From NCBI GenBank assembly GCA_030615175.1, contig JAUWZX010000001.1, positions 460,044 to 524,043 of the forward strand: a stretch of 64,000 bases of DNA, in the 5' to 3' direction. The stretch is from Candidatus Parvarchaeota archaeon (GTDB lineage Archaea > Nanobdellota > Nanobdellia > WJKC01). Below the pieces are notes generated by a model. That model saw only the letters and a list, made by a program, of their open reading frames with translations, did not search any database and had not been told where the DNA came from. The translations under genes and the position numbers were made by a program. Positions 1-64,000 of this stretch are shown here, piece after piece (within the stretch, counting starts at the first letter, position 1; each line of letters opens with the position of its first letter).

Positions 1-276
1 CTTCTTGGGAGTTCTAGCCTTCTTCCTGCCCTTCCGAGTCCCGTAACCTTTTCTCCTGCCTTTCTTTCTCTGCTCATGCCTCTTCTTTGCTCTTGACCTG
101 CTAACACCTTTCTTCTTCTTAGCAGTGATTGTTCCTTTCTTAATCAAGTCTTTAACGTCGCTGCGCGTGATTGCCTCACTAATCTCTGTAAGTTTATCCT
201 CCTTGAAAGCAATCCTGTTCTTACCTGTCTTTAATAATTTGCTTGCAAGCCTCTTCTGCAGTTTATAAGTCTTCAT
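1..276 (-). CDS. rpl19e: ribosomal protein eL19 (5' part; runs off the window edge)
   Basis: Reverse translation from ATG at 276 gives MKTYKLQKRLASKLLKTGKNRIAFKEDKL..., a typical eL19 N-terminus. ATGA overlap with the stop of the upstream ORF. Expected operon position after eL32. Confidence 0.85.
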   Translation of the reverse strand, partial: MKTYKLQKRLASKLLKTGKNRIAFKEDKLTEISEAITRSDVKDLIKKGTITAKKKKGVSRSRAKKRHEQRKKGRRKGYGTRKGRKKARTPKK

Positions 277-899
277 TCTTTCTCCTCCTCTGGCATGTCA
301 TGTAGTGCGTTTACTCCAGGCAAGAAACTCATGTTCTTTCTTGAAGCCCAGTAGTCAGCTTCTCTTACAGCAAGTTCAATTCTTGAAGGATAAGATGCTC
401 TTTGATATTCTTCAAGATTAACTTTCATTTCTTTATCAGTATAATTCCTATCCTCAAAAGGGGATATTATATAACACCAGGGGAACATATGATAACGGAC
501 CCCATTCTTAATTGTTTCCTTAATCCTTTTATCTAATTTGAATTGATCAAGCCAATTATAAGTTAAATACCCATGAGCGTAATCAGTATTCTTACCCCAT
601 TCAATGCCATTTTTGCAAACATCATGCAGGATAACGGCTGCAAGTGATGTGTCAGTTTCACTTTCAGAGAAAACAGCTCTTCTCGCGTACTGCTTGCATA
701 CACTAACTGCTTTGATAACATGCCTTAATAAGCCTCCCTCTCCCTGGTCTTCAGGAGGATGATACTTGCCGCTTGAACTTGAAGGAGCCTTCCAGAATTC
801 AGGGTTAGTATTATCCAGTACTGTTATTACAAACTTTTTAATCTTATCATCTTTAATCCCTTCAACTTCTTTAAACAAATAATCTTTACCGAAATTCAT
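273..899 (-). CDS. HD-domain metal-dependent phosphohydrolase, unknown specificity
   Basis: Motifs SSSGKYHP, GGLLRHV and ILHDV match the H...HD signature. Overlapping stop/start with both the eL32 and eL19 genes. Confidence 0.7.
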   Translation of the reverse strand: MNFGKDYLFKEVEGIKDDKIKKFVITVLDNTNPEFWKAPSSSSGKYHPPEDQGEGGLLRHVIKAVSVCKQYARRAVFSESETDTSLAAVILHDVCKNGIEWGKNTDYAHGYLTYNWLDQFKLDKRIKETIKNGVRYHMFPWCYIISPFEDRNYTDKEMKVNLEEYQRASYPSRIELAVREADYWASRKNMSFLPGVNALHDMPEEEKE

Positions 900-1423
900 T
901 TCTTACCCTCCTTCTTAACTGGCTTCTTTTCTGCAGTTTTTTTCTTAATCTTAACAATCTTCTTCTTTGCTTCTTCCTTCTTTGCCTTATCCTCAAGCCT
1001 TTTTTTATCCTTCTTCTTCCTCTTTAACTTTTCATTTAATTCCTTGTCACGCTTATCCTTTGACTTCTTGAAGGATTCTTTTAATTTATTAACTGCTTCC
1101 TGAGTTTTCTTATAATTCTTAACAATTAATTCATTCTTAATGCACGCGTTTAATAATTCAATCTTCTTCTTAGCTCCGATATTGGATTTAAGCATGATGA
1201 CAGTTCCTTTTTTTAAGCCGCTTAATTCCTTTATATTACTTACAAACAGTAATTCCTTGCCTCTTCTTTTTTTAGGGCTTCTGTAACTAATGTTTGGCAT
1301 TGCAGTCCTGCGCCCTTTCTTCTTCTTACGTTGCTTGCTGCCCCAGCCCCTAGGCTTTCTCCAGACTGGCTTAACCTTCTTCCTTGAACCAAGTCCCTGC
1401 CTCCTGAACTTTAATTTTTTCAT
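896..1423 (-). CDS. rpl32e: ribosomal protein eL32 with Lys/Glu-rich C-terminal extension
   Basis: N-terminal FRRQG...WRKPRGWGSKQR...ISYRSPKK core is eL32-like. Position between uL6 and eL19. About 60 aa of K/E-rich tail. Confidence 0.8.
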   Translation of the reverse strand: MKKLKFRRQGLGSRKKVKPVWRKPRGWGSKQRKKKKGRRTAMPNISYRSPKKRRGKELLFVSNIKELSGLKKGTVIMLKSNIGAKKKIELLNACIKNELIVKNYKKTQEAVNKLKESFKKSKDKRDKELNEKLKRKKKDKKRLEDKAKKEEAKKKIVKIKKKTAEKKPVKKEGKK

Positions 1424-1947
1424 GGCTTTTTAATTATCCAAATACCGTCTTGGAAAACCCTCCTGTCTTTTTTCTTAATTTGAGTCGTGCGCTCAAGATT
1501 AGCTGCTGTCTGACCAACAACTTCCTTGTCAAGACCTGTAATTGTTATAATATTGCCTTCAACCTTTAATTTAGCGCCATTAATTAACTTAGTTTTCCTA
1601 GGCTTCTTCTCGCCGATGAAGTTATCAATAATCACGTTATTACCCTCAACCTTAACGGTTATTGGGAAGTGACTGTAAGTAATTTTAAGCCGCGCTTCGT
1701 AGCCGTTAACCACTCCTTTAATCATGTTATTAATGTGCGAGGCGTAAGTGTTAATAATTCTTTTATACTTCCTTGAGTTAGAATCCTTAGCGCTCTTAAT
1801 AACTACGCTTTTAACTTCATCCAAGCTAACAGTGAATAATGGATTCTTAACAAGTCTTTTATTCTCACCTAAAGGACCTTTAATGAATAATATGTCATCC
1901 TCAATCCTTGCCTCAACGCCTTCAGGCAGTTTAATAACAGTAAGCAA
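1420..1947 (-). CDS. rpl6: ribosomal protein uL6
   Basis: Two-domain uL6-like sequence (IKLPEGVEARIEDDILFIKGPLGE...). Operon order S8-L6-L32e. Confidence 0.9.
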   Translation of the reverse strand: MLTVIKLPEGVEARIEDDILFIKGPLGENKRLVKNPLFTVSLDEVKSVVIKSAKDSNSRKYKRIINTYASHINNMIKGVVNGYEARLKITYSHFPITVKVEGNNVIIDNFIGEKKPRKTKLINGAKLKVEGNIITITGLDKEVVGQTAANLERTTQIKKKDRRVFQDGIWIIKKP

Positions 1948-2317
1948 TTAAAGTTCCTCCTAAATTCTTATTCTTTGCCTCTTCGTGAGTTATTAATCCT
2001 TTCTGAGTTGAAATAATTATTATTCCAAAACCAGCGGCTGGCAAGTACTGCTTCTCGTAATCCTCAATCTCCTCAACCTTGCATGGGAATCGCGGCCTTA
2101 TCGCGCCAATCTTATTAATCTTATTTAATAACTTAATCTTCAGGATTCCCCCTCTCCCGTCATCAATGGATTCGTACTCCCCGACATATCCTTTACCATT
2201 TAATAATTTTATTATTTTCTTTAATAATTTATTAATCCTCTTAATAACTGCTTCTTCCTTACTCAGTCTTTCAGCATTATTTATTATGCTTAACGCATCA
2301 CTAATTAATTCACCCAT
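1931..2317 (-). CDS. rps8: ribosomal protein uS8
   Basis: DALSIINNAERLSKEE... N-terminus and GGTLIAYCY C-terminus are typical of uS8. Confidence 0.9.
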   Translation of the reverse strand: MGELISDALSIINNAERLSKEEAVIKRINKLLKKIIKLLNGKGYVGEYESIDDGRGGILKIKLLNKINKIGAIRPRFPCKVEEIEDYEKQYLPAAGFGIIIISTQKGLITHEEAKNKNLGGTLIAYCY

Positions 2318-2323
2318 TAGTTA

Positions 2324-2554
2324 TCACCTGTATTTATTAAAACCTAACTCCTTAGCTTTGTCCCTGAAGCACTGCCTGCAGATATGCAGTCCGTAACGGC
2401 TGATGTGCCCTCCTCTCCTGCCGCAAATCTTGCACTTATTCTTGCCCTTGCCTGTTTTCCTAATCTTTGGCTTATTATGCTTCAAGTACTTCACTAGTTT
2501 AACTCTCTTATTTATTAACTGCTTTATTTTCTTCTTATATGATTTAGCAGTCAT
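2324..2554 (-). CDS. rps14: ribosomal protein uS14 (zinc-binding type)
   Basis: [35 protein letters not shown] matches the C-x2-C...C-x2-C uS14 core. Confidence 0.9.
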
Positions 2555-3051
2555 TTAGCTTCAACCACCTTTGTCTTGAATTTTTTTTCAAAAAACTTTA
2601 TTGCTTCATCGGTTGTTATTCTTTGATGCTTTCCAATCACTGATTTTCTTATTCTGCGCTTAGCAACCCTTAATCCTGGTCGCTTAAGCAGTACTGCCAC
2701 GTCCATTCCAATAATCCCAATGTTTGGGTCATAATCCATTCCTGGAATGTAGATGTATTCTTCAACGCCGAAGCAGATGCTTCTGTTATTAAAACTTGAG
2801 CGTGACAGGGTGTTTTCAACAGCTTCTAATAACTTGGTTAATAATTTCTTAGCATCCTTTCTGACAGTGACTTTAACTCCTATTGGCAGTCCAGGCCTTA
2901 TCTTAAATGAAGGTATCTTCTTTTTTGCCTTAGTCACAACCGCCTTCCTGTTAGTTAACCGCTCTATTATTATTTTGGCTTTTTCCAAAGCCGCACCTGC
3001 CTCCCCGACCCCCATGTTTAAGCATACTTTTTCAATACTGATTTTCCTCAT
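2551..3051 (-). CDS. rpl5: ribosomal protein uL5
   Basis: Sequence and position between eS4 and uS14. [16 protein letters not shown] motif. Confidence 0.9.
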
Positions 3052-3749
3052 ATGGTCACCTTAATTTCTTTCCCGCCTAGAGGAAATGCGTAACTCTTAA
3101 TTGTTTCATATTCCTTATCCTTAATTTTTATCACGACTAAATCTTCGCGCGCTGCTTCTAACTCCCTTACTTCCTTTACCTTGGCTTTAACACCTATATG
3201 CTTGCCGCCAATTATGAATGCATTAACATTCTTCTCTAATGGCACGTAATTAATTACGTCCTGGCTTGGAATCTTAATTAAAAGACTTGAACCAGTTTTG
3301 TATTTCCTGCCTTCAATTTTCTTAACAATTATTGTCCTGCCGTCATGAGTCGTGATTTGAAATTCTTTTTTCTTCTTAATTTTCTTCTTAATCATTACAA
3401 GTTTTAATCCTGCTTCTTTACTCTTAATTTCTAATGGAATCATTCTTCCTTTAATGTCGTAAGTAATCCTGTAATACTTTTTAATCTTAGGGACTGATAT
3501 TACATCCATGAATCCTATTGGGAATCTATAATCCTTTCGAGCGACTCCGTCAACAAGCACTTCCTTCTTTTTAAGAATTTTCTTAACTTCTTTGGCATTT
3601 CTCGCAACATGAGTGAAATCCCTTATTAGTAATCCGAGAGGTATTGATTCCTTTCTCTTGTGAGGTCCAGGCCTTATTCTCGGCGTCCAAACCTTGTCCT
3701 TTCTTAGTATTGAATACGTTTTCGGTGCTGAAATCCTTTTCTGCATCAT
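3048..3749 (-). CDS. rps4e: ribosomal protein eS4
   Basis: SAPKTYSILRKDKVWTPRIRPGPHK... is a typical eS4 N-terminus. Archaea/eukaryote-specific protein. Confidence 0.9.
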   Translation of the reverse strand: MMQKRISAPKTYSILRKDKVWTPRIRPGPHKRKESIPLGLLIRDFTHVARNAKEVKKILKKKEVLVDGVARKDYRFPIGFMDVISVPKIKKYYRITYDIKGRMIPLEIKSKEAGLKLVMIKKKIKKKKEFQITTHDGRTIIVKKIEGRKYKTGSSLLIKIPSQDVINYVPLEKNVNAFIIGGKHIGVKAKVKEVRELEAAREDLVVIKIKDKEYETIKSYAFPLGGKEIKVTI

Positions 3750-4102
3750 TTTTTCTTCACCCTTTTCAACCTCTTAGGGTCTTCTAAGTTAAGTTTATTA
3801 ATCATTAAATTTGATGAATGTAGCGGGACTTTAACTTTTGTCCCGTCCTTTTTCTCAAAAGACACATTATCCACGAATACCTTGTACTTCTTCCTTTGCA
3901 CCATGCTAACCTTGCCTTCCTTGCCTTTATAAGAGCCCTTCATCACTAATACCTCATCACCCTTCCTGATAGGCATGCTTCTCCTGCCATATTTCTCTCT
4001 TAATGAAGTGCTTAAGTGACTGCTCATTATTCTGCGCCTAACGTGCAGTGGAGCGTTGTAAACACGCTTCCGTTGCTTTCCTCTCTTAGCGCTTAACTTC
4101 AT
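3746..4102 (-). CDS. rpl24: ribosomal protein uL24
   Basis: KOW motif IRKGDEVLVMKGSYKGKEGKV. Start moved to the ATG at 4102 (MKLSAKRGK...), which forms an ATGA overlap with the uL14 stop. Confidence 0.85.
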   Translation of the reverse strand: MKLSAKRGKQRKRVYNAPLHVRRRIMSSHLSTSLREKYGRRSMPIRKGDEVLVMKGSYKGKEGKVSMVQRKKYKVFVDNVSFEKKDGTKVKVPLHSSNLMINKLNLEDPKRLKRVKKK

Positions 4103-4500
4103 ATTACCACTCTCGCAATCTTTCCAACCTTCTTCCACCTGTCAACTACTTCCTTGGCAACAGGTCCTTTGATTGCAGTGCCTTTAGGGTCTCCTTCATC
4201 ACTTTTTAATAATATTGCGCAGTTCTCATCAAACTTAACTCTTGTCCCGTCAGGCCTCCTGTAACTCCCTTTTTGCTGAACTATTAATGCCTTGACGAGT
4301 TTATGTTTTAATTCAGGATTCCCAACCTTTACTGTTGCAGTAATCATGTCGCCAACCCCTCCACGGGAGTATCTGTTCTTAACTCCTTTATAACCTTTAA
4401 CGCTGATTAATTCAATAATTTTAGCTCCAGAATTATCAATTACTTTAAGACGCGAGCCTACCTGCAGTCTCCTAGTTATTGTAGAGCCAGTATCCTTCAT
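4099..4500 (-). CDS. rpl14: ribosomal protein uL14
   Basis: LQVGSRLKVIDNSGAKIIELISV... is a typical uL14 sequence. Confidence 0.9.
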   Translation of the reverse strand: MKDTGSTITRRLQVGSRLKVIDNSGAKIIELISVKGYKGVKNRYSRGGVGDMITATVKVGNPELKHKLVKALIVQQKGSYRRPDGTRVKFDENCAILLKSDEGDPKGTAIKGPVAKEVVDRWKKVGKIARVVI

Positions 4501-4832
4501 TTCTCCTTCACCTTTAGTATTACAAATTTCTTAGTCTTGCTTAAAGGCCTGCACTCCATTATCACTACTTCATTACCTGTTTTGGCGTTAATGCATTCAG
4601 GGTTATGAGCCTTAACTCTGCTCCTCTTCTTCATATACCGCTTGTATTTCTTAAGCCTTACAATCCTAGGCCATTCAACAGTGGTTGTCTTAGCCATTCT
4701 ATCACTGATTACTCTGCCAGTGAATATTCTGCCGCGCACGCTTAACTTGCCATGCCAAGGGCACTTGCTGTCACTGCACTTATTCTCCGGCGGTTCAATG
4801 CCTTTTATCCCAATACCTTTACTCTTTACCAT
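4497..4832 (-). CDS. rps17: ribosomal protein uS17
   Basis: CPWHGKLSVRGRIFTGRVISDRMAKT... is an archaeal uS17 sequence. Confidence 0.9.
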   Translation of the reverse strand: MVKSKGIGIKGIEPPENKCSDSKCPWHGKLSVRGRIFTGRVISDRMAKTTTVEWPRIVRLKKYKRYMKKRSRVKAHNPECINAKTGNEVVIMECRPLSKTKKFVILKVKEK

Positions 4833-5107
4833 CTCTTCACCAATTTTTTCCTTCGCTTAATTCTTTTCTCAGGCCTGCCAATTAATGCTTCTCCAGGCAC
4901 TTTTACTTCTCCTTCTTTTGTCTTAATCAATAGTGTTATATTCTTTTTTAATATTTTCCTTAAGCCGTTTATTGTATCAATGCTTAGCGTGTTCCTTGTT
5001 TCATCCACTACCCTGCCTTTAATTCCTTTTAAGGTTTCATTCCTTGCTTCTATAATATTTACTTTTAATCCAATGATTTCATGTCTTACCTGTTTTTTTA
5101 ATTTCAC
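4826..5107 (-). CDS. rnp1: RNase P protein component 1 (Rpp29/Pop4)
   Basis: HEIIGLKVNIIEARNETLKGIKGRVVDETRNTL is the Rpp29 Sm-like core. Conserved archaeal position before uS17. Confidence 0.8.
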   Translation of the reverse strand: MKLKKQVRHEIIGLKVNIIEARNETLKGIKGRVVDETRNTLSIDTINGLRKILKKNITLLIKTKEGEVKVPGEALIGRPEKRIKRRKKLVKRW

Positions 5108-5423
5108 TTAAATTATCTCCTTCAATCTTGAATCCTTTATGCCGTAAAAATTTTTTAACGCTTTTCCTATGGTTTCCTTGGAGTTCAATCCAGTTATTTT
5201 CCCTGTCATAAACTCCTCCGCAAGCAAGTTTTTTCTTAAGGTATTTAATTAATTTCTTTAACTCATTTGATTCCAATTCATTCCAGTCAAGTCCCCTAAT
5301 TATTGTTACTGGCTTACCCCATTTCCTTGAAGTCACTATAATGCTTAATTTCTGTGATTCCTTTACTATTTCTTCACAAGTGCATATTTCTTTTGGCAAC
5401 CCGCATTTTGGGCAAACTGTCAT
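5079..5423 (-). CDS. sui1: translation initiation factor aSUI1 (eIF1 homolog)
   Basis: N-terminal Zn knuckle CPKCGLPKEICTC plus SUI1 core LKKKLACGGVY...IELQGNHR. Confidence 0.85.
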   Translation of the reverse strand: MTVCPKCGLPKEICTCEEIVKESQKLSIIVTSRKWGKPVTIIRGLDWNELESNELKKLIKYLKKKLACGGVYDRENNWIELQGNHRKSVKKFLRHKGFKIEGDNLSEIKKTGKT

Positions 5424-5429
5424 TTTTTT

Positions 5430-5639
5430 TTACTTCATACCTCTCTCTTTTTTTATTGTATTAATCCTGGCAATTGTTTTCTTAATCTCTTTTATCCTGC
5501 CAGGATTCTCTGGATTAACCTTCGAGGCTGACTGTGCTTTAGCCTTCATTAATTCCTTCATTAATTCTTCACTCTTCTTTTTTAATTCTTTTCTGTTTAA
5601 CTCTCTTATTTCCTTCTTCTTTAGTATCGCCATGAGCAC
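5430..5639 (-). CDS. rpl29: ribosomal protein uL29
   Basis: LKKKEIRELNRKELKKKSEELMKELMKAKAQ matches uL29. Overlaps the K/E-rich 3' end of the uS3 ORF by about 70 nt. Confidence 0.85.
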   Translation of the reverse strand: MLMAILKKKEIRELNRKELKKKSEELMKELMKAKAQSASKVNPENPGRIKEIKKTIARINTIKKERGMK

Positions 5640-6264
5640 TCACCTCCTCGCTTTGAACTTTTTCAGGTGTTTTTATAATATTAAACTGGTCAGGCGTCTT
5701 GACGTAAGGGCTTAGTATGTTTACTTTGACTCCTACGCTTCCCTGTTTCCATTGAATGTCTTTGAATCCTTTATCAACTAAATTATTAGCGACATGACCA
5801 TTTTTTGGAAGTCTTCCTTCCTTAAACCTCCATGTTTTATGCCTTTTGCCTGGAATTCTTCCTGATATGACGACTTCAGCTCCTACTGCTCCCGCTTTCA
5901 TAATCCTTCGCAGGGTGTTGTAACCAATCGCCTTGAACCTTGTTTTACCGAATCTCTTTATTTGGTACACGATTCTTTCAGCCATTATGTTAGCATCAAG
6001 TTCAGGTTCCCTGACTTCATTAACTTCTAATTGAGGGCTTTCAAGTTTGAACTTCTTTTTTAGGAGTCTTGTCATTTCAGCAATGTTTTTCCCTCCCTTG
6101 CCAACTATTATGCCAGGCTTGCTCGTGTTAATCTTGATTTTAAGCCCTAAAGGCGTTTTTTCAATTTCAGCGCTGCTGTAACCGGCATTAACAAATTTTT
6201 CTTTTAAGTAACTCTTAATTTTATACTCTTTTACTTTATTCTCAATGAATTTCCTTTCAATCAT
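5569..6264 (-). CDS. rps3: ribosomal protein uS3
   Basis: KH domain (GIIVGKGGKNI) and uS3 C-terminal domain, with a charged C-terminal tail. Confidence 0.9.
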   Translation of the reverse strand: MIERKFIENKVKEYKIKSYLKEKFVNAGYSSAEIEKTPLGLKIKINTSKPGIIVGKGGKNIAEMTRLLKKKFKLESPQLEVNEVREPELDANIMAERIVYQIKRFGKTRFKAIGYNTLRRIMKAGAVGAEVVISGRIPGKRHKTWRFKEGRLPKNGHVANNLVDKGFKDIQWKQGSVGVKVNILSPYVKTPDQFNIIKTPEKVQSEEVSAHGDTKEEGNKRVKQKRIKKEE

Positions 6265-6728
6265 TTTTTCTTCACTTCTTTTGTAATCTTCTTTTTCTTT
6301 TCAGTCTCTTCTTTTTCCTTAACTTTTATCCTAATGCTTAATGATTTAGCACTCTTAATGAAAGGCCCTTTTCTTGCGCGGAGCCGCTTGTTCTTGCTTA
6401 TGTTCATCATTGTTATTGCCTCATGCACGTATAATTTCTCCTCTTGCAGTCCCTGATTAACAGCGTTATTTTTAGCATTAAATAGTAATTTGATTATGTG
6501 GTCACACGCCTTGATAGGATATCTTCCAGCACTCATTCCTCTTTTATGACCCATATCCTTCTTATATCTCTTGAATGGCACTGCCCGTTTGAAGTTCTTA
6601 ACTAATTCAAGCCTTTCAATTGCTTTGTCAAGATTCATTCCTTTAATCATATTTAACACTTCTCTTACATGCTTCCTGCTTATTGGAAGCCTGCTTCCTG
6701 CACCAACCGCAACATTATAATCCTTCAT
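6261..6728 (-). CDS. rpl22: ribosomal protein uL22
   Basis: uL22-like core (ISRKHVREVLNMIKGMNLDKAIERL) with a K/E-rich tail. Confidence 0.9.
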   Translation of the reverse strand: MKDYNVAVGAGSRLPISRKHVREVLNMIKGMNLDKAIERLELVKNFKRAVPFKRYKKDMGHKRGMSAGRYPIKACDHIIKLLFNAKNNAVNQGLQEEKLYVHEAITMMNISKNKRLRARKGPFIKSAKSLSIRIKVKEKEETEKKKKITKEVKKK

Positions 6729-7136
6729 TTATTTCACCGGCACGAACTTGCTTGACCTGCTTGCACCAACCCCTGGACTCGAGTGCTTAACCATCTTCCT
6801 AGTCATTGCATATTCACCTAATGCGTGTCCTATCATTGAATTCTTTATTAACACTTCATAGAATTCCTTTCCATTATGCACTTTAATCGTTAAGCCAACC
6901 ATTATTGGCAATATTATGAAACTCCTTCTATGAGTCTTAATGTCATTCTGCGGCTTGCCTGAGTCAACAGTCTTTCTTGCTTCTTTAATTCTCTTCACCA
7001 GTCTTGGATTATTCTTTAATAATCCTCTCTTAATAGCCCTTCTAGCCCTTGCCGGCATTAATTTAATTACTTCATCCAATGGCATCTTAATTAATTCCTC
7101 AATTTTTTTACCCCTGTAATTAAATTCTCTTACCAT
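6729..7136 (-). CDS. rps19: ribosomal protein uS19
   Basis: VHNGKEFYEVLIKNSMIGHALGEYAMTRK matches uS19. Confidence 0.9.
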   Translation of the reverse strand: MVREFNYRGKKIEELIKMPLDEVIKLMPARARRAIKRGLLKNNPRLVKRIKEARKTVDSGKPQNDIKTHRRSFIILPIMVGLTIKVHNGKEFYEVLIKNSMIGHALGEYAMTRKMVKHSSPGVGASRSSKFVPVK

Positions 7137-7143
7137 TACATTA

Positions 7144-7869
7144 TCACTTCTTTTTCCTTCTCCCTGTTCTTCTTGAAGCTATTGTTCCGACCTTTGCTCC
7201 TGGAGGAGCTCCCCTGCTAACAGTTCTTGACTTCCTGTTCCTGCCTCCTCCACCACCGTGAGGGTGCTCTACAGGATTCTTTGAAGTGGCTGAGACTATT
7301 GGCCATAACTTGCCTTTGGCTTTTTTCTTGTAATAATTCTTGCCTGCTTTTACTAATGGTTTTTCCCCATGCCCTCCGCCAGCAATAACACCTATTGTTG
7401 CCCGGCAATTATTATTAAATGTCTTGAACTTCTTTGATGGCAGTTTAATGACTGTTTTTTCATCACTTTTCTGCACAATCCTTGCACTGTTACCAGCAGT
7501 TCTTGCAATTGAGCCGCCGTCGCCTGGCGTTAATTCAATATTATTTATCGTTGTTCCTTCAGGTATTGATATTAATGGCAGGACGTTGCCTGGCTTGATG
7601 CTTGCAGTTGCTCCATATTCTGTTATATCTCCTTTCTTTATTCCAAGAGTTGCTGGCAGTGCAGTTATTTGATTTTGATGCTTGATTATCATTAATGGCG
7701 CGCTCCTTGCAGGGTCATGTAGCAATTCAATTACTTCTCCTTTAATCATTCCTTCTTTCTCTGCTGCCTCGTAAGTTTTGTATTCACATTTTGCCTTGTA
7801 GCGGTGGCTTTTAGCCCTGTAAGTAGTTGTTCCTTTTCCACGCCTCCTAGTTATCGTTCTCCTCGGCAT
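7144..7869 (-). CDS. rpl2: ribosomal protein uL2
   Basis: NPVEHPHGGGGGR and the rest of the uL2 core. Confidence 0.95.
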   Translation of the reverse strand: MPRRTITRRRGKGTTTYRAKSHRYKAKCEYKTYEAAEKEGMIKGEVIELLHDPARSAPLMIIKHQNQITALPATLGIKKGDITEYGATASIKPGNVLPLISIPEGTTINNIELTPGDGGSIARTAGNSARIVQKSDEKTVIKLPSKKFKTFNNNCRATIGVIAGGGHGEKPLVKAGKNYYKKKAKGKLWPIVSATSKNPVEHPHGGGGGRNRKSRTVSRGAPPGAKVGTIASRRTGRRKKK

Positions 7870-7870
7870 C

Positions 7871-8122
7871 TTATATCATTCCTAATTCAGTTCCAACGTC
7901 TAATGCATTGTTTGAAGTGCTTAATTTTATGTAAGCTTTCTTCTCATTCTTCGTTGTTATTAAAGTCCTTACTTTTAATACTTTCACGTTGAATAATTCT
8001 TCAACTGCTTTTTTAATTTTTATTTTATTTGATTTTTCATTAACTATTAGTGTCAGGGTATTCTCAGCTTCCATTAAGCGCACTGCTTTTTCACTCATTA
8101 CAGGCCTTATTATTACATCCAT
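7871..8122 (-). CDS. rpl23: ribosomal protein uL23
   Basis: Sequence and position between uL4 and uL2. Confidence 0.85.
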   Translation of the reverse strand: MDVIIRPVMSEKAVRLMEAENTLTLIVNEKSNKIKIKKAVEELFNVKVLKVRTLITTKNEKKAYIKLSTSNNALDVGTELGMI

Positions 8123-8862
8123 AATTTCTCTTCCCCTATTCTTTTTATTGCTCCAAGACTGAATACTGCTGTCCTGCCAGGACTTCCTCCTGGAGCTAAT
8201 AATTCAATGTTTAATTCCTTAATTATTGCAGCATTAACTCCTGGTATGTTATTACTTGCCTTTATGGCATCGCATTTGTCATTGAATACTAGTAATGGTC
8301 CTTTCTTGTACCTCTTAATTCTGCCGCGCATTTTGCCCTTGCCTGCCTTCCTGCGCACTACCTTCTCTAATTTCAATCCATTCTTATTTAATGCCTTTAT
8401 TAATTCCTTTGTCTGCTTTATTGATTCCATTTTATTCTCTATTATTACTGGCTTGCAAGCGCTTAAAGCACTTCTTATCGCCTTCCTTCGCTCCTTCTTA
8501 TTAATCTTCTCCTTAATCTTTTTCTCTGATTTCGGCGGGTGAGCAACCCTTCCCTTTACTGTGAACGGCGCCATTGCCCCTACTAGCATGAATCTCCTGC
8601 CCCTTGATGATAATGTTTTCCTTGGAGTCCTGCTCCTGCCTGCGCCGTAAACTGTTTTGTAAGCCCTTCTCCTCTTGCTTAAGTAAACAGCCCATCTATT
8701 GCCAGCTCCTTTCATTACTCCTTGAGGTTGAATCTTATGACTTCTTAATGCATTAAAAGCTCTTTTAATCAAGTCCTTTCTGACATCTTCATTGAATTGT
8801 TCTGGCAGTTTTATTGTCATTACTTCCTTGCCAGTTATTGAATTAACTTTCATTTCCTGCAT
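8113..8862 (-). CDS. rpl4: ribosomal protein uL4
   Basis: GAGRSRTPRKT...RGRRFMLVGAMAP is an archaeal uL4 core. Confidence 0.9.
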   Translation of the reverse strand: MQEMKVNSITGKEVMTIKLPEQFNEDVRKDLIKRAFNALRSHKIQPQGVMKGAGNRWAVYLSKRRRAYKTVYGAGRSRTPRKTLSSRGRRFMLVGAMAPFTVKGRVAHPPKSEKKIKEKINKKERRKAIRSALSACKPVIIENKMESIKQTKELIKALNKNGLKLEKVVRRKAGKGKMRGRIKRYKKGPLLVFNDKCDAIKASNNIPGVNAAIIKELNIELLAPGGSPGRTAVFSLGAIKRIGEEKLWM

Positions 8863-9842
8863 CCCTGACTGCTTTTAAGGCTTAAGTATTTGATTTGAGG
8901 AGCTATTTTCGGAGTTTTCTTATTAATTCTTACTGGGAATCTGAGGATTATGAGCCTTTTTCTCGGACCCATCACGCTGCCTTTTAGCACTACGTAATCC
9001 TTTTTTATTATTCCATAACCTTTGAATCCTCCTTTAGGATTAACTTCTTCAGGCTTGTTTCCTATTTTTAGTATTAATTTATTAAACTCTGTTCTCGTAT
9101 GGTAACCCATTTGACCGAATTGAGGCACTCTCCAACTAACTTTGCTCCAGTTAGAGCCAAGCGTTCCTGCACCCCTCTTCGTCTTCTCGCTTTTATGACT
9201 TCTTATTCCAACACCATGCCTTTTAACGCTTCCCTGAGTGCCTTTTCCTTTAGTGACTCCATTAATGTCGATTTGCATTCCTTCTTTAAATATCTCGCTT
9301 ATCCTTATCTCCTTGTCAAGCGCTTCTTTTGCGTACTCTTTCTTTTCTTCAATGGTTCCTCCAAGCCCTACTTCAAATACTTCAGGCGTCTTCTTTAGTT
9401 TTATTAGGTTTGGCTGTGTTTGAACTATTAACCTGATATCATCATAATCAGTAATGTCTTCGAATTTTTTTGAATCCTTTTTTGATTGTTTTATTTTTCT
9501 TTTAAGGTTTTTATCGAATTTTTTTGTTAAAATTTGAGAAATAGTTTTTTTGCCGTAAGGCGTGTCCTTATAGAATCGCAACCCAATGATTTTCAAGGGT
9601 GGCGCTTCAAGTATTGTTACTGGCCAGAAAATGGGTTTATTCTTTGTGGGCGTGTTCTTCCTGTTATCAATTATTATTGCATGGCTCATCCCTGCCTTAT
9701 AAGCAGCGAATCCCACTCCTCCTGTCACTCCACTCACTTCTTTCCAGTTTACTCTAGGATACTGCCTCTTCGCTCTCTTCCTGTGCCAGTACCCCATGCT
9801 CCCTCTGTGAGGTCTGTGCACGTATCCAACTTTATGTCCCAT
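8850..9842 (-). CDS. rpl3: ribosomal protein uL3 (first gene of the operon)
   Basis: HRPHRGSMGYWHRKRA...GVTKGKGTQGSVKRHG matches uL3. Confidence 0.95.
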   Translation of the reverse strand: MGHKVGYVHRPHRGSMGYWHRKRAKRQYPRVNWKEVSGVTGGVGFAAYKAGMSHAIIIDNRKNTPTKNKPIFWPVTILEAPPLKIIGLRFYKDTPYGKKTISQILTKKFDKNLKRKIKQSKKDSKKFEDITDYDDIRLIVQTQPNLIKLKKTPEVFEVGLGGTIEEKKEYAKEALDKEIRISEIFKEGMQIDINGVTKGKGTQGSVKRHGVGIRSHKSEKTKRGAGTLGSNWSKVSWRVPQFGQMGYHTRTEFNKLILKIGNKPEEVNPKGGFKGYGIIKKDYVVLKGSVMGPRKRLIILRFPVRINKKTPKIAPQIKYLSLKSSQGCRK

Positions 9843-9965
9843 TTTTTGACATTCCTAACTATTTCGAACTCATAGGTACAAATCCCTATTCTCTTAATGG
9901 AAATAAATATTCTTTTTAAAGGTTTCTAAACTACAAACAAAAAGTTTTGTTGGCTGCTGTTTTTC

Positions 9966-9986
9966 TAATAGAAAATTTTATAAATA
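9966..9986 (+). promoter_or_regulatory. BRE/TATA promoter for the gene at 10009
   Basis: TAATAGAAAATTTTATAAATA. The TATA is centred about 27 nt before the ATG, which fits a leaderless mRNA. A nearly identical 21-mer occurs at 19265. Confidence 0.55.
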
Positions 9987-10008
9987 CCTAATTCAACTTT
10001 TTATTCTA

Positions 10009-10788
10009 ATGAATGACATTGAGGTTTATAAGGAGTTATATGCGAACTTGATAGAGTATCATAAGGCTGTTGGTTCTTGCTTAGAACTCTATGTTGATGA
10101 CATTGACCTTGGCATCATGAAAATTTATTCAGATAACATTCTTGAGTTACTTTTTGATTATAATAATGAACAGACTATTTATGAAGTTATGAAGTTATTT
10201 GACCCTGATTTTGCAGAGGAGTTTAATAGTAATTTCTTAAAAAGTTATACTAATGGTTTGTTTGAATTAATCAAGAAGAGATTATATGATAATTATAATG
10301 TATTATATGACTTGCTCGTTGATGAGATTAAAATTTTAATTGGTCACGATAAGATGTTGGATAATTTCTTAATTAATTTATTAAAAGGGTCTCATGATGA
10401 TTACGAGAGGCACTTAAGTGTTAATTTTGATTTTAAGGCAGGCGATGAATTATCCTTTATTCATGATAAATTCTTTTTAAAATTAATTGGCAAGGATTAT
10501 TATCCTTTAATCAAGTATATTGATGATTTTAAGTTTTCCAAGTCAGGCAACCTGACTTTAGAGTTCCCTGAAAAAATTCCATACAGCAGGGCGGAGGGGA
10601 TTAAGTCAGAAATTCAATCCGTTATATCCAAGTTAAATGATGACAAGAATGAGAAATTAAGATATGTTTTGTCTGTTCATTTTCATTTAAGTTATGAGAT
10701 TTATAAGATGGTTCCAACATCAGTTAAGGATGCTTTAAAGAATATGAAAAAAATCCAAGACTCTTATGAAATAAATTATTTCACGTAA
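10009..10788 (+). CDS. hypothetical protein (259 aa)
   Basis: Long ORF with a well-placed promoter. No recognisable motif. Confidence 0.6.
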   Translation: MNDIEVYKELYANLIEYHKAVGSCLELYVDDIDLGIMKIYSDNILELLFDYNNEQTIYEVMKLFDPDFAEEFNSNFLKSYTNGLFELIKKRLYDNYNVLYDLLVDEIKILIGHDKMLDNFLINLLKGSHDDYERHLSVNFDFKAGDELSFIHDKFFLKLIGKDYYPLIKYIDDFKFSKSGNLTLEFPEKIPYSRAEGIKSEIQSVISKLNDDKNEKLRYVLSVHFHLSYEIYKMVPTSVKDALKNMKKIQDSYEINYFT

Positions 10789-11294
10789 TCGTCAATGCTT
10801 TCTTGCGTCCCGTAAGCATTGATATTTTTTTGTATAATAATTTTCTTTATTGGAATTAAGTAGCAGCCAAGCCTTTTATTGTAAGGGAATAATCCATTCC
10901 TGGTGTTAGGCAGTGTTAATGGGAAGCCGTCCTTTATATTAAATCCTTTATCTTGTATTGCATTCCTTATTCCTTTTAGCACTCCTTTTGTTCTGGTTTC
11001 TTTATTGCCAGTTAATTTAAATTGCTCCCAAGTTAACATGTACCTCGCTATTAACCCGTTTTCTGCATTGCTTTTTAGTTTCCTTAATAATTTAGCGTAA
11101 TTTTCGCATTCCTTCACATCCCTGTTCCGCCATGCATAGTATAATTCACTGTTAACTTTATCCATTTTTAAGATAAAGTCAAGCGTTTCAGTGTCTTCAT
11201 TAATTTTTACAATTCCAATGTAGTCAATCCCGCTTGGATTAAAGAATAATTCTAAATTATGATTATTAATCGTGAAATAAGCATTACCTGACAT
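10776..11294 (-). CDS. hypothetical protein (172 aa)
   Basis: ORF abutting the upstream SWIM-protein gene. No recognisable motif. Confidence 0.55.
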   Translation of the reverse strand: MSGNAYFTINNHNLELFFNPSGIDYIGIVKINEDTETLDFILKMDKVNSELYYAWRNRDVKECENYAKLLRKLKSNAENGLIARYMLTWEQFKLTGNKETRTKGVLKGIRNAIQDKGFNIKDGFPLTLPNTRNGLFPYNKRLGCYLIPIKKIIIQKNINAYGTQESIDDYVK

Positions 11295-11295
11295 A

Positions 11296-12759
11296 TCATA
11301 AACACCTCTGCTTGTAAAACCCCGGGGTTAACGTTATTTTTTCCTTCTTTAATTGCTCTTCTGCTATATTCTTGCGCAAGTCAATTACTGCTTCTAACCC
11401 TGATGCCTGCGGTAATGGCTGCTTTACCATTCTTATATGCTCGTCTTTAACTTGTGGTTGTTCTGCATAAACAGGTTCTTCTTTAATGCTGGCGCATCCT
11501 TCTGTGATTAATTTACCTCTCTCAATGTTGCCTGTTAGAATGCAGGTATCCAAGTATCTTTTACCTAAGTTGTCCATTCCTGCTATTAGTAATATTTGGA
11601 TTACTGGGTCTAATATTATTTCAATGCCGTACCGGTTATATAATTCATAGTCAATGCGGCTTATTTTATACGCTTTCTTCACTTCTCTTTTCATCCTCTT
11701 ATTCCAGTTACTTAATTTTTTGTAGTCCTTTACTAACTCGTCAGCATACCTTTCATGTAGTATGTAAGCGTTGAATTGCTCGAATATTGGGTTTGAGTCT
11801 CCATTTGGCAGGCTTGGCTGTTCAAGCGGTGAAAACATGGTTATTAAGTCCTCAAGCCTTGGCGACCTTGCTTTATTCTTGTCTATTATCACTTTATCTT
11901 TGTACTGCCTTTTTAACCTGTTAATTGTTTGTTTTAATTTTTCATTAACTATTCTAATTCTTCCTCCATACTTTGCTTCTTGTTCCGCTGCCAGGGCGTG
12001 AATGCACATGACTAATTCCTTGCCGCTTTGCTCGTCTTTCACGACTCTTAAACTCTGGTCAGGGCAGCCGCAGTTAATCTCTGCTGTGTGCGGGAAGAAT
12101 ATTTTCACTCTGTCCAGTAGTTTGTCAGAGTAATTATTCATTTTCATGAACCTTATTGGGTAATTTATGTTAACTCTATACTCAAGTTGTTCTTGGCGGC
12201 TCTTACTGCTTACGCGTATTGTGCCGGCATTACCGATGAATTCGCCTTTAATGCTGCATTCAAATAAGTATTTGTCATTTTTACTTATTCCCCTGTCAAT
12301 CCTGTGCTGCTCCCATTTTTTAAGGTTTGATAATTTTAATACTTCATCTCCTAATCTTATGCAGTTAGCAATTACTGTGTTCACCGGGTCCTCGAAGTAG
12401 TAGTCATTGTTTGGTTTCCTAATGTAGAACACCCAGCGCCTGTTTTCCAGAAATCGGTAATTATTAATGTTATAATCAAAGGTTTTTATCATATCATGCT
12501 CCTGTCCATTAACGTTAATCATTCTAGGCATTCCTAGCCTGTAATCTGGTGTTACTTTTGGCAGTCTTCCTTTAATGAATTTCCCTGTGTAATAATTTTT
12601 TTCTTTGCCAATATTAAATAAGTGTTCACTTACTGTTCCCGTCTTAGTATTGTCAATGATGTTCATTAACATATCCAAGCCGAAGTATCTTTCAAAAGCG
12701 AGTGCTAGTAATTCTTCTTTAGCGTACCAGCATTCCCTTGTATTAATTCTTGGAGTCAT
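11296..12759 (-). CDS. SWIM zinc-finger domain protein (487 aa)
   Basis: CGCPDQSLRVVKDEQSGKELVMCIH fits the SWIM C-x-C-xn-C-x-H signature. The rest is unassigned. Confidence 0.55.
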   Translation of the reverse strand: MTPRINTRECWYAKEELLALAFERYFGLDMLMNIIDNTKTGTVSEHLFNIGKEKNYYTGKFIKGRLPKVTPDYRLGMPRMINVNGQEHDMIKTFDYNINNYRFLENRRWVFYIRKPNNDYYFEDPVNTVIANCIRLGDEVLKLSNLKKWEQHRIDRGISKNDKYLFECSIKGEFIGNAGTIRVSSKSRQEQLEYRVNINYPIRFMKMNNYSDKLLDRVKIFFPHTAEINCGCPDQSLRVVKDEQSGKELVMCIHALAAEQEAKYGGRIRIVNEKLKQTINRLKRQYKDKVIIDKNKARSPRLEDLITMFSPLEQPSLPNGDSNPIFEQFNAYILHERYADELVKDYKKLSNWNKRMKREVKKAYKISRIDYELYNRYGIEIILDPVIQILLIAGMDNLGKRYLDTCILTGNIERGKLITEGCASIKEEPVYAEQPQVKDEHIRMVKQPLPQASGLEAVIDLRKNIAEEQLKKEKITLTPGFYKQRCL

Positions 12760-12812
12760 TAAGTTATTCTTTGAAATTATTGATTTATAAGTTTATCCAA
12801 TACTGTTTTGTA

Positions 12813-14474
12813 TTAAAATTTTATCTTGATTTTTTCTTTCACATCAATTATTTCCTTTAATCTTTTCATCTCTTTTTTCACAGGCCTCATTAAGTACATT
12901 GTCTGGGCTATTCCGCCAGCCACGCCAATCCCTGCCATGATCAGCCCTAAATTACCTTCCATTACCATTTTCGTTAATGTTTCAAGCGGATTGCTCCAGT
13001 CAGCATAAGTTGATAGAATAGTTGTATATGTTAGGATGCCGTTGGTTAATGTGCTTCCTATTGACATGTAACTTCCTATTATTGACCTGCGCCTTACCTG
13101 TTTTAAGAAGTATATTAATTTCCAGATTGACTCCTCTGGGGGAAGGTTCTTTATTTCCTCTTTGAAAGTTTCTTTCCATTTCTTGTACATTAGAGTATTG
13201 CTGCTTTTGAATAAAAGGCTTGCAATGTTGGAAGTCATTGTGGAGTAAAAAGTTAATGGACCAAGAATAGGTATGTTGTTTATTGGGGAGTCCATTGCAA
13301 CACCAGTTGTTATGAGTAGGTTGAGGGCAGACTTTACTGAACCTATTGTTCCAAGAAAGTAATTCCTGCCGAGGACGCCTGATAATCTCTTCCCCTCCTT
13401 CCCTGCCCTGTCATTAATCATTGCTTCAAGCAGTAATTCTTTCTGATGGGAGATTGACTTTAGCATGTCTTCTAATTCAGGTTCTTCAGGTTCAACTGGC
13501 TTGTCAACTAAGTATAATGGTATGAGCCCGTCTATTATTTTATGTCTTACGCTCTCGAGTTCTCTGAATTCATTTCTTAGCAATTTTTCTTTAATCCATG
13601 CAGTTCCTGTACTAAAAGCCATGCCCGTTATCGCGAGCGAATAGAATATTGTTGGTATTGCTTTCCCTAAATAGGAGTCCGGGTTTAAGATAATGGCAGG
13701 GCCTCCAAACCATGGTGATAATGCGAGAGCTAATGAGACTGACCCCATGAAGGAGCCTAAACCAATTAAAGCCCAACCCCTTGTCTTCTCTGCATGCAAG
13801 ATGTCTGATACATATGTTTTCAAATAATTAAGAAGACCTGGATGCTCTGTTTTTATTTCCATGATTGCATCCGAAACGTATTCTTTCATATTCTTTATGC
13901 TAGGAGTTGAAATCCTTTTTTCCAAAGATAACGTGTCTTTCATGTTTTTCATATATTTTTTCGTATACCTATAAAGACCAGTCAGGTGGGCTGTCAGCAA
14001 GCCTCTTCTTTTTTTCTTTATGATCTCGCCATACCTGTATTCTCTTAGGGTTTTCATGTTAGGGCTGAGTTTTTCATTATTGCCGCATAAGTCATTTATG
14101 TTGGCTAAGAGCAGCCATTCTGCTGGAACTTCAAATTTTTCATGCTCTTCATTATAAATTATGCCCATTTCTGCAAGGGTTTCATAGTCATTATTCTTGA
14201 TGGGGGTGAAAATGTTTTCTGAAGTCATTGAGTATAATTTCTTTTTCAATTTATTTATCATATTCTTGTTTATTCTTGTTGTTGCCAAAAAGTAGTATAA
14301 GTCTTCAGCATTGAGTTCTTTTTTTTCAAGGATTTCTTCTAATTCAGGTTTTTTCTCTTCAGCTAAGTGTTTGTATAGAATGTCAGCTTCTTTCCTGTTA
14401 TTTGAGAAAGAGTGGTATAGGAATAATTTGTAAGATTTTTTCCATTCAGATGCTTTATTAAAGATTTGTGGCAC
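12813..14474 (-). CDS. multi-pass membrane protein, unknown function (553 aa)
   Basis: Soluble, charged N-terminal third followed by several hydrophobic helices (WALIGLGSFMGSVSLALALSPWFGG, GLIMAGIGVAGGIAQ). Confidence 0.6.
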   Translation of the reverse strand: MPQIFNKASEWKKSYKLFLYHSFSNNRKEADILYKHLAEEKKPELEEILEKKELNAEDLYYFLATTRINKNMINKLKKKLYSMTSENIFTPIKNNDYETLAEMGIIYNEEHEKFEVPAEWLLLANINDLCGNNEKLSPNMKTLREYRYGEIIKKKRRGLLTAHLTGLYRYTKKYMKNMKDTLSLEKRISTPSIKNMKEYVSDAIMEIKTEHPGLLNYLKTYVSDILHAEKTRGWALIGLGSFMGSVSLALALSPWFGGPAIILNPDSYLGKAIPTIFYSLAITGMAFSTGTAWIKEKLLRNEFRELESVRHKIIDGLIPLYLVDKPVEPEEPELEDMLKSISHQKELLLEAMINDRAGKEGKRLSGVLGRNYFLGTIGSVKSALNLLITTGVAMDSPINNIPILGPLTFYSTMTSNIASLLFKSSNTLMYKKWKETFKEEIKNLPPEESIWKLIYFLKQVRRRSIIGSYMSIGSTLTNGILTYTTILSTYADWSNPLETLTKMVMEGNLGLIMAGIGVAGGIAQTMYLMRPVKKEMKRLKEIIDVKEKIKIKF

Positions 14475-14533
14475 GTAATTAGTTATTAATTGTAAATGTA
14501 TTAAATTCTTTGTTGTCCTCTAAAAATTAGGCT

Positions 14534-14686
14534 TCATGAGCGCGTGCGTTTTTCAATGTTAATATTTATTACTTGCTTGCTTGTTGTTAATTTCCATTTC
14601 TTTAATTCTGGTATCTGCCTGCCGCAGAACGTGCAGCAAGGATAATCGTACGTTATTCTTTCACCGCAGTAAACACAAATAGCCAT
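14534..14686 (-). CDS. small zinc-ribbon protein (50 aa; below the ORF-track cutoff)
   Basis: MAICVYCGERITYDYPCCTFCGRQIPELKK... has paired C-x2-C motifs. A TATA-like CTTAAATAATAC lies about 27 nt upstream on the minus strand. Confidence 0.4.
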   Translation of the reverse strand: MAICVYCGERITYDYPCCTFCGRQIPELKKWKLTTSKQVININIEKRTRS

Positions 14687-14732
14687 ATTACTACTAATAA
14701 GTGACTAAAGTATTATTTAAGTGTTTCGGAGT

Positions 14733-15065
14733 CTACTCTATTATTTCTGGAGGCATTTTCGGTTTCTTAAGAGCTGAGAAGTACTTCATTATAACTGCTT
14801 TCTTATAAAATATTATCATGCCTATAGCAAATAAAAGGTAAGTCAGTGCTGTTATTAGTTCATAAATAATCTTATTATTATAGAGAATGTTGATTGATTC
14901 ATTGATTATGATTAATAAACCTGATGATAATATGAATGTCCTGCCGGCATTCAAGTATTTTAACTTCCTTGTTCTCTTAAGAATTGCAAGGGAGATTATT
15001 AATCCAATGATTAATTTAATCATGTTTAGGTAAATTAGTTCATTATAAAGGATTGATGATGACAT
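14733..15065 (-). CDS. small membrane protein (110 aa, about 3 TM helices)
   Basis: Hydrophobic helices throughout. Confidence 0.5.
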   Translation of the reverse strand: MSSSILYNELIYLNMIKLIIGLIISLAILKRTRKLKYLNAGRTFILSSGLLIIINESINILYNNKIIYELITALTYLLFAIGMIIFYKKAVIMKYFSALKKPKMPPEIIE

Positions 15066-15101
15066 TTATTAATGTTGAATTCTTTAAGTATTAATTAATT
15101 T

Positions 15102-16025
15102 ATGGTCTTCGTTTCAATTGCAATACTCAGTATTTGTTTTATTCTTTTATTATTGCTTAGTAATTACTTGATTGATGGCTTAGTCAGGTTCTCAAGGAGT
15201 TTGAAGTTAAGCCTTTTCTTCATTAGTTCATTAATACTTGCTATTGGCACGAGCATGCCTGAATTCGTAAGTGCTTTTGTATCTTCATTAATTAATGCAG
15301 GTGAGTTGGGTATTGGAGTGATTATTGGTTCAAGTATTACTAATATTTGTTTAATCCTTTCAGTAACTGCCTTGTTAAGCCCTATTAAGCGGATTAAGAA
15401 GTCTGAGTTAACATATAATATTGCAGTGCTGGCTTCATCAGTTTTATTCATGGTTTTAATGCTTGACTTCACGCTTTCAAGGATTGACGGTTTAATCCTA
15501 CTAGTATCCTATGCTGTTTACTTGTATGTGCTTTACAGGAAGGAGTTTGATTTTAAGGATAATTTCAATCCAGGCCCTTATGAGAATATTTATATTATAA
15601 TTCCTGGAGCAGTATTCGGTATTTTGATTGTTGGCTGGTTAATGGTTAATGTTAGTGTTTACATTGCTGAGATTGCTGGCTTGTCGCTTGGTTTTTTTGG
15701 TTTAACAATAATGGCTATTAGCACAAGCCTGCCTGAGTTAACAACTAGTATCACTGCTTCTGTTATTGGCAAGTCAAAGATTGCTGTTGCCAACATTGTT
15801 GGAAGCAATATCGTTAATTTATTGCTTATCGGAGGTTTAGTTGCTTTAATTAATCCTATACAATTAACTTATAATCCTGCGTTCATTTTTTCATTGATTT
15901 ACATGGTCTTCGTAAGTGCTTTAATGATGTTATTAACCAGGGATAAGGATGTTACTAGGAATGAGGGGGTAGTCTTCTTAATTCTTTACATTATTTACTT
16001 GTTAGTGCTTTCAGGTATGAATTGA
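15102..16025 (+). CDS. Ca2+/cation antiporter (CaCA, YrbG-type Na+/Ca2+ exchanger)
   Basis: Two alpha-repeat signatures, GTSMPEF and STSLPEL, in a roughly 10-TM protein. Confidence 0.8.
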   Translation: MVFVSIAILSICFILLLLLSNYLIDGLVRFSRSLKLSLFFISSLILAIGTSMPEFVSAFVSSLINAGELGIGVIIGSSITNICLILSVTALLSPIKRIKKSELTYNIAVLASSVLFMVLMLDFTLSRIDGLILLVSYAVYLYVLYRKEFDFKDNFNPGPYENIYIIIPGAVFGILIVGWLMVNVSVYIAEIAGLSLGFFGLTIMAISTSLPELTTSITASVIGKSKIAVANIVGSNIVNLLLIGGLVALINPIQLTYNPAFIFSLIYMVFVSALMMLLTRDKDVTRNEGVVFLILYIIYLLVLSGMN

Positions 16026-16049
16026 AATGAATTGGAGTTATTATTTTTC

Positions 16050-16565
16050 ATGAGTGAATATTATGATGCGCTGAGCAGTGGTTATGGCGAGTTGTATAGT
16101 GAGGAGCAGTTGGATAAGTTTGAGTTCTTAATGTCTTGGCTTAAAACTTTAAAAGGTTTCATTCTTGACTTGGGTGCTGGCACCGGCTTAATCCAGAAAT
16201 TCTTCATCCCATCAGTATCTGCTGATTCAAGCATTGAAATGCTTAAGAGGAATAATAATCCTAACCGCGTGTGTTGTGATGCGCGCTTCCTGCCTTTCAA
16301 GGATGAATCTTTTAATTCACTTATTAGTGTTACAATGCTTCAGGATGTTAAAGAGAAGCGCAGGGTTTTGCGTGAGATTGCTCGAGTCTGTAAAGGCGTT
16401 ATTATCTTAACAATCCTTAAGCGTAATTACAATAAGGAGCGTCTTGATGCGTTAATGAGCAAGAACTTCGAAATCATTTACTTTGACGTTCAGGGAAAGG
16501 ATTACTGCTATTACTTGAAGCGGAAGAAGCAGGAGGAAATTAAGAGATTAAGAATTAGATTTTGA
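16050..16565 (+). CDS. class I SAM-dependent methyltransferase
   Basis: Motif I ILDLGAGTG. ATG at 16050 preferred over the TTG at 16032. Confidence 0.7.
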   Translation: MSEYYDALSSGYGELYSEEQLDKFEFLMSWLKTLKGFILDLGAGTGLIQKFFIPSVSADSSIEMLKRNNNPNRVCCDARFLPFKDESFNSLISVTMLQDVKEKRRVLREIARVCKGVIILTILKRNYNKERLDALMSKNFEIIYFDVQGKDYCYYLKRKKQEEIKRLRIRF

Positions 16566-16569
16566 TGAT

Positions 16570-17937
16570 TTATTTGCCTGCTGATTCCAGGCCATTAATG
16601 AATGTTAATACTTGTTCTTCTATTCTGTTAACATCTTCTGATAATATTTTTCCCTGTTCTCTTGCCTTTCTTATTCTTTTCATGTTGCTTAGGAATTCTA
16701 GCTGGTCCCTGTTCAGTTTTTCTTTCCTGACGAATTCTTTCTGGAATGCTTTTTCAACTTCCTTGCCAGCAATCACTCCAATAGCATTTAATGATTTCCT
16801 CATAGCGTTCTCAAACATTTTTTCAAGCCCGTCCAGTCTGTCATAAATTTTTTCTTTCTTTATTTGCTCGAATAACTTGTCCATTCTCTTATTGAATTTT
16901 TCAGCTCTTTCAAAGTGTTTCTGTAATTCAGTGCCGCTTAATTGCTTTTTTGTGGTATGCTCAATTGATTTCCTTGCTTGAATAACTTCCTCTAACCATT
17001 GAGGGTATTCCGGCTCCAGCATTTTTTCCTGTTCAACGAATATTTTCTTTAATAGTATTGGCGCTTCCCTGTAAGTCATGGGCATTACTCCGTAAAGCAT
17101 TAAAGCCGCTTGGGCTGGCATGAGCATTGCTTGGTATAACTTTTCTGATACTAATTCATTAATCTCGTTCCCGACTAATTTTAGTAATAGCCTGCCTGAT
17201 TTCTGGAAGTTCTCTATTGCTTCAGGGCTTGGCTTTATCTTTCCATGCTTTAATAATAATCTCCAAGGAGTGAATAATCCAGTATCATATAATGGGATTC
17301 CATCTCTTAGTAATGTGAATATTACTGGGCTAGCGTCCTTAATCCAGTCCCACACGTCAGTTAGTAAGTATACTTGTATTGCTCCGAATTTGGGGAATAT
17401 TTCATGACCTGCTTTGTTAATCATTGCCATTAAACGCTTCCTTGCTTCTGCCCTGCTCATATTCTTTAAGTCAGTGTCGTCTACAATAACTGCTAAGTCA
17501 ATATCTGATTCCTCTGTTGCCTGGCCTCTTGCCAGACTGCCGAATAATATTACGTTCATTATGTAGCGCTCGAATTTCTGCACTACTGCTAGTTTTAATC
17601 CTTCAGCTGCCTTCATTGCCTTCACAAACCCGTTATCATAATGAATTTCACTTGTTAGTATTGTCGCGAGTAAACTGTACTTCTTATCATATAAGGCTTG
17701 CCATAATCCTGATAATGGGAGTATTGATATTTTCTTGGCGTATGGTTTTAGTAATTTTTGCATTTTTTTAGGTTCTGCAATATCATTAATTATTACTAAG
17801 TTGTCTTTTTTTTCCTTAACTTTTAGTGTGACAACTGCGAGTAAATAATTTTTTAATGACGTCTTCATGTTCTCTATTAACTTGTTTAATTCTGTACCAC
17901 TGAGTTTCTTTTCCAAGCCTTTCTTTTCGTCTGCCAT
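16570..17937 (-). CDS. nucleotidyltransferase (Pol-beta superfamily) domain protein, 455 aa
   Basis: ILFGSLARGQATEESDIDLAVIV is the G-S...D-x-D NTase signature. Flanked by helical regions. Confidence 0.7.
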   Translation of the reverse strand: MADEKKGLEKKLSGTELNKLIENMKTSLKNYLLAVVTLKVKEKKDNLVIINDIAEPKKMQKLLKPYAKKISILPLSGLWQALYDKKYSLLATILTSEIHYDNGFVKAMKAAEGLKLAVVQKFERYIMNVILFGSLARGQATEESDIDLAVIVDDTDLKNMSRAEARKRLMAMINKAGHEIFPKFGAIQVYLLTDVWDWIKDASPVIFTLLRDGIPLYDTGLFTPWRLLLKHGKIKPSPEAIENFQKSGRLLLKLVGNEINELVSEKLYQAMLMPAQAALMLYGVMPMTYREAPILLKKIFVEQEKMLEPEYPQWLEEVIQARKSIEHTTKKQLSGTELQKHFERAEKFNKRMDKLFEQIKKEKIYDRLDGLEKMFENAMRKSLNAIGVIAGKEVEKAFQKEFVRKEKLNRDQLEFLSNMKRIRKAREQGKILSEDVNRIEEQVLTFINGLESAGK

Positions 17938-18218
17938 AAGTATAAAAGAATAATCTTAGCCCTTTATAAATGTTTTTCATAAATTTTATATTGAATTTAT
18001 TTGCGTCAAGTGTTATTATTTACTCATAAGAGTGTTCCAGAATTAGAATTCACTTAGAGCAGTAACTCTTCTTGTTAGTGCATTACTTTTCTGTATATTT
18101 TGTATAGTAAGTAAATCGCTATTGGCACTCCAATTAAGGTTATAACGTCTTGTATTCTATCAATTATTTCCCATATTTCCATTAAGTTTTTATAGTCATT
18201 AGTTGGTATTAAAATCTT

Positions 18219-18512
18219 GTGAATGCAGAGTTTTATGAGCCGGTTAGTTATGAGGATTTATTATTGAAGATTGATGAAGTGGTGCGGCTTAATAATCTTA
18301 TTAATGTCATGGTTGATGTTGAATTCAGGGATAGTTCTCTTGAAGCTGTTGATGAGATGAGGGTTAAGAGTGTTTTTAAAACGCCTAAATCATGGCGCCG
18401 TATTAGGGGTGTCTTGAAGCGTTACAGAATTTCTGATTTCACGATTACTTTCCCTGGTAAAGCCAGGATTATTCTGAAGTATGGCGATGAATTAATCATT
18501 AATGTGTATTAG
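18219..18512 (+). CDS. hypothetical protein (97 aa, GTG start)
   Basis: ORF only. Confidence 0.4.
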   Translation: MNAEFYEPVSYEDLLLKIDEVVRLNNLINVMVDVEFRDSSLEAVDEMRVKSVFKTPKSWRRIRGVLKRYRISDFTITFPGKARIILKYGDELIINVY

Positions 18513-19227
18513 GGATTTCACTTAATATTTCATCTATTCCGCTTGTGCGTTCAAATAAGTCATTTTCTCCTATACAATTAAGTATTCCTTGATAAGCTAG
18601 TTTTAGTAGGTTAGGGATTATCCGCCGAGGTTCTGCTTTGTCGCCGAATAATTTTTCTACTTCGTTAAATCCTATTTCATTTACTTTATCTAAGTAATTG
18701 AAGCATTCATGTATGTATTCATCGTCATGCGCTTTTAACTTCTCATGGTATTCTGGGAAGAATCTTACGTGTAATTCACAGCTGAAGTGTGAATGCACTA
18801 TTTCATATAAGTAATCCTTAAACCATGTTCTTGCTTTGCTTGCATGTTTTTCACTTATTGCATTAATTTCTAATGGTTCTTTTAAGTAGAATTCTGGTTT
18901 TTCTTTTATTTTATAATATTTCTTTATTAAGTTCGTTCTTTCATGTTCTTCTTTTGTTAAATCATGTTTAGTTAGTAATCCTGTTAATCCGTGGCCTGCA
19001 AGGTTTAGTAAGTTCTCTATTTTAAACCAGTCATCTTTTTCAAACCAGAAGTGTAATTCTTCATTAATTACTTCAAGTATTGATTCCATATCAGGATTTT
19101 CATATTTATTCTTAAAATAATTAATTAAGTTATGCCTTAAGTAAGTGATAATCCATGGTTTTGCTTTTTCTATTTCTTCATATTTAATGGCATTTACTCC
19201 TGGTCTTAGAATTGCTTCGCCTCCCAT
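18499..19227 (-). CDS. hypothetical protein (242 aa)
   Basis: ORF only. Helical and His/Glu-rich. Confidence 0.5.
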   Translation of the reverse strand: MGGEAILRPGVNAIKYEEIEKAKPWIITYLRHNLINYFKNKYENPDMESILEVINEELHFWFEKDDWFKIENLLNLAGHGLTGLLTKHDLTKEEHERTNLIKKYYKIKEKPEFYLKEPLEINAISEKHASKARTWFKDYLYEIVHSHFSCELHVRFFPEYHEKLKAHDDEYIHECFNYLDKVNEIGFNEVEKLFGDKAEPRRIIPNLLKLAYQGILNCIGENDLFERTSGIDEILSEIPNTH

Positions 19228-19264
19228 TATAAGGAATTAAGGATTCAGTAATTATATAGATATC

Positions 19265-19285
19265 TTAATAGAAAATTTTTTAAAT
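19265..19285 (+). promoter_or_regulatory. BRE/TATA promoter for the gene at 19309
   Basis: TAATAGAAAATTTTTTAAATA. 20 of 21 positions identical to the element at 9966. TATA about 28 nt before the ATG. Confidence 0.5.
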
Positions 19286-19308
19286 AGAATTTATAATAAA
19301 ATTTCTGT

Positions 19309-20184
19309 ATGTATGGTGATGTTGCTGATTTAGGAAGTTATTGTATGAACTTGAAGAGTAATGTGTGTGCTAGCATTGATGAGGTAATTGAATTAACAAT
19401 GAATGATTCAAGTATTTCAGATAAAAGTAGTGTATGTTGGTTGGAGGATAATAAGAAGGGTTTGCGGGATGCATTGAGTAAGGCTAAGCAGTTCTTACGC
19501 GAGGAGTATGGAATAAGGGAATATCAAAGAAAATTATTTATTGATACAAAAAAGCATAGTAAAGTAACTGCTTATTATTGTCATAAAAAGAATCGCGTTC
19601 TTATACGTGAAAAATTTTTTAAATATTATATAAAGGATTTTGAGTTAAGCGTTGGTACGTTAGTTCATGAGTTCGTGCATAAACATAATAAGTTCTGGAC
19701 TCATGATTTAACTTCAAGTTTTTCTAATTATACAAAGATGATGGGTGATAAGATTTACAAAAGCAATTATAAAAATGTAGCCTTTAAAAACTGGTTGGCG
19801 AAAAAGTTTTATAATAAATTTTTAAATAAAATGTATTGGTATAAAAATCCTCTTGGCCTTATCTATAAAAAACCCAGGTTTTCTATGGATTTGGAGAAGA
19901 AAATAGCTAAGGAAAATAAAGAAGTGTTTAAATTATTAAGTAATTATCAGTCTGCTTGGTTAATCAGGGAATACTTAAGTGAGCAGCCATCAATTATTGC
20001 AAAAATTGATTATTATTCTAAAGCAAAGGGCATTAGTATGGAAGAGGCATTAAAGAAATGTTATGGCGATAAAATTTATATTAATTATTGTACTGATCTT
20101 GATCCTTCACTTATCATGAGAGAGCCTGACTTGCGTTACTTTAAGAAATTGCTTGAAAAAGGTAAGAAGTTAATCGCCAAATAA
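19309..20184 (+). CDS. putative zinc metallopeptidase (HExxH) of unknown family
   Basis: A single HEFVH motif in LVHEFVHKH. Otherwise an ORFan. Confidence 0.4.
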   Translation: MYGDVADLGSYCMNLKSNVCASIDEVIELTMNDSSISDKSSVCWLEDNKKGLRDALSKAKQFLREEYGIREYQRKLFIDTKKHSKVTAYYCHKKNRVLIREKFFKYYIKDFELSVGTLVHEFVHKHNKFWTHDLTSSFSNYTKMMGDKIYKSNYKNVAFKNWLAKKFYNKFLNKMYWYKNPLGLIYKKPRFSMDLEKKIAKENKEVFKLLSNYQSAWLIREYLSEQPSIIAKIDYYSKAKGISMEEALKKCYGDKIYINYCTDLDPSLIMREPDLRYFKKLLEKGKKLIAK

Positions 20185-20214
20185 GAAATTATTTAATATT
20201 TAACTAATCAAGGA

Positions 20215-20682
20215 TCAACTCTTACGTTTCTTGTCGTCGGGTATAAATCCTGTTTCATATGGTATCTCAATGGCTTTACCGTTGATAACGTCAAAGCATT
20301 TCATGTCAAGATTATTATAATTGATGAATGTCATGAATGATGGTTGATAAATTTTTCTAAAATCTTCTTGACTCTTAATGTCAATTTCGCTTGGGTTATT
20401 TATGGGGTGGGTGTGGAACCAGCTTAGTATTCTTAAACACGTATCAGGTAATAATCTTTGCTTTTGTTTATACGATTTAATAAAGTAATCAGCATTAGGT
20501 TCTACTCTAGTATTGGTTTGAACTGCTTGTGAGTCATATATTAAGTCATAGATGTAAGCGTTATTAGAGTCGTGTTTTCCAAGCAGCCAGGCATACTGTT
20601 CTTTAGGCTTCTTATTCCATGCTAAATCTTTTAGTATCTTCACAAGCCTTGAGTCAAAGATTGCTTTATTTATTTTAATCAT
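20215..20682 (-). CDS. JAB/MPN (JAMM-like) metalloprotease domain protein
   Basis: WFHTHPINNPSEID resembles the JAMM H-x-H-xn-S-x2-D motif (spacer shorter than canonical). Upstream Glu in EQYAWLLG. Confidence 0.55.
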   Translation of the reverse strand: MIKINKAIFDSRLVKILKDLAWNKKPKEQYAWLLGKHDSNNAYIYDLIYDSQAVQTNTRVEPNADYFIKSYKQKQRLLPDTCLRILSWFHTHPINNPSEIDIKSQEDFRKIYQPSFMTFINYNNLDMKCFDVINGKAIEIPYETGFIPDDKKRKS

Positions 20683-20747
20683 AAAATAATTTTTAATCTA
20701 ATTCTTTTAAAAACTTTTCTAACAAAAATATTATTGATTCTTACTAA

Positions 20748-21128
20748 TTATTTGTAGTATTCTTTAATAATTTTTTTTGCTATTCTTGAAAATGATTTGT
20801 AACTGTCAACTTCTTTGATTGGATTCACTTCTTGTGTTATATAGTCATGTCCTTGTTCAGTTAATTTATAACATCCATCACCAGTCTCATTTAATATGTT
20901 AAAGATTCGGAGTTCTTGAACCCTAAAGTCTAATTCTGGCGTCATGTAACCATTAAGTCCATAAACCACTGGTAATAATACGAATTCACTGTTGCTTTCT
21001 TCATCAATTTTAATAATTATTTTTGATAAGTCTTCCTGACTAATGCTATTTGAATTTGCTTCAGATATCCTGCATAACAAGTCATACATTAGTAATTTCT
21101 TTGTAGGTTTTTTTAATTCTAATACCAT
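20748..21128 (-). CDS. hypothetical protein (126 aa)
   Basis: ORF only. Confidence 0.45.
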   Translation of the reverse strand: MVLELKKPTKKLLMYDLLCRISEANSNSISQEDLSKIIIKIDEESNSEFVLLPVVYGLNGYMTPELDFRVQELRIFNILNETGDGCYKLTEQGHDYITQEVNPIKEVDSYKSFSRIAKKIIKEYYK

Positions 21129-21232
21129 TGTACTTATCTAAAGGATAAAACCCTCTTTTATTATTTATTGTAATCTAGATATTAATAAAACACACTCACA
21201 AACCCTTTCAAGGGGGTTGGATGAAGTGGTTA

Positions 21233-21352
21233 CGCTGGGGGTGGGATTTGAACCCACGAGTGCAGAGCACACAGCCTTTCAAGCATTTAATGCTAAACCA
21301 TCTTTATGGGTTTTCCAGGGCTGCGCCGTGGACCGGGCTTGGCTACCCCAGC
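21233..21352 (-). tRNA. tRNA-Ser (anticodon GGA) with an intron of about 35 nt after position 37
   Basis: Hand-folded. Acceptor GCUGGGG/CCCCAGC, discriminator G, anticodon stem CAGCC/GGCUG, loop CU-GGA-A, long variable arm GUGC-UCU-GCAC, T arm GUGGG-UUCAAAU-CCCAC. No encoded CCA. Confidence 0.85.
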
Positions 21353-21380
21353 ATTAAGTAAGAAGTAATTGCGAAAGTTT

Positions 21381-21408
21381 TTTAAATATTGCTGGAACAA
21401 TATTTAAA
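21381..21408. promoter_or_regulatory. inverted-repeat TATA region between the tRNA-Ser gene and the gene at 21412
   Basis: TTTAAATATTG-CTGGAA-CAATATTTAAA is a perfect 11-nt inverted repeat. The left arm is centred about 27 nt before the ATG at 21412 and about 33 nt from the tRNA 5' end. Confidence 0.45.
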
Positions 21409-21411
21409 TTA

Positions 21412-21759
21412 ATGATAGAAGAATGCCTTGAAGATTATGATAATCGTTATGTAATAACTTGCGTTGAGTTAGGCTTGAATGAAGACGAGTTATTAAAAAT
21501 TAATGATGATGACCTTGTTAAACTCATTAATAATAAAGTTTTTTTAACAGAAGTTAAAAACGGTTTCAGTATTAAGAGCCTTATTAATGATGAGAGGAAT
21601 AGGGGCCGGATAATTAAAGTAAGGCATTATGAATACATGGCAATAATTGGTTGCGGATGCAGTGTTAAGAAAGTAGTGTATAATAATTATAAAACAGAGA
21701 AGTACGTTAACGGTCAATCATATAATGATTGTGATTTAGAATTAGCAACTGACTTATAA
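21412..21759 (+). CDS. hypothetical protein (115 aa)
   Basis: ORF with a well-placed promoter. Confidence 0.5.
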   Translation: MIEECLEDYDNRYVITCVELGLNEDELLKINDDDLVKLINNKVFLTEVKNGFSIKSLINDERNRGRIIKVRHYEYMAIIGCGCSVKKVVYNNYKTEKYVNGQSYNDCDLELATDL

Positions 21760-22905
21760 TTCCTCTTCATCATCCTTATGCTTCTTAACCTCGAACTTCC
21801 ATCCATACTTAAGCGTTTTAGTTGCTTTACTAACATATTCTTTAGCGTATTCACTGACTTTATTCATGATTACTTCAGGATTAATCTGCCTTTGGCTTAT
21901 GCGCCTGAAGTGAGGGCTTGAGACGTAAGCAATTAAGATGAAGAAAATCATTATTGAACCAAAACCAAAGGCAATGTCATGATATAATGAGAATAACTGT
22001 CCAAGACCTGTTCGCAGGGTAATCTGTATTGCCAGCAGGTGGTAACTAAGCATGAAGCCGAGCATTATTTGAATGAGGCTGTCCCAGTAATAAATGCTGT
22101 GCTTGCGTCCTGCGATTAAGCCGGTAATGCCTTGAGCAGACATTATTGTTATTAAGATTATTATGAAGACGTCAATTATTAAGAATCCGGTCGCTCCTTC
22201 AGCGCCCCTGACAAAGAGGTGGTATAGTAATGTTAAGAAGAATATTGATAATATGCTTGCAATTAATGAATCATTATATGCTTTCCTTAAAATGAATATT
22301 GTATATAGAATGATGAATGCCGTGAGCATGGATAATATTTCAATTATGTATAATTCTCCTGTGAATAAATCATAAGTAAACCATATGGTGACTCCAATGG
22401 CGGCGAGAATAATTATTGGCTGGAAGAAAATCCTGCCCGGTTCATCGCCAAGGCTTATAACCCATCCAGGCCATGAAACAATGAAGTCCCTTATCCCTAA
22501 AAACATTGCAATATTAAGCGTTATTATCCATGAGTAAAAGCCTGCATAAATGAATACTGTTCCAATAATTAATGAAAAGTCAGTGGTGAAGTAAAAGAAG
22601 AAGAATAAGCCGCAGACCAGGAACGCGTAGAGTATGTGCTCTTCCTTTAATACGTTAGTTTTCAAAGTGTAAATGCCAATAAGTACTAAACTAACGCATA
22701 TTGCTAATTCAAGGTCGAATAATATTTTATAAATATCCAGTGTTTCAGCGTAGTTCACTTGGATGAGGGCTGCTAATGTTAGTGCGGCGCTGATTATTAT
22801 CACGCTTGTAATGTACGTGATAAACCTCTTATTGCTTAATATTATTAATCCGCCAACAAGCAGTTTTTTAATGTAGTCATAAAATATGTTTTCAACATAA
22901 CTCAT
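21754..22905 (-). CDS. polytopic membrane protein (383 aa)
   Basis: About 10 hydrophobic helices. No motif recognised. Confidence 0.6.
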   Translation of the reverse strand: MSYVENIFYDYIKKLLVGGLIILSNKRFITYITSVIIISAALTLAALIQVNYAETLDIYKILFDLELAICVSLVLIGIYTLKTNVLKEEHILYAFLVCGLFFFFYFTTDFSLIIGTVFIYAGFYSWIITLNIAMFLGIRDFIVSWPGWVISLGDEPGRIFFQPIIILAAIGVTIWFTYDLFTGELYIIEILSMLTAFIILYTIFILRKAYNDSLIASILSIFFLTLLYHLFVRGAEGATGFLIIDVFIIILITIMSAQGITGLIAGRKHSIYYWDSLIQIMLGFMLSYHLLAIQITLRTGLGQLFSLYHDIAFGFGSIMIFFILIAYVSSPHFRRISQRQINPEVIMNKVSEYAKEYVSKATKTLKYGWKFEVKKHKDDEEEL

Positions 22906-22944
22906 ACTAATTAATGGTAAGGGAAAGGATTAATAAAAGCGTAA

Positions 22945-23964
22945 CTAAAGTTCATCTTTGTAGTATTTTTTCCATTTTAAGTCATGGTTAGTGAAGTCTA
23001 TTGGTTTATCTTTAATGTAAGGCAGTATTTCGAATAAACCGAAGTTTTTTATGTCATCTACTTTAGGTATTCTTGATTTTAGTAATATTTCTCCGTAACG
23101 AGTTGCTTCCAAGTCAGTTAGTAATGAGATTGCGATTACTGGATGCACTCCTAAATCCTCTTTTAAGAAGAAGTTATATAAACCATGTATTATTTTTTCC
23201 TGCAGTTCAAAGTTAACTTTGTCATAGAATTCGTCAAATAAGAATCCTCTTAATTCAGCGAAGTCCTGGAACACGTTTCCTTCACTGAATTCAACCATTC
23301 CTTTTTCCTTGCTCTCATTAATTAGTGATTTTAGTACTTTAATTACTCTATGCCGTTGATTTCTTCCCAAGTTAAAAGCGCATTTAGGAATTTTATCTAA
23401 GTAACCGTACCTTATAGCATCATTAAGGTCTGATAGAGTGTAGGATATTTTATCAGAGTATAATACTGCAGCGTACTCTTCGCATATCATTTCATCGCAA
23501 CGTTTTAATTCTCCTCTCTCTATTGAGTGATTAAGCATTCCTTCAAGTGTTTCATGAGTTAAGTTTAAGCCCTTGCCTTCCCTTTCAATGTGCTGTGCTA
23601 TTACTACGCCGTAAACATTGTGTTTGAATTCCTTGCCACTGAGTTCTGATAGTACTTTCTGACCCCCATGCCCGTAAGGCGCGTGCCCGATATCATGACC
23701 TGCTGCTATTGCCATGCAGAGGTTAGTGTTTAATCCTAAATTTTCAGCTATTATTACGGAGTTAGTGATTACTTCATTAGTATGCACTGCCCTAGTTCTA
23801 ACGTGAGGATTGTCAGGTGAGCATAGTACTTGGGTTTTATCCGATAATCGTCTTATGGCTTTTGAATTCAGTATTTTATTATAGTCATTCATGAATGAAT
23901 TCTTAATTAATGTATCCTCTTTTTCCTTGTAGCGCCTGCCTATTGATTCATTACATGCTTTCAT
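22945..23964 (-). CDS. dGTP triphosphohydrolase-like HD-domain protein
   Basis: RTRAVHTNEV...IAAGHDIGHAPYGHGG is the dGTPase-family HD signature. Confidence 0.75.
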   Translation of the reverse strand: MKACNESIGRRYKEKEDTLIKNSFMNDYNKILNSKAIRRLSDKTQVLCSPDNPHVRTRAVHTNEVITNSVIIAENLGLNTNLCMAIAAGHDIGHAPYGHGGQKVLSELSGKEFKHNVYGVVIAQHIEREGKGLNLTHETLEGMLNHSIERGELKRCDEMICEEYAAVLYSDKISYTLSDLNDAIRYGYLDKIPKCAFNLGRNQRHRVIKVLKSLINESKEKGMVEFSEGNVFQDFAELRGFLFDEFYDKVNFELQEKIIHGLYNFFLKEDLGVHPVIAISLLTDLEATRYGEILLKSRIPKVDDIKNFGLFEILPYIKDKPIDFTNHDLKWKKYYKDEL

Positions 23965-24034
23965 TTGCTTCTTTTTAATTGCTCTTCTCCTTTAAATACA
24001 TTTATTAATTTATAATCATTTCTTTGAATTATTA

Positions 24035-24367
24035 ATGAAGTTTAAGTTATTTAAGAAGGATGAGAAACTCATTGATGAATTAGCAAAGACTGATGCTGTG
24101 AGGGAGCTTGCCAGAGTTTTTCTTGCTTACTTAACTGTTGAGGAATTAGCTCAATTCATTGCTTCGTTTATTTTAGTGAAGGCTAAGGGCGGTGATGAGA
24201 GTGATGCGGTTAATTACTTTTTGAAGGATCAGTTTCTTTCTTTATTGAAGACTTTTACTCTTTCAATGGCTGACTTCCTGCCTGACATGATTACTGATGT
24301 GGATTTCATGAGGATTGTGGCAAAGCTTTATGGCGACAGGTTCAGCATTAAAAACTTATTCAAATAG
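24035..24367 (+). CDS. hypothetical protein (110 aa)
   Basis: ORF only. Confidence 0.45.
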   Translation: MKFKLFKKDEKLIDELAKTDAVRELARVFLAYLTVEELAQFIASFILVKAKGGDESDAVNYFLKDQFLSLLKTFTLSMADFLPDMITDVDFMRIVAKLYGDRFSIKNLFK

Positions 24368-24476
24368 AAAGAGTGCATAAGTGATTATAAAGTAGAGTTC
24401 AGGCAGAAATTACTGGACTCGAGCGCGAAGGCTTAATGAAAAATTTTTTTAAGAGTCTAAATCTAATATCATAATA

Positions 24477-25556
24477 ATGAAACCAAAACCTTTAGTTTTC
24501 GGAATTTTAGTGCTGGCAGTTACTGGAATCATTTTTATTAACTGGTGTGCTCAGCAGGAATCACTGCCAGCTACAGTGCAGTATAGGGGTATTTGGATGC
24601 CTGGCATGTTACTTATTCCAGATTACCTGGCTTCTAATATGCAGAAGCTGAAGGATGTTGGAATAAATGCGGTTTTCTTTGCAGGTTTGCCTGCCCTTCC
24701 CGAGTCATACTTTGAAAAACTGCCCCTTCCTCCCGAGACGCTTGAAAAAATTAAAGAACTTCTTCCGATTGAAAAAGAGCTTTTAATCGCTGATATCCAA
24801 ACTGCTCACAGAAATGGTTTGAAAGTTGTATTAACTATTGGGATTGACCCCAAACCTGAGATGGAGGAGATAGATTTAGAGGCTTGGAACTCCAAAATCG
24901 TTGAATACGCCAGATTAGCAGAAGAATATGATGTTGAACTCTTCGCTCCCATGGCTGAGCCAGGAGGATTATTTGCCGAAAAGGATATCGGAAAGTGGGG
25001 GCAGGAGATTCTTCTCAGGGTAAAAGAGGTTTATCATGGTGAAGTCGTTTGGATGGGATGTGGGCCTGGCGGGGAAACACGGTCTGAAGAGTTCCTAAGG
25101 GGATTATCTGAAGCGCCGCCAGGGGATTACGCGGGATATGATTACATAGGGTTCGGCCTTAATTTAGTACCTGAGATGGCGTTAGAAGAGTTTCCACAAT
25201 ATATTGACAATTGTATAAAATATAAGCTTGCTCAGGCTGAAAGAGATAACTGCACTGGAATCATGGTTACTGAATTTAGTGTGTTCTTACCTAAACAGCG
25301 GAGCGAAGAAGATGTTGCGAGGGCCCATGAAATGGTGCTTGAGAAGGTAAAGGATTATGATAATGTTTTTGGAGTTTTTGTTGCAAATTTTCTTGGAGGA
25401 CAAATTGAAGGATTGCCTCTTATTGAAGAGGACGTGAAGACAGGAGAAGTGATTAGGAGATGGTTCAAAGTTTTCCCAAGTGGAATCATTATCGCACTGT
25501 TTGTTATACTGGCCGTGGTTGGAGTGATTGTCTGGTATAAAAAGTTTTATAAATGA
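24477..25556 (+). CDS. membrane-anchored TIM-barrel glycoside-hydrolase-like protein (clan GH-A-like)
   Basis: N- and C-terminal TM helices. FAPMAEPG and IMVTEFSV resemble the acid/base and nucleophile strands of GH-A enzymes. Visibly GC-richer than its neighbours. Confidence 0.45.
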   Translation: MKPKPLVFGILVLAVTGIIFINWCAQQESLPATVQYRGIWMPGMLLIPDYLASNMQKLKDVGINAVFFAGLPALPESYFEKLPLPPETLEKIKELLPIEKELLIADIQTAHRNGLKVVLTIGIDPKPEMEEIDLEAWNSKIVEYARLAEEYDVELFAPMAEPGGLFAEKDIGKWGQEILLRVKEVYHGEVVWMGCGPGGETRSEEFLRGLSEAPPGDYAGYDYIGFGLNLVPEMALEEFPQYIDNCIKYKLAQAERDNCTGIMVTEFSVFLPKQRSEEDVARAHEMVLEKVKDYDNVFGVFVANFLGGQIEGLPLIEEDVKTGEVIRRWFKVFPSGIIIALFVILAVVGVIVWYKKFYK

Positions 25557-25692
25557 CACTTTTTTATTTTCCTAATAAGCCTTTAGTGTTTTAATAGGTA
25601 ATTCGTGGATTAAAAATTTATTCAAATAGAAGGATTGCTTTATTGTAGTGATATATAGAAAAGAATTTAAGGATTAACTTCTGTATTAAAAG

Positions 25693-26616
25693 GTGGAGAG
25701 TAATTTAATGGTGGAGTTTTATGCATTATCAAAAGATGAGCAAATAAAACATATTGCTAAGCAATTAACACCTGAAATTTTAGGAAGCGTATTAGACCAT
25801 ACTTATTTAAAGCCAATAGGGACGAGAGCGGATATAGTGAAACTATGCAGGGAAGCTGTTGAAATCGGTTCTCAGATTTGTATTCATGGAAGCAGGATTG
25901 AAGAGGCTTTTTATGAATTAAAATTATTAAAAGCCGAGGATAAAGTTGATATTGCTGCTGTCATAGGATTCCCTTTAGGTAATGCTCCTTCTGAAAGCAA
26001 GGCAGCAGAAGCCATTGATGTTATTAGAAGAGGAGCTAAAGAAGTGGATATGGTTATTAATGTTGGCTATCTTCATGACATTGGTTTCTATAAAACGAAT
26101 GATGGAAGAAGCAAGCCATTGGAAAGTCTGGTTAAAACAGAATTTGAGAATGACGTGAAGGGTGTTATAGAAGCAGTTGCTGAATATCAGGAGAAGCTTG
26201 AAAAGCCCTTGATAGTTAAAGTTATTCAAGAAAACTGTTATTTAAATCAGGAGGAAAAAGCACTGGCTGCTGCAACAACGGCTAAGTTAGGAATGGCATA
26301 CAAGGTTCATGTGTTTGCTAAAACTTCTACAGGATTCGGAACTCCTAACGAAGGAATTCCTAAAGGAGCAACTGTTGAAGATGTGGGATTAATGAGAAAA
26401 ACTATTGGAGAATATGATGAGTTGACAAATAAGGTTGGAATCAAACCAGCTGGCGGAGTGAGGGATGCTAAGGCATCTATAGAAATGATGATTGCAGCTG
26501 GTTGTGCTGATAAAAATGGAAACTTGAAATCAAAACTAAGAGATATGTTTAGAATAGGAACTTCTTCAGGGAAATCAATAGTTAATGATTTTAAAAGTTT
26601 CCAAGAGAAAATATAA
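25693..26616 (+). CDS. deoC: deoxyribose-phosphate aldolase family (DeoC/DERA-like)
   Basis: LDHTYLKP, DMVINVGYL, FAKTSTGFG and IKPAGGVR motifs. GTG at 25693, or alternatively ATG at 25708. Confidence 0.7.
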   Translation: MESNLMVEFYALSKDEQIKHIAKQLTPEILGSVLDHTYLKPIGTRADIVKLCREAVEIGSQICIHGSRIEEAFYELKLLKAEDKVDIAAVIGFPLGNAPSESKAAEAIDVIRRGAKEVDMVINVGYLHDIGFYKTNDGRSKPLESLVKTEFENDVKGVIEAVAEYQEKLEKPLIVKVIQENCYLNQEEKALAAATTAKLGMAYKVHVFAKTSTGFGTPNEGIPKGATVEDVGLMRKTIGEYDELTNKVGIKPAGGVRDAKASIEMMIAAGCADKNGNLKSKLRDMFRIGTSSGKSIVNDFKSFQEKI

Positions 26617-26697
26617 AAGCAATGATTATATTCTTTAAATTTAAGTAAAAACTTATTTAAGTAAGATTTGAGTTATTATTCTAAAGGTGATTTAATA

Positions 26698-26883
26698 ATG
26701 GCTGAAGAGAAAAAAATTGATGTTACTCAAGAAACGATTGCAGAACTTGGAGAGCAGATTAAAGGCTTGCTTGAAGGAGTTAAGGCAAACATTGATGATT
26801 ACCGCTTCACTGTAACCAGTGAAATGGATGGATTAGTGGTTGAATTCTTCATTAAGGCAAGCTTTAAGAAGAAAAATAAATAA
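26698..26883 (+). CDS. small hypothetical protein (61 aa from the ATG)
   Basis: ORF only. ATG at 26698 preferred over the upstream TTG. Confidence 0.35.
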   Translation: MAEEKKIDVTQETIAELGEQIKGLLEGVKANIDDYRFTVTSEMDGLVVEFFIKASFKKKNK

Positions 26884-26902
26884 TCTCTTATTATTATTTT
26901 TT

Positions 26903-27019
26903 TTATCTTTTATAACTCTTCTTAGGATTCTTGCCCTTAACCTTGCACCCGCCTTGCTTGCGCTTCTTCTTTTTACACCTAATCTTGCTTCCATGTCTTA
27001 ATGAAACTCCATGAGCCAT
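26903..27019 (-). CDS. rps30e: possible ribosomal protein eS30 (38 aa; below the ORF-track cutoff)
   Basis: MAHGVSLRHGSKIRCKKKKRKQGG... resembles the archaeal eS30 N-terminus M-x-HGSL-x-x-GK-x-R, followed by a basic tail. Confidence 0.4.
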   Translation of the reverse strand: MAHGVSLRHGSKIRCKKKKRKQGGCKVKGKNPKKSYKR

Positions 27020-27034
27020 GAATAATTAGTTATT

Positions 27035-28165
27035 TTACATGTTTATTAATACTTTTGCACACTCAGAAGCGCCCTGACCCTTGAACTTTGACCTATTAAT
27101 CCTGTTCTCATAATAATCCTTGTTCTCAATGAATTCATTAATCTTCCTTAATAATCTTTTGCTATTAATTAGTCTGTCAATATAGTAAACGCTTCCATAA
27201 CCCTTTCTCTCAATCACGCTTGCATTCCCTAACTGCTCAACATGGTCGCGTATTGGAATTACGAAGCTTGGCTTGTTAAAAATAATGTTCTCACTAAGAG
27301 TTGAATGACCTGCCAAGCAGATAATTCCCTCAGCACACTTAAGGTATTCCAGAAAATTATTAATGAATGGGTATAATTCAAGATTCTTTATCTTATGATA
27401 TCTTCTTACTGCATTATTAGTGCTTACTATGAATTTATGATTTAATTTCTTAAGTACCGGCAGCAACCCCTTATAATACTCCTTTCCAATTCTTGCACCT
27501 CCAAAACTCACTATATAGTATTTATCCTTGATTTTTAATTTATTTCTTAACTCCTTAACTTCAGGCAGTTCAGAAGGCTTTGCCCTGGTTATTAAGTCAG
27601 TGAATACAATCTTCCTGCTTGCTTTGTATTCAGCAATCGTCGGGCTTAGTAATTTACCGCACCACTTAAGTGCTTGGTCAATGAATGCATTAATCATTGT
27701 ATGCTGCCCTGCAACTTTATTATTCTTAACTCCTACAGGCAAGTGCTTGTATTCTCCTAGAGTTAGGATTAAGTTTGACAGGAATGCGCATGGCATGTCA
27801 AGGCTTGACGCTGTGTAAAGACTTACTGGTTCACTGTCACTTACTATTAAGTCAGGTTTGAATTCATTAATTTCCTTTTTAAGATTATAGTAATCAGCTA
27901 TCATGTTAAACGGTAAGTCAATGTTCTCAAATAGTGTTTGAATCCAGCTGAAACCAGTTGTAGTATTGCCTATCTGGAAACTATTAATCCTTAATGGATT
28001 CATCTTTAATTTCCTGAAGTACTGGTAAGCGTTATTAGTTGCAGCAATCCTGACTTTAACTTCTCTGGTTTTCTTAGGTTTCATTAATTCATTAATTATT
28101 GCATGGCACCTGGTTGCATGACCTAAACCATATCCGTACACGCTGAATAAAGTCTTCTTATTCAT
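27035..28165 (-). CDS. glycosyltransferase (GT-B fold, GT28/MJ1255-like)
   Basis: N-terminal YGYGLGHATRC glycine-rich loop and a C-terminal GHSTLSE donor-binding region. Confidence 0.65.
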   Translation of the reverse strand: MNKKTLFSVYGYGLGHATRCHAIINELMKPKKTREVKVRIAATNNAYQYFRKLKMNPLRINSFQIGNTTTGFSWIQTLFENIDLPFNMIADYYNLKKEINEFKPDLIVSDSEPVSLYTASSLDMPCAFLSNLILTLGEYKHLPVGVKNNKVAGQHTMINAFIDQALKWCGKLLSPTIAEYKASRKIVFTDLITRAKPSELPEVKELRNKLKIKDKYYIVSFGGARIGKEYYKGLLPVLKKLNHKFIVSTNNAVRRYHKIKNLELYPFINNFLEYLKCAEGIICLAGHSTLSENIIFNKPSFVIPIRDHVEQLGNASVIERKGYGSVYYIDRLINSKRLLRKINEFIENKDYYENRINRSKFKGQGASECAKVLINM

Positions 28166-28782
28166 AGTATTTTAAAACACTCCGCGTATTTGAAGCCGTT
28201 ACGGTAGCCGTAATAAATTGCTTTAATAATTATTAATGGTTTTAATAATTTAATGATTATGCCTTGACTCTTAATCATGTTTAATGCCTTAATTTTCTCC
28301 TTGAAAGTGTCAGTGATGTCATAAACTACTTGTATCTTGTTAGGACTTAAATTCCAGAAGTTAACGTCAAAAGTGTAGACTTGAGTGTTAATGAATGATT
28401 CTTTAACTGCTTTAAGCACTGTTTCATTAACCGCCCTGTGGTCTGGATGACTGTCAGTTCTTGTGTGAACAAACACTTTGCTAGGCTTATATTTTAATAA
28501 TATTTCCTTAACTTTTTTAACCGCGTCATCAACATTCTTCTTTAACTGCATGTCCCTGTAACCAAGCAAGTATGTTTTATTTATTCCAAGCACGTCCTTT
28601 ATTTTCTGAGTTTCTTCTTTCCTAATACTTGTTACTTTCTCATAATTCTTCCAGAATGGGTATTTATCACCCATGCTGAATATCACTGTTATTATCTTTT
28701 CTTTTTTACTTATTTTTGCTATTGTTCCTCCAAGACCTATTACTTCATCATCCGGGTGGGCTGCGAAGACTAATACTGTCAT
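28162..28782 (-). CDS. PIG-L/LmbE family N-acetylglucosaminyl deacetylase
   Basis: AHPDDEVIGLGGT and HPDHRAV motifs. Overlaps the downstream GT gene by 4 nt. Confidence 0.8.
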   Translation of the reverse strand: MTVLVFAAHPDDEVIGLGGTIAKISKKEKIITVIFSMGDKYPFWKNYEKVTSIRKEETQKIKDVLGINKTYLLGYRDMQLKKNVDDAVKKVKEILLKYKPSKVFVHTRTDSHPDHRAVNETVLKAVKESFINTQVYTFDVNFWNLSPNKIQVVYDITDTFKEKIKALNMIKSQGIIIKLLKPLIIIKAIYYGYRNGFKYAECFKIL

Positions 28783-28822
28783 GATAATTATTAAAAAGTT
28801 CTTTTCCCTTTATATATCTTTA

Positions 28823-29518
28823 ATGACAAGAGTTTTATTAATTGCTGACGCGCATTCTAACTGGCCTGCACTTAAAGCATTGCATGAGGATGTTGGAAGC
28901 GTTGAATTCGTTATTCACGCAGGCGACTCAATTGGTTACGGTCCATTCCCTAATGAAGTTATTGGCTGGATGAGGAAACATGCTGATGTTAATGTTGTAG
29001 GCAATCATGATTACGTTATTATTTCAGGCAATTACTCAGGTTTTGGTGATAATTCACAGATTGTTTTAAAATGGACTGATGAATTAATCACTGCTCAGAA
29101 CCTTCGTTATTTAAGCAATCTTAAGGATGTATGGACTGGCAGTGTTGGAGGCGTTAAGTTTGGCGTTGTTCATGGCGGACTAACTGACCCTCATAATGAG
29201 TTCATTCACCCTTATACTAATGAGTCATTAATTAATGACTATTTTAAGCGGTTAGGCGTCAACGTTTTAGTTACAGGGCATGTTCATCAATTATTTGTCA
29301 GGGAATTCTCTTCTGGTTTACTTATCAATCCAGGCAGTCTTGGGCAACCAAGGGATGGCAATCCGCAGCCAAGTTATGTATTATTAAACGTTGATGGCGG
29401 CCGCATAACCAAAATTGAACCTCACCGTTTTAATTATAACATTGATGAATTTAAGGATAAGTTATTAAGCGAGAAACTGCCAAGCGTTTTTGCTACCCGG
29501 CTTTACGAGGGGCGCTAA
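28823..29518 (+). CDS. metallophosphoesterase (YfcE/MJ0936-like)
   Basis: DAHSN, GDSIGYG, GNHD and GHVH motifs. Start moved to the ATG at 28823, because the longer ORF is antisense to the PIG-L gene. Confidence 0.8.
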   Translation: MTRVLLIADAHSNWPALKALHEDVGSVEFVIHAGDSIGYGPFPNEVIGWMRKHADVNVVGNHDYVIISGNYSGFGDNSQIVLKWTDELITAQNLRYLSNLKDVWTGSVGGVKFGVVHGGLTDPHNEFIHPYTNESLINDYFKRLGVNVLVTGHVHQLFVREFSSGLLINPGSLGQPRDGNPQPSYVLLNVDGGRITKIEPHRFNYNIDEFKDKLLSEKLPSVFATRLYEGR

Positions 29519-30123
29519 TCACTTTCTAAGACTTCATTCTTAAGGGTTATTGCTCTGCTGCTCATTTTCTTCTTTGTATAAATGCCTGCAATGAGTAGTG
29601 AAATAATTAATGCTCCGAAAATAATTATTCCTATGTCTTCATAAGCTGTGAACACGCTTCCAAGCGTTGCGTAAAGAATTACTCTTGGAATTGTTCCTAG
29701 TGAGTTGTAAATAGTGAATGATTTGAAGCTCATGCTCGTGACGCCTGATAAGTAACTGATTGGGTCGTAAGGCACGAAAGGTATTAATCGTCCAATGAGA
29801 ACTCCTTTATCGCCCCATTTATCAACCCATGAGTCCATGAATTTAAGTGTTTCCTCTCCCAGTAATTTTTTAATTATTGGTCTGCCTCCCTTTTTGGCTA
29901 TGTAAAAGCAAAGGCTTGCACCTGCTATTGAGCCTAGGATTGCCCATAAGTACACACTCCATAATGGTTTTATGAACATTCCTGCTGCGGCGATTACTCC
30001 TTCGCTTGGTATGAAGATTATTATTGCTTGAACTATCATGCCTATGAATAATCCTATAGGACCCATTAATTGGATGAAGAATTCAATTATGCCTATTAGT
30101 GGCGCGAATAATTCGTTCAGCAT
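29515..30123 (-). CDS. DedA/VTT-domain membrane protein
   Basis: IFIPSEGVIAAAGMF and GRLIPFVPYDPISYLSG are typical DedA motifs. Confidence 0.75.
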   Translation of the reverse strand: MLNELFAPLIGIIEFFIQLMGPIGLFIGMIVQAIIIFIPSEGVIAAAGMFIKPLWSVYLWAILGSIAGASLCFYIAKKGGRPIIKKLLGEETLKFMDSWVDKWGDKGVLIGRLIPFVPYDPISYLSGVTSMSFKSFTIYNSLGTIPRVILYATLGSVFTAYEDIGIIIFGALIISLLIAGIYTKKKMSSRAITLKNEVLESD

Positions 30124-30145
30124 TTTTTTTTTAATAACCTCCTTA

Positions 30146-30391
30146 TTATTTAGCTCTTGTGCTTATCAGAGTGCTTGACCTTTCTATTTCAGTGTTCTTG
30201 CGTATGTTTATCACGAATTCTCTTAATTTATTCATTGTTGGCAATGAGACTTTTATTATTATGTCATACTCGCCGTAAACAACGTTTGCTTCCTTTACTT
30301 CCCTCATCCTGTTTAATTTCAGTGCTATTTTATTCTCCATTCCTGGTTTCGCATTTAATAATAAATAAGCTGTTACCATAATTGTTTTCAT
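30146..30391 (-). CDS. stand-alone Lrp/AsnC-type ligand-binding (RAM) domain protein
   Basis: 81 aa. AYLLLNAKPG...EVKEANVVYGEYDIIIKV pattern with no HTH. Confidence 0.6.
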   Translation of the reverse strand: MKTIMVTAYLLLNAKPGMENKIALKLNRMREVKEANVVYGEYDIIIKVSLPTMNKLREFVINIRKNTEIERSSTLISTRAK

Positions 30392-30416
30392 AATACCTTG
30401 TTTTTAAAACTTTTCC

Positions 30417-30920
30417 TTACTTCGTTAGTATGTGTTTTGTTATTAAATTATTTGGAATTATTATTACCTTGCCTTTCTCATCCTCTATTGTTGTTGTCAG
30501 TAAATCAACTTTCTTTACTTCGCCTTTAAAGTCCTTTATACTTATTTTGTCTCCTTTCCTTATTATCCTGTTATTCTTTATGTAAGCGCCTGCAAAAGCA
30601 TTTGGTATCAAGTCACGCAGTGAGTAAACAAAGATTCCAATAACACTGAAAATGAGTATTATTGCTATTAGGAATAATATTTGCTGTGCAAAGCCCAGGG
30701 CGCCGGCTGCTATTACGAATGTTATCATGTAAATGAATGCTTTCAGGAAGTAGAGTCCGTAATCAATTAATGCTTCATTGTAGTTTAATTTTTTGAATAA
30801 TTCTTTTACGGTTTTGCTTAGCAGTGCCTTTCTTAAGTATTCATTAACGTATTTAGCGATTAAGTAACCTATTATTATTGTTATGCCTGCCTGCACAAGG
30901 TTGTACCATTCCATTATCAA
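30417..30920 (-). CDS. small MscS-like mechanosensitive channel protein
   Basis: 3 TM helices, then GDKISIKDFKGEVKKVDLLTTTIEDEKGKVIIIPNN, which matches the MscS beta-domain. Confidence 0.6.
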   Translation of the reverse strand: MIMEWYNLVQAGITIIIGYLIAKYVNEYLRKALLSKTVKELFKKLNYNEALIDYGLYFLKAFIYMITFVIAAGALGFAQQILFLIAIILIFSVIGIFVYSLRDLIPNAFAGAYIKNNRIIRKGDKISIKDFKGEVKKVDLLTTTIEDEKGKVIIIPNNLITKHILTK

Positions 30921-30954
30921 AATTGTTAAAAATTTATCTTTTATATTCTTATCT

Positions 30955-31764
30955 ATGAAATTCAGGAAGAGAAGGCTGCCTCAGGGCTTTTTTGAGTTGC
31001 AGGATGAGTATTCTCTTGCTCGTAGTAATGATGAGAGGATTTCATGCCTTAAAGGAATGTTAACTCATATCCCTCATGGTGACGAGTTTAACAAGGTTCG
31101 CGGCCATGTTAGCAGGCGCCTTCGTGATTTGCGTAGAAAAGTTATTCATAAGCGCGAGCAGGCATTGAAGATTAGGAAGTCTCGCGGAGTTAAGTTTAAT
31201 GAAGACTTGCCTACTATTGGATTGATTGGTCCTCCTGATTCAGGCAAGTCTTATTTTATTAATCATTATTGCGGCACTAGTTATGCGAGCACTAGTATTC
31301 CTTTTGAAACTAAGAGTCCTGTTTTTGGTGTTGTTAATTTTGAGGATGTTCAATTGCAGTTCCTTGAAGTGCCTTCTGACTTGGAGCAGCGTTACGTTCA
31401 ATTACTTCATAAGACTGATTTAATTCTTATTACTGGCGAGGCTTCACGCTTTAAGGAGTTGCTGCTTAAGCATGGCATTAATGTTTCTTCCAGAGTGATT
31501 TCTAAGCTTCCTAAGATTTCAGAGTTATGGTCTTGGCTTGGCTTGATTCGTGTTTACCCTAAAGGCGATAACGTTCCAATCCTTCTGCGTAAAGACGCTA
31601 CTGTTAGGGATTACTTGAAAATCATTCATTCTTCTTGGATTAAGCGCTTCAAGACTGCTCTCATTACAGGGTCTAGCGTTAAATTCTCCAATCAGAATGT
31701 TAACGTGAATCACGTGCTCGCTGATAAGGACGTGATTGAAGTCAGGATTACTGGTTCTGGATGA
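30955..31764 (+). CDS. P-loop GTPase with C-terminal TGS-like domain (DRG/Obg-related)
   Basis: Walker A GPPDSGKS. C-terminal IRVYPKG...VRDYLKIIH...DKDVIEV is TGS-like. Start at the ATG at 30955. Confidence 0.5.
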   Translation: MKFRKRRLPQGFFELQDEYSLARSNDERISCLKGMLTHIPHGDEFNKVRGHVSRRLRDLRRKVIHKREQALKIRKSRGVKFNEDLPTIGLIGPPDSGKSYFINHYCGTSYASTSIPFETKSPVFGVVNFEDVQLQFLEVPSDLEQRYVQLLHKTDLILITGEASRFKELLLKHGINVSSRVISKLPKISELWSWLGLIRVYPKGDNVPILLRKDATVRDYLKIIHSSWIKRFKTALITGSSVKFSNQNVNVNHVLADKDVIEVRITGSG

Positions 31765-31769
31765 TTCTT

Positions 31770-32717
31770 TTAAGCTAGTCTTAAGTGTTTTTCAGCGTAT
31801 AATCCCAGTGTTTTCCTTGCATTAGGTTCAATGTTTAGTTCTTTTAATGCTTGGCTTGGAGGCATCCATACATAATCTTCTGCTTCATGATTTAATATTA
31901 CTTTCCTGTTCCTTGCTTCTACGACATTGTCAGTGAAGACTTTATGCTCGTTTGGTATGTAATAACCTGATTCTTTAATCTGGTCAAATGTGCAAATGCT
32001 TTCCCTTATTCTTGGCCTTAAACTAGTTTCTTCTAGTATTTCCCTTCTTAATGCATTGGCTAGTGTTTCATTTCTTCTTACTTTGCCTCCAATAATGGAG
32101 AATTTATTGCCCCACTTATGCGTTTGCACTAATAAAACATCCCTTTCCTGTCCTGGTTTATATTCTTTTTTACTGTAATCAACTATGATTGCGCCAACAG
32201 CTATTATTGAGCCTGGCAGTATCAGGCTTTGTAGCAGTCTGTGTATTCTTTGTTCGTTTTGCGGTATGTATGGTGGAGGGTACCTTTTGTATTCTGAGAT
32301 GTATGCTACTAATTCTTCTGGTTTCCAAATCGAGTTTTGAGGTATGTATGCTGGATGGTCTGCTGGTTTTTCCATGAATACTTGTCTTGTATTAGTCAGT
32401 TGGTCCATTGCTAGTTCGTATGAAGCGCTGGTTCCTATTCTTCCTTCAGGGTTAACGTAGTAACTGAAGCCTTTTGTTCCTAGTTCTGATAACTTTTTAA
32501 GATATATTAACTCTGTTAGTCTTGGGTCTTTGCTTGCATCCGTTTTTAAGTGCATGAAACCATTTGTTTCACCTGTTATTTCTGTAATGCTTGGAGCAAT
32601 AACTTCTATTCCTGCTTCATTGAATATTTCTGCAACTTTTTTAATTAAGTCATAGTGTTTTCTAAAACTGCCGTGAAGAATGCATTTAATTTTCCTTTCA
32701 TCCATTATTAGTTTCAT
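31770..32717 (-). CDS. Nudix hydrolase fused to an N-terminal Rossmann-like (nucleoside 2-deoxyribosyltransferase-like) domain
   Basis: Intact Nudix box GGKVRRNETLANALRREILEETSL. The N-terminal 130 aa (GSFRKHY...IGTSASYELA) resemble NDT-like folds; that part is inference. Confidence 0.6.
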   Translation of the reverse strand: MKLIMDERKIKCILHGSFRKHYDLIKKVAEIFNEAGIEVIAPSITEITGETNGFMHLKTDASKDPRLTELIYLKKLSELGTKGFSYYVNPEGRIGTSASYELAMDQLTNTRQVFMEKPADHPAYIPQNSIWKPEELVAYISEYKRYPPPYIPQNEQRIHRLLQSLILPGSIIAVGAIIVDYSKKEYKPGQERDVLLVQTHKWGNKFSIIGGKVRRNETLANALRREILEETSLRPRIRESICTFDQIKESGYYIPNEHKVFTDNVVEARNRKVILNHEAEDYVWMPPSQALKELNIEPNARKTLGLYAEKHLRLA

Positions 32718-32797
32718 TAATGTTTTAATTAATAATGATTTCTATGCTGTTCTTAATATTACATGGTATCCAAAACGAATGTTCATGAAACCATAAT

Positions 32798-33733
32798 TTA
32801 TTTATTCTTTCTTAACTTGTTTAAGTTGTAATAGATTTTTCCAATTATTATGTCGATGGGTATTATGATTTTTCTAAAAATCATTGATCCGGGGAGTAGC
32901 ATTCCACCATATTCTTTTGGTTTAGTAAATCGTTTCTTGGATGAGTTTAGAGTAACGTTTGCGAGTATGATTCCTTCATCATGTTTTAATTCACTTTTAA
33001 CTGTCCCGTTTGAGTCTATGATTCTTGACATTCCCCTGAACTTGAAGGTGTTTGGGGTTACTAGTTTGCCTATGATCCCCGGCAGTTTCTTCATTGGTCC
33101 TACTTGGTTTACGAAGATTACTGGTATCCCCAGTGTTCTTGCGTAAAGTGGAGCAAGTTTAGTAATCTTTTCATTAACCTTTTTACAATCAGTCTTGCTT
33201 AAGAACCTGCTAGTCTTATATGGAGTTGGACTGGCATGAGGCATTAACATTAAATCAACTGATTCCCTATTCATTAGTTTAGGGAGTGATGAATATACAT
33301 TATCAGCGCATATACCAACTCCTATTTTACCTATTTCAGTGTTAATTATATGTGATCCTTTACCGCGCTTAAAGACATAGGCTTCAGCATTACTTTTCCT
33401 AACCTTGCCCGCTATTTCTCCTTTCGGGTTTGTTAAAATAAATGAGTTATAGAAATCTTTTCCATCTGTCTCAACAAATCCTGCTCCTAAATAAACCTTT
33501 AATCTTCTGGAGGTTTGTTTAAGCCAATTTACAGTTAACCCATTTAATGTTTCTGCATAATTCCATACTTCTTTGGTTATTATATACCCTGACGAGAATA
33601 GTTCAGGTAACACTACTAGTTTAGCTCCTTTCTTGGCTACTTTTTCAATCATGGCTGTTGCGTGTTCAAGATTCTCCTTAATAAGACCTGGTTTTGATTC
33701 TACTTGAATTACAGCAACCCGAATATTCTTCAT
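32798..33733 (-). CDS. carbon-nitrogen hydrolase (nitrilase superfamily)
   Basis: VVLPELFSSGY (Glu) and GVGICAD (Cys) catalytic motifs. Start at the ATG at 33733 (MKNIRVAVIQ). Confidence 0.75.
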   Translation of the reverse strand: MKNIRVAVIQVESKPGLIKENLEHATAMIEKVAKKGAKLVVLPELFSSGYIITKEVWNYAETLNGLTVNWLKQTSRRLKVYLGAGFVETDGKDFYNSFILTNPKGEIAGKVRKSNAEAYVFKRGKGSHIINTEIGKIGVGICADNVYSSLPKLMNRESVDLMLMPHASPTPYKTSRFLSKTDCKKVNEKITKLAPLYARTLGIPVIFVNQVGPMKKLPGIIGKLVTPNTFKFRGMSRIIDSNGTVKSELKHDEGIILANVTLNSSKKRFTKPKEYGGMLLPGSMIFRKIIIPIDIIIGKIYYNLNKLRKNK

Positions 33734-33853
33734 AATCTTATTTAAGTTGATCAAGTTATTAAAAACTACGCCATCCTTAAAATCACATGCTGCCTGAAGT
33801 GGTTGCACTGGTTGCCACAAATTAATAAAGGTGGTATTGCTTGAGGATTATTA

Positions 33854-34267
33854 ATGGCAAAAACCGCTATTGTTTACAAGACTATTCATGGTTCAACTAA
33901 GAAGTATGCCTTATGGCTTAGTAAGGATTTGAAGTGTAAGGTTTTTGAGATGGATTCAGTTAAGCCAGCTGATTTGAAGAGGTTTTCAGAGTTCATCGTG
34001 ATGTCTGGCACTTATGGTAGTCGAATGCCTCTTACAGGTTTCTTGAAGAAGAATTGGGATTTATTAAAGGATAAGAAGATTACTATCGTGGCTGTTGGCG
34101 TGGCGTCAGAGGATAATTTGTGGAGTAAGTTGTCTTATATTATGATTCCTCGTAAGATTCGAAAGAAATCAAAGTATTTCAAGATTCAAGGAGTGTACAA
34201 GGGTAAAGGCGGGCCTGTTAGGAAATCTAATTTGAAGCGGGTAATAGATTATTTGAAGAAGAAATAA
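33854..34267 (+). CDS. flavodoxin-like domain protein
   Basis: TAIVYKTIHGSTKKYA is an FMN-loop-like N-terminus. About 137 aa. Confidence 0.55.
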   Translation: MAKTAIVYKTIHGSTKKYALWLSKDLKCKVFEMDSVKPADLKRFSEFIVMSGTYGSRMPLTGFLKKNWDLLKDKKITIVAVGVASEDNLWSKLSYIMIPRKIRKKSKYFKIQGVYKGKGGPVRKSNLKRVIDYLKKK

Positions 34268-34272
34268 TAACG

Positions 34273-34551
34273 TTATGCAGTGCGCAGAATCAAGTGGTAT
34301 CCGAATCTTGTCTTTATTGGTTCCTTAGTCATTTCATTTACTTGCAGGCTGAATGCTGCTGTCTCGAATGGTTTGACCATTGCTCCTCTGCCGAAGTACC
34401 CTAAGTCTCCTCCACGCTTCCTTGAAGGGCACTCGCTTAATTCCATTGCCACTGTCTTAAAAGATTCTCCTTTACTGATTCGCTCCAGTGCTAGTAATGC
34501 TTTTGATAACTTGGAGCATAGTATGTGAGAGCACTTAACTTTATTAGCCAT
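34273..34551 (-). CDS. parvulin-type peptidyl-prolyl cis-trans isomerase (PpiC)
   Basis: SHIL...[21 protein letters not shown]...FGYHLI. Start at the ATG at 34551. Confidence 0.8.
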
Positions 34552-34611
34552 GTTTAATTGGATTAGAAGGATAATCTTTAAAAAGTCTTTCATTATTCTC
34601 TTATTGTTATT

Positions 34612-35118
34612 ATGAAGTCTCATGAAGCTTTAGGCAAAGCCTGGCATAAGCCTAAGGAAATGGAAGGTTACAAGGAATTATTAATAGGGTTAAGAAGCAG
34701 GCATACTATAACTAGAGTTGAGAAGCCTTTAAGGCTTGACAGGGCGCATTCAGTTGGTTATAAGGCTAAGCCAGGGTTCATTACTGTTCACGTTAAGATT
34801 AAGAAAGGTGGTCGCAAGAGGCGTCAGGTTCATAGGGGGCGGAAGCCGAGTAAGATGGGCATTAAGGGGTTCACTACTAAGAAGAGTCTTCAATTAATTG
34901 CTGAGGAGAGAGCTAATAAGAAGTATCCTAACTGCGAGGTACTTAATTCTTACTGGCTTGCCGAGGATGGCAGGCATAAATGGTTTGAAGTCATCCTGCT
35001 TGACAGGATTAATCCTTCAGTATTGTCTGATAGTGAAGCTTCTAGAGTTGTTAAGAGACGTAAGAGGGTTTATCGCGGCTTAACTAAAAGTGGCAGGAAA
35101 ATGCGCGGTTTATTATAG
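34612..35118 (+). CDS. rpl15e: ribosomal protein eL15
   Basis: [30 protein letters not shown]...[20 protein letters not shown] matches eL15. Confidence 0.9.
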
Positions 35119-35156
35119 AAAAAAGTTTTTAAACACAGAAGCATTATTAATTCCTA

Positions 35157-35621
35157 ATGGTGAGGGGTAGTAAGGCCAGTCATGTGAGTGTTGCAGCGTT
35201 TAATAAGTCATGCATGGACTTTAATAAGAAATTTTCAAGAATTGAATCATTATTAGGTAAGTTGGATAAGGGTGTTAAGAACAAGGTTTCAGTTTCTGCT
35301 TGGAATAAGTCGCTTGAGGATTTAAATGCTAAAGTTAATGAGTTGTTCACGGTAAGTCTTGAGAAAACAGTTTCTGAATTAAATGATAAGCTGGATAAGT
35401 CTGTTGAATTAATTAATGAGTTAATGATTCACTTGAATGAGAAGGTTAGTGTTTCTGCTTGGGAGCGCAGTTGCGTTGAATTGGAAGGATTATCATCTGA
35501 TTTAAGGTCTTTAAGGTCTGTTCTTGATGATGTTAAGTTAAAAGTCATGAAGCTTGAGACTGATTTTAATGATTCAATTGTTAATGAGAGTGAAATTAAA
35601 GGATGGTTGAAGTCATTATGA
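35157..35621 (+). CDS. coiled-coil protein with internal repeats (154 aa)
   Basis: The motif KVSVSAW(N/E)(K/R)S occurs twice, and the related VSVAAFNKS once. Confidence 0.5.
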   Translation: MVRGSKASHVSVAAFNKSCMDFNKKFSRIESLLGKLDKGVKNKVSVSAWNKSLEDLNAKVNELFTVSLEKTVSELNDKLDKSVELINELMIHLNEKVSVSAWERSCVELEGLSSDLRSLRSVLDDVKLKVMKLETDFNDSIVNESEIKGWLKSL

Positions 35622-36352
35622 TATTCTTGTTCGGTCGTAAAAAAGAAGTTAAGAAGGAGTTTGTGCCTCCTCTGCCGGAAGAATCTAAGAAACTTAAGAA
35701 GCCTAAGAAGATGAAGCCTAAAATGAAGCCTAGGAAGATAGTGATGGGGGTTGCACCGGCATTAATGCAGGATGTTAAGGCCAGGGTTAGGGCTATTAAG
35801 GCAGAGCGTGATGAATTAAGGATGAGGAGTGAGGAGTTGGAGGATAAGTATGAGGACGCGCTTAACAGGCTTGGCGTGGTGGAGGGTAAGTGCAAGGCTG
35901 TTGAGAATTCATTTAATTCTTTTAAGGATGATTTAATGACTGATTTCATGGAGGAGGCTCGTAAGGTTTTGAAGAAGGAGATGAAGCTTCAGGGTGATGC
36001 GGTTACTGCAACTTATAGAAGGGTTTTAAGGATTGAGGATGATTTAATGAATATTAATAAGGATTTTGATGATTTGAAATTCACGACTTCATTTAGTGAT
36101 TATTATCATTTAATTAAGTGCTTGATTTTTTTCATGACTAATTGCGAGTCAAGTGATCATAGGTTAATCACTATTTCCTTGCAGACCATTAGGTCAATTA
36201 TTAGTGATATGAGGGCTAATGGTTACTGGAAGTCAGGAAAGGATGCAATTATTACTTCCTTGCTTAACCTTAAGGCTTATTGGAGGAGTAAGGATGAGCG
36301 GGTTGAGAATTTAATAGGCGTTGAGGTTGACGCTTTAGAGAGTTTGAGGTGA
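35603..36352 (+). CDS. hypothetical protein (249 aa), basic/coiled-coil N-terminal half
   Basis: ORF overlapping the previous gene by 19 nt. No motif recognised. Confidence 0.5.
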   Translation: MVEVIMIFLFGRKKEVKKEFVPPLPEESKKLKKPKKMKPKMKPRKIVMGVAPALMQDVKARVRAIKAERDELRMRSEELEDKYEDALNRLGVVEGKCKAVENSFNSFKDDLMTDFMEEARKVLKKEMKLQGDAVTATYRRVLRIEDDLMNINKDFDDLKFTTSFSDYYHLIKCLIFFMTNCESSDHRLITISLQTIRSIISDMRANGYWKSGKDAIITSLLNLKAYWRSKDERVENLIGVEVDALESLR

Positions 36353-36359
36353 TTTATTA

Positions 36360-36578
36360 ATGGATGAATACGGTATTTACGTAGGTAAGAAGACAGGTAA
36401 GAGGAGCCCTAGGAGCGGCGTAGCACTTTGGAGGTGGACTCTTGTTAAGAGGACTTCGGAGAAGCCTTCAGATAATGAGATTAAGTCTGAGATTAGGAAG
36501 AAGGGTGGCTTGATGGGTTACGCTATGAGGCTTAAGCCTAGACCGTGGAAGAAAGTAAGTAAGACTATTAAGATGTAA
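36360..36578 (+). CDS. small basic hypothetical protein (72 aa)
   Basis: ORF only. Confidence 0.4.
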   Translation: MDEYGIYVGKKTGKRSPRSGVALWRWTLVKRTSEKPSDNEIKSEIRKKGGLMGYAMRLKPRPWKKVSKTIKM

Positions 36579-36579
36579 A

Positions 36580-36586
36580 TTTTTTT
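36580..36586 (+). terminator. oligo-T archaeal terminator candidate
   Basis: A T7 run starts within the stop codon of the gene ending at 36578 and is followed by two hairpins (CCACTT-ATGA-AGTGG and GAAACTTT-TAG-AAAGTTTC). Confidence 0.45.
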
Positions 36587-36704
36587 GTGGGGGAATTATA
36601 GCCACTTATGAAGTGGTATAGGCTATCTTAGGATTTCCTTTGAAACTTTTAGAAAGTTTCATCAAAAGAAACGTTTTTAAGTCTTTATTATTATTTATTT
36701 ACTT

Positions 36705-36770
36705 GTGGATGATGACGCTCATTGAGCGGCTGAGGCTTATCGGATGATTAAGGCTATTTATCACTGAGAG
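36705..36770 (+). ncRNA. candidate C/D-box sRNA
   Basis: C box ATGATGA 36709-36715, D' CTGA 36730-36733, C' ATGATTA 36744-36750, D CTGA 36764-36767. The spacers are 14 and 13 nt, slightly longer than the canonical 12 or so. The first spacer is itself the palindrome CGCTCATTGAGCG. Confidence 0.35.
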
Positions 36771-36836
36771 CTTAAAGTTCAATGACGTGTAAACCGCACA
36801 ATGACGAGCTAAATCAAAAGCCAATGAATGAAGATG

Positions 36837-36849
36837 GGCGGTCTGACAC
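36837..36849 (+). repeat. cassette-junction element, copy 1 (core GGCGGTCTGACAC only)
   Basis: Exact 13-mer shared with 41982 and 42411. Preceded by ATGAATGA. Confidence 0.6.
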
Positions 36850-36936
36850 AAATATGTCCAAACCGCAGGGGAATCTTTATACGTGATAAACATACTAAAA
36901 CTGTAAATAGTTGAGATTAATATACTTAAAAGTAGT

Positions 36937-38232
36937 ATGAAAAATGAAAAGATTGTTTCAGGTTATGGAAACATTACTAATTTGATTACTAACTCCAAAC
37001 ATAAAACAAAGTTTAGTTTAAAGTACCAAAATGGTGAATTATTTTTACAGATAACAAGTAGAATTGACCCTAAAGACATTCATGGAAACTTCTTTTACAA
37101 ATTTGAGAGTAAAACCAAAAAAAGCCTTCTTTTGATAGAAAGATTATATTTAGAGAACCATAATATTTCTCATAATTATAAAACTAAAAAAATCTCTTTT
37201 TGTTATACTTTCAAAGCATTGTCAGAAGCGGTGTTATCAAAAAAGAAGGGTAAATATGTTAAAGTAGAAGGTTATCTAACAAATTTCTTTTTTTTTGGAA
37301 ACAAAGTTGTAAGATATAAAAGAAAGGGTGGTTTTTATTTAGGTCGTGATGCTCTTACATTTAAAGCCAATAGTAGGGCAGTTCTTATAAAAAAATTATC
37401 TAATTATGCGACTTTAGAAAAGAAAAAACCAGTTTGCTCACTGATTGAGACCTCTAAGCTCTTTATGGATGGCCATAATGAAAAAAATGATATTAAGTTA
37501 TTAGATGTTTTAATGTTAATGCTTTCAATAGCAGTAAAAAGAAAGATAGAACTAACTAAAATCCTATTTAAGGATAGGAATGGAACTATTTTGAAGAGGA
37601 TTTATAGACCTTTGTTTAAGCACATGAATCTTTATTTTTTTGAATTAATACCCACTAATGATGTTTATACAAGATTATCTGGTTTTATTACGAAAACATT
37701 TGATAAATTTTCTAAATTGGAAGAGAAGTTAAAAATGTCTATTTATTACTATCTTTTGTCACACGAAAAGAGCGATTTTTATCATAAGTATTTATACTTA
37801 ACAATTGCACTGGAATCATTAGTGAGGGAAATAAGACACATTAAAGAGATAAAGATTAATAAATTTGATAAAAGAATATTAAATGAATTAAAAGGTTTGC
37901 CTTACTTCAAATATTATTATAAACTATTTAAAAAGCAAGTTGATGAACTAATCAAAAAATTGTCTAAATCCTCTTTAAGAGAAGAAACAAAAGAGGCCAT
38001 AAAATCATTAACTCTTAATTATCAAGGGAAATCTTATGATATTTCTAAATATAGGTTTCCAAAGATAAGAGGAAAAATAGCTCATGGACGACTCAAGGAA
38101 TTGCCTAAGAATTTGAATATTATTGATTTAAATCAGCTTTCTCATCTTTATGATAATCTCTTGTTGAAACTTTTAGAGTATAAAGATGAATACTATGACA
38201 TTTTATTAAAGAACCTTAAAAGAATAGAGTGA
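36937..38232 (+). CDS. HEPN-domain protein (ApeA-like architecture), candidate defence/abortive-infection nuclease
   Basis: C-terminal FPKIRGKIAHGRL fits the HEPN R-x4-H motif (R codon at 38068), with an upstream LTIALESLV helix. 431 aa. The most AT-rich gene in the window by eye. Confidence 0.5.
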   Translation: MKNEKIVSGYGNITNLITNSKHKTKFSLKYQNGELFLQITSRIDPKDIHGNFFYKFESKTKKSLLLIERLYLENHNISHNYKTKKISFCYTFKALSEAVLSKKKGKYVKVEGYLTNFFFFGNKVVRYKRKGGFYLGRDALTFKANSRAVLIKKLSNYATLEKKKPVCSLIETSKLFMDGHNEKNDIKLLDVLMLMLSIAVKRKIELTKILFKDRNGTILKRIYRPLFKHMNLYFFELIPTNDVYTRLSGFITKTFDKFSKLEEKLKMSIYYYLLSHEKSDFYHKYLYLTIALESLVREIRHIKEIKINKFDKRILNELKGLPYFKYYYKLFKKQVDELIKKLSKSSLREETKEAIKSLTLNYQGKSYDISKYRFPKIRGKIAHGRLKELPKNLNIIDLNQLSHLYDNLLLKLLEYKDEYYDILLKNLKRIE

Positions 38233-38420
38233 TTATTAACCTTTGTAGAAATCGAAGTATTAGGATATCAATAATAAAGACGGAGAGAAAAAACTTGTCA
38301 TCTGTTGTCTTTTATTCTATTCTAACAGGGTTATGGCCATTATTGCTCATTTAGACTAATATTAAATGGTGATACATTAATAGAAAAGATTATATTTTGG
38401 TATTATAATTATTATTTTAT

Positions 38421-38960
38421 ATGAAAATAAAGGACAATATAAAAAGAGTTGAAAAGTTAATTTTAAATATTAATAAAATAATTGATGAAGGAGCATTTAG
38501 TAATAATTCTAAAATGTTGGATGGGGCAAGAGATATGACAATCCAAACAAAACAATTAATTAGAACACTTTTTTCTGATGCTACAGATAGGATGAGTGAT
38601 TTTGTTGGAAGCATGAAAAATGCTGTAAAAAGAGACAGAGGCACGAAGTATTTTAAAGAGCAAGCGAAGGTAATACGCAGATATCTTGTTGTAATAAAGG
38701 ATTCTTTGGAATCAAGGGAAACAATTGAACTAAAAGAAAGTAAGTTAGATAAAATTGATAAAAAATTAAGAGAAATGGAAGTCGAATCCAAAAGGCGAGA
38801 GAAAGTTGCTGAAACTAAGTTTTGGGGCGCATCTATTGAGATGATAGATAAATTAAGAGAACAAATTAAGGAAGATGGAACTATTAAAGAAGAAATAATT
38901 AATATAAAAACTGAATTAAAAGAAATTAAGGAGATGCTTGTTAAGATTAAGAAAATTTAA
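38421..38960 (+). CDS. coiled-coil hypothetical protein (179 aa)
   Basis: Charged heptad-like sequence. Shares a cassette with the HEPN gene. Confidence 0.5.
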   Translation: MKIKDNIKRVEKLILNINKIIDEGAFSNNSKMLDGARDMTIQTKQLIRTLFSDATDRMSDFVGSMKNAVKRDRGTKYFKEQAKVIRRYLVVIKDSLESRETIELKESKLDKIDKKLREMEVESKRREKVAETKFWGASIEMIDKLREQIKEDGTIKEEIINIKTELKEIKEMLVKIKKI

Positions 38961-39125
38961 TCTTTGAAAAGCAAAAGAAATTAAGAACTTTGGGTTGCCC
39001 TAGAGCATGGCAAGTTGCCCAACGACTGTCTCTGAAGTAGCAAACGAATGATACTAAAACTAAAAGACAATTGGCACCTTATTGGGTGGCAGGGCAGTAG
39101 CCACAACACAAAAAACGTTCTTTTT

Positions 39126-39164
39126 GGTGATTGGAGTCGAATTTATGCGTGAACGGTCTGACTC
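39126..39164 (+). repeat. cassette-junction element, copy 2 (39 nt)
   Basis: GGTGATTGGAGTCGAATTTATGCGTGAACGGTCTGACTC. Confidence 0.65.
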
Positions 39165-39172
39165 TTTTTAAA

Positions 39173-40384
39173 TCAGTATCCTTTATTTTTACCTTTTATT
39201 TTCCTTATTATTTTTTTCGTACCTTTTGCCATTTTTGAGAATGTTTTATATTTTATTTGGAAAAAAAGACCAACTATTATAAGCGTGCCTAATAATACTA
39301 ATGAACCTATTAAGCCATTACCGTCCATTATCATAAACCCTGTTGGTCCTGTATCAGATGTTATTCCAGTTTGATTCACTGAATCCTCTTCTATAACTTC
39401 TTCTACTTCGTCTTCTATTATTCTATCTTCTTCTATAACTTCTTCTGGCTCTTCAGTTAGTATTTCTTCTTCAATCTCTTTTTCTGGTTCTTGCTCTGGA
39501 GTGTATTCGCAGGCTTGAGTTTGTTGTATTACTGCAGAACAATTATTTAAATCTTCGCAAATTCTTGTTTGATATCCTGTTTCATTGCACTCACTCCATT
39601 CAGAGCAGTTATAGTTTGGAGTACACGTTGGTCTGAAAAATGTTCCTCCACCAGAAGGCGTTGGTGCAGGTACAACCCAAGTAATAATTATCTCTTTGGT
39701 TGAGAATGTAAGACAGAAATTAACTATTTTTGTTGTTTCATTATAAGTGAAAGTTATTGGATTATCATTAACTTTAATCGAGTAAGGTTCTCCTTTTTCC
39801 GCATAGATATCAAAGCATTTTTCTCCTGACGAAGTTACTTGTAAATTAATATTTTCGCTATCAGAAGTTATGGATTGAATTGTTACATTAAATTCAGGAA
39901 TTATTACATACGCTTCTTTGGTTTCTATATAAACCAATTCTTCACCGGGCGGAATTATCCTATCAACAGTTACGTTATTGGGTAGTGTAATAGTTGTAGT
40001 AATATTTTGTGAAGTTGGATTAGTTGTATTGTAAGTTATTGGTTCTATAGTTTCATCATCTTTTAGAGCGTATTGCTCTATAACGTATGTGTAGTTGCCA
40101 GCAGAATTCACTGCTGTTGTTAGAGTTAAAGTGGTTCTGTTATCAGTGCAAATGCATTTGAAAGATTTTACATTATTTTCTACACTTGCACTTAGTGCAG
40201 TGCAGTCCGGTTCTAGAGTATATTCGCCTTCATCTTGGATTGGTGAGATTGATATGCTCACTAATAGTTCCGTACATTCCCCATCAAAAATATTAATTGA
40301 ATCCCCACCAGTTAAAGCTAAAACTGGTTGAATAAGCATAAACATGAATGCTAAGAACATTATTTTTTTCATTTTATTAAACAC
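39173..40384 (-). CDS. cell-surface protein: signal peptide, Asn-sequon-rich domains, Cys motif, acidic linker, C-terminal TM anchor
   Basis: N-terminal MFLAFMFMLIQPVLALTGG. Many N-x-S/T sequons. CTPNYNCSEWSECNETGYQTRICEDLNNC. Glu-rich linker. C-terminal LVLLGTLIIVGLFF plus a basic tail. Confidence 0.7.
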   Translation of the reverse strand: MFNKMKKIMFLAFMFMLIQPVLALTGGDSINIFDGECTELLVSISISPIQDEGEYTLEPDCTALSASVENNVKSFKCICTDNRTTLTLTTAVNSAGNYTYVIEQYALKDDETIEPITYNTTNPTSQNITTTITLPNNVTVDRIIPPGEELVYIETKEAYVIIPEFNVTIQSITSDSENINLQVTSSGEKCFDIYAEKGEPYSIKVNDNPITFTYNETTKIVNFCLTFSTKEIIITWVVPAPTPSGGGTFFRPTCTPNYNCSEWSECNETGYQTRICEDLNNCSAVIQQTQACEYTPEQEPEKEIEEEILTEEPEEVIEEDRIIEDEVEEVIEEDSVNQTGITSDTGPTGFMIMDGNGLIGSLVLLGTLIIVGLFFQIKYKTFSKMAKGTKKIIRKIKGKNKGY

Positions 40385-40470
40385 ACCTTATTTTATTCCT
40401 CGTTTACATTTTTTCCGTCTTTCCCATAAAAAAAATAAAAAAGGAAAAAAAAGGGAAATCCATTTAATTA

Positions 40471-41487
40471 CTAATTTGGACTGATGTTTGTAGTTATTGT
40501 GTAAGTTCCTGGCGTCAATGCTACATTAAAGTCGTTGACGATATAGAAGCTCAGTATTTCTCCTGGTTGTAGTGTCAATGGTAGTTCAAGTGCTCCCACC
40601 AATTCTGCATATACATAGTTTGGTACATCCATATCTACTAATGGATTAGCCCAATCGAAGTAAGGAGTAACACCATCAGGTACTGACATTTGCTCATAGT
40701 CGTAGTCATTGAATCCAGTGCCAATTGCTAGATTTAATGCCCAATGGAAGTCTTCTCCAAGTTCAGATTTGTCAATAGTTATTGTGAATATTCCATCTGG
40801 ATTATTCTCACGGTCTCTTTCACCTGTTGCAGATACCCAGTCAAGTTCTGTTAATGGTGTGTTATCATAGCTTGAATGCCATCCCATCCAGCCATCGTCA
40901 ATCGTTGGTCCCCAAGGACTCATTAACCAAGTTCCCCAATCATATGTTGCATCTGTCCCATCGTTGTTGTGTATTTGGAACACTGGTTCGCCATCAATAG
41001 CTATGACCAATCCTACCGTCAGTTTACCATTACCTAATGGGTCGTATGGTTCTGTCATTGGATAGTCAATAGTCCATTTGATTGAATCGCCCAAATCCTC
41101 AACAGTTATATCTACTGGTTGTGTTCCAACTGTATCAACAAATGAATATTCTGTTTCTTTAAGATATGTTGTTGTAATTCCATCTATTACTCCAGTTTCG
41201 AAATTTACTGTTGCTGTAACTTCTGCGTTATTTGTTAATGTATGTGAGTCACTTATGATTGTATTTCCTGCCACACTTGGAGTGACATATGTGTTAATTT
41301 GTAGATAATTTCCTTCATCAACCAATACTGACTGCGCTACTGTTACCGTTCCTGTTATCGTTCCAAAAAACTCCAGTAACGCTCCGCTTGCTAATCCAGT
41401 CATTAACAAACCAAACACTAACAAAACACCAGTCCGTCTTCCTAATTTGCCTAATCTTTCTTGTATTTTCATGGTATTAATTGACAC
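40471..41487 (-). CDS. secreted protein with N-terminal signal/anchor (338 aa)
   Basis: N-terminal RRTGVLLVFGLLMTGLASGALLEFFGTITG. Trp/Asp-rich beta-type sequence. Confidence 0.6.
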   Translation of the reverse strand: MSINTMKIQERLGKLGRRTGVLLVFGLLMTGLASGALLEFFGTITGTVTVAQSVLVDEGNYLQINTYVTPSVAGNTIISDSHTLTNNAEVTATVNFETGVIDGITTTYLKETEYSFVDTVGTQPVDITVEDLGDSIKWTIDYPMTEPYDPLGNGKLTVGLVIAIDGEPVFQIHNNDGTDATYDWGTWLMSPWGPTIDDGWMGWHSSYDNTPLTELDWVSATGERDRENNPDGIFTITIDKSELGEDFHWALNLAIGTGFNDYDYEQMSVPDGVTPYFDWANPLVDMDVPNYVYAELVGALELPLTLQPGEILSFYIVNDFNVALTPGTYTITTNISPN

Positions 41488-41591
41488 TTAAAGATAGTTA
41501 TAAATGTTTCGATTCACTTTACTTTTAGTAAGTATTAGGTTTTTATGGTTCGGGAAAAATCAATAATGAGTATAACTTACTTTATTATTAG

Positions 41592-41864
41592 ATGACTAAC
41601 AAAGGCATTTTAAAGTTACTGGCAAAGAAGTATGTTTTTGAAATACTCACAGCACTAGAAGAAATGCCAAGAAGGTTTAAAGACTTACTCACAGCCTGTG
41701 AGGGCGAGAAAATGAGAACTCAAAGACTAAGAGAACTAGAAAATATTAAATTAATATTCGTAAGAGTCGAAAGGGTTGGTAGGAGACCAGTATCAATTTA
41801 TAACATTTCTAAAAGAGGCAGAGAAGCACTGCGTTTAATAAAGGAAATAAAAAAGATTATTTAA
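41592..41864 (+). CDS. winged-helix transcriptional regulator (HxlR/ArsR-like, 90 aa)
   Basis: KYVFEILTALEEMPRRFKDLL...MRTQRLRELENIKLI... shows a wHTH pattern. Confidence 0.6.
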   Translation: MTNKGILKLLAKKYVFEILTALEEMPRRFKDLLTACEGEKMRTQRLRELENIKLIFVRVERVGRRPVSIYNISKRGREALRLIKEIKKII

Positions 41865-41981
41865 TCTCATTAGCCATTCTCATCGGTTTAACATTCTAAA
41901 AAACCAAAAAAACGTTAATGTGTTCCTGCGCCCACGCAGTTTTAGAAGTCTAATTCATGGTGGGCTTCGCCAGCCAAGCAA

Positions 41982-41994
41982 GGCGGTCTGACAC
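41982..41994 (+). repeat. cassette-junction element, copy 3 (core; the extended variant starts near 41944 and carries an insertion)
   Basis: GGCGGTCTGACAC. Upstream AGAAGTCTAATTCATGGTG aligns with GGAGTCGAATTTATGCGTG of copy 2. Confidence 0.6.
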
Positions 41995-42046
41995 ATAAAA
42001 AGCTATAAATAAAACTATAAATAAAGCATTTGAGCTAGAATACTTG

Positions 42047-42409
42047 ATGTCTGAAATCTTTGAATTATTAAATCAGTATAAAAAATTAGCAGAAGAATAT
42101 GGATGGAAGATGAACAAAGAAGGATTAGATGATGGATACTTATTCTTTGAAAAAATGTTCATAACAAAGAGCATTAAGGAAAGCAAGGGATTACTAGAAG
42201 ACCTAGGATATGAATCAAGATGGCAAATTGAACCATCAGTCCACATATTTAATAATGAATCCATAGGACCTGGATTCGAATTAGGATACTATAATGGAGA
42301 ATATGGACGAGGAATAAATATGACATTAAGATTAGATAAAAAATTAAAAAAACCACTAAAAAACGTATTTGAAGAATTAAAAATAGTAATTAAAAAAATA
42401 AAATCTTGA
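42047..42409 (+). CDS. hypothetical protein (120 aa from the ATG)
   Basis: ORF. TATA-like AACTATAAATAAA about 29 nt upstream of the ATG at 42047. Confidence 0.5.
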   Translation: MSEIFELLNQYKKLAEEYGWKMNKEGLDDGYLFFEKMFITKSIKESKGLLEDLGYESRWQIEPSVHIFNNESIGPGFELGYYNGEYGRGINMTLRLDKKLKKPLKNVFEELKIVIKKIKS

Positions 42410-42410
42410 T

Positions 42411-42423
42411 GGCGGTCTGACAC
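42411..42423 (+). repeat. cassette-junction element, copy 4 (short form)
   Basis: TGATGGCGGTCTGACAC, starting at the TGA stop codon of the preceding gene. Confidence 0.6.
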
Positions 42424-42469
42424 GTGAATGCACAAGTTTTATAAATTAATTAAACATGGATGTTTTGTC

Positions 42470-42817
42470 ATGGTTCAAAGGTATTTTATTGAATTATATG
42501 AAAACAATGAAGGGAAAGCCATGTTCACGTTTCCATACTATGAAGGCATGGAAAACATATTTCAAAAAGAATCATTTACTGGTTCGGATTTAATTAAGAA
42601 AGTTAAGCCATTCTTCTTTGAAGGAGGTAATGATTTTGTGAAAGAATATGAACAATTAAAACAACTAATTAATACTCAATTAAGTTATAAAGTTAAAACA
42701 GGATTCTACAAACCAGAACCACCCGTTAGAGTAGGCCTCAACGGAAATCTAACAATAGGACTTGATTCCGGACTTGATTTTTTAGAAAATTTATTACAGA
42801 AAATAAAGAAGAAATAA
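42470..42817 (+). CDS. hypothetical protein (115 aa)
   Basis: Start moved to the ATG at 42470 (MVQRYF...), because TTTTATAAATTA is centred about 28 nt upstream of it. Confidence 0.5.
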   Translation: MVQRYFIELYENNEGKAMFTFPYYEGMENIFQKESFTGSDLIKKVKPFFFEGGNDFVKEYEQLKQLINTQLSYKVKTGFYKPEPPVRVGLNGNLTIGLDSGLDFLENLLQKIKKK

Positions 42818-42855
42818 TTGATAAGCATTAATTCTGTGTATGAACGGTCTGACAC
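42817..42855 (+). repeat. cassette-junction element, copy 5 (39 nt)
   Basis: ATTGATAAGCATTAATTCTGTGTATGAACGGTCTGACAC. Shares its first nucleotide with the TAA stop. Confidence 0.65.
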
Positions 42856-42890
42856 ACAAAATTTTAAATAACTCAAAACTTTATGATTAC

Positions 42891-43146
42891 ATGAAGAAAA
42901 GTAAAAATGAATTATACTTAAGATTTATAAAGAGAAAAAGGGAGGGGATTTATCATAAAAAACGAAGAAGAACAGGAAATAAATGATTCGAAACCATTAC
43001 GTTGCAGACTAGGGTTGCATAAATGGGGTATGAAGATATATCATGAAGAAGAAGGCAGTTTTGAAGACCACTCAATCAAGTCATGTATTCTATGCGGCAA
43101 AGAAAAGAAAGGCACAAGGAAAATGGCATGGGATTATAGCAAATAA
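42891..43146 (+). pseudogene. small cassette ORF interrupted by a +1 frameshift in an A6 run (or a homopolymer sequencing error)
   Basis: The ATG at 42891 sits about 25 nt after AAAATTTTAAATA. Frame 0 stops at 42986. Removing one A from 42957-42962 joins it to the frame open to 43146, giving about 84 aa with C-x4-H...C-x2-C. Confidence 0.4.
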
Positions 43147-43184
43147 TTGATAGGCATCAAGTTTGTGCGTGAACGATACGACGC
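43146..43184 (+). repeat. cassette-junction element, copy 6 (39 nt)
   Basis: ATTGATAGGCATCAAGTTTGTGCGTGAACGATACGACGC. Confidence 0.6.
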
Positions 43185-43223
43185 GCAATTATTTATATAA
43201 CTTATTACTAAACTTTTTTTAAA

Positions 43224-43835
43224 ATGATACAGAAAATCACTAAAGAAATAGTGCCTTACGATATACTAATACAAACTTTATGCAAGCTGCCTTATTATGG
43301 ACACGGCAAAGGATGCATAAATCATGGAAAAAAGAAAGGCTGCCCTCCACGAAAAACAATAGAAAAACATTTTAACTTAAATAAAGAATTATTCGTGATA
43401 TACACTAAATACAAAGTAGGAGAATTCGCGGAGAAAATGAGAATAAGACATCCAGAATGGACTGAGAAAGAATACCCTGACAAACAGGCAAGAAAAAAAG
43501 AACACATACTAGAAGAAATATTAAATAAATTAAGAGCAAAGCATCCGGACTGGCCGGAAACATACTACCAAAAGAAAATAACGAGTACTTGGAATTCATC
43601 AAGACAATGGTATAATCCCAGACGATGGCAGCAAACAGCAAGAAAGCAGCATGAAAAGGAATTAAAGAAATTAAAAAAAGAAGGAATAATAATTAATAGA
43701 TGCCCAGAAGCATTAGGAATAAATATTACGGGCTTAATGGCGAATATTGGAATTAAATTAAACTGGCAGTGGCCGCCAGAACATAACAAAGAAAACAAAA
43801 CTTACATAATTTCAATAGCAGGATATAAAAAGTAA
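43224..43835 (+). CDS. hypothetical Cys-motif protein (203 aa), possible metal-binding
   Basis: LCKLPYYGHGKGCINHGKKKGCPP cysteine cluster. The rest is charged and helical. Confidence 0.5.
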   Translation: MIQKITKEIVPYDILIQTLCKLPYYGHGKGCINHGKKKGCPPRKTIEKHFNLNKELFVIYTKYKVGEFAEKMRIRHPEWTEKEYPDKQARKKEHILEEILNKLRAKHPDWPETYYQKKITSTWNSSRQWYNPRRWQQTARKQHEKELKKLKKEGIIINRCPEALGINITGLMANIGIKLNWQWPPEHNKENKTYIISIAGYKK

Positions 43836-43873
43836 TTGATGGCCAGTCATTTCATATAAGAGCGATGTGATAC
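43835..43873 (+). repeat. cassette-junction element, copy 7 (39 nt, most diverged)
   Basis: ATTGATGGCCAGTCATTTCATATAAGAGCGATGTGATAC. Confidence 0.5.
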
Positions 43874-43909
43874 AAAAATTTATGAATTCATAATCCTTAT
43901 TTGTAAGAA

Positions 43910-44521
43910 ATGAAGACTCGTAAAGGAAAAAAGGCATTAGTCATAAACCATAACTGTTCTGTAATAAAAGAATTAATAGATTTACTTAACTTAGAAGGTT
44001 ACTCTTCACTTAAATTAAGTTACAATAAACTAAGAGGAGTTAAAGCAGAAAATTTTAATGTAGTCTTCTCAGCAGGCGGAAAAACAAAAATAACTAATAG
44101 CACTGAACTAAAGGATGAATTAAGAATCTGGAAAGAATGCCAAGAAAAGGACATACCATTGATGGGCATTTGTCATGGAGCCCAAATAGGAGCTTATTAC
44201 TCAGGCGGTAAGTATTCTAAATTAAGAGTTGCCCGCAAAGGAATCTTTGATGATTACAAAGTTAAGAAAGATGACCCAATACTGAAAGGAATTAAAAAAC
44301 TGGTTGCAATAGACTGGCATGAATATGGAATAAACAGTGTTGGAAAAAAATGGGATATTATCATGACTGATAGTACTGGCGAGATTCAAATCGCAAAACA
44401 TAAAAATTCAAGAGTTTACTTAATTCAATTCCATCCAGAGTTAAAGAGACCGAAGAAGGGAAAACAAAAAACAAATGCTGAACTCATTATTAATAATTTT
44501 CTAAAAATTGTTAAAGAATAG
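43910..44521 (+). CDS. class I glutamine amidotransferase-like protein
   Basis: Nucleophile elbow MGICHGAQ and IQFHPE His-Glu motif. Confidence 0.7.
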   Translation: MKTRKGKKALVINHNCSVIKELIDLLNLEGYSSLKLSYNKLRGVKAENFNVVFSAGGKTKITNSTELKDELRIWKECQEKDIPLMGICHGAQIGAYYSGGKYSKLRVARKGIFDDYKVKKDDPILKGIKKLVAIDWHEYGINSVGKKWDIIMTDSTGEIQIAKHKNSRVYLIQFHPELKRPKKGKQKTNAELIINNFLKIVKE

Positions 44522-44526
44522 TTTTT

Positions 44527-44565
44527 GGTGATAAACGTCAAATTTATGCGCAAATGACGTGACAA
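44527..44565 (+). repeat. cassette-junction element, copy 8 (39 nt)
   Basis: GGTGATAAACGTCAAATTTATGCGCAAATGACGTGACAA. Closest to copy 2. Confidence 0.55.
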
Positions 44566-44598
44566 GCATACAAAAGTATTTATTAATTAATTAAATAA

Positions 44599-44940
44599 AT
44601 GTTTTTCATGAAAGATAATGAACTAAATGATTTAGAAGTTGCACTGGACATGTATAAAACAGGCATGTCTAAAGCAAAGAATAAATATGTTACTGCAAAA
44701 AACTTAGCTGAATCCCTCGCTAGTTTTAAAGAAGTTTATGAAGCTGTTTTTGGAGCAGTATATGACAAGAAAACAATTAATTTAGATGATGACGGCGACT
44801 TTAATGAATTTGCTAAAGCACTGCTTGAACTGGAATTAAAAGACTTTACGACAGTCATTGAAGACGTATTTCAAATAGAAGACCATAAAGAAGCTGAAAT
44901 AGTTGCCAAACCATTCTATGAAAGATATGATAAATCATGA
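44599..44940 (+). CDS. hypothetical acidic protein (113 aa)
   Basis: ORF only. Confidence 0.45.
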   Translation: MFFMKDNELNDLEVALDMYKTGMSKAKNKYVTAKNLAESLASFKEVYEAVFGAVYDKKTINLDDDGDFNEFAKALLELELKDFTTVIEDVFQIEDHKEAEIVAKPFYERYDKS

Positions 44941-44951
44941 GCTGAGCTTAC

Positions 44952-44974
44952 CTTAACGCTCAAGAAATTTTGAG
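44952..44974 (+). promoter_or_regulatory. 23-nt operator-like element with internal palindrome, copy 1
   Basis: CTTAACGCTCAAGAAATTTTGAG, identical to 46074-46096. Contains CTCAA-N6-TTGAG. About 40 nt upstream of the gene at 45013. Confidence 0.5.
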
Positions 44975-45012
44975 AAAACATATTTAAGCAAAAACCTTTA
45001 AAAAAAGGATTA

Positions 45013-45333
45013 ATGAAGTATTTTTTAGTATACAATAATTCTGAGAATAACCCTGTTATTGCTCAAATACGTTTGAATAAGGAACCAGTAATTGGTACAA
45101 GAATCTTATTCTATGATAAGGACCCAATGCTGGATTTTGAAGAAGAAGTGACAGGAGTAAAGAATGATTGCTTAAAAAACATAGACTACGCAAGCATTTA
45201 TAAGATAACCAAGAAATTAATTCACGATAATGGCATAATTGAAATAAGGAAAACAAAGAATTTCAGAGAAGAACCGAATTCAGAACTGGAAAGAAAGTTA
45301 ATAATGCTAAAGCCAAGCAACCACTCTAGTTAA
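45013..45333 (+). CDS. hypothetical protein (106 aa)
   Basis: ORF only. Confidence 0.45.
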   Translation: MKYFLVYNNSENNPVIAQIRLNKEPVIGTRILFYDKDPMLDFEEEVTGVKNDCLKNIDYASIYKITKKLIHDNGIIEIRKTKNFREEPNSELERKLIMLKPSNHSS

Positions 45334-46042
45334 GAATCCTTGTTAAATCAAATTTTTTGCCATCAAATTCCCTTGTAATCTCGAAAAAATTAATTCCACG
45401 CTTATCAATATACTTTAATGAATAAGGAATGTCAGCGAAGATATTCAATTTCTCTAAATTTTTAATATTAAACCATTTATTAAGCCTGTCAACAGTCTTC
45501 TTTTTCAACTCACCAGCAAATTCATTACACTTGAAGACATAGAATAAATGATGAGAATGAATATCATCCTTATTATACGTTCTCATTGAGTAAATAATTT
45601 TAAGCTTTAAATCCTTAGGCACGTAACCAGTTCTCTCAATAGTTTGCCTGACAGCGCTTTCCTTAATTCCTTCCCCAAAACGCACTCTGCCAACAACACT
45701 AGTAGCCCAAACCCCTTTAAACGGCTCTCTTTCAAGCCTTGATAACAAAATCTTACCCTCCTCCCTAATAATCACTCCGGCAATAACAAATGGCTGCTTA
45801 TGAACCCCCATGTCATTTAAGTCAACATAAATCGCTAATTCATTGCCAGTATTAGTTAATGAATACAAACCATCCTCATCCTTTTTTATAATACCAAGCT
45901 TAACTAATTTATTCAAATGATAGTTGAAGTGATTAGAACGAATATTACTATCCTGCAACTGTGAAAAACTAAGTCCAGACGCATACATTAATTTCTTAAA
46001 AATGTTCTTTCGAACATCATGATTTAATAAATTTAACTCCAT
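45326..46042 (-). CDS. wHTH + degenerate Nudix domain regulator, paralog 1
   Basis: N-terminal wHTH (LSFSQLQDSNIRSNHFNYHLNKLVKLGIIKK). C-terminal Nudix fold with box GRVRFGEGIKESAVRQTIERTGY, where the RE-x2-EE glutamates are mostly lost. Confidence 0.65.
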   Translation of the reverse strand: MELNLLNHDVRKNIFKKLMYASGLSFSQLQDSNIRSNHFNYHLNKLVKLGIIKKDEDGLYSLTNTGNELAIYVDLNDMGVHKQPFVIAGVIIREEGKILLSRLEREPFKGVWATSVVGRVRFGEGIKESAVRQTIERTGYVPKDLKLKIIYSMRTYNKDDIHSHHLFYVFKCNEFAGELKKKTVDRLNKWFNIKNLEKLNIFADIPYSLKYIDKRGINFFEITREFDGKKFDLTRILN

Positions 46043-46073
46043 GAAATAATATCCTTAATAAATCATTTATAAA

Positions 46074-46096
46074 CTTAACGCTCAAGAAATTTTGAG
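46074..46096 (+). promoter_or_regulatory. 23-nt operator-like element, copy 2
   Basis: Exact repeat of 44952-44974. Lies in the divergent intergenic region between wHTH-Nudix paralog 1 and the gene at 46135. Confidence 0.5.
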
Positions 46097-46134
46097 GAAA
46101 TCCATTTATACTGAAACTAATAATAGTTATAAAA

Positions 46135-46611
46135 ATGGAAAATGATGTTATTGCAGTGGAATTCTATGAAGATATGCTAGGGGACGGAATCAGGCATTCC
46201 ATACACATGGATGCGTTTAAAAAAGTTGTTTGCAAATGGTTGCTGGAGAATTACAGTGATGAATTTAAAGAAAAAGTAAATGAAGAAATGAACAAGATGA
46301 AATTAGAAGACATAACCGGGTACATCATTCATGGATATGTAAATATAATTGAAAACAAGAAAACAGAAAGTGATAGTAAATTAGAGGATATAATAAATGA
46401 TTTAATTAAGGATTTAAGGCAAAGTAGAATGGAAAGATTACTAGAACAAACTGCTGGAAAAGTAATACACAGAATGGTAGAGAAGTATGGTTTCAGGAGA
46501 AAAAGAGAATTGCGCTACGATCCTAAAGATCATTGGGAGATTAATAAATACGGTGAATTCAGTTGCAGTAAAATAGATAAGTATCTGAAAGAAATTAAGA
46601 TGAATGACTAA
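46135..46611 (+). CDS. hypothetical protein (158 aa)
   Basis: ORF only. Confidence 0.45.
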   Translation: MENDVIAVEFYEDMLGDGIRHSIHMDAFKKVVCKWLLENYSDEFKEKVNEEMNKMKLEDITGYIIHGYVNIIENKKTESDSKLEDIINDLIKDLRQSRMERLLEQTAGKVIHRMVEKYGFRRKRELRYDPKDHWEINKYGEFSCSKIDKYLKEIKMND

Positions 46612-46731
46612 CTCCTTTTTTTATTCTTAACAAAACATTTATATACTCTGCCACATATTTTTTACTAAAAAGAACTGAAAGAAACCAAAATTTGATTTTC
46701 TATCAGTAATAATAAAGAAGGTGAAAGTAAT

Positions 46732-47883
46732 ATGAAAGGATTTGAAGAATTAAACTTAAGTAAAGAAGTAATTCATGATCTTGAAAAGCATGGCATAGTA
46801 GAGCCAACAATCGTGCAATTAAAAACAATACCATTAATAATGGATAACAGGGATGTTTTAGTGCAGTCAGAAACTGGAAGCGGTAAAACAATTGGCTTCG
46901 CGATTCCAACAATAGAGAATTTAAAACCAGCTAATAAAGTGCGCGTACTAGTATTAACGCCGACAAGAGAGTTAGCCAGGCAAGTAGGCGAGGAATACAT
47001 TAAGTTCTCAAGAAGCAAAGGATTAAGGATAGCAATAGTCTACGGAGGAGTATCAATTAATAATCAATTATACAAGGTAAGGCAGGCGGATATAGTTATA
47101 GGAACGCCAGGCAGACTATTAGACTTATTAAACAGGAGAATGTTAGACTTAACGCATACTAAATACTTAGTAATAGATGAAGCGGAGCGATTACTGGATA
47201 TGGGATTCATAGATGATATAGATAGGATAATAAGTTACATGCCTGAAGAGAGGCAAAACATGTTATTCAGTGCAACAATAAATGACAGGGTGTTAAACCT
47301 GGCTGGCAAGTATTTAAACAATCCAGCAAAAGTGCTGCTGGAAAACGTGATAGAGAGCGTAATACTAAGTCAGTATTATTATAATGTTAAGGAATACAAT
47401 AAGTTATCCTTACTGGTTCACATACTAAGCAAGGTTAACAGGGAATTAACCCTTGTCTTCTGTAATACTAAACGAAAAACCAGGTTCGTAGCCCGCGTAC
47501 TGAAAAGTAATAACATAAAATCAGACTGCTTAAATGGTGATATGAGTCAGCATATGAGGGAGAAGGTTATGGAGGACTTCTCAATGCGCAGGATAAAAGT
47601 ATTAGTTGCAACAGATGTTGCGGCCAGGGGAATACACGTGGATGACATAACGCATGTAATAAATTATGACTTGCATGATGAATTAGAAACTTATACGCAC
47701 CGGATAGGCAGGACGGCAAGGAATGGCAGTAAAGGCACTGCAATAACACTATTATCAGATCGGGATTGGTATAAGATGGATAAGGTTATGAATAAATATG
47801 GGGATCAATTGGTTGAACAGCCATTAATTCGTTTTGACAGAATAAGGATGCCTCAACACAGGAGAAGTAATTTTAGAAGATAA
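46732..47883 (+). CDS. DEAD-box ATP-dependent RNA helicase (motif II variant DEAE)
   Basis: Q motif, SETGSGKT, PTRELA, VIDEAE, SAT and HRIGRTARNG. Confidence 0.9.
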   Translation: MKGFEELNLSKEVIHDLEKHGIVEPTIVQLKTIPLIMDNRDVLVQSETGSGKTIGFAIPTIENLKPANKVRVLVLTPTRELARQVGEEYIKFSRSKGLRIAIVYGGVSINNQLYKVRQADIVIGTPGRLLDLLNRRMLDLTHTKYLVIDEAERLLDMGFIDDIDRIISYMPEERQNMLFSATINDRVLNLAGKYLNNPAKVLLENVIESVILSQYYYNVKEYNKLSLLVHILSKVNRELTLVFCNTKRKTRFVARVLKSNNIKSDCLNGDMSQHMREKVMEDFSMRRIKVLVATDVAARGIHVDDITHVINYDLHDELETYTHRIGRTARNGSKGTAITLLSDRDWYKMDKVMNKYGDQLVEQPLIRFDRIRMPQHRRSNFRR

Positions 47884-47922
47884 ATTCTTCCAATCCGCAG
47901 TCATCTTAGTGCTGGGCGTTTA

Positions 47923-48180
47923 CTAATCGAATAATTCTGATATTAAGTCCTGTATTTTCATTAGTGAGGATTGCACTCCCTTAACGTCACTAATGGAATC
48001 CATGGCAACTTCACCAACTTGAGTTTCATTAGTTATCATTCCTGTCACTGCCTCGTAAACACCGCTTACCTGCTCGCCAAGGGAGTTTAATAAAGGGATT
48101 ATAACAAACAACCCAACAAATAATATAATAACACCAATCCAGACAGTTACTATTAATTTTATCATGCTCTTCTTATTCAC
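47923..48180 (-). CDS. 85-aa single-pass membrane protein, translationally coupled to the giant gene
   Basis: N-terminal TM helix LIVTVWIGVIILFVGLFVIIPLL. Its start overlaps the giant ORF stop by 4 nt. The C-terminus SSLMKIQDLISEL resembles the giant-protein tail SLELMIQDLSDIL. Confidence 0.65.
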   Translation of the reverse strand: MNKKSMIKLIVTVWIGVIILFVGLFVIIPLLNSLGEQVSGVYEAVTGMITNETQVGEVAMDSISDVKGVQSSLMKIQDLISELFD

Positions 48181-51100
48181 ATTAATCCCTCCATTAAATC
48201 ATATACTTTAACAAGTATGTCTGATAAGTCCTGAATCATTAATTCTAGACTATTATAAATGTAATTAACATTCGCTTCTGACGGCTGGTCCTTAACAGTA
48301 GTGATATATGTTTTCAAGTCATCAGCCCTGTTAATTAAGTCATGGTAACTATCATATATAACCTGCCACTCTGCCAGTTTACCAGTTTCTCCCACATCAT
48401 TATAGTAACTAATAACGCCCAGTAAGTCCAGTAGACTATTATTAAGTTCTTTATTAAATGAGGTAAGCCTGGCATCTAACTCCTCTAACTGCATTTTATA
48501 AGCCATGGTCGGGTTATCATCCTCTGTTATGAATTTTGAAATGCACTTATTGTTAATGCATACAGGTATTGCCTTGCCCAGAGTGCATTCAGTAATCACT
48601 GAAGGACAGATAGGGTTAAGTTCAGCCAGGCTCTTAGTGATTGCACCGCAACCAGAGTAACACATGCAGTCATCATCAGTAACGCATCCTAACTCAACTT
48701 CTTCATCTATAACGTAAGTAATATTGCTTTCATCAACTTCCTCATCAATGCACATGTTATCTGAGCAATTCATGCCAGCGGGGCAGCCAGCATCTAAACA
48801 GCAGTTAAATGAAGTTTCGTAATCCTGTACTACGCCGTCACCGCAAGTTGCTTCATCAACGCATGAAATCTCTAAAGGTGAAATTAAATCACAAGTTCCA
48901 ACCGTGCAGGTACAGTCCAGACAGCATGCTTCAGATGTTTCACTTGGACTGCAGATGCCGTCACCGCAGTACTCTTCTGCACAAATAAAGTCCTCTGGCT
49001 TAATGAAGAATAATATATCCCATCCAGTGATTGTCTGTGATAAGGCAGTGTAAGGTAGGCAAACGCCGGTCTCGCAGCCAGCATCTAAACAGCAGGTTTC
49101 AGGTGTTTCCCCTGCTGAAACAAGCCCGTCACCGCAGAAAGCATTATTCATTGGAACGCAGCCCTTAACATTAGCATAAGAAGAGGTTAAATTACAAACT
49201 TTGTTACCGCAGTCACAATCATTTGGTGCTGTAACGCAGTTTTCTCCAACACTTGGCGAGCAAATGCCATTAGTAGCGCATACCTGAGGCGAGCAGTCAT
49301 AAGAGCATGAAGTGCATTCTCCAGGACCGCATTTCTTGTCACCGCAGCATGATTCAGCTCCTCCAGGGCACTCGAATACTGGCACGCAGCCCATTTTATC
49401 AGCTCTTACATTATCAGGGTCGCATTCAATGCTGCTAGGACAGAAGCAGGCAGGTGAGTTAAGGCAATTATCTCCTAAGCCGGGACTGCATATCTTTGAT
49501 GAATTAACAAATCCCTCTACCGTGATGCAGCCCATTAAGTCAGCGCTTGGAGCTACTGCGCCGTCAGAGTGAACACCGCAATTAAATCCTATAGGGCAAA
49601 CACAGTCTATTGGGTTTGCGTAACAGTTTTCTCCATAACCGCATCTGTAATCAATAATGTTTTCATAAATAACGCAGCCCTGCAAGTCAGTTTTTACGCT
49701 GTCAGGATTGCAGTATGAATCTTTAGGGCAGCGAGCGCAGTCAAGTGAATTCATGCAATTCTCAGTTCCATCGCACACGCCGTCATTACAGACTTCACCG
49801 GAAGGGCAGTCATCTATTTTTAATTCAATTTTGTAAACACAGCCCTTGAAATCAGAATCCTTGCTTCCAGGATTGCATTCAGCTCCTGATGGGCACGCGC
49901 AGTCAATTGACTTGCAGTTCTCTCCGAAGAAAGTGTCGCAGTAATCATCCCCTTCTTCAAAATCGTAGTCAAGCATGCATCCCATGAAGTCCGCGCTTGA
50001 GTCTTTTGGATTGCATATGAATCCTTCAGGGCATTCGCAGTCGCTTGAACTTAAGCAGTTCTCGTTAGGGTCGCAAACATTTTTCCCTCCAACGCATTTA
50101 ATATCCTGGCACCACCCAGTGTTTTGTTCTGTTGTATTCATCATTACTCCTGAAATATCATACATTGTGGTTAATATCATGTTCTCGCACCAATTCCTTC
50201 CAGCGCTTTCACAGTTTTCTTTAGTGTAACAATTCCAGTATTGTTCATAACCGCATGTCGGGCAGGTATAGTCTGTGCACCATGTCTCACACCAGTTACC
50301 ACTCACATTAAGGCATTCTGATTCAGTGAAGCAGTTCCACGGCATGCTTGAACTGCAGGTCGGGCAGGTATAGTCGCTGCACCAGGAGCCCCATTTATCA
50401 CTGCACCAGTTACCTTCATTATTAACGCACTCGCTTTGAGTATAGCAGTTCCATGGCGTGCTTGAACTGCATGTTGGGCAGGTATAATCTGTACACCATC
50501 CGCCCCACATATCAGAGCACCAGTCGCCATTTATTCCTTCACAGTCTTTTTCACTGGCGCAGAGCCATACCTGTTCATTGCTGCACACAGAGCACGCGTA
50601 CTTATCACACCAGGAGCCCCACTCGTCAGAGCACCAGTTAGCTTCCGCTCTCTCGCACTCGCTTTGAGTATTGCAGTTCCATGGCAGGTTTATTGAGCAC
50701 TTAGGGCACTCATAGTAACTGCACCAGTCACCGCACCAGTAACCGCCTGCTGATGTGCACTCAGAAGCTGTTGAACAGAAATCAAGATAATCCTTACTGC
50801 ATGATATACATTTTTCTGACTGGCACCAACCGTTCTTTTCATCACCGCACCAGTTTGCTCCAGCACCCTTGCATTCAAGTTTTGTTTTACAATTCCATGA
50901 CTGGTATTCTAAGCACGTTAAACAAGGAGTTTCCTGACAATAATTATCACACCAGTAATTATTATTTACTATGCAGTCATCTTCAGTATAGCAATTCCAT
51001 GGCATGCTTGAACTGCATGTTGGGCATTCATAGTCGCTGCACCATCCGCCGTAATGACTTTCACACCATTTAGCTCCTACATTAGTGCATTCCTGTTTTG

Positions 51101-54100
51101 AGAAGCAGTTCCACGGCTCGCTTGAACTGCATGTTGGGCAGGTGTAGTCGCTGCACCATGTGCCGCACCAGCTTCCTTCATTATTAATGCATTCGCTTTT
51201 TGTATAGCAATTCCATGGAGTATCCTTTGAGCATGTAGGGCAGGTATAGTCACTGCACCAATTGCCTCCCCAATTATCAATACACCACTTACCGCCAACA
51301 CCTTCACATTCATCTTTTGAATAACAATTCCACGGCTCTGATTTCTTGCACGTTGGGCATTCATATATTGATTTCTGGCACCAGCCGCTCGTGAATGATG
51401 TTGCATTAGCACTAATGCTTTCACACCAGTTACCGCCAGCGCTTTCACATTCATTCTTTGTATAGCAGTTCCATGAACTTGCTGCTGAGCAAATGCCAGC
51501 GCATATGTAGTCACCATAATCATTTATTTTACAGAAAGAGTCACCCCAGCACGCGCATTCAGGGTCAAAGCAGTCAACTAACCCGTCATTATTATCATCT
51601 ACCCTGTTACTGCAAACTTCTGTTACTGCTCCGCAAGACCATGACTGGCACCAACTACTCCATGCGTCAGTGCAATAATAACCGCCAGCGCTCTTGCAGG
51701 ACTCTTTTGTATTACAATTCCATAATTCATCTGAACTGCAGGTTGGGCATTCATAATTGCTGCACCACGTGTCGCACCAGTTTACTCCAGCATTACTGCA
51801 GTCCTTTTCAATGTAGCAGTTCCACGGCATGCTTGAACTGCAGGTCGGGCATTCGTAGGAATCACACCACGTTCCGCACCAGTAACCATTATTAGAAGTG
51901 CATTCTGTTTCTGTCTTGCAGTCCCATAAGTTTTCAGAACTGCATTCGCTTGCACAGTAATAAAACCCTTCAGCATCCTTTTTGCATGACTTGTCGTTAG
52001 GGCACGCGCAGTCCTCATCATTACAGTCTATTTTAGTATCCTTATCATTATCTAATCCGTCACCGCATATTTCGTATAGTTTTGTTTCACCGCAAGGAGA
52101 GATTTGACACCAAGTGTAGCCGTATTCATTAGTGCACCAGTAACCTCCAATGTCAGGGTTAGTGCATTCTGTTTCTATATTGCAATTAAATAAATCATCT
52201 TTACTGCATTGAGGGCATTGGTTTGTCTGGCACCATGAGTATTCTTCATAGTATTTATCCGTACACCAGTATCCTTCTGCTCCACTGCATTCTGTTTCAG
52301 AGTAGCAGTTCCATATGTTTGTTGAACTGCAGTCAGAACAGTATTGTGATAGAGTGCAGTAAGGACTGCAAGTTGAGCATACATTAGTGCACCATGTTCT
52401 ACTTACTCCTTCGCACTCGCTTTGAGTGTAGCAGCTCCAGTAATTGCCTTCAGTGCATTCTGAACAAGCATTTGTCTGGCACCAGGCGTAATCTGCACCA
52501 CCGCACCAGTAACCATTATTAGAAGTGCATTCTGTTTCAGAGTAACAGTTCCATATGTTTGTTGAACTGCAGTCGTAACACCATTGAGGGTCTGTGCAGT
52601 AAGGCTCGCATGTTAGGCAGATGTTTGTGCACCAATCCCCTCCTGCCCCTTCACATGATGTCTGGTCTTTGCATTTCCAGTAATTATTCGAGTCACATGT
52701 TGCGCAAGTATCTGTCTGGCACCATCCTGGACTCCATTCATCAGCACACCAGTGACCGCCTGCATTCGTGCACGTTGTCTGCGTGTAACAGTTCCATACA
52801 TCAGTGGAACTGCATTGTGGGCATGAGCCTATGGTCGTGCACCAGGGATCGCATGTTAGGCAGATGTTTGTGCACCAATCCCCTCCTGCTGTTGTGCATG
52901 TTGTTTGGTCTTTGCATTTCCAGTAATTATCCGAGTCGCATACTGTGCATTCGTTTGATTGGCACCACCCTGTTCCGCAACTTGAATCATAATCATAAAG
53001 GCACCAGTAGCCATTATTAGAATTGCATTCTGATTCAGTGTAGCAGTAACTTACTTGACTGCCTGTACTGCAACTGCAGTCATAATTAGCGCACCAGCCG
53101 GTTCCACCGCAACTGCCAGTGCACCAGTAATAACCTGTTCCAAGACCTTCACAATCTGTTTGATTATAGCAATACCAGTAATTCGTTGTTGAACATTCAT
53201 ATGCTGAAGTGCACGTGACACTGCAGCAGTTATAAGAATCCGTTGCTGTTAAGTAAGTTCCAGAGCAAGTCTCTTCTGGTGAGCACATGTCTCCTCCCTG
53301 CTCTGAGCATGTTTTAGGGCAATCCGTGCTGCTTGATGCATAAACATCGCCTGAGCAGCAGTATCCTGAGTACTTATCAATGTTTTGGCATTTGCACCCG
53401 CTTGAAGGTATTACTCCTTCAGTGCAGTTAGACAGTTCCCCTGTTTCAATGCATTGACCCATGCTGCATGTTTTTCCGCTTGCAGTGCAGTTCTCTTTTT
53501 CCCATGAACTCCATACTGAGTGGCTGCATCCTCCATTAGCGCATGTGTACAAGTGTCTTTCCTGAACAACTTTGTCATTATAGCAGGATGGTTCTCCTAT
53601 GTATACTTCGCCGCCGCATTCAGCGTCAGTAGTGCATGAATTAATAGTGAATGTTAGGTTCTGCGTGCTTACTTGACTGCTCGTGTCTGTTGCCTCGACA
53701 GTTATTGTATGCGTTCCAGTAATGTAAGTTGAGACAGTTGTATTGTAATCGCAGCTCGTGCCTGAACAGGTTATTGTCACGCCTGATTGGAATGCCCAGT
53801 CCCCGTACCACCTGGCACTGCTGATTCCAATGTCATCAGTTATTGTAGCAGTTAAATTCATTTCCAGTCCAGCGTACTGGGTTGATGGCGTAAGGCTTGC
53901 CGTAACTGAAGGATAACTGTCAAGAATGCATGCTTTTAAGATAGAGTCATAAACATAATCTGTTGCGCAGTCTGCACTGGAATTGGCGTAGTAGCACTCG
54001 TGAGTTGTTAAGTCGCAGTACCTCACTGCATCTGCTCCTGAGCTTGAATAATTCATGCTGTACATGTTATTGCACATTAAGTCAGCATTGCATCCTGACA

Positions 54101-54440
54101 GGCAGTCAGCGCTTCGGCAGTGGCAGCCCCAGCCATAAGTTGCATCTGTATATTTTGCGTAAGGGCAGAAATAACCTTCACTATCACAATAATGATGATA
54201 ATAAGTGCTGCATTGAGTTTGAGAGCAGTCTGAAGCACAAGTATCACAATTACTTGCTGTAATACAAGTATTACTGTCAGTGCACCAGTGTGCTCCAGCG
54301 GTTTCACAATCAGTTTGTGTTGTACAAAAGTCAAGTGTTGCATTAGAACAAGAAGTATTATCTAATGCATCCGCGAAGACGGTGTTAATAATGGCAAAAG
54401 TAGTAATTATAAATAATAACAGAATCTTCTCCTTGTCCAT
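48177..54440 (-). CDS. giant secreted cysteine-repeat protein (2087 aa)
   Basis: Uninterrupted 6.26-kb ORF. Signal peptide ILLLFIITTFAIINTVFA-DA. One Ig/PKD-like segment. About two dozen modules of roughly 40 aa of the form C-P-T-C-S-x4-W-N-C-Y-T-x2-E-C-x4-G-x-W-C-x-D-x-W-x2-W-C-x2-Y-x-C. A second type of Cys module follows, and the C-terminal ~120 aa are Cys-free and helical. Confidence 0.85.
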   Translation of the reverse strand: MDKEKILLLFIITTFAIINTVFADALDNTSCSNATLDFCTTQTDCETAGAHWCTDSNTCITASNCDTCASDCSQTQCSTYYHHYCDSEGYFCPYAKYTDATYGWGCHCRSADCLSGCNADLMCNNMYSMNYSSSGADAVRYCDLTTHECYYANSSADCATDYVYDSILKACILDSYPSVTASLTPSTQYAGLEMNLTATITDDIGISSARWYGDWAFQSGVTITCSGTSCDYNTTVSTYITGTHTITVEATDTSSQVSTQNLTFTINSCTTDAECGGEVYIGEPSCYNDKVVQERHLYTCANGGCSHSVWSSWEKENCTASGKTCSMGQCIETGELSNCTEGVIPSSGCKCQNIDKYSGYCCSGDVYASSSTDCPKTCSEQGGDMCSPEETCSGTYLTATDSYNCCSVTCTSAYECSTTNYWYCYNQTDCEGLGTGYYWCTGSCGGTGWCANYDCSCSTGSQVSYCYTESECNSNNGYWCLYDYDSSCGTGWCQSNECTVCDSDNYWKCKDQTTCTTAGGDWCTNICLTCDPWCTTIGSCPQCSSTDVWNCYTQTTCTNAGGHWCADEWSPGWCQTDTCATCDSNNYWKCKDQTSCEGAGGDWCTNICLTCEPYCTDPQWCYDCSSTNIWNCYSETECTSNNGYWCGGADYAWCQTNACSECTEGNYWSCYTQSECEGVSRTWCTNVCSTCSPYCTLSQYCSDCSSTNIWNCYSETECSGAEGYWCTDKYYEEYSWCQTNQCPQCSKDDLFNCNIETECTNPDIGGYWCTNEYGYTWCQISPCGETKLYEICGDGLDNDKDTKIDCNDEDCACPNDKSCKKDAEGFYYCASECSSENLWDCKTETECTSNNGYWCGTWCDSYECPTCSSSMPWNCYIEKDCSNAGVNWCDTWCSNYECPTCSSDELWNCNTKESCKSAGGYYCTDAWSSWCQSWSCGAVTEVCSNRVDDNNDGLVDCFDPECACWGDSFCKINDYGDYICAGICSAASSWNCYTKNECESAGGNWCESISANATSFTSGWCQKSIYECPTCKKSEPWNCYSKDECEGVGGKWCIDNWGGNWCSDYTCPTCSKDTPWNCYTKSECINNEGSWCGTWCSDYTCPTCSSSEPWNCFSKQECTNVGAKWCESHYGGWCSDYECPTCSSSMPWNCYTEDDCIVNNNYWCDNYCQETPCLTCLEYQSWNCKTKLECKGAGANWCGDEKNGWCQSEKCISCSKDYLDFCSTASECTSAGGYWCGDWCSYYECPKCSINLPWNCNTQSECERAEANWCSDEWGSWCDKYACSVCSNEQVWLCASEKDCEGINGDWCSDMWGGWCTDYTCPTCSSSTPWNCYTQSECVNNEGNWCSDKWGSWCSDYTCPTCSSSMPWNCFTESECLNVSGNWCETWCTDYTCPTCGYEQYWNCYTKENCESAGRNWCENMILTTMYDISGVMMNTTEQNTGWCQDIKCVGGKNVCDPNENCLSSSDCECPEGFICNPKDSSADFMGCMLDYDFEEGDDYCDTFFGENCKSIDCACPSGAECNPGSKDSDFKGCVYKIELKIDDCPSGEVCNDGVCDGTENCMNSLDCARCPKDSYCNPDSVKTDLQGCVIYENIIDYRCGYGENCYANPIDCVCPIGFNCGVHSDGAVAPSADLMGCITVEGFVNSSKICSPGLGDNCLNSPACFCPSSIECDPDNVRADKMGCVPVFECPGGAESCCGDKKCGPGECTSCSYDCSPQVCATNGICSPSVGENCVTAPNDCDCGNKVCNLTSSYANVKGCVPMNNAFCGDGLVSAGETPETCCLDAGCETGVCLPYTALSQTITGWDILFFIKPEDFICAEEYCGDGICSPSETSEACCLDCTCTVGTCDLISPLEISCVDEATCGDGVVQDYETSFNCCLDAGCPAGMNCSDNMCIDEEVDESNITYVIDEEVELGCVTDDDCMCYSGCGAITKSLAELNPICPSVITECTLGKAIPVCINNKCISKFITEDDNPTMAYKMQLEELDARLTSFNKELNNSLLDLLGVISYYNDVGETGKLAEWQVIYDSYHDLINRADDLKTYITTVKDQPSEANVNYIYNSLELMIQDLSDILVKVYDLMEGLM

Positions 54441-54506
54441 TAAGAAATTATGAAGGAATTGCCTGAATAAAAAGGTTTTTAATTTTAATAATCGTCTGAT
54501 TCTTTA

Positions 54507-54809
54507 ATGAGTTTTATTAATAGTTTAATATTCATAGCAGTAGGATTTATTGGCTTATTACTTGTCAAGGCTGCAGTCAAGGCAGTGTCAATAATATTCA
54601 TCATATTATTAGGAATTGGAGTGCTGGGCTTGATTGGTTATGACATAACTGACTTCCTGACAGGAACAGTGACTAATATTACTCGGGCTGAATTAGTGAA
54701 TAAGTCGCTTGAGCTTAAGGAATGCGTTGTACAGGCCTGTAACTGCAGTCAGGGCATAGTGATTGACTGCATAACGCAGACAATAATCCCCATTAACCTG
54801 ACTACTTGA
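54507..54809 (+). CDS. small membrane protein (100 aa) with C-terminal Cys motif
   Basis: Two TM helices, then ECVVQACNCSQGIVIDC. Divergent from the giant gene. Confidence 0.5.
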   Translation: MSFINSLIFIAVGFIGLLLVKAAVKAVSIIFIILLGIGVLGLIGYDITDFLTGTVTNITRAELVNKSLELKECVVQACNCSQGIVIDCITQTIIPINLTT

Positions 54810-54819
54810 GTAATCTTTT

Positions 54820-55686
54820 CTAATGAAGAATTAGGCACTTAAGGTAGTCCTTGCCTGTTCTTTGTTTTAGTAATTTTTTCCACGCGTTCTCCAGAGTCTT
54901 AGGCTTGAATTCAGGAGGTTCATTACCATTTAACCGCGTGTAAGTTGGCGAGTAAAGAGAGATTTGCAGTATATTAACTTTTTCAGGCCGTTGTATCACC
55001 ACGTCAAATAAGTCCTCTAAATCCAGTAAGTCTTTCTCGTCCTGTATTAAGTCAATTAAGTAAATTGAATAATCATCAAGCACGTCCTCCATGTACTCTA
55101 AGTTCTCCAACTGCTTGTACCAAATCTTGCCTGGCAGCCCGGTATTTTCCTCAAAATTCTTTTCACTTATCCCTTTAATGCACATCTGGAATTGCACGTT
55201 TGACTGATTGATTAATTCTTCCTTATGAAGCTTTCTCGTTAAGTTAGTGTCAATGTTTAATCCGTATTCATGAGGGAATTCACGTATTATTTTGTACAGG
55301 AATTGCGGGAAAAGTGTTGGTTCTCCTCCACTAATCCTTAATGCATTAACATCTTCATTCTCATTTAAGTAAGTCACTACTTCATTGAGTACCTGATTAA
55401 CTGGTTTATTAATCCCCCTGCTAGCATCCTTGTTCTTGTCATCAACATAGCAGAACCAGCAGTTCATATTGCATTTATTAACCTGGCTTGTTAGAACCTT
55501 GTTCGTTTTATAAGGGCTTAAGCCAAGTTTTCGCGATGCCACGAATGGAACCCTGCCAAATTCTTTCTTCTTCTTATTAATATTCCACATGTAATAGTAA
55601 ATCCTGTAAGTATCATTTATTATATCACCGCTTTTCTTAATATCCTCTTTCTGTTTTCCTTCATTAAAGTTTGTTAAATAAACCAA
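54820..55686 (-). CDS. radical SAM enzyme, paralog 2 (288 aa)
   Basis: CNMNCWFCYVD (C-x3-C-x2-C) and ISGGEPTLFP (GGE SAM motif). Aligns with the 377-aa paralog along its length. Confidence 0.75.
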   Translation of the reverse strand: MVYLTNFNEGKQKEDIKKSGDIINDTYRIYYYMWNINKKKKEFGRVPFVASRKLGLSPYKTNKVLTSQVNKCNMNCWFCYVDDKNKDASRGINKPVNQVLNEVVTYLNENEDVNALRISGGEPTLFPQFLYKIIREFPHEYGLNIDTNLTRKLHKEELINQSNVQFQMCIKGISEKNFEENTGLPGKIWYKQLENLEYMEDVLDDYSIYLIDLIQDEKDLLDLEDLFDVVIQRPEKVNILQISLYSPTYTRLNGNEPPEFKPKTLENAWKKLLKQRTGKDYLKCLILH

Positions 55687-55754
55687 TTCAATGATTTTTA
55701 TCCTATCTTTCTTTTAATACATTTATTTAGTTTAAAATAATGATTCCAAGCCAG

Positions 55755-56471
55755 TCATCTAATAATCTTGGTTAAATTAAATTTCTTGCCATTGAACTCT
55801 CTTTCAAGCTCTAAAAAAGTAATTCCACGCTTATCAATATACTTCAAAGTGTAAGGAATGTCAGTGAAAATATTAAGCTTCTTAACATCTTTAATATTAA
55901 CCCATTTGTTAAGCCTGTCAGGAGTTTTCTTTTTCAGTTTGCCGGAAAAATCATTACACCTTAAAACATAAAACATGTGATGAGAATGAATATTATTCTC
56001 TTTATTTGTTCTTATTGAGTAAATAATTTTAAGCTTTAAATCCTTAGGCGCGTAACCAGTTCTCTCCATAGTTTGTCTGACAGCACTTTCCCTTACTCCC
56101 TCCCCGAAATGCATTCTACCCACCACGCTTATAGCCCACACGCCCTTAAATGGTTCCCTCCCAAGCTTTGATAATAAAATCTTATCTTCTTTTCTAATAA
56201 CCACTCCTACAATCACGAAAGGCTGCTTATGTACTCCCATCTCATTTAAGTCAACATAAATCGCCAGTTCTTTGCCAAGATTGCTTAATGAATACAAGCC
56301 ATCCTCATCCTTTTTTATAATACCAAGCTTAACTAATTTATTCAAATGATAATTAAAACGATTAGAACGAATATTACTATCCTGTAATTGTGAAAAACTA
56401 AGCTTTGACTTATACATTAATTTCTTAAAAATTTTCTTACGGACATCATGATTTAATAAATTTAACTCCAT
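55755..56471 (-). CDS. wHTH + degenerate Nudix domain regulator, paralog 2
   Basis: 238 aa, collinear with 45326..46042. Long identical nucleotide runs near the 5' end of the gene. Confidence 0.65.
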   Translation of the reverse strand: MELNLLNHDVRKKIFKKLMYKSKLSFSQLQDSNIRSNRFNYHLNKLVKLGIIKKDEDGLYSLSNLGKELAIYVDLNEMGVHKQPFVIVGVVIRKEDKILLSKLGREPFKGVWAISVVGRMHFGEGVRESAVRQTMERTGYAPKDLKLKIIYSIRTNKENNIHSHHMFYVLRCNDFSGKLKKKTPDRLNKWVNIKDVKKLNIFTDIPYTLKYIDKRGITFLELEREFNGKKFNLTKIIR

Positions 56472-56536
56472 GTAAATTCTTTTGGATGAAGTTACTAATA
56501 AATTTAACCATTTTTTTAAAAAAAAATAATAATGAT

Positions 56537-56893
56537 TTAGATAATGAATTCTAGCATAGTAACATCATCATTAACTGTTACTTGATCTCCATATATGCTT
56601 CTTAATTTTTTAACTAGGTTTTCTAAACCATCACCCATGTATTCCTCTGGCACGTTTTTTAACAACGTTTTTTGTTTGTCAACCAATTTAAGTGTTAAAA
56701 CTGTCAGCGCTGTTTCAGGATTCTTACCAACCGTGATGTCAACAAGGCTTCCAATTTTGTAATCCTGGTTGTCAAAATACTTTGTTCCATACCTTAATTC
56801 ATACCACGCGCTCTTAACTTTAATTTCTTCTTTTATGTAATCACTCCATTTCTGTTCGTCTTCTCTTTCCCATAAATTAAATTTTGGTGTCAT
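56537..56893 (-). CDS. small ASCH/PUA-like domain protein (118 aa) - tentative
   Basis: Size and pattern (...LKLVDKQKTLLKNVPEEYMGDGLENLVKKLRSIYG...VTMLEF) resemble ASCH-fold proteins. Judged by eye only. Confidence 0.35.
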   Translation of the reverse strand: MTPKFNLWEREDEQKWSDYIKEEIKVKSAWYELRYGTKYFDNQDYKIGSLVDITVGKNPETALTVLTLKLVDKQKTLLKNVPEEYMGDGLENLVKKLRSIYGDQVTVNDDVTMLEFII

Positions 56894-56988
56894 AAAATTC
56901 CTTTAATTTAATGATTAATAAATAGGTTTTCTCAAAAGAATTTGACTCAAAAAAATTTAAAGAATAAATAAAAGAAAAAAGTTTTTTT

Positions 56989-58122
56989 TTAAGCGTTTGC
57001 TAAAATGTCTTCAATAATGCTTGGTCTTGATATTTCCTTATAATGCTTTCCGAACTCTTCAATGCATAATCCGTCCATTACTTGCTCGCTTCTGGCATAG
57101 TAATCATTCCATTCACTTACTGCTTCATCTATTTTATCACCATATCTTTCTTTCACTGGACCGTAAGGACCAATCTTTAATATATGCATGAAAGGAATTA
57201 TCTTCCTGCCATAATCCTGCGCTAATTCATTCATAAAGCCTTCAAGTGTTTCAGGATTTGGATTAATAATGTATGCATAAGTCCTGATTCCATTACTTAA
57301 TAATTTCTTAAAAGTGTATAATTGCTCTTCAAGCAATTCCCTTCCCTGCTCCGCGTTTCTTCCTATATTACGAGCCAGGTTCTCCGGGTCGCTTCCCTTA
57401 AAGCAGTAAAGAACGTTGAAATTCTTATACTTGCTTACTTGTTCAAATAAGTCTTCTTGCATTTCCTTGTTCTTAATCCATCTGTTCCATGCATGACCTG
57501 TTGTGCCGTTACAGTCAGATTGTACTGATACTTTCTTGCTTAAACCATATTCTTCCAATAATTGCAGTACTTCAAGCCATTGTTCAGGCGCTAAAGTTGG
57601 TTCTCCTCCACTAGGCCTGAATTGATTCAATGCTACTCCTTCATCATTTTTTCTTTCACGGAATTTAATGAATGAATCAATTATTTCACGCATACTGAAG
57701 TATTCAGCCCCATGGTCTGCTCTGCCATTATTATTGAACCTGTCTACGAAACAGAACTTGCAGTTAATATTGCATCCTTTTAATTGGTAGATGAAAACGT
57801 TAGTGTATTCTTCTATTATTTCTCTCGGCACGTCCTGCAATCTTGCAGTGTTGTACGCACCTGTCGATTCTATTGCCCAGAAATCCATGTCAAAAGGTAA
57901 TACTTGATTATTCTTTGTTGCAAAGTACTCGTCAAGCTGGTAGTCCTTCAAGTTTGTTTTAACTCTGAAGAAGTCATTAATGCTTCCCTTGACATTGCCT
58001 TTAGTTTTATCCAAGTCCTTCTGCTGCTCGCTGCCTGCAAAGTTAGTTAATAAGTACTTTCTAACACCGTCTTCAATCTTCATTACTCTATGCCTTAAAA
58101 GTGTTGGTAGTGTCCTCGTCAT
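56989..58122 (-). CDS. radical SAM enzyme, paralog 1 (377 aa)
   Basis: GCNINCKFCFVD (C-x3-C-x2-C) and PSGGEPTLAP. N-terminal extension of about 100 aa. No C-terminal SPASM-type Cys cluster. Confidence 0.75.
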   Translation of the reverse strand: MTRTLPTLLRHRVMKIEDGVRKYLLTNFAGSEQQKDLDKTKGNVKGSINDFFRVKTNLKDYQLDEYFATKNNQVLPFDMDFWAIESTGAYNTARLQDVPREIIEEYTNVFIYQLKGCNINCKFCFVDRFNNNGRADHGAEYFSMREIIDSFIKFRERKNDEGVALNQFRPSGGEPTLAPEQWLEVLQLLEEYGLSKKVSVQSDCNGTTGHAWNRWIKNKEMQEDLFEQVSKYKNFNVLYCFKGSDPENLARNIGRNAEQGRELLEEQLYTFKKLLSNGIRTYAYIINPNPETLEGFMNELAQDYGRKIIPFMHILKIGPYGPVKERYGDKIDEAVSEWNDYYARSEQVMDGLCIEEFGKHYKEISRPSIIEDILANA

Positions 58123-58216
58123 ATCCCTCTCCCCTCCTTAAATTAATTTAGAATCTTTTAGTATGAACTGTTTTAAATTCATTTATTTAATCTAAAATAC
58201 TCTTTAGAAAATGGTA

Positions 58217-59020
58217 TTAAATTAATCCAAGCTCTTTTGCAAAGTCAAAGGCTTGTTTGCGCTCCCTGCAAGGAGGACACCAGTCATTGTATGGAATGCC
58301 TTGCTCCGCGTGAGTTGGTTTAGGATTCCAGCAAGAGTAACTTGCATTAATCGCGTTAATATAGTCTTCTGGCGCGCAGTCAATAGCGAGCGCTAAAGCT
58401 TCATTCTTAGATAAGCCGAGCCAAAGGTAAGGCATGTAGCAATGAACTATATTACCCTTAACTTGAACGTCATACAATTGGTTAAGTAATTTATAATTCT
58501 TAACATCCCCATCTCCAAAGCTCTCATCAGTAGTTACGTTGCCGTTGCTTAAGATTGTGAATACAGGGTCATCATCTTCTCTGTACCTATCATCATTCAG
58601 GCATCGGGCTAGTTTATAGCATTCATCCATCATACTAATATTGCGCAGAGTGTACACTGACTTAGTTGATGCTTGCTTAGCGGATTCCTTATTCTTGAAA
58701 GTTTCTTTAATATACTTTGACGGGATAGGCATCACGTACTCTATTAATTTAAGCACTGAGTCAGGATATACTTCTGAAGCAATACTTAATACTTTTGTAA
58801 TAGCTGTTTTTTCCTGTTCATAATTGCCCTGCCCTCTGTTAAAGAATACTGGCTGTATTTTATCAGCGCCGAAGAATTTCATTACTGGTATTACTCCTAC
58901 AGAATCAAGACCTCCTGAAATGCAGTGCACTACGCTTGCATTCTTTAGCATTCTTCTCGCGTGCCTGATTCTGCCTTCAAGTCCTTCCTTATTCTTGAAA
59001 TATTCATGCATTAAAACCAT
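58217..59020 (-). CDS. QueC-like PP-loop ATPase (divergent 7-cyano-7-deazaguanine synthase family)
   Basis: PP-loop HCISGGLDS, FFNRGQGNYEQE (compare the QueC DYGQRH-x2-E), TLRN, and a C-terminal SCW...CPPCRERKQAF Zn-Cys cluster. Confidence 0.65.
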   Translation of the reverse strand: MVLMHEYFKNKEGLEGRIRHARRMLKNASVVHCISGGLDSVGVIPVMKFFGADKIQPVFFNRGQGNYEQEKTAITKVLSIASEVYPDSVLKLIEYVMPIPSKYIKETFKNKESAKQASTKSVYTLRNISMMDECYKLARCLNDDRYREDDDPVFTILSNGNVTTDESFGDGDVKNYKLLNQLYDVQVKGNIVHCYMPYLWLGLSKNEALALAIDCAPEDYINAINASYSCWNPKPTHAEQGIPYNDWCPPCRERKQAFDFAKELGLI

Positions 59021-59078
59021 TTTAAAGAAAAGTTAGTAATAAGTATTTCTATGAATTATTATATATGTTTAAGAATCC

Positions 59079-60185
59079 TTAGTAGCGGTTCATTTTAGGA
59101 ATAAGTTCAGAAATTTTTGCTCCAGCAACGCATATTACATTATCCGCTCCCCCATAATAAACAATGAGTTTATCACTCTTGTCCAAAACTTTATTTGAAT
59201 CCTTGTATCTTGGAACTGCTCCGCAAGTAAATACTACATGATTTACCCAGCCATACTTTTCATACTCCTCTTCCGGCTCTAAGATTGGAGGCGAGACGTA
59301 AAGCTTCTTAGAAGGGTCTTTTAAGTCAAGAAGCATTGTGAATAAGAAGTATTTATGATTTTGTAAAACACCACTTTTAGCCAGAGAATCTTTTTTACCT
59401 CCTCTATCCACTATTTCTTTTCCATGACAGATAATCAGCCATCCATATTTTGTCTTTATTACCTGCGCTCCTGCACCAATTTTATCGCAGCCTTTTGAAC
59501 CAATATCTTTTGCCTTCAGTAAAACATCCCCCACCCCGCCTGTCCAGGGGAACTTTAATTCATCAGCATAAGTTATGCGCATATCTGGGTATGGGCGATG
59601 AATTAGTACATATTTATTATTAATTTTTTCTGGTATGAGCACCCCATCCTTATTGTAACCTTTAAAAGCAAGCCCTTCTTTATTCCATGCCCTGGTCCAT
59701 TCTTCAGTGCCGGCACATTTATCTGCTAGGGAAATAAATTCATCTAATGCGATTGAGGCAAAAGCTAATTGTGATTCACCACCTACATTACGATTACCGC
59801 TATTACCGGTATAGGAGACGTAAAGTCTGTCATTGAACACTCCTAACATATGAGGGTCTTCACAACCTCCTTTTTCATAAGGAAGTTTCTTATAAATTTC
59901 ATCTGTAGGTAATTCGTATTCTTCAGTAGGTATAAAAATAGGATTATCAAGTCTATTGTCAATATTTATTCCATCTTTACTTGTGGCAAGACCCCAGCGG
60001 GAAAGCATGTCCTTCTTGCCTATGGCCCTGTAGATAATGTAGGTTAATCCTTTTCGATAAGCGCCGCAGTTAAAAACAAGTTTTGATTCCCATTCATGAT
60101 TTTCTATTGGTTTAAGAATTGGATTCTTTAAAATCCGACTTAACCCGCTCCTAACTGATTTTATCATGGTGTTCTCCTCATTCAT
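59079..60185 (-). CDS. GH130-family glycoside phosphorylase/hydrolase (DUF377-type beta-propeller)
   Basis: NPILKP...WE...VFNCGA...IYRA, GGCEDPHM, NKDGVLIPEKINNKY, GWLIICHG, LLDLKDP, YGWVNHVVFTCG and VYYGGADN. Confidence 0.7.
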   Translation of the reverse strand: MNEENTMIKSVRSGLSRILKNPILKPIENHEWESKLVFNCGAYRKGLTYIIYRAIGKKDMLSRWGLATSKDGINIDNRLDNPIFIPTEEYELPTDEIYKKLPYEKGGCEDPHMLGVFNDRLYVSYTGNSGNRNVGGESQLAFASIALDEFISLADKCAGTEEWTRAWNKEGLAFKGYNKDGVLIPEKINNKYVLIHRPYPDMRITYADELKFPWTGGVGDVLLKAKDIGSKGCDKIGAGAQVIKTKYGWLIICHGKEIVDRGGKKDSLAKSGVLQNHKYFLFTMLLDLKDPSKKLYVSPPILEPEEEYEKYGWVNHVVFTCGAVPRYKDSNKVLDKSDKLIVYYGGADNVICVAGAKISELIPKMNRY

Positions 60186-61084
60186 AACTTATTTAAAAAA
60201 GGTCCTTTAATGTAATTAAGGTTTATTTCAAAATAAATCTTGACATTGTATTCTTTCTCCAAGCTTAATGCTTTTCGAATGGTTTCTACAGTGACTTGTG
60301 GGTTAAACGCGCCAGGACTACTTCTTAACCAGAAACAGCAATTCCTAATACGATGTTTTTCAGCAAATCTTAAAACTTTATCCCAGTTTTCTTCATGAAT
60401 TTCTGGGCTTACACTGTAGATAATGTTGCCTAATCCCTTTACATGTTTTTTAATACTTTTATCAATTCTGCATCCAGGTTTCCTGTACCTTGCTAAATCT
60501 ATGTTTAATTTGATTTTTGGATTATTTCTTACTTTAGCGAAGAAATAATTTTCAGCTCCAATTTGGTAACTCCTGTCTTTGCCTGTAATATTGATTAACG
60601 TGAAATCAATACTTGCTTGATTCACTAATTCAAGGACCTTATCAGTCACGATAGAGTATAATCCATCATTTTTTAATTTAATGTCTATCTTTGGATAAGT
60701 CTCATGTCCTTCGAAAAGACTTAAAACTTCTTCTAATTTATCTAATGGCTCTTGCGGTGGGTGTCCTGTTTTAATGATGCCGTTAATTGACATTACGTCA
60801 AATTCGACAAAAATCGGCTTTAAATCAACAGCCTCTTGTATGGCTTTCAACGAATTTTGCTTGGCATGAGCATCAAGACCTCTGTGTACTCCGAATCTTT
60901 GCTCAATTGTCATTCTGATGAATAAATTATAAGTAATATTCTGTCCGTCATTTTCATCACTAACTGCCCGCAAATACGTTTTGGGTTTGCCTTCTTTATC
61001 ATACTTCCTGAAACGCTTGCTATTCGCTTTCTCAATCTTCCTTAATTGTTCAAGCTGTAACATTCTTTCAAGCCCAACCATCAA
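60182..61084 (-). CDS. GDPD/PLC-like phosphodiesterase TIM-barrel protein (tentative)
   Basis: FGVHRGLD...NSLKAIQEAV...VEFDV resembles the GDPD HRG...N-x-L-x-A...E-x-D pattern. 4-nt overlap with the GH130 gene. Confidence 0.4.
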   Translation of the reverse strand: MMVGLERMLQLEQLRKIEKANSKRFRKYDKEGKPKTYLRAVSDENDGQNITYNLFIRMTIEQRFGVHRGLDAHAKQNSLKAIQEAVDLKPIFVEFDVMSINGIIKTGHPPQEPLDKLEEVLSLFEGHETYPKIDIKLKNDGLYSIVTDKVLELVNQASIDFTLINITGKDRSYQIGAENYFFAKVRNNPKIKLNIDLARYRKPGCRIDKSIKKHVKGLGNIIYSVSPEIHEENWDKVLRFAEKHRIRNCCFWLRSSPGAFNPQVTVETIRKALSLEKEYNVKIYFEINLNYIKGPFLNKL

Positions 61085-61355
61085 AGGAGTATTTATGTTT
61101 ATACTCTTTTAAATAGTTTCTCATCACAGTTGAATAGAAATCTTTATAAAAAAAATTAATAAATAGTGATTCCAAGCAGAGTAATCAAGAAATATTTTCT
61201 TTCCATAAAATTTATAAAGAATTTAAAACTTTCTTCTTCTTTTTAGGAGCCTTTTTCTTTTTCACCATCTTTAATTAACACCTCAATAATTATTGTTGCG
61301 CATAAGACTATAGATTTGAATAAATTTATATATGAAGTGAATTATCAAGTGATGA

Positions 61356-62336
61356 ATGATGAGTGAAGCGTTAATAACCGGGGCTAATGGGTTTTTAGGT
61401 TCTCACTTAACTGACTTATGCATTAGCAAGGGCTTCATTGTTCACGCATTAGTAAAGCCAGGAACATTACTTGATAATTTAAGCCAGCATAAAGGCAGTG
61501 ATAAATTAATGATTCATGAATGCGACTTAACTAATAATGATTTATTGAGTGAAATAATTAAGGATTCAAAACCTGGATTAATTTTTCATTTCGGAGCTCA
61601 GCCTCACGTGATTCCTTCATGGAAGGATCCTGCTGGCACAATAAATGTTAATGTTATTGGAACCATAAACGTGTTCGAGCCATTGAAGAAGTATAAAATT
61701 AATGCTCGAGTCATCATTGCTTGCTCCAGCGCTGAGTATGGTTCAACTGCAAAGCTTAATCGCCCGCTAAGAGAGTCAGACCCTTTATTGCCATTGCATC
61801 CTTATGGGGTTAGTAAGGTTGCGGCAGAACTGCTTGCGCGCCAGTACTTCATTAACTTCGGTATTGAAGTGATTAACTTAAGATTCTTTAATCAGACAGG
61901 GCCTAGGAAGGTTAATGATGCCTGCTCTGACTTTGTGAGGGCTGTTGCGAGGATTGAGTTAGGCTTGGATGAGCCGGTAATCAGGGTTGGTAATCTAAAC
62001 TCTTTCCGCGACATTACTGGTGTTCAGGATTCAGTTAAGGCAATTTGGCTGGCAGCCAGTAAAGGAGTGCCAGGCGAGACGTATAATGTCTGTTCTGGCA
62101 GGAAGATTCATGTCAAGAGTGTGTTAAACACTGCTTTGAGTTTCTCATCTAAGAAAATAAAAGTGGTTGAGGATTCTCCTGTTAAGTTAAGGAAGACTGA
62201 TGAGGATGTAATAATTGGTGATAATTCAAAGATTACTGCCTTAGGCTTTAAAGTCTCCCAATCCATTAATGAATTTTTAAAGGACATGTTTGATTACTGG
62301 ATTAAGTATTACAGTAATGAATTACATGCTTCTTAG
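61356..62336 (+). CDS. NAD-dependent sugar-nucleotide epimerase/dehydratase (extended SDR)
   Basis: ITGANGFLGSHL Rossmann motif and YGVSK catalytic Y-x3-K. Confidence 0.85.
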   Translation: MMSEALITGANGFLGSHLTDLCISKGFIVHALVKPGTLLDNLSQHKGSDKLMIHECDLTNNDLLSEIIKDSKPGLIFHFGAQPHVIPSWKDPAGTINVNVIGTINVFEPLKKYKINARVIIACSSAEYGSTAKLNRPLRESDPLLPLHPYGVSKVAAELLARQYFINFGIEVINLRFFNQTGPRKVNDACSDFVRAVARIELGLDEPVIRVGNLNSFRDITGVQDSVKAIWLAASKGVPGETYNVCSGRKIHVKSVLNTALSFSSKKIKVVEDSPVKLRKTDEDVIIGDNSKITALGFKVSQSINEFLKDMFDYWIKYYSNELHAS

Positions 62337-63227
62337 TTTTCTTATTCTTTTATTTATTGGCGGGTGAGTGCTGAATAAGGAGTCTGCTCCTAACTTCTTT
62401 AACGGGTTTGATATGAATAAGTGCATTGTTGCCTTGCTAATCTTCATCCGCCCCTTGTTTTCTGTTTTAATCATTTCCAGCGCGTCAGCTAACCCGTCAG
62501 GATACCTTGTTATTAGTGCTGCTGACGCGTCAGCCAAGTATTCTCTTTTCCTGCTAATAGCTAATTGTATTAACTTCATTAGTATCGGAGTGATTATTGC
62601 AAGTATTAATCCAATAATCACTATTATGCCTGCGCCCTTGCTGTCCCTGTCACTACTGCTTCTGCCCCTCCAGAAGAAATTCCTTAATAATAATTCACTG
62701 ATAATGACTGCAGTGCCTACAAGTACTGACACCAGGGTCATGAATCTTATGTCATAATTCTTTATGTGGCTTAACTCATGCGCGAGCACTCCTTCTAATT
62801 CTAGTTTGTCAAGTTTCTCTACAGCGCCTTCAGTTAATCCAATAACTGCATGCTCGTAGTCCCTTCCTGTGGCGAACGCGTTGATTTCAGGGCTCTTAAT
62901 TATGTATAACCTTGGCATTTTCATGCCTGCTCCAATGCATAATCCTTCAAGCAGGTCTAATGCCTTCTTGTGATTTACTGGATGCGCTTTCTTTGCATTA
63001 ACTGCTTTTAACACTATCTTGTCACTGTAGTAGTAACCAATTATTGATGACAGCATTGCGAATATGATTGCAATAATGAATATGGTGAACGCTAAGTCAG
63101 GGTGGTATGTATAACCGAATACGTAGCCGAGCGCTCCAATCCCCAGCACGATTAGAATGGCTAGCAGGAATGAAAGCCTTTTATTATTCGCTATCTGGCC
63201 GTACACATCTACTTTTTCATGTTTCAT
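62322..63227 (-). CDS. htpX: HtpX-like M48 zinc metalloprotease
   Basis: HELSHIKNYD (HExxH), 4 TM helices, C-terminal STHPPINKRI. Confidence 0.9.
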   Translation of the reverse strand: MKHEKVDVYGQIANNKRLSFLLAILIVLGIGALGYVFGYTYHPDLAFTIFIIAIIFAMLSSIIGYYYSDKIVLKAVNAKKAHPVNHKKALDLLEGLCIGAGMKMPRLYIIKSPEINAFATGRDYEHAVIGLTEGAVEKLDKLELEGVLAHELSHIKNYDIRFMTLVSVLVGTAVIISELLLRNFFWRGRSSSDRDSKGAGIIVIIGLILAIITPILMKLIQLAISRKREYLADASAALITRYPDGLADALEMIKTENKGRMKISKATMHLFISNPLKKLGADSLFSTHPPINKRIRKLRSM

Positions 63228-63282
63228 ATTAATTAATTCTTAAGAGTAATTAGTTATTAAAATCTTTGTGTGGAAAAGGAAT

Positions 63283-63864
63283 TTAAGCTTCAGGGAATCT
63301 TACTTTTGGCACAGCCCTTTCTGCTGCTTCAATTTCTAAGTAAATCTTAGTCTTCCTTCCGCCTGCGAAGAACTTGCCTGGAATAGTTGTAATCATGTTA
63401 TTGTAGCGTAGCACTGAGTCATTGTAGAATTGTCTTGCGTAAGCAATTTTATTCTCTATTGCTGCTAACTCATCCTGCAATGCCTTGAAGTTCTCATTAG
63501 CTTTAAGGTTCGGGTAATTCTCTGCTATCGCAAATATTGTTTTCAAGGCGCTGGTTAATTCATTGCCTGCCTTAACTTTTGCTCCAATGTTGCCTGCTTT
63601 CATCATTCGCTCGCGTGACTGAGTTACCATTTTAATAGCATTCTTCTCATGTTTCATATAACCTTTAACTGTTTCAATTAAGTTAGGCACTAAGTCAGTT
63701 CTTCTCTTTAATTGAACGTCTATCTGGCTCCATGAATTACTTATCCTGTTGCCAAGAATCACTATTGAGTTCCAGTAGTAAATCGCTATGCCAACAAGCA
63801 CTAATACGCCTACTATTGTTAGTCCAATAATCCATTCAATCATTGACTCAAGTGAAGTCAGCAT
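63283..63864 (-). CDS. lemA: LemA family protein
   Basis: N-terminal TM helix plus QIDVQLKRRTDLVPNL...ENYPNLKANENF...YNDSV, matching LemA. Confidence 0.85.
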   Translation of the reverse strand: MLTSLESMIEWIIGLTIVGVLVLVGIAIYYWNSIVILGNRISNSWSQIDVQLKRRTDLVPNLIETVKGYMKHEKNAIKMVTQSRERMMKAGNIGAKVKAGNELTSALKTIFAIAENYPNLKANENFKALQDELAAIENKIAYARQFYNDSVLRYNNMITTIPGKFFAGGRKTKIYLEIEAAERAVPKVRFPEA

Positions 63865-63901
63865 ACTTATTTAAGTTTTTCTTGACTTACATTTTTTTAA
63901 A

Positions 63902-64000
63902 ATGAACATCCTGCATGTAATTAAAAGGGTTAGATTAATGGTTGGGGAGCGCGAGCCTTACGCGTTTAAAAATCCTTTCCGCGTGTTAATAACCACGGTT
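63902..64000 (+). CDS. possible endonuclease III / HhH-GPD family protein (N-terminal fragment)
   Basis: MNILHVIKRVRLMVGEREPYAFKNPFRVLITTV... resembles the Nth N-terminus (NPF-x2-LI-x-T). Truncated by the window edge. Confidence 0.35.
   Translation, partial: MNILHVIKRVRLMVGEREPYAFKNPFRVLITTV

Follow-up and report, generated by a model that had tools for sequence, protein, structure and literature searches.

REP/BIME sequences are bacterial imperfect palindromic repeats of about 35-40 nt found immediately behind stop codons; as part of the transcribed 3' UTR they can stabilise the upstream mRNA. REPs are scattered over the whole genome in either orientation, with RAYT transposases mobilising them. 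The attC sites of integrons measure about 57-141 nt, against 39 nt for the element described here. Some integrative elements have the 3' end of a tRNA or tmRNA gene as their target and leave att sites behind as direct repeats, and we know of no report of a C/D sRNA gene as the integration target. Known L7Ae-mRNA k-turns lie in 5' UTRs. The cases treated by Daume et al. (2017, PMC5539422) concern translational control. A precedent comes from Pyrobaculum, where in 23 instances an ORF takes its stop codon from the C box of the sRNA that follows it; sRNA genes also duplicate there, and a 15-copy MITE-like family with degenerate inner boxes has been described (PMC6009581).

Here we analyse the repeated element of a gene array within a 64-kb stretch of DNA (the window) taken from a 727-kb archaeal genome of the DPANN type. 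The initial annotation had likened the array to an integron-type cassette platform, with a kink-turn-like RNA motif or an operator as other possibilities. This interpretation is partly supported, and the passing remark that the element is C-box/D-box-like and kink-turn-like comes closest to the mark.

Results

A single-orientation element between the genes of the array

Eight copies lie between 36.8 and 44.6 kb, all eight on the + strand and at the sites first proposed. Five are 39-mers (39126, 42817, 43146, 43835 and 44527) that align without gaps, with pairwise identities of 18-29/39 compared to 10.6 +/- 2.9 for random pairs of 39-mers from the window, and with invariant columns T3 G4 A5 T6, A15, T17, T21, A27, G30, G35 and A36. 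The exact core GGCGGTCTGACAC is present at 36837, 41982 and 42411. GGTCTGAC is seen six times in the window (0.53 expected), and a window scan for CGGTCTGACAC with at most one mismatch gives five sites, all on the + strand, from 36839 to 42855. The features of the region are:

36706..36770, + strand: sRNA1, canonical box C/D sRNA heading the island (regular expression for C/D architecture)
36781..36849, + strand: sRNA2, box C/D-like sRNA adjoining sRNA1 (boxes kept in sister species L029)
36850..41981, no strand assigned: first block, flanked on each side by the same directly repeated 14 nt, GGCGGTCTGACACA
39126..39164, + strand: 39-mer copy between convergent genes (PWM/alignment)
41918..41996, + strand: long form (sRNA3), structured RNA of ~80 nt ending in core 41982-41994 (fold, comparison with strain L027)
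41995..44940, + strand: run of small, separately promoted genes (ORFs, profile search, TATA survey)
42407..42423, + strand: short copy TGATGGCGGTCTGACAC, 17 nt, also called the 18-mer, containing core 42411
42817..42855, + strand: 39-mer copy, core intact, starting within the TAA of 42470-42817 (PWM/alignment)
43146..43184, + strand: 39-mer copy, decayed core CGATACGACGC (PWM/alignment)
43835..43873, + strand: 39-mer copy, decayed core CGATGTGATAC; only its first 16 nt in strain L021
43851..44566, + strand: strain-variable unit, absent from L021
44527..44565, + strand: 39-mer copy, most decayed core TGACGTGACAA (PWM/alignment)

A PWM built from the five 39-mers found no further copy on either strand of the 64 kb, the next score being 5 compared to 37-50 for the copies. 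The element is absent from the ~55 other intergenic regions of the window, so it is not the generic terminator/promoter consensus that had been considered. Two strict full-length and two core patterns did not detect it in genome, metagenome and viral collections, and matches to the core in viral contigs did not exceed chance.

The start of the element coincides with a stop codon in four independent units. As previously read, the contacts are TAATTGAT three times, TGATGG once, and once TAG followed 5 nt on by GGTGAT; the TGA of the short copy (42407-42409) is the stop codon of 42047-42409. Copy 39126 lies 166 nt past the stop of 38421-38960 and 8 nt from that of 39173-40384 on the - strand, and no + strand gene follows it. 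The first block (5.1 kb) holds genes for proteins of 431 aa and 179 aa, an HxlR wHTH gene and two genes on the - strand, and the run beyond it comprises 42047-42409, 42470-42817, 42892-43146 (a broken mini-ORF), 43224-43835, 43910-44521 and 44608-44940. Profile search identified the HxlR wHTH at 41592, a DUF2284-family protein at 43224-43835 and a GATase at 43910-44521. The wHTH and glutamine amidotransferase assignments therefore stand, whereas the HEPN label given to 36937-38232 found no support in Pfam, PADLOC or NCBIfam, its Rx4H motif being visible by eye only.

Nearly every array gene has a TATA-like octamer 29-35 nt upstream of its ATG, which agrees with the promoters originally marked and suggests that the array mRNAs are probably leaderless. 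These octamers follow the element after 5-24 nt (52 nt for copy 36837). In none of 50 ORFs scanned in the window was a recombinase domain found, and the junctions contain neither a GTTRRRY/RYYYAAC pair nor an attC-like long imperfect palindrome; both absences had been recognised from the start. Since the scanned ORFs yielded no recombinase domain, attC boxes are missing and each gene has a TATA box of its own, the array is not an integron, and what survives of that proposal is the formal resemblance and the turnover between strains.

Box C/D sRNAs at the island head and the long form

In sRNA1 the boxes (C 36709-15, D' 36730-33, C' about 36744-49, D 36764-67) and guides are kept in L029, which comes from a sister species sharing 87% identity in L15e and about 68% at the DNA level, and Rfam matches are weak, to sR5 and sR30. 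The adjoining sRNA2 has the motifs AAUGACG, AUGACGA and AUGAAUG; its D box, CUGA, occupies 36843-46. The window and L029 agree in the box-like motifs of this sRNA while the spacers diverge, and its weak Rfam matches (E = 3-10) are nearly all to C/D families. Paired by hand, the D guide GAUGGGCGGU can give 10 uninterrupted base pairs with a universal segment of 16S, ACCGCCCGUC, whose sequence is taken from primer TGYACACACCGCCCGT; the box-D+5 rule would direct it to a position that we take to be 16S C1402, and the L029 version has one mismatch to this proposed target. The core copy 36837-36849 forms the final 13 nt of sRNA2, namely the D-guide end, box D (CUGA) and CAC. The window aligns with L029 over 34288-36853, L029 having AGATGGGCAGTCTGACACA at the place of copy 36837, and by this comparison sRNA2 is ancestral. 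Homology stops at 36853, at most 4 nt from the core, and resumes only at 62313.

The long form has a predicted fold with z = -2.69. Between the window and L027 its paired columns are 39 same and 3 different and its unpaired columns 29 and 22 (Fisher p = 1e-4), showing that the structure is conserved, its stems being kept and its loops having diverged. The C box is a decayed UAAUGU in the window and an intact AUGAUGU in L027, followed there by the guide UCCAUGCACC, and the long form looks intact in L027 and decayed in the window. These 10 nt recur as an identical stretch within the guide region of snoMe18S-Gm1358, a C/D family. The 9-nt core of the L027 guide, CCAUGCACC, matches primer GCCATGCACCWCCTCT and is in this way complementary to archaeal 16S rRNA. 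L027 is 68% identical to the window left of core 41982, 15/15 within it and 98-99% to the right, the divergent tract extending 7-10 nt beyond the core.

Reduced copies

The short copy 42407 aligns with the sRNA2 3' end at 16/17 positions plus a 1-nt gap (p = 0.002), and this copy and the 39-mer 42817 are identical in L027. Cores match the sRNA2 end at 10-11/11 positions in 39126 and 42817, remaining intact as far as 42.85 kb, and at 6-8/11 in the three distal, decayed copies; UGAU and the box-D GA are invariant in all 39-mers, the most decayed included. These comparisons show the homology of the cores and the ancestry of copy 36837. The link is the core only, the 5' 28 nt of the 39-mers having no significant similarity to sRNA1 or sRNA2. 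An exact core of 11-13 nt in four differently built copies exceeds what a k-turn requires.

Within the 39-mers, 80% of the cells of the inverted repeats pair in register compared to 15-52% when slid, with eight G.U pairs and three pairs with double changes. IR1 forms the dyad TGAT-N4-ATCA in two copies. The folds predicted for them do not outperform those of shuffled sequences (z = -1.1 to +0.9). Canonical guide RNAs are ruled out by the mere 24 nt separating the C-like and D boxes and by the lack of any Rfam match for the 39-mers. Nor is a canonical k-turn geometry evident: IR2 has a bulge of 1 nt rather than 3 nt, and two of the five copies are without IR2. The early k-turn suggestion is thus upheld for its C/D likeness, the core being an sRNA D-guide end with box D and copy 41982 ending a second C/D-like RNA, but not for the canonical k-turn. 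Copy 43146 differs between L021 and the window by 4 substitutions in its 39 nt, where the background divergence is 3% (P = 0.03), and has changed faster than its surroundings.

Variation between strains and species

The unit 43851..44566, consisting of the 3' part of element 43835, a promoter, the GATase gene and element 44527, is missing from L021, of which positions 1-751 match 43100-43850 and 749-1097 match 44567-44915. The two matches overlap by 3 nt, and the junction keeps 16 nt of element 43835 and none of 44527, with a 3-nt CAT microhomology. L027 carries a divergent allele whose end lies at a core, and in strain L028 the 431-aa gene is located in another context. The anticipated turnover of gene units between strains is real, and these comparisons show that the region varies between strains and species. 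Homologues of the DUF2284 and GATase genes in other lineages are not adjacent and lack the element, which argues that the array was assembled in this lineage. The L029 island contains a frameshifted stretch resembling a decayed tyrosine recombinase; its sole match is Phage_int_SAM_5 (E = 0.098), with no confirmation from PDB, PHROG or viral searches.

Discussion

We give about an even chance to the explanation that the junction elements of this variable island are 3'-UTR modules derived from sRNAs. The element would be the 3' module (D-guide end, box D CUGA and CAC) of a local box C/D-type sRNA family, with sRNA2 and the long form 41918-41996 as full-size members. The five 39-mers and the 18-mer would be reduced members that lost guide space and retained the C-box-like UGAU along with the box-D GA and two short inverted repeats. 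The UGAU would supply or abut the stop codon of the upstream gene, each element being transcribed as the 3' UTR of the preceding, separately promoted, leaderless gene and filling the few nt ahead of the next promoter. L7Ae would probably bind the box C/D-like ends and the hairpins, which may define or protect the mRNA 3' end, or the element may release a small RNA, and the repeated sequence could double as a break-and-join point for gain and loss of single genes.

The synteny break with L029 within 4 nt of the core, and the identical 14-nt direct repeats flanking the first 5.1-kb block, would also suit site-specific capture, which we regard as unlikely. The sRNA2 3' end would then be the insertion site, like attI or a tRNA-gene attB; each unit would bring or duplicate the core in the role of attC or attR, new units would enter next to sRNA2, old ones would drift distally and decay, and the recombinase would be encoded outside the window or in trans. 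Cores do decay beyond 42.85 kb, the array was assembled in this lineage and the L029 island has its recombinase-like stretch, but that integrase reading is unconfirmed, no recombinase domain was found in the 50 window ORFs and viral contigs carry the core at chance level only. One unit is present or absent between strains, yet the L021 junction is not an in-register element exchange and its CAT microhomology is typical of illegitimate deletion; in L027 the identity rises from 68% to 98-99% at a distance of about 10 nt from a core that itself is 15/15, but the divergent tract overshoots that core by 7-10 nt; and the 431-aa gene moved without any element.

Decay of the distal copies, the weak folds, a copy 43146 evolving at no less than the neutral-site rate, internal deletions (the 18-mer; a 16-mer in L021) and the failure of all four patterns to detect the element in the sequence collections fit functionless scars, leftovers of local sRNA2/sRNA3 3'-end duplications during island rearrangement that persist solely since intergenic gaps are tiny and the events recent. 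This account is improbable in our view, as UGAU and the GA of box D show no variation, not even where decay is greatest, the inverted repeats are maintained by compensatory and G.U changes, core 41982 is 15/15 identical inside a 68%-identical tract, and in four independent units the element starts on the stop codon. The same G.U changes bear on the operator first suggested, an upstream activating site through which a DNA-binding protein, for example the HxlR-type wHTH 41592, would co-regulate the island genes: its dyad is kept via G.T 'pairs' that are mismatches in duplex DNA symmetry, and G.U pairs work only on the + strand, as RNA or single-stranded DNA. Copies do lie 5-24 nt upstream of TATA-like boxes, two have the IR1 dyad and the wHTH gene sits within the array. 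However, TGATNNNNRTCA is not enriched in the window (12 found, 6.0 +/- 3.2 expected), the TATA distance varies over 5-52 nt whereas the stop codon sets the position of the 5' end, no + strand gene lies downstream of copy 39126, and copy 36837 forms the terminus of a conserved RNA gene, leaving an operator highly improbable.

As probable 3'-UTR modules, the elements share with the L7Ae-bound archaeal mRNA k-turns (Daume et al. 2017, PMC5539422) box C/D-like GA...GA in UTRs and possible L7Ae sites; they would differ in lying in the 3' UTR, and they differ in that a canonical k-turn with a 3-nt bulge is not evident. Unlike REP/BIME sequences they form a single cluster in a single orientation with much weaker palindromes, and no RAYT was found in the window. 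In integron arrays and CALINs, archaeal examples among them (Ghaly et al. 2022, PMC9668308), short unrelated ORFs likewise stand in tandem and mostly in the same orientation, with a related element behind each ORF, copies resembling each other within a genome and gene content varying between strains. In contrast, no IntI was found here, R''/L''/L'/R' boxes are absent, each unit has its own promoter, and in place of an attI beside intI the first site consists of an RNA gene's end. Integrative elements targeting tRNA/tmRNA genes also show an intact RNA gene at one end, direct-orientation partial 3'-end copies beyond it, variable cargo between copies and tandem accumulation at one hotspot; here the target would be a C/D sRNA gene, and the units are 0.3-0.7 kb without integrase. 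From the MITE-like C/D sRNAs of Pyrobaculum calidifontis (Lui et al. 2018, PMC6009581) the copies differ in size (39 and 18 nt, compared to about 50-60 nt plus flanking inverted repeats), in the absence of MITE-type terminal inverted repeats, in their single orientation and clustering in 8 kb, and in lying directly between genes, whereas the Pyrobaculum elements are on average 322 nt from the nearest gene. Both families are lineage-specific, with well-formed terminal boxes, degenerate inner ones and guides of low conservation; both have copies in regions that do not align with related genomes, and in both the C-box UGA supplies or abuts a stop codon.

Distribution and context of the junction element

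The initial annotation placed eight copies of one element on the + strand between 36.8 and 44.6 kb, and all eight were recovered there: five 39-mers (39126, 42817, 43146, 43835 and 44527), an 18-mer (42407), and two copies of the core, the 11-13-nt 3' end common to the copies, at 36837 and 41982. The 39-mers align without gaps and are pairwise identical at 18-29 of 39 positions, against 10.6 ± 2.9 for random pairs of 39-mers from the window. A PWM built from them detected no further copy on either strand of the 64 kb, and the copies span 8 kb only. Within the window, the 8-mer GGTCTGAC occurs 6 times where 0.53 occurrences are expected, and CGGTCTGACAC, allowing at most one mismatch, has 5 matches, all on the + strand between 36839 and 42855. 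As had been described, copies preceded by a + strand gene begin at its stop codon or a few nucleotides beyond it.

Nearly every ATG in the array is preceded by a TATA-like box 29-35 nt upstream, so that the genes are separately promoted and their transcripts probably leaderless. The element is missing from all other intergenic regions of the window, which rules out a generic terminator/promoter consensus. A mobile promoter was likewise rejected, since the similarity ends 2-5 nt past the core and collinearity does not extend to the promoters. Strict full-length patterns run against genome, metagenome and viral contig collections, the source genome not being among them, returned single chance matches only, in unrelated and mostly high-GC bacteria; patterns for the end of sRNA2 (see below) gave only chance matches in viral contigs. 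The cargo proteins had no match in PADLOC, NCBIfam and PHROG searches. One cargo gene is interrupted:

42892-43146, + strand: small ORF rich in Cys, with its two parts in different frames (42840-42986 and 43015-43146)

Contigs of two other strains (L027 and L021) cover this ORF in the same arrangement, at 97-99% identity.

A guide RNA gene pair at the start of the array

Two RNA units lie at the left end of the array:

36706-36770, + strand: sRNA1, a box C/D sRNA of canonical type in which C, D', C' and D boxes are all present, a short way 5' of copy 36837
~36781-36849, + strand: sRNA2, a second unit directly 3' of sRNA1 in the noncoding alignment with L029

L029, a contig of a sister species, encodes an 87% identical L15e and aligns with window positions 34288-36853 at ~68% DNA identity. 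sRNA1 has the architecture of a box C/D sRNA in its boxes, its 12-14-nt spacers and its conservation in relatives, and is conserved in L029 including the guides; its best Rfam score (sR5, 19.3 bits) lies under the gathering threshold of 40. Upstream of sRNA1 no significant structured RNA was detected.

sRNA2 is probably a box C/D sRNA as well. Its box-like motifs (RAUGACG, AAUGACGA, RAUGAAU and CUGA) are conserved with L029 while the spacers vary, and its Rfam matches are weak (E = 3-10) and nearly all to C/D families. The unit ends in AGAUGGGCGGU-CUGA-CACA in the window and in AGAUGGGCAGU-CUGA-CACA in L029. Because this end is shared, copy 36837 belongs to an RNA gene that is ancestral, and comprises its box D together with the last part of the D guide and the 3' flank. 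Homology between the window and L029 halts at 36853, four bases past the core, and restarts only at 62313. The sRNA2 guide GAUGGGCGGU can form ten contiguous pairs (one G.U) with ACCGCCCGUC, a universal 16S segment within primer TGYACACACCGCCCGT, which stood in the comparison in place of the organism's own rRNA. The proposed D-guide duplex covers 16S positions 1398-1407, and the box-D+5 rule would put the target at what we take to be the equivalent of E. coli C1402.

A longer paralogue at 41982

Copy 41982 forms the end of a longer unit (the long form, 41918-41996). Positions 41908-42000 fold better than 199 of 200 shuffles (z = -2.69), and L027 is collinear with the window over 41908-43085, with identity that changes sharply along the alignment.

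Identity between the window and L027, by segment
41900-41979: 54/80 (68%)
Core, 41980-41994: 15/15
Next 10 nt past the core: 7/10
Everything further right: 98.4-99.3%

In the divergent tract, 39 paired columns are the same and 3 changed, all compatibly, against 29 same and 22 changed among unpaired columns (Fisher p = 1e-4, for a structure derived from the same two sequences). The long form is thus a conserved structure. In L027 it has a good C box (AUGAUGU) followed by GUCCAUGCACCC. The L027 10-mer UCCAUGCACC also occurs among the guide positions of snoMe18S-Gm1358, a C/D family (E = 4.7). Complementarity to 16S follows from its 9-nt core CCAUGCACC, which agrees with the archaeal 16S primer GCCATGCACCWCCTCT; the proposed duplex pairs this D' guide with the 16S GGUGCAUGG segment, a target known from the primer sequence. 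The window has a damaged C box (UAAUGU), and its counterpart of the L027 guide is damaged too. The long form and sRNA2 have a common 5' end (AUGAYGUGU) and a common 3' end (GGCGGUCUGACACA), with different interiors. The long form is therefore a paralogue of sRNA2, which looks functional in L027 and on the way to decay in the window.

The short copies resemble box C/D ends

The 18-mer at 42407 (TGATGG-CGGTCTGACAC) aligns with the sRNA2 tail over 17 positions, 16 of which match (p = 0.002), and the sRNA2 core is matched at 10-11 of 11 positions in copies 39126 and 42817 and at 6-8 of 11 in the three distal 39-mers. The cores are therefore homologous. Neither sRNA1 nor sRNA2 is significantly similar to the first 28 nt of the 39-mers, an origin of the 39-mer by fusion of the 3' half of sRNA1 with the sRNA2 end was not significant, and no significant structured RNA was found upstream of copy 39126.

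UGAU (columns 3-6) and the GA of box D are invariant in every 39-mer. Across the copies the C box (RUGAUGA) is matched at 4-6 of 7 positions, with CUGA present in five of the eight and GA in all. The 39-mers contain two inverted repeats, IR1 (TGAT-N4-RTCA), paired in 92% of cells, and IR2 (columns 19-24 with 37-42), paired in 72% of cells and with three pairs changed on both sides. In register, 80% of cells pair, against 15-52% when the arms are slid, and eight of the pairs are G.U, a better fit to + strand RNA than to duplex symmetry. As the six sequences compared also supplied the structure, this pattern is no more than suggestive. Predicted folding energies of the 39-mers, with two arms of 4-6 bp each, are no better than those of shuffles.

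Among other possibilities, the initial annotation had named a kink-turn-like RNA motif, loosely C-box/D-box-like. The family appears right; a canonical k-turn geometry, with tandem sheared G.A pairs beside a 3-nt bulge and a canonical stem, is not evident. GA...GA is present and the stem flanking it is kept in three of the five 39-mers, with a 1-nt instead of a 3-nt bulge, by a check that scored canonical pairs. Between the boxes there are 24 nt in the 39-mers and 5 nt in the 18-mer, with neither C'/D' boxes nor two ~12-nt guides. Since there is no room for guides, the short copies are not guide RNAs; none of the 39-mers nor the 18-mer matched Rfam at E <= 10.

Turnover between strains and species

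The region is variable. Contigs were taken from ERZ23498665 (L021), SRR22936148 (L027), SRR31655980 (L028, also of another strain) and JGI 3300033156 and 3300033145 (L029/L030). In L021, which is 97% identical, window position 43850 is joined directly to 44567, and the GATase unit (43851-44566) is missing. Only the first 16 nt of element 43835 are kept at this junction, with a 3-nt CAT microhomology, so it looks like an illegitimate deletion or insertion rather than an in-register exchange of elements. As to cassette content that varies between persisting junctions, one unit is absent from L021, with breakpoints out of register with the element. In L027, the divergent allele ends ~10 nt past a core. 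L028 carries the 431-aa gene (36937-38232 in the window; 94% identical) between unrelated genes and without the element: over L028 positions 1-2222 it lies directly 3' of an unrelated ORF and is followed by an ORF in which a Fic/Doc-like FIDGNKRTAH was seen by eye. The 431-aa gene itself has an RGKIAHG (Rx4H) motif and no HEPN profile match.

Homologues of the DUF2284 and GATase genes in other lineages have different neighbours and no element nearby. As homologues elsewhere lack both the element and this context, it was in this lineage that the array came together. In the sister species sRNA2 is followed by another island, of 6.5 kb, with no extra core copies; its MazE/ParE toxin-antitoxin pair and HNH gene (L029 13112-14028) fit an insertion hotspot after sRNA2. 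On this small sample of contigs, gene turnover does occur.

Also in L029, 1.4 kb after sRNA2, a stretch rich in frameshifts and stops (11018-11960) resembles by eye a decayed tyrosine recombinase. Its sole profile match was Phage_int_SAM_5 (E = 0.098), and PDB, PHROG and viral-contig searches were negative.

Other features of the window

The window has a G+C content of ~35% and encodes ribosomal protein L15e and an L3-led run of ribosomal protein genes; the proteins closest to those it encodes carry the labels Pacearchaeota, Nanoarchaeia or 'archaeon'. We accordingly take the window to belong to a DPANN-type archaeal genome. Further features are:

21233-21352, - strand: tRNA with a long intron, 120 nt against a 71-position model (Rfam 41.7 bits; missed by ARAGORN)
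45326-46042 and 55755-56471, - strand: wHTH (HTH_20/DUF7347)-NUDIX paralogues, 80% identical over 237 aa and ~10 kb apart, flanking a DEAD-box helicase gene and a giant ORF
48177-54440, - strand: this 2087-aa ORF, with no Pfam match, in a stretch of 43-45% G+C against ~35% elsewhere, possibly foreign DNA
54820-59020, - strand: two radical-SAM proteins and a QueC-like protein, adjoining the second wHTH-NUDIX paralogue

Origin and possible roles of the array

We regard the array as a set of sRNA-derived repeats in an archaeal variable island. Each element would be part of the 3' UTR transcribed from the leaderless gene before it, where the box C/D-like ends and hairpins may define or protect the mRNA 3' end, probably via L7Ae; the repeats may also act as weak points for gene gain and loss. 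Counting against this reading are the weak folds, the decay of distal copies, the speed at which copy 43146 has diverged between strains (P = 0.03) and a conservation of the core that exceeds the needs of a k-turn.

The synteny break after sRNA2, the 14-nt direct repeats around the first block (36850-41981), the intact-to-decayed order of the cores and the switch of alleles near a core in L027 would all be accounted for by site-specific gene capture at the sRNA2 tail, which would make this DPANN locus a cassette platform of a non-integron type. Insertion would then take place at the 3' end of a box C/D sRNA gene; each self-promoted gene would bring a short element, structured and with the 11-13-nt core at its end, newcomers would be added beside the sRNA while older junctions decay distally, and the recombinase would be encoded elsewhere or come from the host, a virus or a plasmid. 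However, no recombinase domain was found in the 50 scanned ORFs of the window and an in-register junction is lacking, and we consider such capture unlikely. The copies could also be functionless scars of local duplication, a further rival. Least likely is the suggestion that the element is an operator for the HxlR wHTH protein encoded at 41592.

DPANN archaea have very small genomes, and their gene gain and loss are little understood. Here, a strain-variable island is anchored on a guide-RNA gene pair, and shortened copies of a guide-RNA tail separate its units. Should the copies function as RNA, C/D-type modules would have been put to new use at mRNA 3' ends; should they function as DNA sites, the locus would be a new type of cassette platform, anchored on an sRNA gene. 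In both cases the locus is concrete and testable, with strains that are one unit apart.

Comparison with known systems

The initial annotation likened the array to an integron-type platform, a likeness that survives as a loose analogy and fails as membership. Recombinase, integrase and transposase domains, including Phage_integrase, were not found in the 50 ORFs covering the window; the R''/R' pair (RYYYAAC / GTTRRRY), which with L''/L' arms marks the imperfect palindrome of an attC site, was found at no junction, the junction folds are weak, and an attC reading was rejected; and the units carry their own TATA-like boxes rather than being promoterless cassettes with a common promoter. Archaeal integrons have been reported with canonical attC sites (PMC9668308). 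A CALIN does not require IntI next to the array. A CRISPR was rejected for the spacing of 0.3-5 kb, the coding 'spacers' and the absence of an array-like repeat, and a MITE because the two ends of the element are not related by inversion and flanking target-site duplications are not seen. REP/BIME sequences are marked by genome-wide dispersal and a RAYT transposase, whereas the array copies are clustered in 8 kb of 64 kb and no Y1 transposase was found in the scanned ORFs. With no recombinase, attC boxes, shared promoter or MITE repeats, membership in the integron, CALIN, MITE, REP or CRISPR classes is unsupported. Of the marks of a tRNA-type integrative element, direct repeats that equal the 3' end of an RNA gene are seen (the 14-nt exact repeat at 36837 and 41982), and an integrase in the element was not found. 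In archaeal C/D sRNA genes, a C-box-like UGA that supplies a stop codon is a known habit, and a proliferated, degenerate C/D family has been described (PMC6009581).

Follow-up and report, generated by a model that had tools for sequence, protein, structure and literature searches.

Two paralogous genes in a variable island

Two open reading frames (ORFs), here called copy A and copy B, were found on the same strand of the window, the 64,000-nt stretch of archaeal DNA that was analysed. Both ORFs start with ATG and encode a protein with an N-terminal winged helix-turn-helix (wHTH) and a C-terminal Nudix domain. The copies are separated by 9,712 nt (10,429 nt from start to start). The features of the locus are collected in Table 1. 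The 106-, 158- and 118-aa proteins gave nothing credible in Pfam (E up to 10), NCBIfam or PADLOC, and the single-sequence AlphaFold model of the 118-aa protein was unusable (pLDDT 42). The radical-SAM gene beside copy B was missing from the list of bracketed genes in the initial annotation and has to be added to it. A defence function of the radical-SAM/QueC-like cluster was considered and rejected, as the matches to viperin and QueC were weak, limited to the N-terminus and far under the cut-offs.

Table 1. Genes, predicted operators and island boundaries, numbered from the first nucleotide of the window
Feature	Position	Strand	Remarks
Copy A, 238-aa wHTH + degenerate MutT/MTH1-like Nudix protein	45326..46042	minus	
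Copy B, 238-aa paralog of copy A	55755..56471	minus	
106-aa ORF, no family assignment	45013..45333	plus	convergent with copy A; predicted target
158-aa ORF, no family assignment	46135..46611	plus	divergent from copy A; predicted target
118-aa ORFan	56537..56893	minus	first gene of the predicted O3 unit
288-aa radical-SAM protein	54820..55686	minus	directly downstream of copy B
DEAD-box helicase	46732..47883	plus	own TATA-like box
Predicted operator O1, palindrome identical to O2	44959..44974	none	5' of the 106-aa ORF
Predicted operator O2, CTCAAGAAATTTTGAG	46081..46096	none	middle of the 92-nt divergent intergenic region
Predicted operator O3, GTCAAATTCTTTTGAG on minus-strand reading	56931..56946	none	5' of the 118-aa ORF
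Variable island, about 26 kb	36353..62321	none	holds both copies; defined against the same-genus genome G001

A gapless alignment of the two genes gave 596 identical nucleotides out of 717 (83.1%), and 190 of the 239 aligned protein positions were identical (79.5%, stop counted). Identity at codon positions 1, 2 and 3 was 88, 92 and 70%, and the wHTH was 90.7% identical against 74.2% for the Nudix domain. A pS of 0.445, a dS of 0.68 and a dN of 0.106 were calculated, corresponding to a dN/dS (omega) of 0.16, and both copies are under purifying selection. The longest identical run was 53 nt (gene positions 121-173), which exceeds the expectation for evenly spread differences (permutation p about 0.005), and another run of 29 nt was located at the 5' end. 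Homology ended at the ORF boundaries and the flanks were unrelated. Since the similarity is restricted to the ORFs, A and B are paralogous genes and not repeats reaching into non-coding flanks. Duplication of a larger segment was ruled out, as the only pairs matched in an all-against-all BLASTP of the island ORFs were A/B and two distantly similar radical-SAM proteins. The copies are old paralogs, a gene duplicate confined to the ORFs. The initial annotation had described two collinear 238-aa ORFs with long identical nucleotide runs, and this was confirmed, both quoted runs included. Its term direct-repeat paralogs was right about the paralogy and the shared orientation, but the homology does not extend beyond the ORFs as a repeat unit.

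Genome G001 is syntenic with the window until about 36.35 kb and again from about 62.3 kb, with about 7 kb of unrelated genes in place of the island. The island also includes other repeated junction elements. With the same-family genome G002 the DEAD-box helicase was the only shared gene, and synteny was uninformative. Three related contigs (L017, L018 and L019) were of the copy-A type at all 121 informative sites and had copy-A synteny, with the 106-aa and 158-aa ORFs kept in L017 and L019. A scan of genome contigs for B-type or hybrid genes returned none, and a metagenome scan for the same returned only the known A-type contig and one distant Nudix. The resulting tree was ((A, L017, L019), B), G011, with symmetric branches. 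In genome G011 a helicase (59% identical) is located two genes from the wHTH-Nudix gene. This conserved linkage to the DEAD-box helicase suggests that the copy A locus is probably the ancestral one. No homology was found between the 158-aa ORF and the 132-aa ORF at the analogous position in G011.

Domain architecture and the Nudix box

The NUDIX family of Pfam (PF00293, cut-off 21.1 bits) matched A and B at 40.5 and 37.0 bits (E 3e-10 and 4e-9), and DUF7347/HTH_20 matched the N-terminal part of both, with DUF7347 at 33.2 and 33.6 bits (cut-off 27.6 bits). In the AlphaFold (AF2) model (pLDDT 93.8) the winged helix occupies residues 9-62 and the Nudix fold residues ~85-238, so the domain order given in the initial annotation was borne out. 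Three helices (H9-19, H26-29 and H36-48) and a beta-hairpin wing (E52-54 and E60-62) were observed in the modelled wHTH, in agreement with the ArsR-like DUF7347/HTH_20 type. The C-terminal domain had the alpha/beta/alpha fold of the Nudix superfamily, with a Foldseek probability of 1.00 to MTH1. MTH1 and MutT were the best PDB matches (target-normalised TM about 0.8), the family profile matched the MutT-like protein 3fk9 of Bacillus halodurans at E 1e-23, and ADP-ribose pyrophosphatases scored far below these in both sequence and fold. MutT, MTH1 (NUDT1) and 3fk9 match A and B over residues ~85-238, and the C-terminal beta-hairpin is part of the match. In the segment that contacts the base in MTH1, the aromatic and Asp positions are kept, with F202-x-D204 aligned opposite W-A-D-D. 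None of these stand-alone enzymes has a DNA-binding domain, and their RE..EE is intact, whereas A and B combine RQ..ER with an N-terminal wHTH.

Active Nudix hydrolases carry the signature GX5EX7REUXEEXGU with three box glutamates, which is needed for activity in the known Nudix enzymes (PMC2330246). The signature is absent from both copies, where the box reads G-x5-E-x7-R-Q-T-I/M-E-R-T-G-Y and Q and R stand in place of two of the three glutamates, just as the initial annotation had noticed. One box glutamate, E136, and the upstream E124 are retained in both. The sequence RQTIERTGY is common to A, B, L017, L019 and the 54%-identical G011 ortholog, and the loss in the box therefore predates the duplication and was maintained. 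In NrtR proteins whose signature is perturbed, activity is barely detectable (PMC2330246). Judged from its box, which has lost two of the three glutamates, the Nudix domain of the A/B clade is most likely to bind, but not hydrolyse, a nucleotide-like ligand.

NrtR proteins are Nudix-related transcriptional regulators of NAD metabolism with an N-terminal Nudix-like domain and a C-terminal wHTH (PMC2330246). As in A and B, their Nudix signature is often degenerate, in NrtR with loss of catalysis, and it is intact in some members (PMC2330246); the perturbed signature of the non-catalytic members has its counterpart in A, B and the G011 ortholog. They bind palindromic operators located near their own and neighbouring genes, and the predicted operator described below is placed likewise. 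In A and B, however, the domain order is reversed, the Nudix domain is nearest to MutT/MTH1, and the wHTH matches DUF7347/HTH_20 with no NrtR match in Pfam. The hosts are archaeal (DPANN), the predicted operator abuts BRE/TATA, and there is no NAD-metabolism context. Of the NrtR-type likeness drawn in the initial annotation, the reversed order was upheld and the ADP-ribose analogy was not, the nearest relatives being MutT/MTH1-type NTP pyrophosphatases. Because of the reversed order and the MutT/MTH1-type Nudix domain, the wHTH-Nudix family, which is uncharacterised, is not NrtR. It includes at least 354 clusters, mostly from DPANN archaea, and a literature search for a family with an N-terminal wHTH and a Nudix domain, or for DUF7347, gave no paper.

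A palindrome at fixed distance from the start codon

A search for operators shared by neighbouring genes, as the initial annotation had proposed, revealed the 16-bp palindrome CTCAA-N6-TTGAG. It is located 53-54 nt 5' of the ATG and 7 nt 5' of a TATA-like box, and serves four promoters: those of copy A, the divergent 158-aa ORF, the 106-aa ORF and the 118-aa ORF preceding copy B. Copy A and the 158-aa ORF have one palindrome, O2, in common; it lies 54 nt from either ATG, is flanked on each side by a TATA-like box at a distance of 7 nt, and is kept in L017 and L019. O1 and O3 are upstream of their ORFs at distances of 54 nt (106-aa ORF) and 53 nt (118-aa ORF); the TATA-like sequence, 7 nt away in either case, is ATTTAAG at O1 and ATTTATTA at O3. 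In the related strain L019 the O3 variant was also present, there at the promoter of the 106-aa ORF. At the -54 position of copy B itself the sequence is T9A7 and there is no palindrome. The 118-aa ORF and copy B, perhaps with the 288-aa radical-SAM gene, are predicted to form one O3-controlled unit.

Within the 1.0-Mb genome a 23-nt element occurred exactly twice, both times beside copy A, and TTTGAGRAAAYNNATTTA occurred three times, every time at these promoters. A genome-wide scan for the combined geometry of palindrome, TATA-like box and ORF, with a motif definition that was partly refined after the sites were seen, returned only these promoters and the locus of a third paralog in genome G000. 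At the latter locus, CTCAAATTAATTCGAG is found in a divergent intergenic region shared with a stand-alone Nudix gene.

The position of the palindrome is conserved across the family. Five distant members on other archaeal contigs, only 27-36% identical and in unrelated contexts, had it at the equal distance upstream: with at most one mismatch at -52 to -54 of P0157, P0160, P0180 and the P0172 operon, and with two mismatches at -54 of P0158. The background rate of the palindrome was 35 sites per 1.015 Mb. A palindrome at a fixed position upstream of the family member's own gene, as expected of an autoregulated transcription factor, was thus found in the copy A group and at five further loci. It was absent at two archaeal-type loci (L026 and L032) and two CPR loci (L049 and L050), and no CTCAA-N6-TTGAG within one mismatch was found near the G011 ortholog. 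The relaxed form TTTTGAG-N7-ATTTA occurred only twice in G011, once 18 nt past the stop codon of the ortholog.

Regulators, enzymes or recombination sites

The two proteins are likely to be ligand-sensing one-component transcription factors acting on a shared 16-bp palindrome, and not sites of recombination. The initial annotation had favoured the latter, with the copies as direct-repeat substrates for deletion or amplification of the 9.7-kb block that carries the giant gene, and had offered dedicated local regulators as the alternative. Repeats in the same orientation 9.7 kb apart, a RadA gene in the genome and a region that is variable overall among same-genus genomes are in line with recombination, and the 53-nt run allows a short gene-conversion tract. 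However, recombination frequency drops steeply as sequence divergence rises, and the copies are far from near-identical repeats, with 17% nucleotide divergence and a synonymous divergence that marks an old duplication, while selection has preserved both. The 53-nt run spans the recognition helix and the wing, the most constrained part of the protein. The flanks are unrelated, the related contigs are all of the A type, and the copies do not mark the limits of the variable island (36.4-62.3 kb), which far exceeds the bracketed block in size. A role as recombination substrates is highly improbable on these grounds, and the alternative of local regulators is supported by the palindrome conserved at -53/-54 of four adjacent promoters and at distant family members.

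A and B could instead be DNA-tethered or bifunctional trigger enzymes, in which the Nudix domain hydrolyses a nucleotide (e.g. a damaged NTP or an RNA/DNA cap) and the wHTH merely provides targeting, with regulation secondary or absent. The canonical REEE box was present in 57 of 143 sampled family members (about 40%), and the family as a whole may therefore be enzymatic or bifunctional. Its members are publicly annotated as MutT/8-oxo-dGTPase, nucleotide-metabolism genes (NDK, cytidylate kinase, UDG and stand-alone Nudix) are frequent neighbours, and two glutamates persist in A and B as noted above. For this clade the explanation is nevertheless unlikely: the RQ..ER state is conserved, perturbed NrtR proteins are nearly inactive, and a palindrome at a fixed distance from the TATA-like box of its own gene is the pattern expected of an autoregulated factor. 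It could also be argued that the palindrome travels with these genes as a promoter or terminator module or as a binding site of another factor, and that the wHTH-Nudix protein binds elsewhere or to RNA. Both G011 sites hold T-runs right after an upstream stop codon and are possible terminators, and other repeated junction elements occur in the island. These junction repeats are box C/D-like, however, and differ in sequence from the palindrome. Moreover, arms, TATA spacing and distance to the ATG are kept before the divergent members in unrelated contexts, which only linkage to the family gene explains. A travelling module is very unlikely.

As ligand-sensing regulators, A and B would bind DNA with the N-terminal winged helix and use the MutT/MTH1-like Nudix domain as the sensor. 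We infer that they bind the palindrome, that they dimerise and that a ligand modulates binding; the proteins would probably sit as dimers on CTCAA-N6-TTGAG, which abuts BRE/TATA and, counted from the start codon of the apparently leaderless target genes, spans -54 to -39. Some archaeal wHTH regulators bind at or just upstream of BRE/TATA, and a dimeric wHTH on a palindrome abutting the basal promoter would match them, the regulator gene itself bearing a site. None of these regulators is known to have a Nudix sensor domain. With DNA-binding domains that are 91% identical, A and B should recognise the same sites and would cross-regulate, and their sensor domains (74% identical) may respond differently.

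A comparable arrangement is known from AraR of Bacteroides thetaiotaomicron (BT0354, PDB 5bs6), in which a Nudix-fold sensor and a wHTH control local genes, as proposed here, and which demonstrates that Nudix sensors can take ligands besides ADP-ribose (PMC4666351). The family profile found 5bs6 at E 4e-9. AraR is a bacterial member of the NrtR family in which the Nudix domain precedes the wHTH and a sugar is the effector, and it resembles A and B in the Nudix fold only.

Transcriptional regulation in DPANN archaea is scarcely known and most regulators are unannotated. A more far-reaching and tentative proposal, which we consider doubtful as a whole, is that the family is an undescribed group of archaeal one-component regulators, a "reverse NrtR", in which a MutT/MTH1-type pocket senses the state of the nucleotide pool and acts on transcription through a family-wide CTCAA-N6-TTGAG directly upstream of BRE/TATA. 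Catalytic members would be trigger enzymes and degenerate members pure sensors; A and B, duplicated in this genome and left with the same DNA specificity but diverged pockets, would bring two signals, possibly as heterodimers, to shared island promoters. The idea of Nudix-fold ligand sensing, taken from the bacterial NrtR and AraR, is carried by the present analysis to a second, independently assembled architecture. For A and B, a generic label of NUDIX domain-containing protein gives way to a testable hypothesis with a predicted operator, a fixed promoter geometry and a defined local regulon, and what looked like a genome-rearrangement device comes down to ordinary old paralogs. Control of copy B through O3 would depend on co-transcription with the 118-aa ORF, and the radical-SAM gene is possibly co-transcribed with copy B.

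The two copies, their age and the variable island

Copies A and B of the wHTH-Nudix gene were present as initially annotated, as two collinear 238-aa ORFs with long identical runs. The gap-free alignment had 596 of 717 nucleotides identical (83.1%), including identical runs of 53 and 29 nt, and identity at codon positions 1, 2 and 3 was 88%, 92% and 70%. At the protein level, 79.5% of the aligned positions were identical. The similarity ended at the ORF boundaries, and the flanks were unrelated both upstream and downstream. An all-against-all BLASTP comparison of the ORFs at 27-64 kb of the window gave as sole matches the A/B pair and a distant (28%) pair of radical-SAM proteins. The pair of copies is real, but the list of genes said to be bracketed by it lacked the 288-aa radical-SAM gene at 54820-55686, between them.

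An N-terminal winged helix and a C-terminal Nudix fold had been proposed for each copy. Pfam (NUDIX and DUF7347/HTH_20 in both) and an AlphaFold model from an alignment of 82 sequences (pLDDT 93.8, pTM 0.81) agreed with this. The modelled winged helix comprises helices 9-19 and 26-29, the recognition helix 36-48 and wing strands 52-54 and 60-62, and is followed by a linker helix and a Nudix fold with a terminal beta-hairpin. The winged helices of A and B were 90.7% identical, with one H-to-R change adjoining the recognition helix, and the Nudix domains 74.2%.

The copies had also been regarded as possible recombination substrates. Divergence estimated by the Nei-Gojobori method was pS 0.445, dS 0.68 and dN 0.106, with an omega of 0.16. 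The duplication is therefore old and both copies are under purifying selection, and the high synonymous divergence speaks against the recombination reading. Only two close relatives were found in a large protein collection, both A-type (95% and 92% identical; L017 and L019), and their contigs kept the synteny of copy A, with a divergent 160-aa ORF and a convergent 106-aa ORF. A small tree had the topology ((A, L017, L019), B), G011-ortholog, with branches to A and B of about equal length, G011 being the genome with a 54%-identical ortholog. By this topology the duplication is younger than the separation from the lineage of G011 and older than the divergence among the A-type strains. The ancestral locus is probably that of copy A, since its link to a DEAD-box helicase is also present in G011 (helicases 59% identical).

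At the 121 sites differing between A and B, the relatives matched A at 105 and 99. The B-like sites in both were scattered and not in blocks, which ruled out an A/B chimera in either relative. The 53-nt run (gene positions 121-173) exceeds the length expected had the differences been evenly spread (p about 0.005). It spans the codons for the last part of the recognition helix and for the wing, the region of strongest constraint, and either a short tract of gene conversion or strong constraint could account for it.

Nor do the copies delimit the variable segment. The same-genus genome G001 matched the window at 70-77% nucleotide identity on both sides of this segment, to about 36.35 kb and beyond about 62.3 kb, within a single contig. 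About 26 kb here stands against about 7 kb of unrelated small genes in G001 (G001:C5, L047). Both copies lie inside this region, which is far wider than the pair, so that the pair does not form the limits of the variable unit. A hypervariable island lies between the same conserved flanks in both genomes; the replacement genes in G001 were RelE/ParE-like (toxin-antitoxin-like), AbrB-like and HNH-like. As first described, the bracketing repeats are an ordinary feature, and the predicted family-wide operator is the part worth pursuing.

A predicted operator near the copies and in independent loci

The initial annotation had proposed a search for shared operator motifs upstream of nearby genes, and a candidate motif was found before copy A and the 158-, 106- and 118-aa ORFs. 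A repeat search identified a 44-nt repeat; its initial 23 nt include the palindrome CTCAAGAAATTTTGAG and have exactly two occurrences genome-wide. One of these palindromes is 54 nt ahead of the 106-aa ORF, and the second is central in the 92-nt region between the divergent copy A and 158-aa ORF, at 54 nt from the ATG of each. A TATA-like box was observed 7 nt past each arm, about 31 nt from each ATG, a distance which suggests leaderless transcripts from these promoters.

A third site, GTCAAATTCTTTTGAG, with the same 7-nt spacer and TATA box, was found 53 nt upstream of the 118-aa ORF, the gene before copy B. The exact variant is that of the 106-aa promoter in the related strain L019. All three occurrences of TTTGAGRAAAYNNATTTA in the genome were at these three predicted sites. 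A 28-nt-core consensus restricted to the A-side pair placed the third site joint best among non-self matches genome-wide, a ranking weaker than it appears, because the core was picked after the third site had been seen and the full 44-nt consensus left this site outside the top 12 matches. At the -54 position of copy B, T9A7 was observed instead of the palindrome, followed by a 7-nt spacer and the TATA-like ATTTATTAG; this promoter resembles a family promoter that has lost its operator. Control of copy B via the third site would depend on its assumed co-transcription with the 118-aa ORF.

The window's genome is about 1.0 Mb, with 36% GC and 87% completeness, as would suit a DPANN archaeon. A scan of it for palindrome, spacing and ORF gave no further convincing site. 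The predicted regulon would thus be local: copy A, the 158-aa ORF, the 106-aa ORF, the 118-aa ORF with copy B after it, and perhaps the 288-aa radical-SAM gene. The copy B cluster comprises, on the same strand, a QueC-like PP-loop protein, two radical-SAM proteins and the 118-aa ORFan. In NCBIfam and PADLOC searches the cluster gave only weak N-terminal similarity to viperin and QueC, far below the cut-offs. The best matches of the radical-SAM pair were prokaryotic viperin models, sub-threshold and only in the N-terminal CxxxCxxC region. For the 118-aa ORF no homolog other than itself was found in a collection of 5.8 billion proteins, and its single-sequence AlphaFold model was unusable (pLDDT 42).

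The strongest support for an operator is the palindrome at a fixed distance in independent loci. Contigs with family members that share only 27-36% identity with copy A carried it at the positions listed in the table, with a TATA-like box 7 nt after it in each of the five loci. The pattern occurs, at up to one mismatch, only 35 times in the window's 1.015-Mb genome. Four matches in a 3-nt positional window among seven archaeal-type loci are far beyond chance, even given AT-rich intergenic DNA. The palindrome was absent from L026, L032 and the CPR loci L049 and L050; these two CPR loci were without the archaeal palindrome/TATA arrangement.

TTTTGAG-N7-ATTTA occurs only twice in G011, with the module TTTTGAGCAACAATATTTA identical in both sites. 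One lies 18 nt past the stop of the wHTH-Nudix ortholog, before an MTS methyltransferase, a 132-aa ORF and the DEAD-box helicase. The other holds a perfect CTCAAACTTTTTTGAG and precedes a dCMP-deaminase-like gene and another MTS methyltransferase. In the window's genome, a third paralog (24% identical) and a stand-alone 162-aa Nudix gene diverge from a 63-nt region that holds the near-perfect palindrome CTCAAATTAATTCGAG. The paralog adjoins RadA, and its box, RLVRTKTS, has no glutamates.

Coordinates of the copies, neighbouring genes and predicted sites (window positions unless a contig or locus is named)
Feature	Location	Strand	Remark
Copy A	45326-46042	minus	238-aa ORF (ORF listing)
Copy B	55755-56471	minus	238-aa ORF (ORF listing)
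53-nt identical run	45870-45922; 56302-56354
106-aa ORF	45013-45333	plus	predicted target
158-aa ORF	46135-46611	plus	predicted target
118-aa ORF	56537-56893	minus	predicted target
44-nt repeat	44952; 46074
T9A7 before copy B	56510-56525	minus
Variable island	36353-62321
Radical-SAM pair	54820-55686; 56989-58122		28% identity over core
QueC-like PP-loop protein	58217-59020		adjoins radical-SAM pair
Third paralog and neighbours	G000:C3:27980-28564 (L016 9867-10589); L016 10595-10610; L016 10653-11141	minus (paralog)	G000, window's genome
Module in G011	G011:C31:65203-65230 (L048 about 5204-5231); G011:C13:17831-17849
Palindrome, P0157	L029, -52 from ATG		CTCAAAACTTTTTGAG
Palindrome, P0160	L030, -53 from ATG		CTCAAAAAGTTTTGAC
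Palindrome, P0180	L052, -53 from ATG		CTCAAATCTTTTTGAG
Palindrome, P0172	L031, -54 of first gene		CTCAATTTTTTTTGAG; two-gene operon
Palindrome, P0158	L051, -54 from ATG		ATCAAGAACTCTTGAC; inner palindrome perfect

The family and its Nudix pocket

An exhaustive HMMER search yielded 1,248 cluster representatives (E <= 1e-3), of which 354 reached E <= 1e-10. Most matches were 220-245 aa and aligned end to end, and so share the architecture. Named sources were Woesearchaeota and Diapherotrites (DPANN archaea) and some Patescibacteria/CPR bacteria; the 230-aa architecture was also seen in Levybacteria, WWE3 and Patescibacteria (P0178, P0202, P0214, P0230). Existing annotations in a profile search with source names were only 'NUDIX domain-containing protein', 'hypothetical protein', 'MutT' and 'YjhB/predicted transcriptional regulator'. 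Full-text literature searches turned up no account of a family with a wHTH ahead of a Nudix domain, nor of DUF7347.

The reported reduction of the Nudix box to RQT(I/M)ER was seen in both copies (G-x5-E-x7-R-Q-T-I/M-E-R-T-G-Y, RE..EE becoming RQ..ER). Across 143 full-length members the box was canonical R-E..E-E in 57 and R-E..E-K in 17, and R-Q..E-R was confined to the A/B clade. RQTIERTGY unites A, B and their two A-type relatives with the ortholog from G011, whose genome is of a different family in the same class. The loss of the two glutamates is therefore older than the duplication and has persisted since. Mutagenesis of MutT points to the first and last glutamates of the box as the most critical. 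When copy A was aligned by HMMER with zebrafish MTH1, its F202-A-D204 (F-T-D in B) fell opposite the W-A-D-D segment, in which the base-contacting Trp and Asp of MTH1 lie. The simplest reading is that the pocket still binds a purine-nucleotide-like ligand and that cleavage has been lost.

The initial annotation had likened the copies to NrtR-type regulators. NrtR and AraR (NrtR family), the nearest systems known, are also regulators that join a Nudix sensor to a wHTH, and the reversed domain order and degenerate box were as described. The likeness to NrtR did not extend to the Nudix subtype: the best solved relatives by family profile were of MutT/MTH1 type (3fk9 at 1e-23, MTH1 at about 1e-11), with AraR at only 4e-9. 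Foldseek gave MTH1 and 3fk9 with a target-normalised TM of about 0.8, and MutT/MTH1 is the closest known system for this fold. The copies are not NrtR members, because domain order and Nudix subtype both fail. In NrtR proteins, perturbed signatures come with barely detectable catalysis, and repair of the signature increased the rate 600-fold (PMC2330246).

Proposed mechanism

The protein, probably a dimer, would bind the palindrome directly upstream of BRE/TATA, and a ligand in the disabled Nudix pocket would alter its affinity for DNA. A site just upstream of BRE would be compatible either with recruitment of TFB or with occlusion. With winged helices so alike, A and B should recognise the same sites; their less similar Nudix domains could sense differently, and mixed dimers could form. 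The only hints of a nucleotide-like ligand are the MutT/MTH1-like fold and the nucleotide-metabolism genes that recur as neighbours in the family. In a small, anecdotal sample these were NDK, cytidylate kinase, UDG and stand-alone Nudix proteins, together with the dCMP-deaminase-like predicted target in G011.

Follow-up and report, generated by a model that had tools for sequence, protein, structure and literature searches.

A two-gene cassette for a giant tryptophan- and cysteine-repeat protein and a small membrane partner, a candidate cell-surface structure of DPANN archaea

The window, a 64,000-nucleotide stretch of a 'Ca. Parvarchaeota' contig, carries a giant gene at 48177..54440 on the reverse strand, as are all features described here. 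Assigned from the open reading frame list, its composition and its homologues, the gene starts with ATG and encodes a 2087-residue secreted protein with 280 cysteine (13.4%) and 82 tryptophan residues, in which the tripeptide WNC occurs 15 times, reproducing the earlier count. Residues 1-24 (54369..54440) form a Sec-type signal peptide, with MDKEK followed by a hydrophobic core and a cleavage site predicted from the sequence at VFA/DA. Residues 4-27 are the sole hydrophobic stretch of the protein and its only segment with a KD19 value above 1.6, and a hydropathy scan of the whole protein detected no C-terminal membrane anchor. The hydropathy profile supports the original prediction that the protein is exported by Sec and lacks its own anchor.

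The second gene (47923..48180), known from the open reading frame list and from homologous small open reading frames, encodes an 85-residue protein, and its GTG start codon overlaps the stop of the giant gene by 4 nt (ATGTGA). A Shine-Dalgarno-like GGAGG (48188..48192), read from the sequence and of presumed function, lies 7 nt upstream of the GTG and, together with the overlap, suggests that the two genes are translationally coupled. As had been proposed for this small overlapping gene, its product has one N-terminal transmembrane helix (residues ~8-31; 48088..48159; KD19 maximum 3.09). The helix is preceded by MNKKSMIK, with three Lys/Arg and no Asp/Glu ahead of it, so that by the positive-inside rule the protein would be oriented N-in/C-out. 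Alignments of partner proteins show a conserved acidic amphipathic helix at the C terminus (residues ~49-85; 47926..48036), with a net charge of -4 and a hydrophobic moment of 1.80. An archaeal type IV pilin-like identity was considered for the partner and rejected, as inspection of 12 partners showed that the class III signal peptide is not conserved. The motif fits the L010 partner only (KKA/IIII); the window partner reads KKS/MIK, and the others have long basic N termini or lipoboxes.

By its ribosomal protein L3, which shares 79% identity with the counterpart in a 'Ca. Parvarchaeota' MAG and 56-66% with those of Nanoarchaeia and Woesearchaeota, the organism is a DPANN archaeon, in line with the small-genome episymbiont supposed earlier. 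The flanking genes (ribosomal proteins, TFIIB, RNase P p29) are archaeal. A repetitive open reading frame of this length, with a GC content (0.44) above that of its neighbours, could have arisen by misassembly or be a pseudogene undergoing decay, but this explanation is highly improbable. The GC excess reflects amino-acid composition because it is located at codon position 2 (GC = 0.526), the DNA repeats within the gene are only 60-85% identical and form no tandem array, and the overall architecture is common to homologues of 1117-1755 residues. Moreover, residues 672-1088 align gap-free with an independent metagenome contig (L020), with 417 collinear codons, 95.3% nucleotide identity, a dN/dS of 0.16 and no change of a Cys or Trp, which confirms the module order. 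Judging from such sequence comparison, the giant gene is under purifying selection.

Behind the signal peptide, a cysteine-rich region recognized from the sequence and without a Pfam match (residues 25-175; 53916..54368) leads to the segment predicted to be Ig/PKD-like (residues 176-266; 53643..53915), which is the best-conserved part of the alignment between the giant and its family member P0001. The segment matches Big_7 (PF17957; E = 8.8e-4, 20.3 bits, cut-off 24.1) and PKD (PF00801; E = 0.006, 17.0 bits, cut-off 23.5), both below the gathering threshold. Because several Ig-like families match weakly, an Ig-like fold is plausible, whereas none of the matches reaches the Pfam cut-off for family membership. 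Next comes a cysteine-rich region that aligns with P0001 and has no Pfam match (residues 267-415; 53196..53642), followed by the module array (residues 416-1448; 50097..53195). The array is interrupted by insert 1 (residues 783-828; 51957..52094), with the motif CGDGxDNDxDxxxDCxDxxC that recurs in insert 2 (residues 936-979; 51504..51635). Insert 2 may resemble a teneurin C-rich, Ca-binding domain, with a borderline phmmer match of residues 937-974 to teneurin-4 (7plp_A, E = 0.011), and the motif C..DNDxDGLxDC.DP.C is common to both inserts; neither insert matched a Pfam model. This tentative likeness concerns only 2 x 45 of the 2087 residues and has no bearing on the main module. A second repeat class of about six copies, read from the sequence as C..GENC..S.DC.CP.G..CNP...D..GC (residues 1449-1690; 49371..50096), has a weak EGF_Tme5 match below the cut-off (E = 0.002). 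It is followed by repeats of the type CGDGxC...ET...CC.DAGC, also delineated from the sequence (residues 1691-1918; 48687..49370), the final copy of which shares 50% identity with its P0039 counterpart. A last cysteine-bearing segment (residues 1919-1975; 48516..48686), likewise without a Pfam match, contains the final cysteine of the protein, residue 1966.

The array consists of 24 W/Cys modules of 34-56 residues each, where about two dozen had been expected, with the pattern C-x2-C-x6-W-x-C-x5-C-x5/6-WC-x(2-n)-WC-x4. Six invariant cysteines per module had been proposed; C2, C3, C4 and C6 are indeed invariant, whereas the other two occur in 90% or more of the modules. AlphaFold2 predicted a compact fold without ligands for a four-module segment (pLDDT 92.5), in which each module would comprise a short helix and a beta-hairpin. 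Searches of Pfam gave no family at E <= 1 with the whole protein or at E <= 5 with the four-module segment, NCBIfam gave no match, and the module profile found nothing below E = 0.41 among PDB sequences. Foldseek with the four-module model returned at best E = 1.2 (TM 0.15) in the PDB and E = 1.7 in BFVD. EGF, Kazal/follistatin, furin-like, TNFR, Giardia VSP, Paramecium surface antigen and Myxococcus Cys-rich repeats were rejected as identities of the module for want of a profile-HMM match. An exhaustive profile search of 1.84 billion protein clusters identified only 101 related to the module, and those for which genomic context exists are DPANN proteins annotated as hypothetical. The module HMM matches the giant with E = 4e-231. 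By its sequence profile and predicted model, the W/Cys mini-domain is a previously undescribed one that lies outside the named families searched, as first supposed.

The pairing of the cysteines was assessed from their co-loss in 171 full-length modules of 46 proteins, with 129 junctions to a following repeat. C5 of one repeat and C1 of the next are strongly associated (jointly lost 10/10, both present 112/119; Fisher p = 8e-11, 129 junctions), whereas C5 and C1 within one repeat show no association (p = 0.64). Variant modules gain cysteines in twos, giving 6-Cys and 8-Cys types. This co-loss across junctions argues for paired cysteines and against multi-Cys metal sites, and the pairs are most simply read as disulfides. 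Each module would have an invariant four-Cys core and would be joined through its fifth cysteine to the first of the next repeat, so that the true structural unit would be C2...C6-x4-C1'. The role in metal binding that had also been suggested would require the cysteines to hold metals instead, in a metallothionein-like or Fe-S/Zn extracellular matrix serving sequestration or redox functions. The cysteine content, a CxxC motif in every module and the source environments, which from the sample names are probably anoxic groundwater or sediment, are compatible with such a function. It is nevertheless improbable, because the cysteines vanish in specific pairs across the repeat boundary and are gained two at a time, while four are invariant. 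They do not behave as the joint ligand set of a metallothionein-like protein, although this evidence from sequences is indirect. In addition, the predicted fold is compact without ligands, the conserved Trp/Tyr beside the cysteines suggest a packed mini-core, and no metal-binding family was matched. Follistatin FS/Kazal, EGF-like and Giardia VSP CXXC repeats are also disulfide-rich tandem modules of ~35-40 residues in secreted or surface proteins, and follistatin was the top Foldseek match of the module model, at the insignificant values given above. To our knowledge, however, these families have neither invariant W-C pairs nor a staple that joins one repeat to the next. Giardia VSPs have a C-terminal transmembrane helix of their own.

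The C-terminal residues 1976-2087 (48180..48515) are cysteine-free, and the helical end that had been anticipated was predicted by AlphaFold2 to be a three-helix bundle or 'dock' domain (pLDDT 94.4, pTM 0.82; helices 2-41, 44-74 and 80-111 of the tail). The bundle has homologous counterparts in 24 of the 103 module proteins, and its HMM matches the giant with E = 3e-21. Proteins of this family (P0001-P0008, P0039 and others), into which the window pair fits, are defined by a signal peptide, W/Cys modules, a near-C-terminal three-helix bundle and a downstream small partner with a transmembrane helix or lipobox and a helix. The giant ends at the bundle, a subtype shared with P0039, P0028 and P0014. 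P0005 and P0008 keep the partner and also have a short hydrophobic tail at the end, which might be a sorting signal. Besides the two negative controls described below, module proteins without the bundle, such as P0065 and P0069, end in their own transmembrane helix.

A partner-type small protein is encoded 3' of the giant at 10/13 bundle-encoding loci (L001, L007, L010, L011, L014, L015, L016, L021, L022 and the window), always on the same strand and usually 1-8 nt past the stop; two further loci are partial and one has none. The ten share a basic N terminus, a transmembrane helix or, in two cases, a lipobox, and an acidic amphipathic helix. Across the family the partners are 55-103 residues long and 15-27% identical, with conservation confined to the extracellular helix. 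One clade is without a proper partner, P0006/L012 having a 55-residue open reading frame devoid of a transmembrane helix and L024 none. In the two negative controls, P0018 (N-terminal transmembrane helix) and P0095 (C-terminal transmembrane helix), both TM-anchored module proteins without a bundle, no partner was found beside the gene. The co-occurrence at 10/13 loci, and the absence beside these two, support the functional coupling of the two genes originally claimed.

A resemblance between the C terminus of the partner and the tail of the giant had been the original reason for proposing a docking pair. This resemblance is at chance level. BLASTP did not report it (best E = 0.55, for a different alignment), the Smith-Waterman score was 30, where shuffled sequences scored 24.8 +/- 4.4 (p = 0.14), and hhalign of the partner and tail families gave a probability of 3%; a post-hoc comparison of the last 20 with the last 35 residues gave p = 0.044. 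The tail, by a count of its residues, is net acidic, and so is the partner helix, which leaves no charge complementarity between them.

Taken together, the giant and its partner are a good candidate for a cell-surface or host-attachment structure. The best reading, to which we give about even odds, is a two-gene cassette in which a dedicated anchor non-covalently tethers a disulfide-stapled surface fibre. The giant would be exported via Sec as an extended chain, running from a cysteine-rich and Ig-like 'head' through the 24 modules, with the two Ca-binding-like inserts inside their array, and the further cysteine repeats to the three-helix bundle. The translationally coupled partner would sit N-in/C-out in the membrane with its acidic amphipathic helix outside the cell, where this helix most likely packs on the bundle and tethers the fibre. 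From these features we infer the docking contact, the surface display and any part played in adhesion or in contact with a host. Such packing of a short, acidic and amphipathic helix on a helical bundle would recall the binding of LD-motif helices by FAT/PAT domains, which are four-helix, cytoplasmic and eukaryotic. FAT and PAT domains were among the weak Foldseek matches of the tail (E 0.65 or worse), and the analogy is mechanistic, with no homology implied.

That the partner instead serves the giant as an accessory factor, for instance in its export, folding or assembly, or is a membrane peptide that is co-transcribed but unrelated, with the giant released or secured by other means, appears unlikely. 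The shared acidity of the tail and the partner helix, the brevity and poor conservation of the partner, and the clade that lost the transmembrane partner and keeps the bundle would suit such a role. However, the presence of the partner tracks the bundle rather than the modules, bundle-less relatives have covalent transmembrane anchors, the extracellular helix is the only part conserved, and the two lipobox swaps preserve membrane attachment rather than a specific transmembrane sequence. An S-layer-like main envelope coat, with the giant as outer layer and the partner as stalk or anchor in place of a specialised adhesin, is doubtful to a similar extent. In Sulfolobales, SlaA is a large Sec-exported outer protein without its own anchor, held through helical contacts by the membrane protein of an adjoining gene, and the present pair mirrors this architecture. 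The cassette also occurs once per locus amid housekeeping genes in several DPANN lineages, and the giant is under apparent purifying selection. The resemblance is architectural only: SlaA is lattice-forming and not cysteine-rich, and SlaB has ~400-475 residues with a C-terminal transmembrane helix and a coiled-coil stalk, unlike the partners of 55-103 residues with their N-terminal helix or lipobox and an ectodomain of only ~50 residues. Neither sequence nor fold resembles solved S-layer proteins, with no homologue found in Pfam, PDB sequences or Foldseek. Beads-on-a-string modules of 38 residues are unlike lattice-forming domains, just 24/103 module proteins have the bundle, and module number and domain order vary widely between orthologues, which is more typical of adhesins.

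A putative adhesin tethered by its partner invites comparison with the SPEARE giants of Nanohaloarchaeota, very large and mostly extracytoplasmic proteins proposed to mediate host contact, whose laminin-G, serine-protease and type III restriction-endonuclease domains are accompanied by a transmembrane helix in the same protein (PMC6642349). Pfam scans found none of these domains in the giant, which has no transmembrane helix beyond its signal peptide; its anchoring, by contrast, appears to be delegated to the second gene.

Most DPANN archaea are uncultured, and the means by which they hold to hosts or surfaces are largely obscure; nearly all of their lineage-specific surface proteins are annotated as hypothetical. 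The giant ORF (48177-54440, minus strand, ATG start) encodes a protein of 2087 aa with 280 Cys (13.4%), 82 Trp and 15 occurrences of WNC, the final Cys being residue 1966. Apart from the N-terminal signal peptide (residues 4-27) it has no hydrophobic segment, and so no anchor of its own. Residues 176-266 gave only sub-threshold Ig-like matches (20.3 bits for Big_7, short of its cut-off of 24.1; E = 0.006 for PKD). Cuts at the C-x2-C...W-x-C anchors, together with an HMM scan, delimited an array of 24 contiguous W/Cys modules of 34-56 aa (residues 416-1448). The array contains two inserts of ~45 aa (residues 783-828 and 936-979), one of which shows a weak match (E = 0.011) to the C-rich Ca-binding domain of teneurin-4. 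It is followed by a second class of Cys repeat (residues 1449-1690), repeats of the CGDG type (1691-1918), the final stretch with Cys (1919-1975) and a C-terminal tail of 112 residues free of Cys. At 52286-52972 the DNA forms a super-repeat of 240-243 nt with copies 76-82% identical, in which modules of the 6-Cys and 8-Cys types alternate; the array therefore grew in part by duplication of two modules at a time. The Cys codons of the giant gene (minus strand) are TGC in 222 cases and TGT in 58, in a genome of ~35% GC, a skew that may stem from translational selection.

The module had originally been put forward as an unnamed family, and within the libraries searched this held. Pfam gave no match when the whole giant protein was scanned at E <= 1, nor for a stretch of four modules at E <= 5; NCBIfam gave none for the module, and a profile of 36 modules found nothing below E = 0.41 among PDB sequences. 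Four consecutive modules (residues 1028-1172) were modeled with AlphaFold2 from an alignment of 73 four-module family rows, with a pLDDT of 92.5. Each module in the model comprises a WNC turn, a six-residue helix and a beta-hairpin bearing both W-C pairs. Foldseek returned no significant neighbor for this model in the PDB (top hit follistatin, E = 1.2, TM 0.15) or in BFVD (top E = 1.7). The W/Cys module is thus without a detectable relative in Pfam, NCBIfam, PDB and BFVD, and a literature search found no account of a cysteine-rich surface family of this kind in DPANN.

Members of the family are few, but the family is genuine. Queried with the entire giant, a word index of 5.8 billion proteins gave only one homologue (P0001; 1616 aa, E = 1e-148). 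When 1.84 billion cluster representatives were searched exhaustively by HMMER, a profile of two modules yielded 101 proteins at E <= 1e-3, of which 44 passed E <= 1e-10 and 12 passed E <= 1e-30. The contig index has no entry for the exact giant sequence, whose source contig is thus outside that collection. Alignment-based searches with di-modules and with the C-terminal domain gave zero matches and also missed known family members, which is taken as a limit of sensitivity; an alignment of the Ig region, scanned against the representative genomes of GTDB and the metagenomes of JGI, found no relatives. Members with a named source are hypothetical proteins of Candidatus Diapherotrites and Nanoarchaeota, and the genes flanking the family loci are archaeal housekeeping genes. 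Loci L019 and L021 come from 0.1-um groundwater fractions of the Hainich. On one 272-kb contig (L025, Ga0210057_1000043) two huge genes, with called products of 9288 and 3286 aa, stand on either side of the module protein P0095, a cluster of giant surface-protein genes.

The pairing of the six module cysteines, C1 to C6, was assessed in 171 full-length module instances from 46 proteins, with 129 module junctions. C2, C3, C4 and C6 are essentially invariant, and C1 and C5 are each absent in ~9% of the instances. Losses of C1 and C5 within one repeat are not associated (p = 0.64). Across the repeat boundary, absence of C5 was accompanied by absence of C1 in the next repeat at all 10 such junctions, in nine proteins, and presence of C5 by presence of C1 at 112 of 119 (Fisher p = 8e-11, a generous value since the module sequences are related; the pattern is clean nonetheless). 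Most of the seven exceptions are at array ends or in modules with extra hairpin cysteines. This co-loss indicates that C5 is paired with the Cys five residues past C6, that is, with C1 of the following repeat, and that the structural unit is C2...C6-x4-C1' with a dispensable third bond. Module variants also gain cysteines two at a time. Metal binding, which the original prediction had offered as a possible function, would treat the cysteines as a ligand set; it is judged unlikely because the pairwise pattern counts against it. The fixed pairs and the paired gains instead favor disulfides over such a set.

The tail of the giant protein (residues 1976-2087) aligns with a helical domain of ~105 aa close to the C-terminus of large family members. 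AlphaFold2 predicted a three-helix bundle (pLDDT 94.4, pTM 0.82), whose structural neighbors are generic helical bundles only. A search of its profile against the PDB returned designed coiled coils and apolipophorin, and these were set aside as reflecting generic helical composition. An HMM of the bundle matches 24 of 103 module proteins, most of which carry a further Cys domain of ~100 aa after it. Since the bundle is the C-terminus in seven proteins, including the giant and P0039, the giant is not truncated; the repeats preceding the bundle in these two are 50% identical. The proteins at five loci, L011 (P0005), L015 (P0008), L010 (P0003), L021 and L022, end in conserved short tails of the form ...P[LI]SGL..F.L...GK or ...ITG.[AV]IRR, which look like sorting or anchoring signals, yet the small partner gene is kept at these loci.

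The downstream partner ORF of 85 aa (47923-48180, minus strand, GTG start) overlaps the stop codon of the giant by 4 nt in ATGTGA. This overlap and a GGAGG 7 nt 5' of the GTG fit translational coupling of the two genes. Thirteen loci had an inspectable 3' flank of the bundle-bearing gene, and at 10 of them (the present one, L001, L007, L010, L011, L014, L015, L016, L021 and L022) a small ORF of 64-103 aa follows on the same strand, usually 1-8 nt past the stop codon and 280 nt past it at L022. Partial partners occur at L009 and L012, and L024 has none. All ten full partners have a K/R-rich N-terminus, one TM helix or a lipobox-like motif, and a net-acidic amphipathic C-terminal helix, which by the positive-inside rule would lie outside the cell. 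The lipobox-like motif replaces the TM helix at L010 (7553-7750, LVITGC) and L021 (~5660-5850, FIASC), suggesting that some lineages use a lipid anchor instead. Inspection of the N-termini led us to reject a type IV pilin-like identity. No partner was found beside two bundle-less control proteins, P0018 with an N-terminal TM helix and P0095 with a C-terminal one, and further bundle-less members end in their own TM helix and a basic tail. Being present at bundle loci and absent at both controls, the partner tracks the bundle, the originally proposed coupling of the giant to a small membrane protein is strong, and bundle and partner together seem to stand in for a covalent anchor. Genomes with the gene pair include at least those of Diapherotrites, of Nanoarchaeota and of the Woesearchaeota type. 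The original prediction had further claimed that the partner's C-terminal helix matches that of the giant, a resemblance that proved to be at chance level: BLASTP did not report it, the Smith-Waterman score lay within those of shuffled sequences (p = 0.14; p = 0.044 for a window chosen post hoc), and hhalign of the partner-helix and tail profiles gave 3% probability. Homology of the two helices was therefore rejected.

Taken together, the gene pair specifies an exported chain without an anchor, made of W/Cys modules that fold with confidence and whose conserved cysteines are lost in fixed pairs, with a conserved terminal three-helix bundle and a conserved, translationally coupled mini membrane protein. 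The extracellular helix of the partner could pack on the bundle and so tether the fiber to the membrane; such docking is plausible, and as both elements are acidic, any contact would be hydrophobic or cation-bridged. The Ig-like and Cys-rich N-terminal parts would then form the distal, interacting end of a structure for adhesion to a host or surface, or of a part of the envelope. The protein is classed as a repeat protein of the cell surface whose anchor is encoded separately, built from an undescribed domain family.

Several other explanations were weighed against this arrangement. An S-layer-like coat is suggested by the architecture, which resembles SlaA/SlaB, but there is no homology and the domain build is adhesin-like. 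In its way of working the pair comes closest to a two-component archaeal surface system such as SlaA/SlaB, or to a repeat adhesin that is anchored by a separate protein; it belongs to none of the compared systems, as every homology test failed. The SPEARE giant proteins of Nanohaloarchaeota differ in that they combine a TM helix of their own with domains of the laminin-G, protease and restriction kinds (PMC6642349). A rival view of the partner gives it an accessory role rather than that of an anchor. That the giant ORF is an assembly artefact is effectively excluded. A 1253-nt contig from a separate metagenome (L020) encodes residues 672-1088 of the giant without gaps, covering ~11 modules and both inserts, at 95.3% nt and 94.5% aa identity, with a dN/dS of 0.16 and none of the 23 substitutions at Cys or Trp. 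This collinearity and selection show a selected gene whose assembled module order is right, at least over those residues. The DNA copies of the repeats are 60-85% identical to each other, Tandem Repeats Finder reported no array in the gene, and as DNA the repeats are of old standing. The raised GC content of the gene arises at codon position 2 (0.526) and is thus a matter of amino-acid composition; horizontal transfer was ruled out as its source.

The locus thus yields a confidently foldable mini-domain without detectable kin in Pfam, PDB or BFVD and evidence for fixed Cys pairs, most simply disulfides, one spanning the repeat boundary. The conserved gene pair suggests that a mini-protein of its own takes over the anchoring. 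It is a speculative and rather doubtful extension that DPANN share a general dock-and-anchor system, in which the helix of a TM or lipoprotein mini-anchor completes a three-helix to a four-helix bundle on diverse secreted fibers and displays a new disulfide-stapled W/Cys fiber class used by episymbionts for host-cell or mineral contact. If true, the protein fold would be new, as would the principle by which archaeal surface proteins are anchored non-covalently, and there would be a concrete candidate for the apparatus, long sought, with which DPANN other than Nanohaloarchaeota attach. If confirmed, the pair would offer markers and reagents for the study of DPANN cell-cell contact.

Assignment of the organism to the DPANN archaea, as first proposed, was borne out by ribosomal protein L3 (8850-9842), which is 79% identical to that of a 'Candidatus Parvarchaeota archaeon' MAG; identity is 66% with a MAG of Nanoarchaeia and 56% with MAGs of Woesearchaeota. 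It belongs to the ribosomal-protein operon used for placement (273-9842, minus strand; L3 and L2 by Pfam). From this lineage, we infer an episymbiotic lifestyle. A 120-nt tRNA (21233-21352, minus strand; Rfam, 41.7 bits) was missed by ARAGORN and presumably contains an intron, consistent with an archaeal genome. A divergent ORF of 100 aa (54507-54809, plus strand) lies 66 nt upstream of the giant gene and encodes a protein with two hydrophobic helices followed by a tail rich in Cys (KECVVQACNCSQGIVIDC); Pfam gave no match for it, and it is not conserved at the other family loci. Two paralogous wHTH-NUDIX genes (45326-46042 and 55755-56471, both minus strand; 83% nt and 79% aa identical) lie ~10 kb apart on either side of the giant locus. 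Each has a radical-SAM gene upstream (54820-55686 and 56989-58122, minus strand), and the pairs look like a segmental duplication around the locus.
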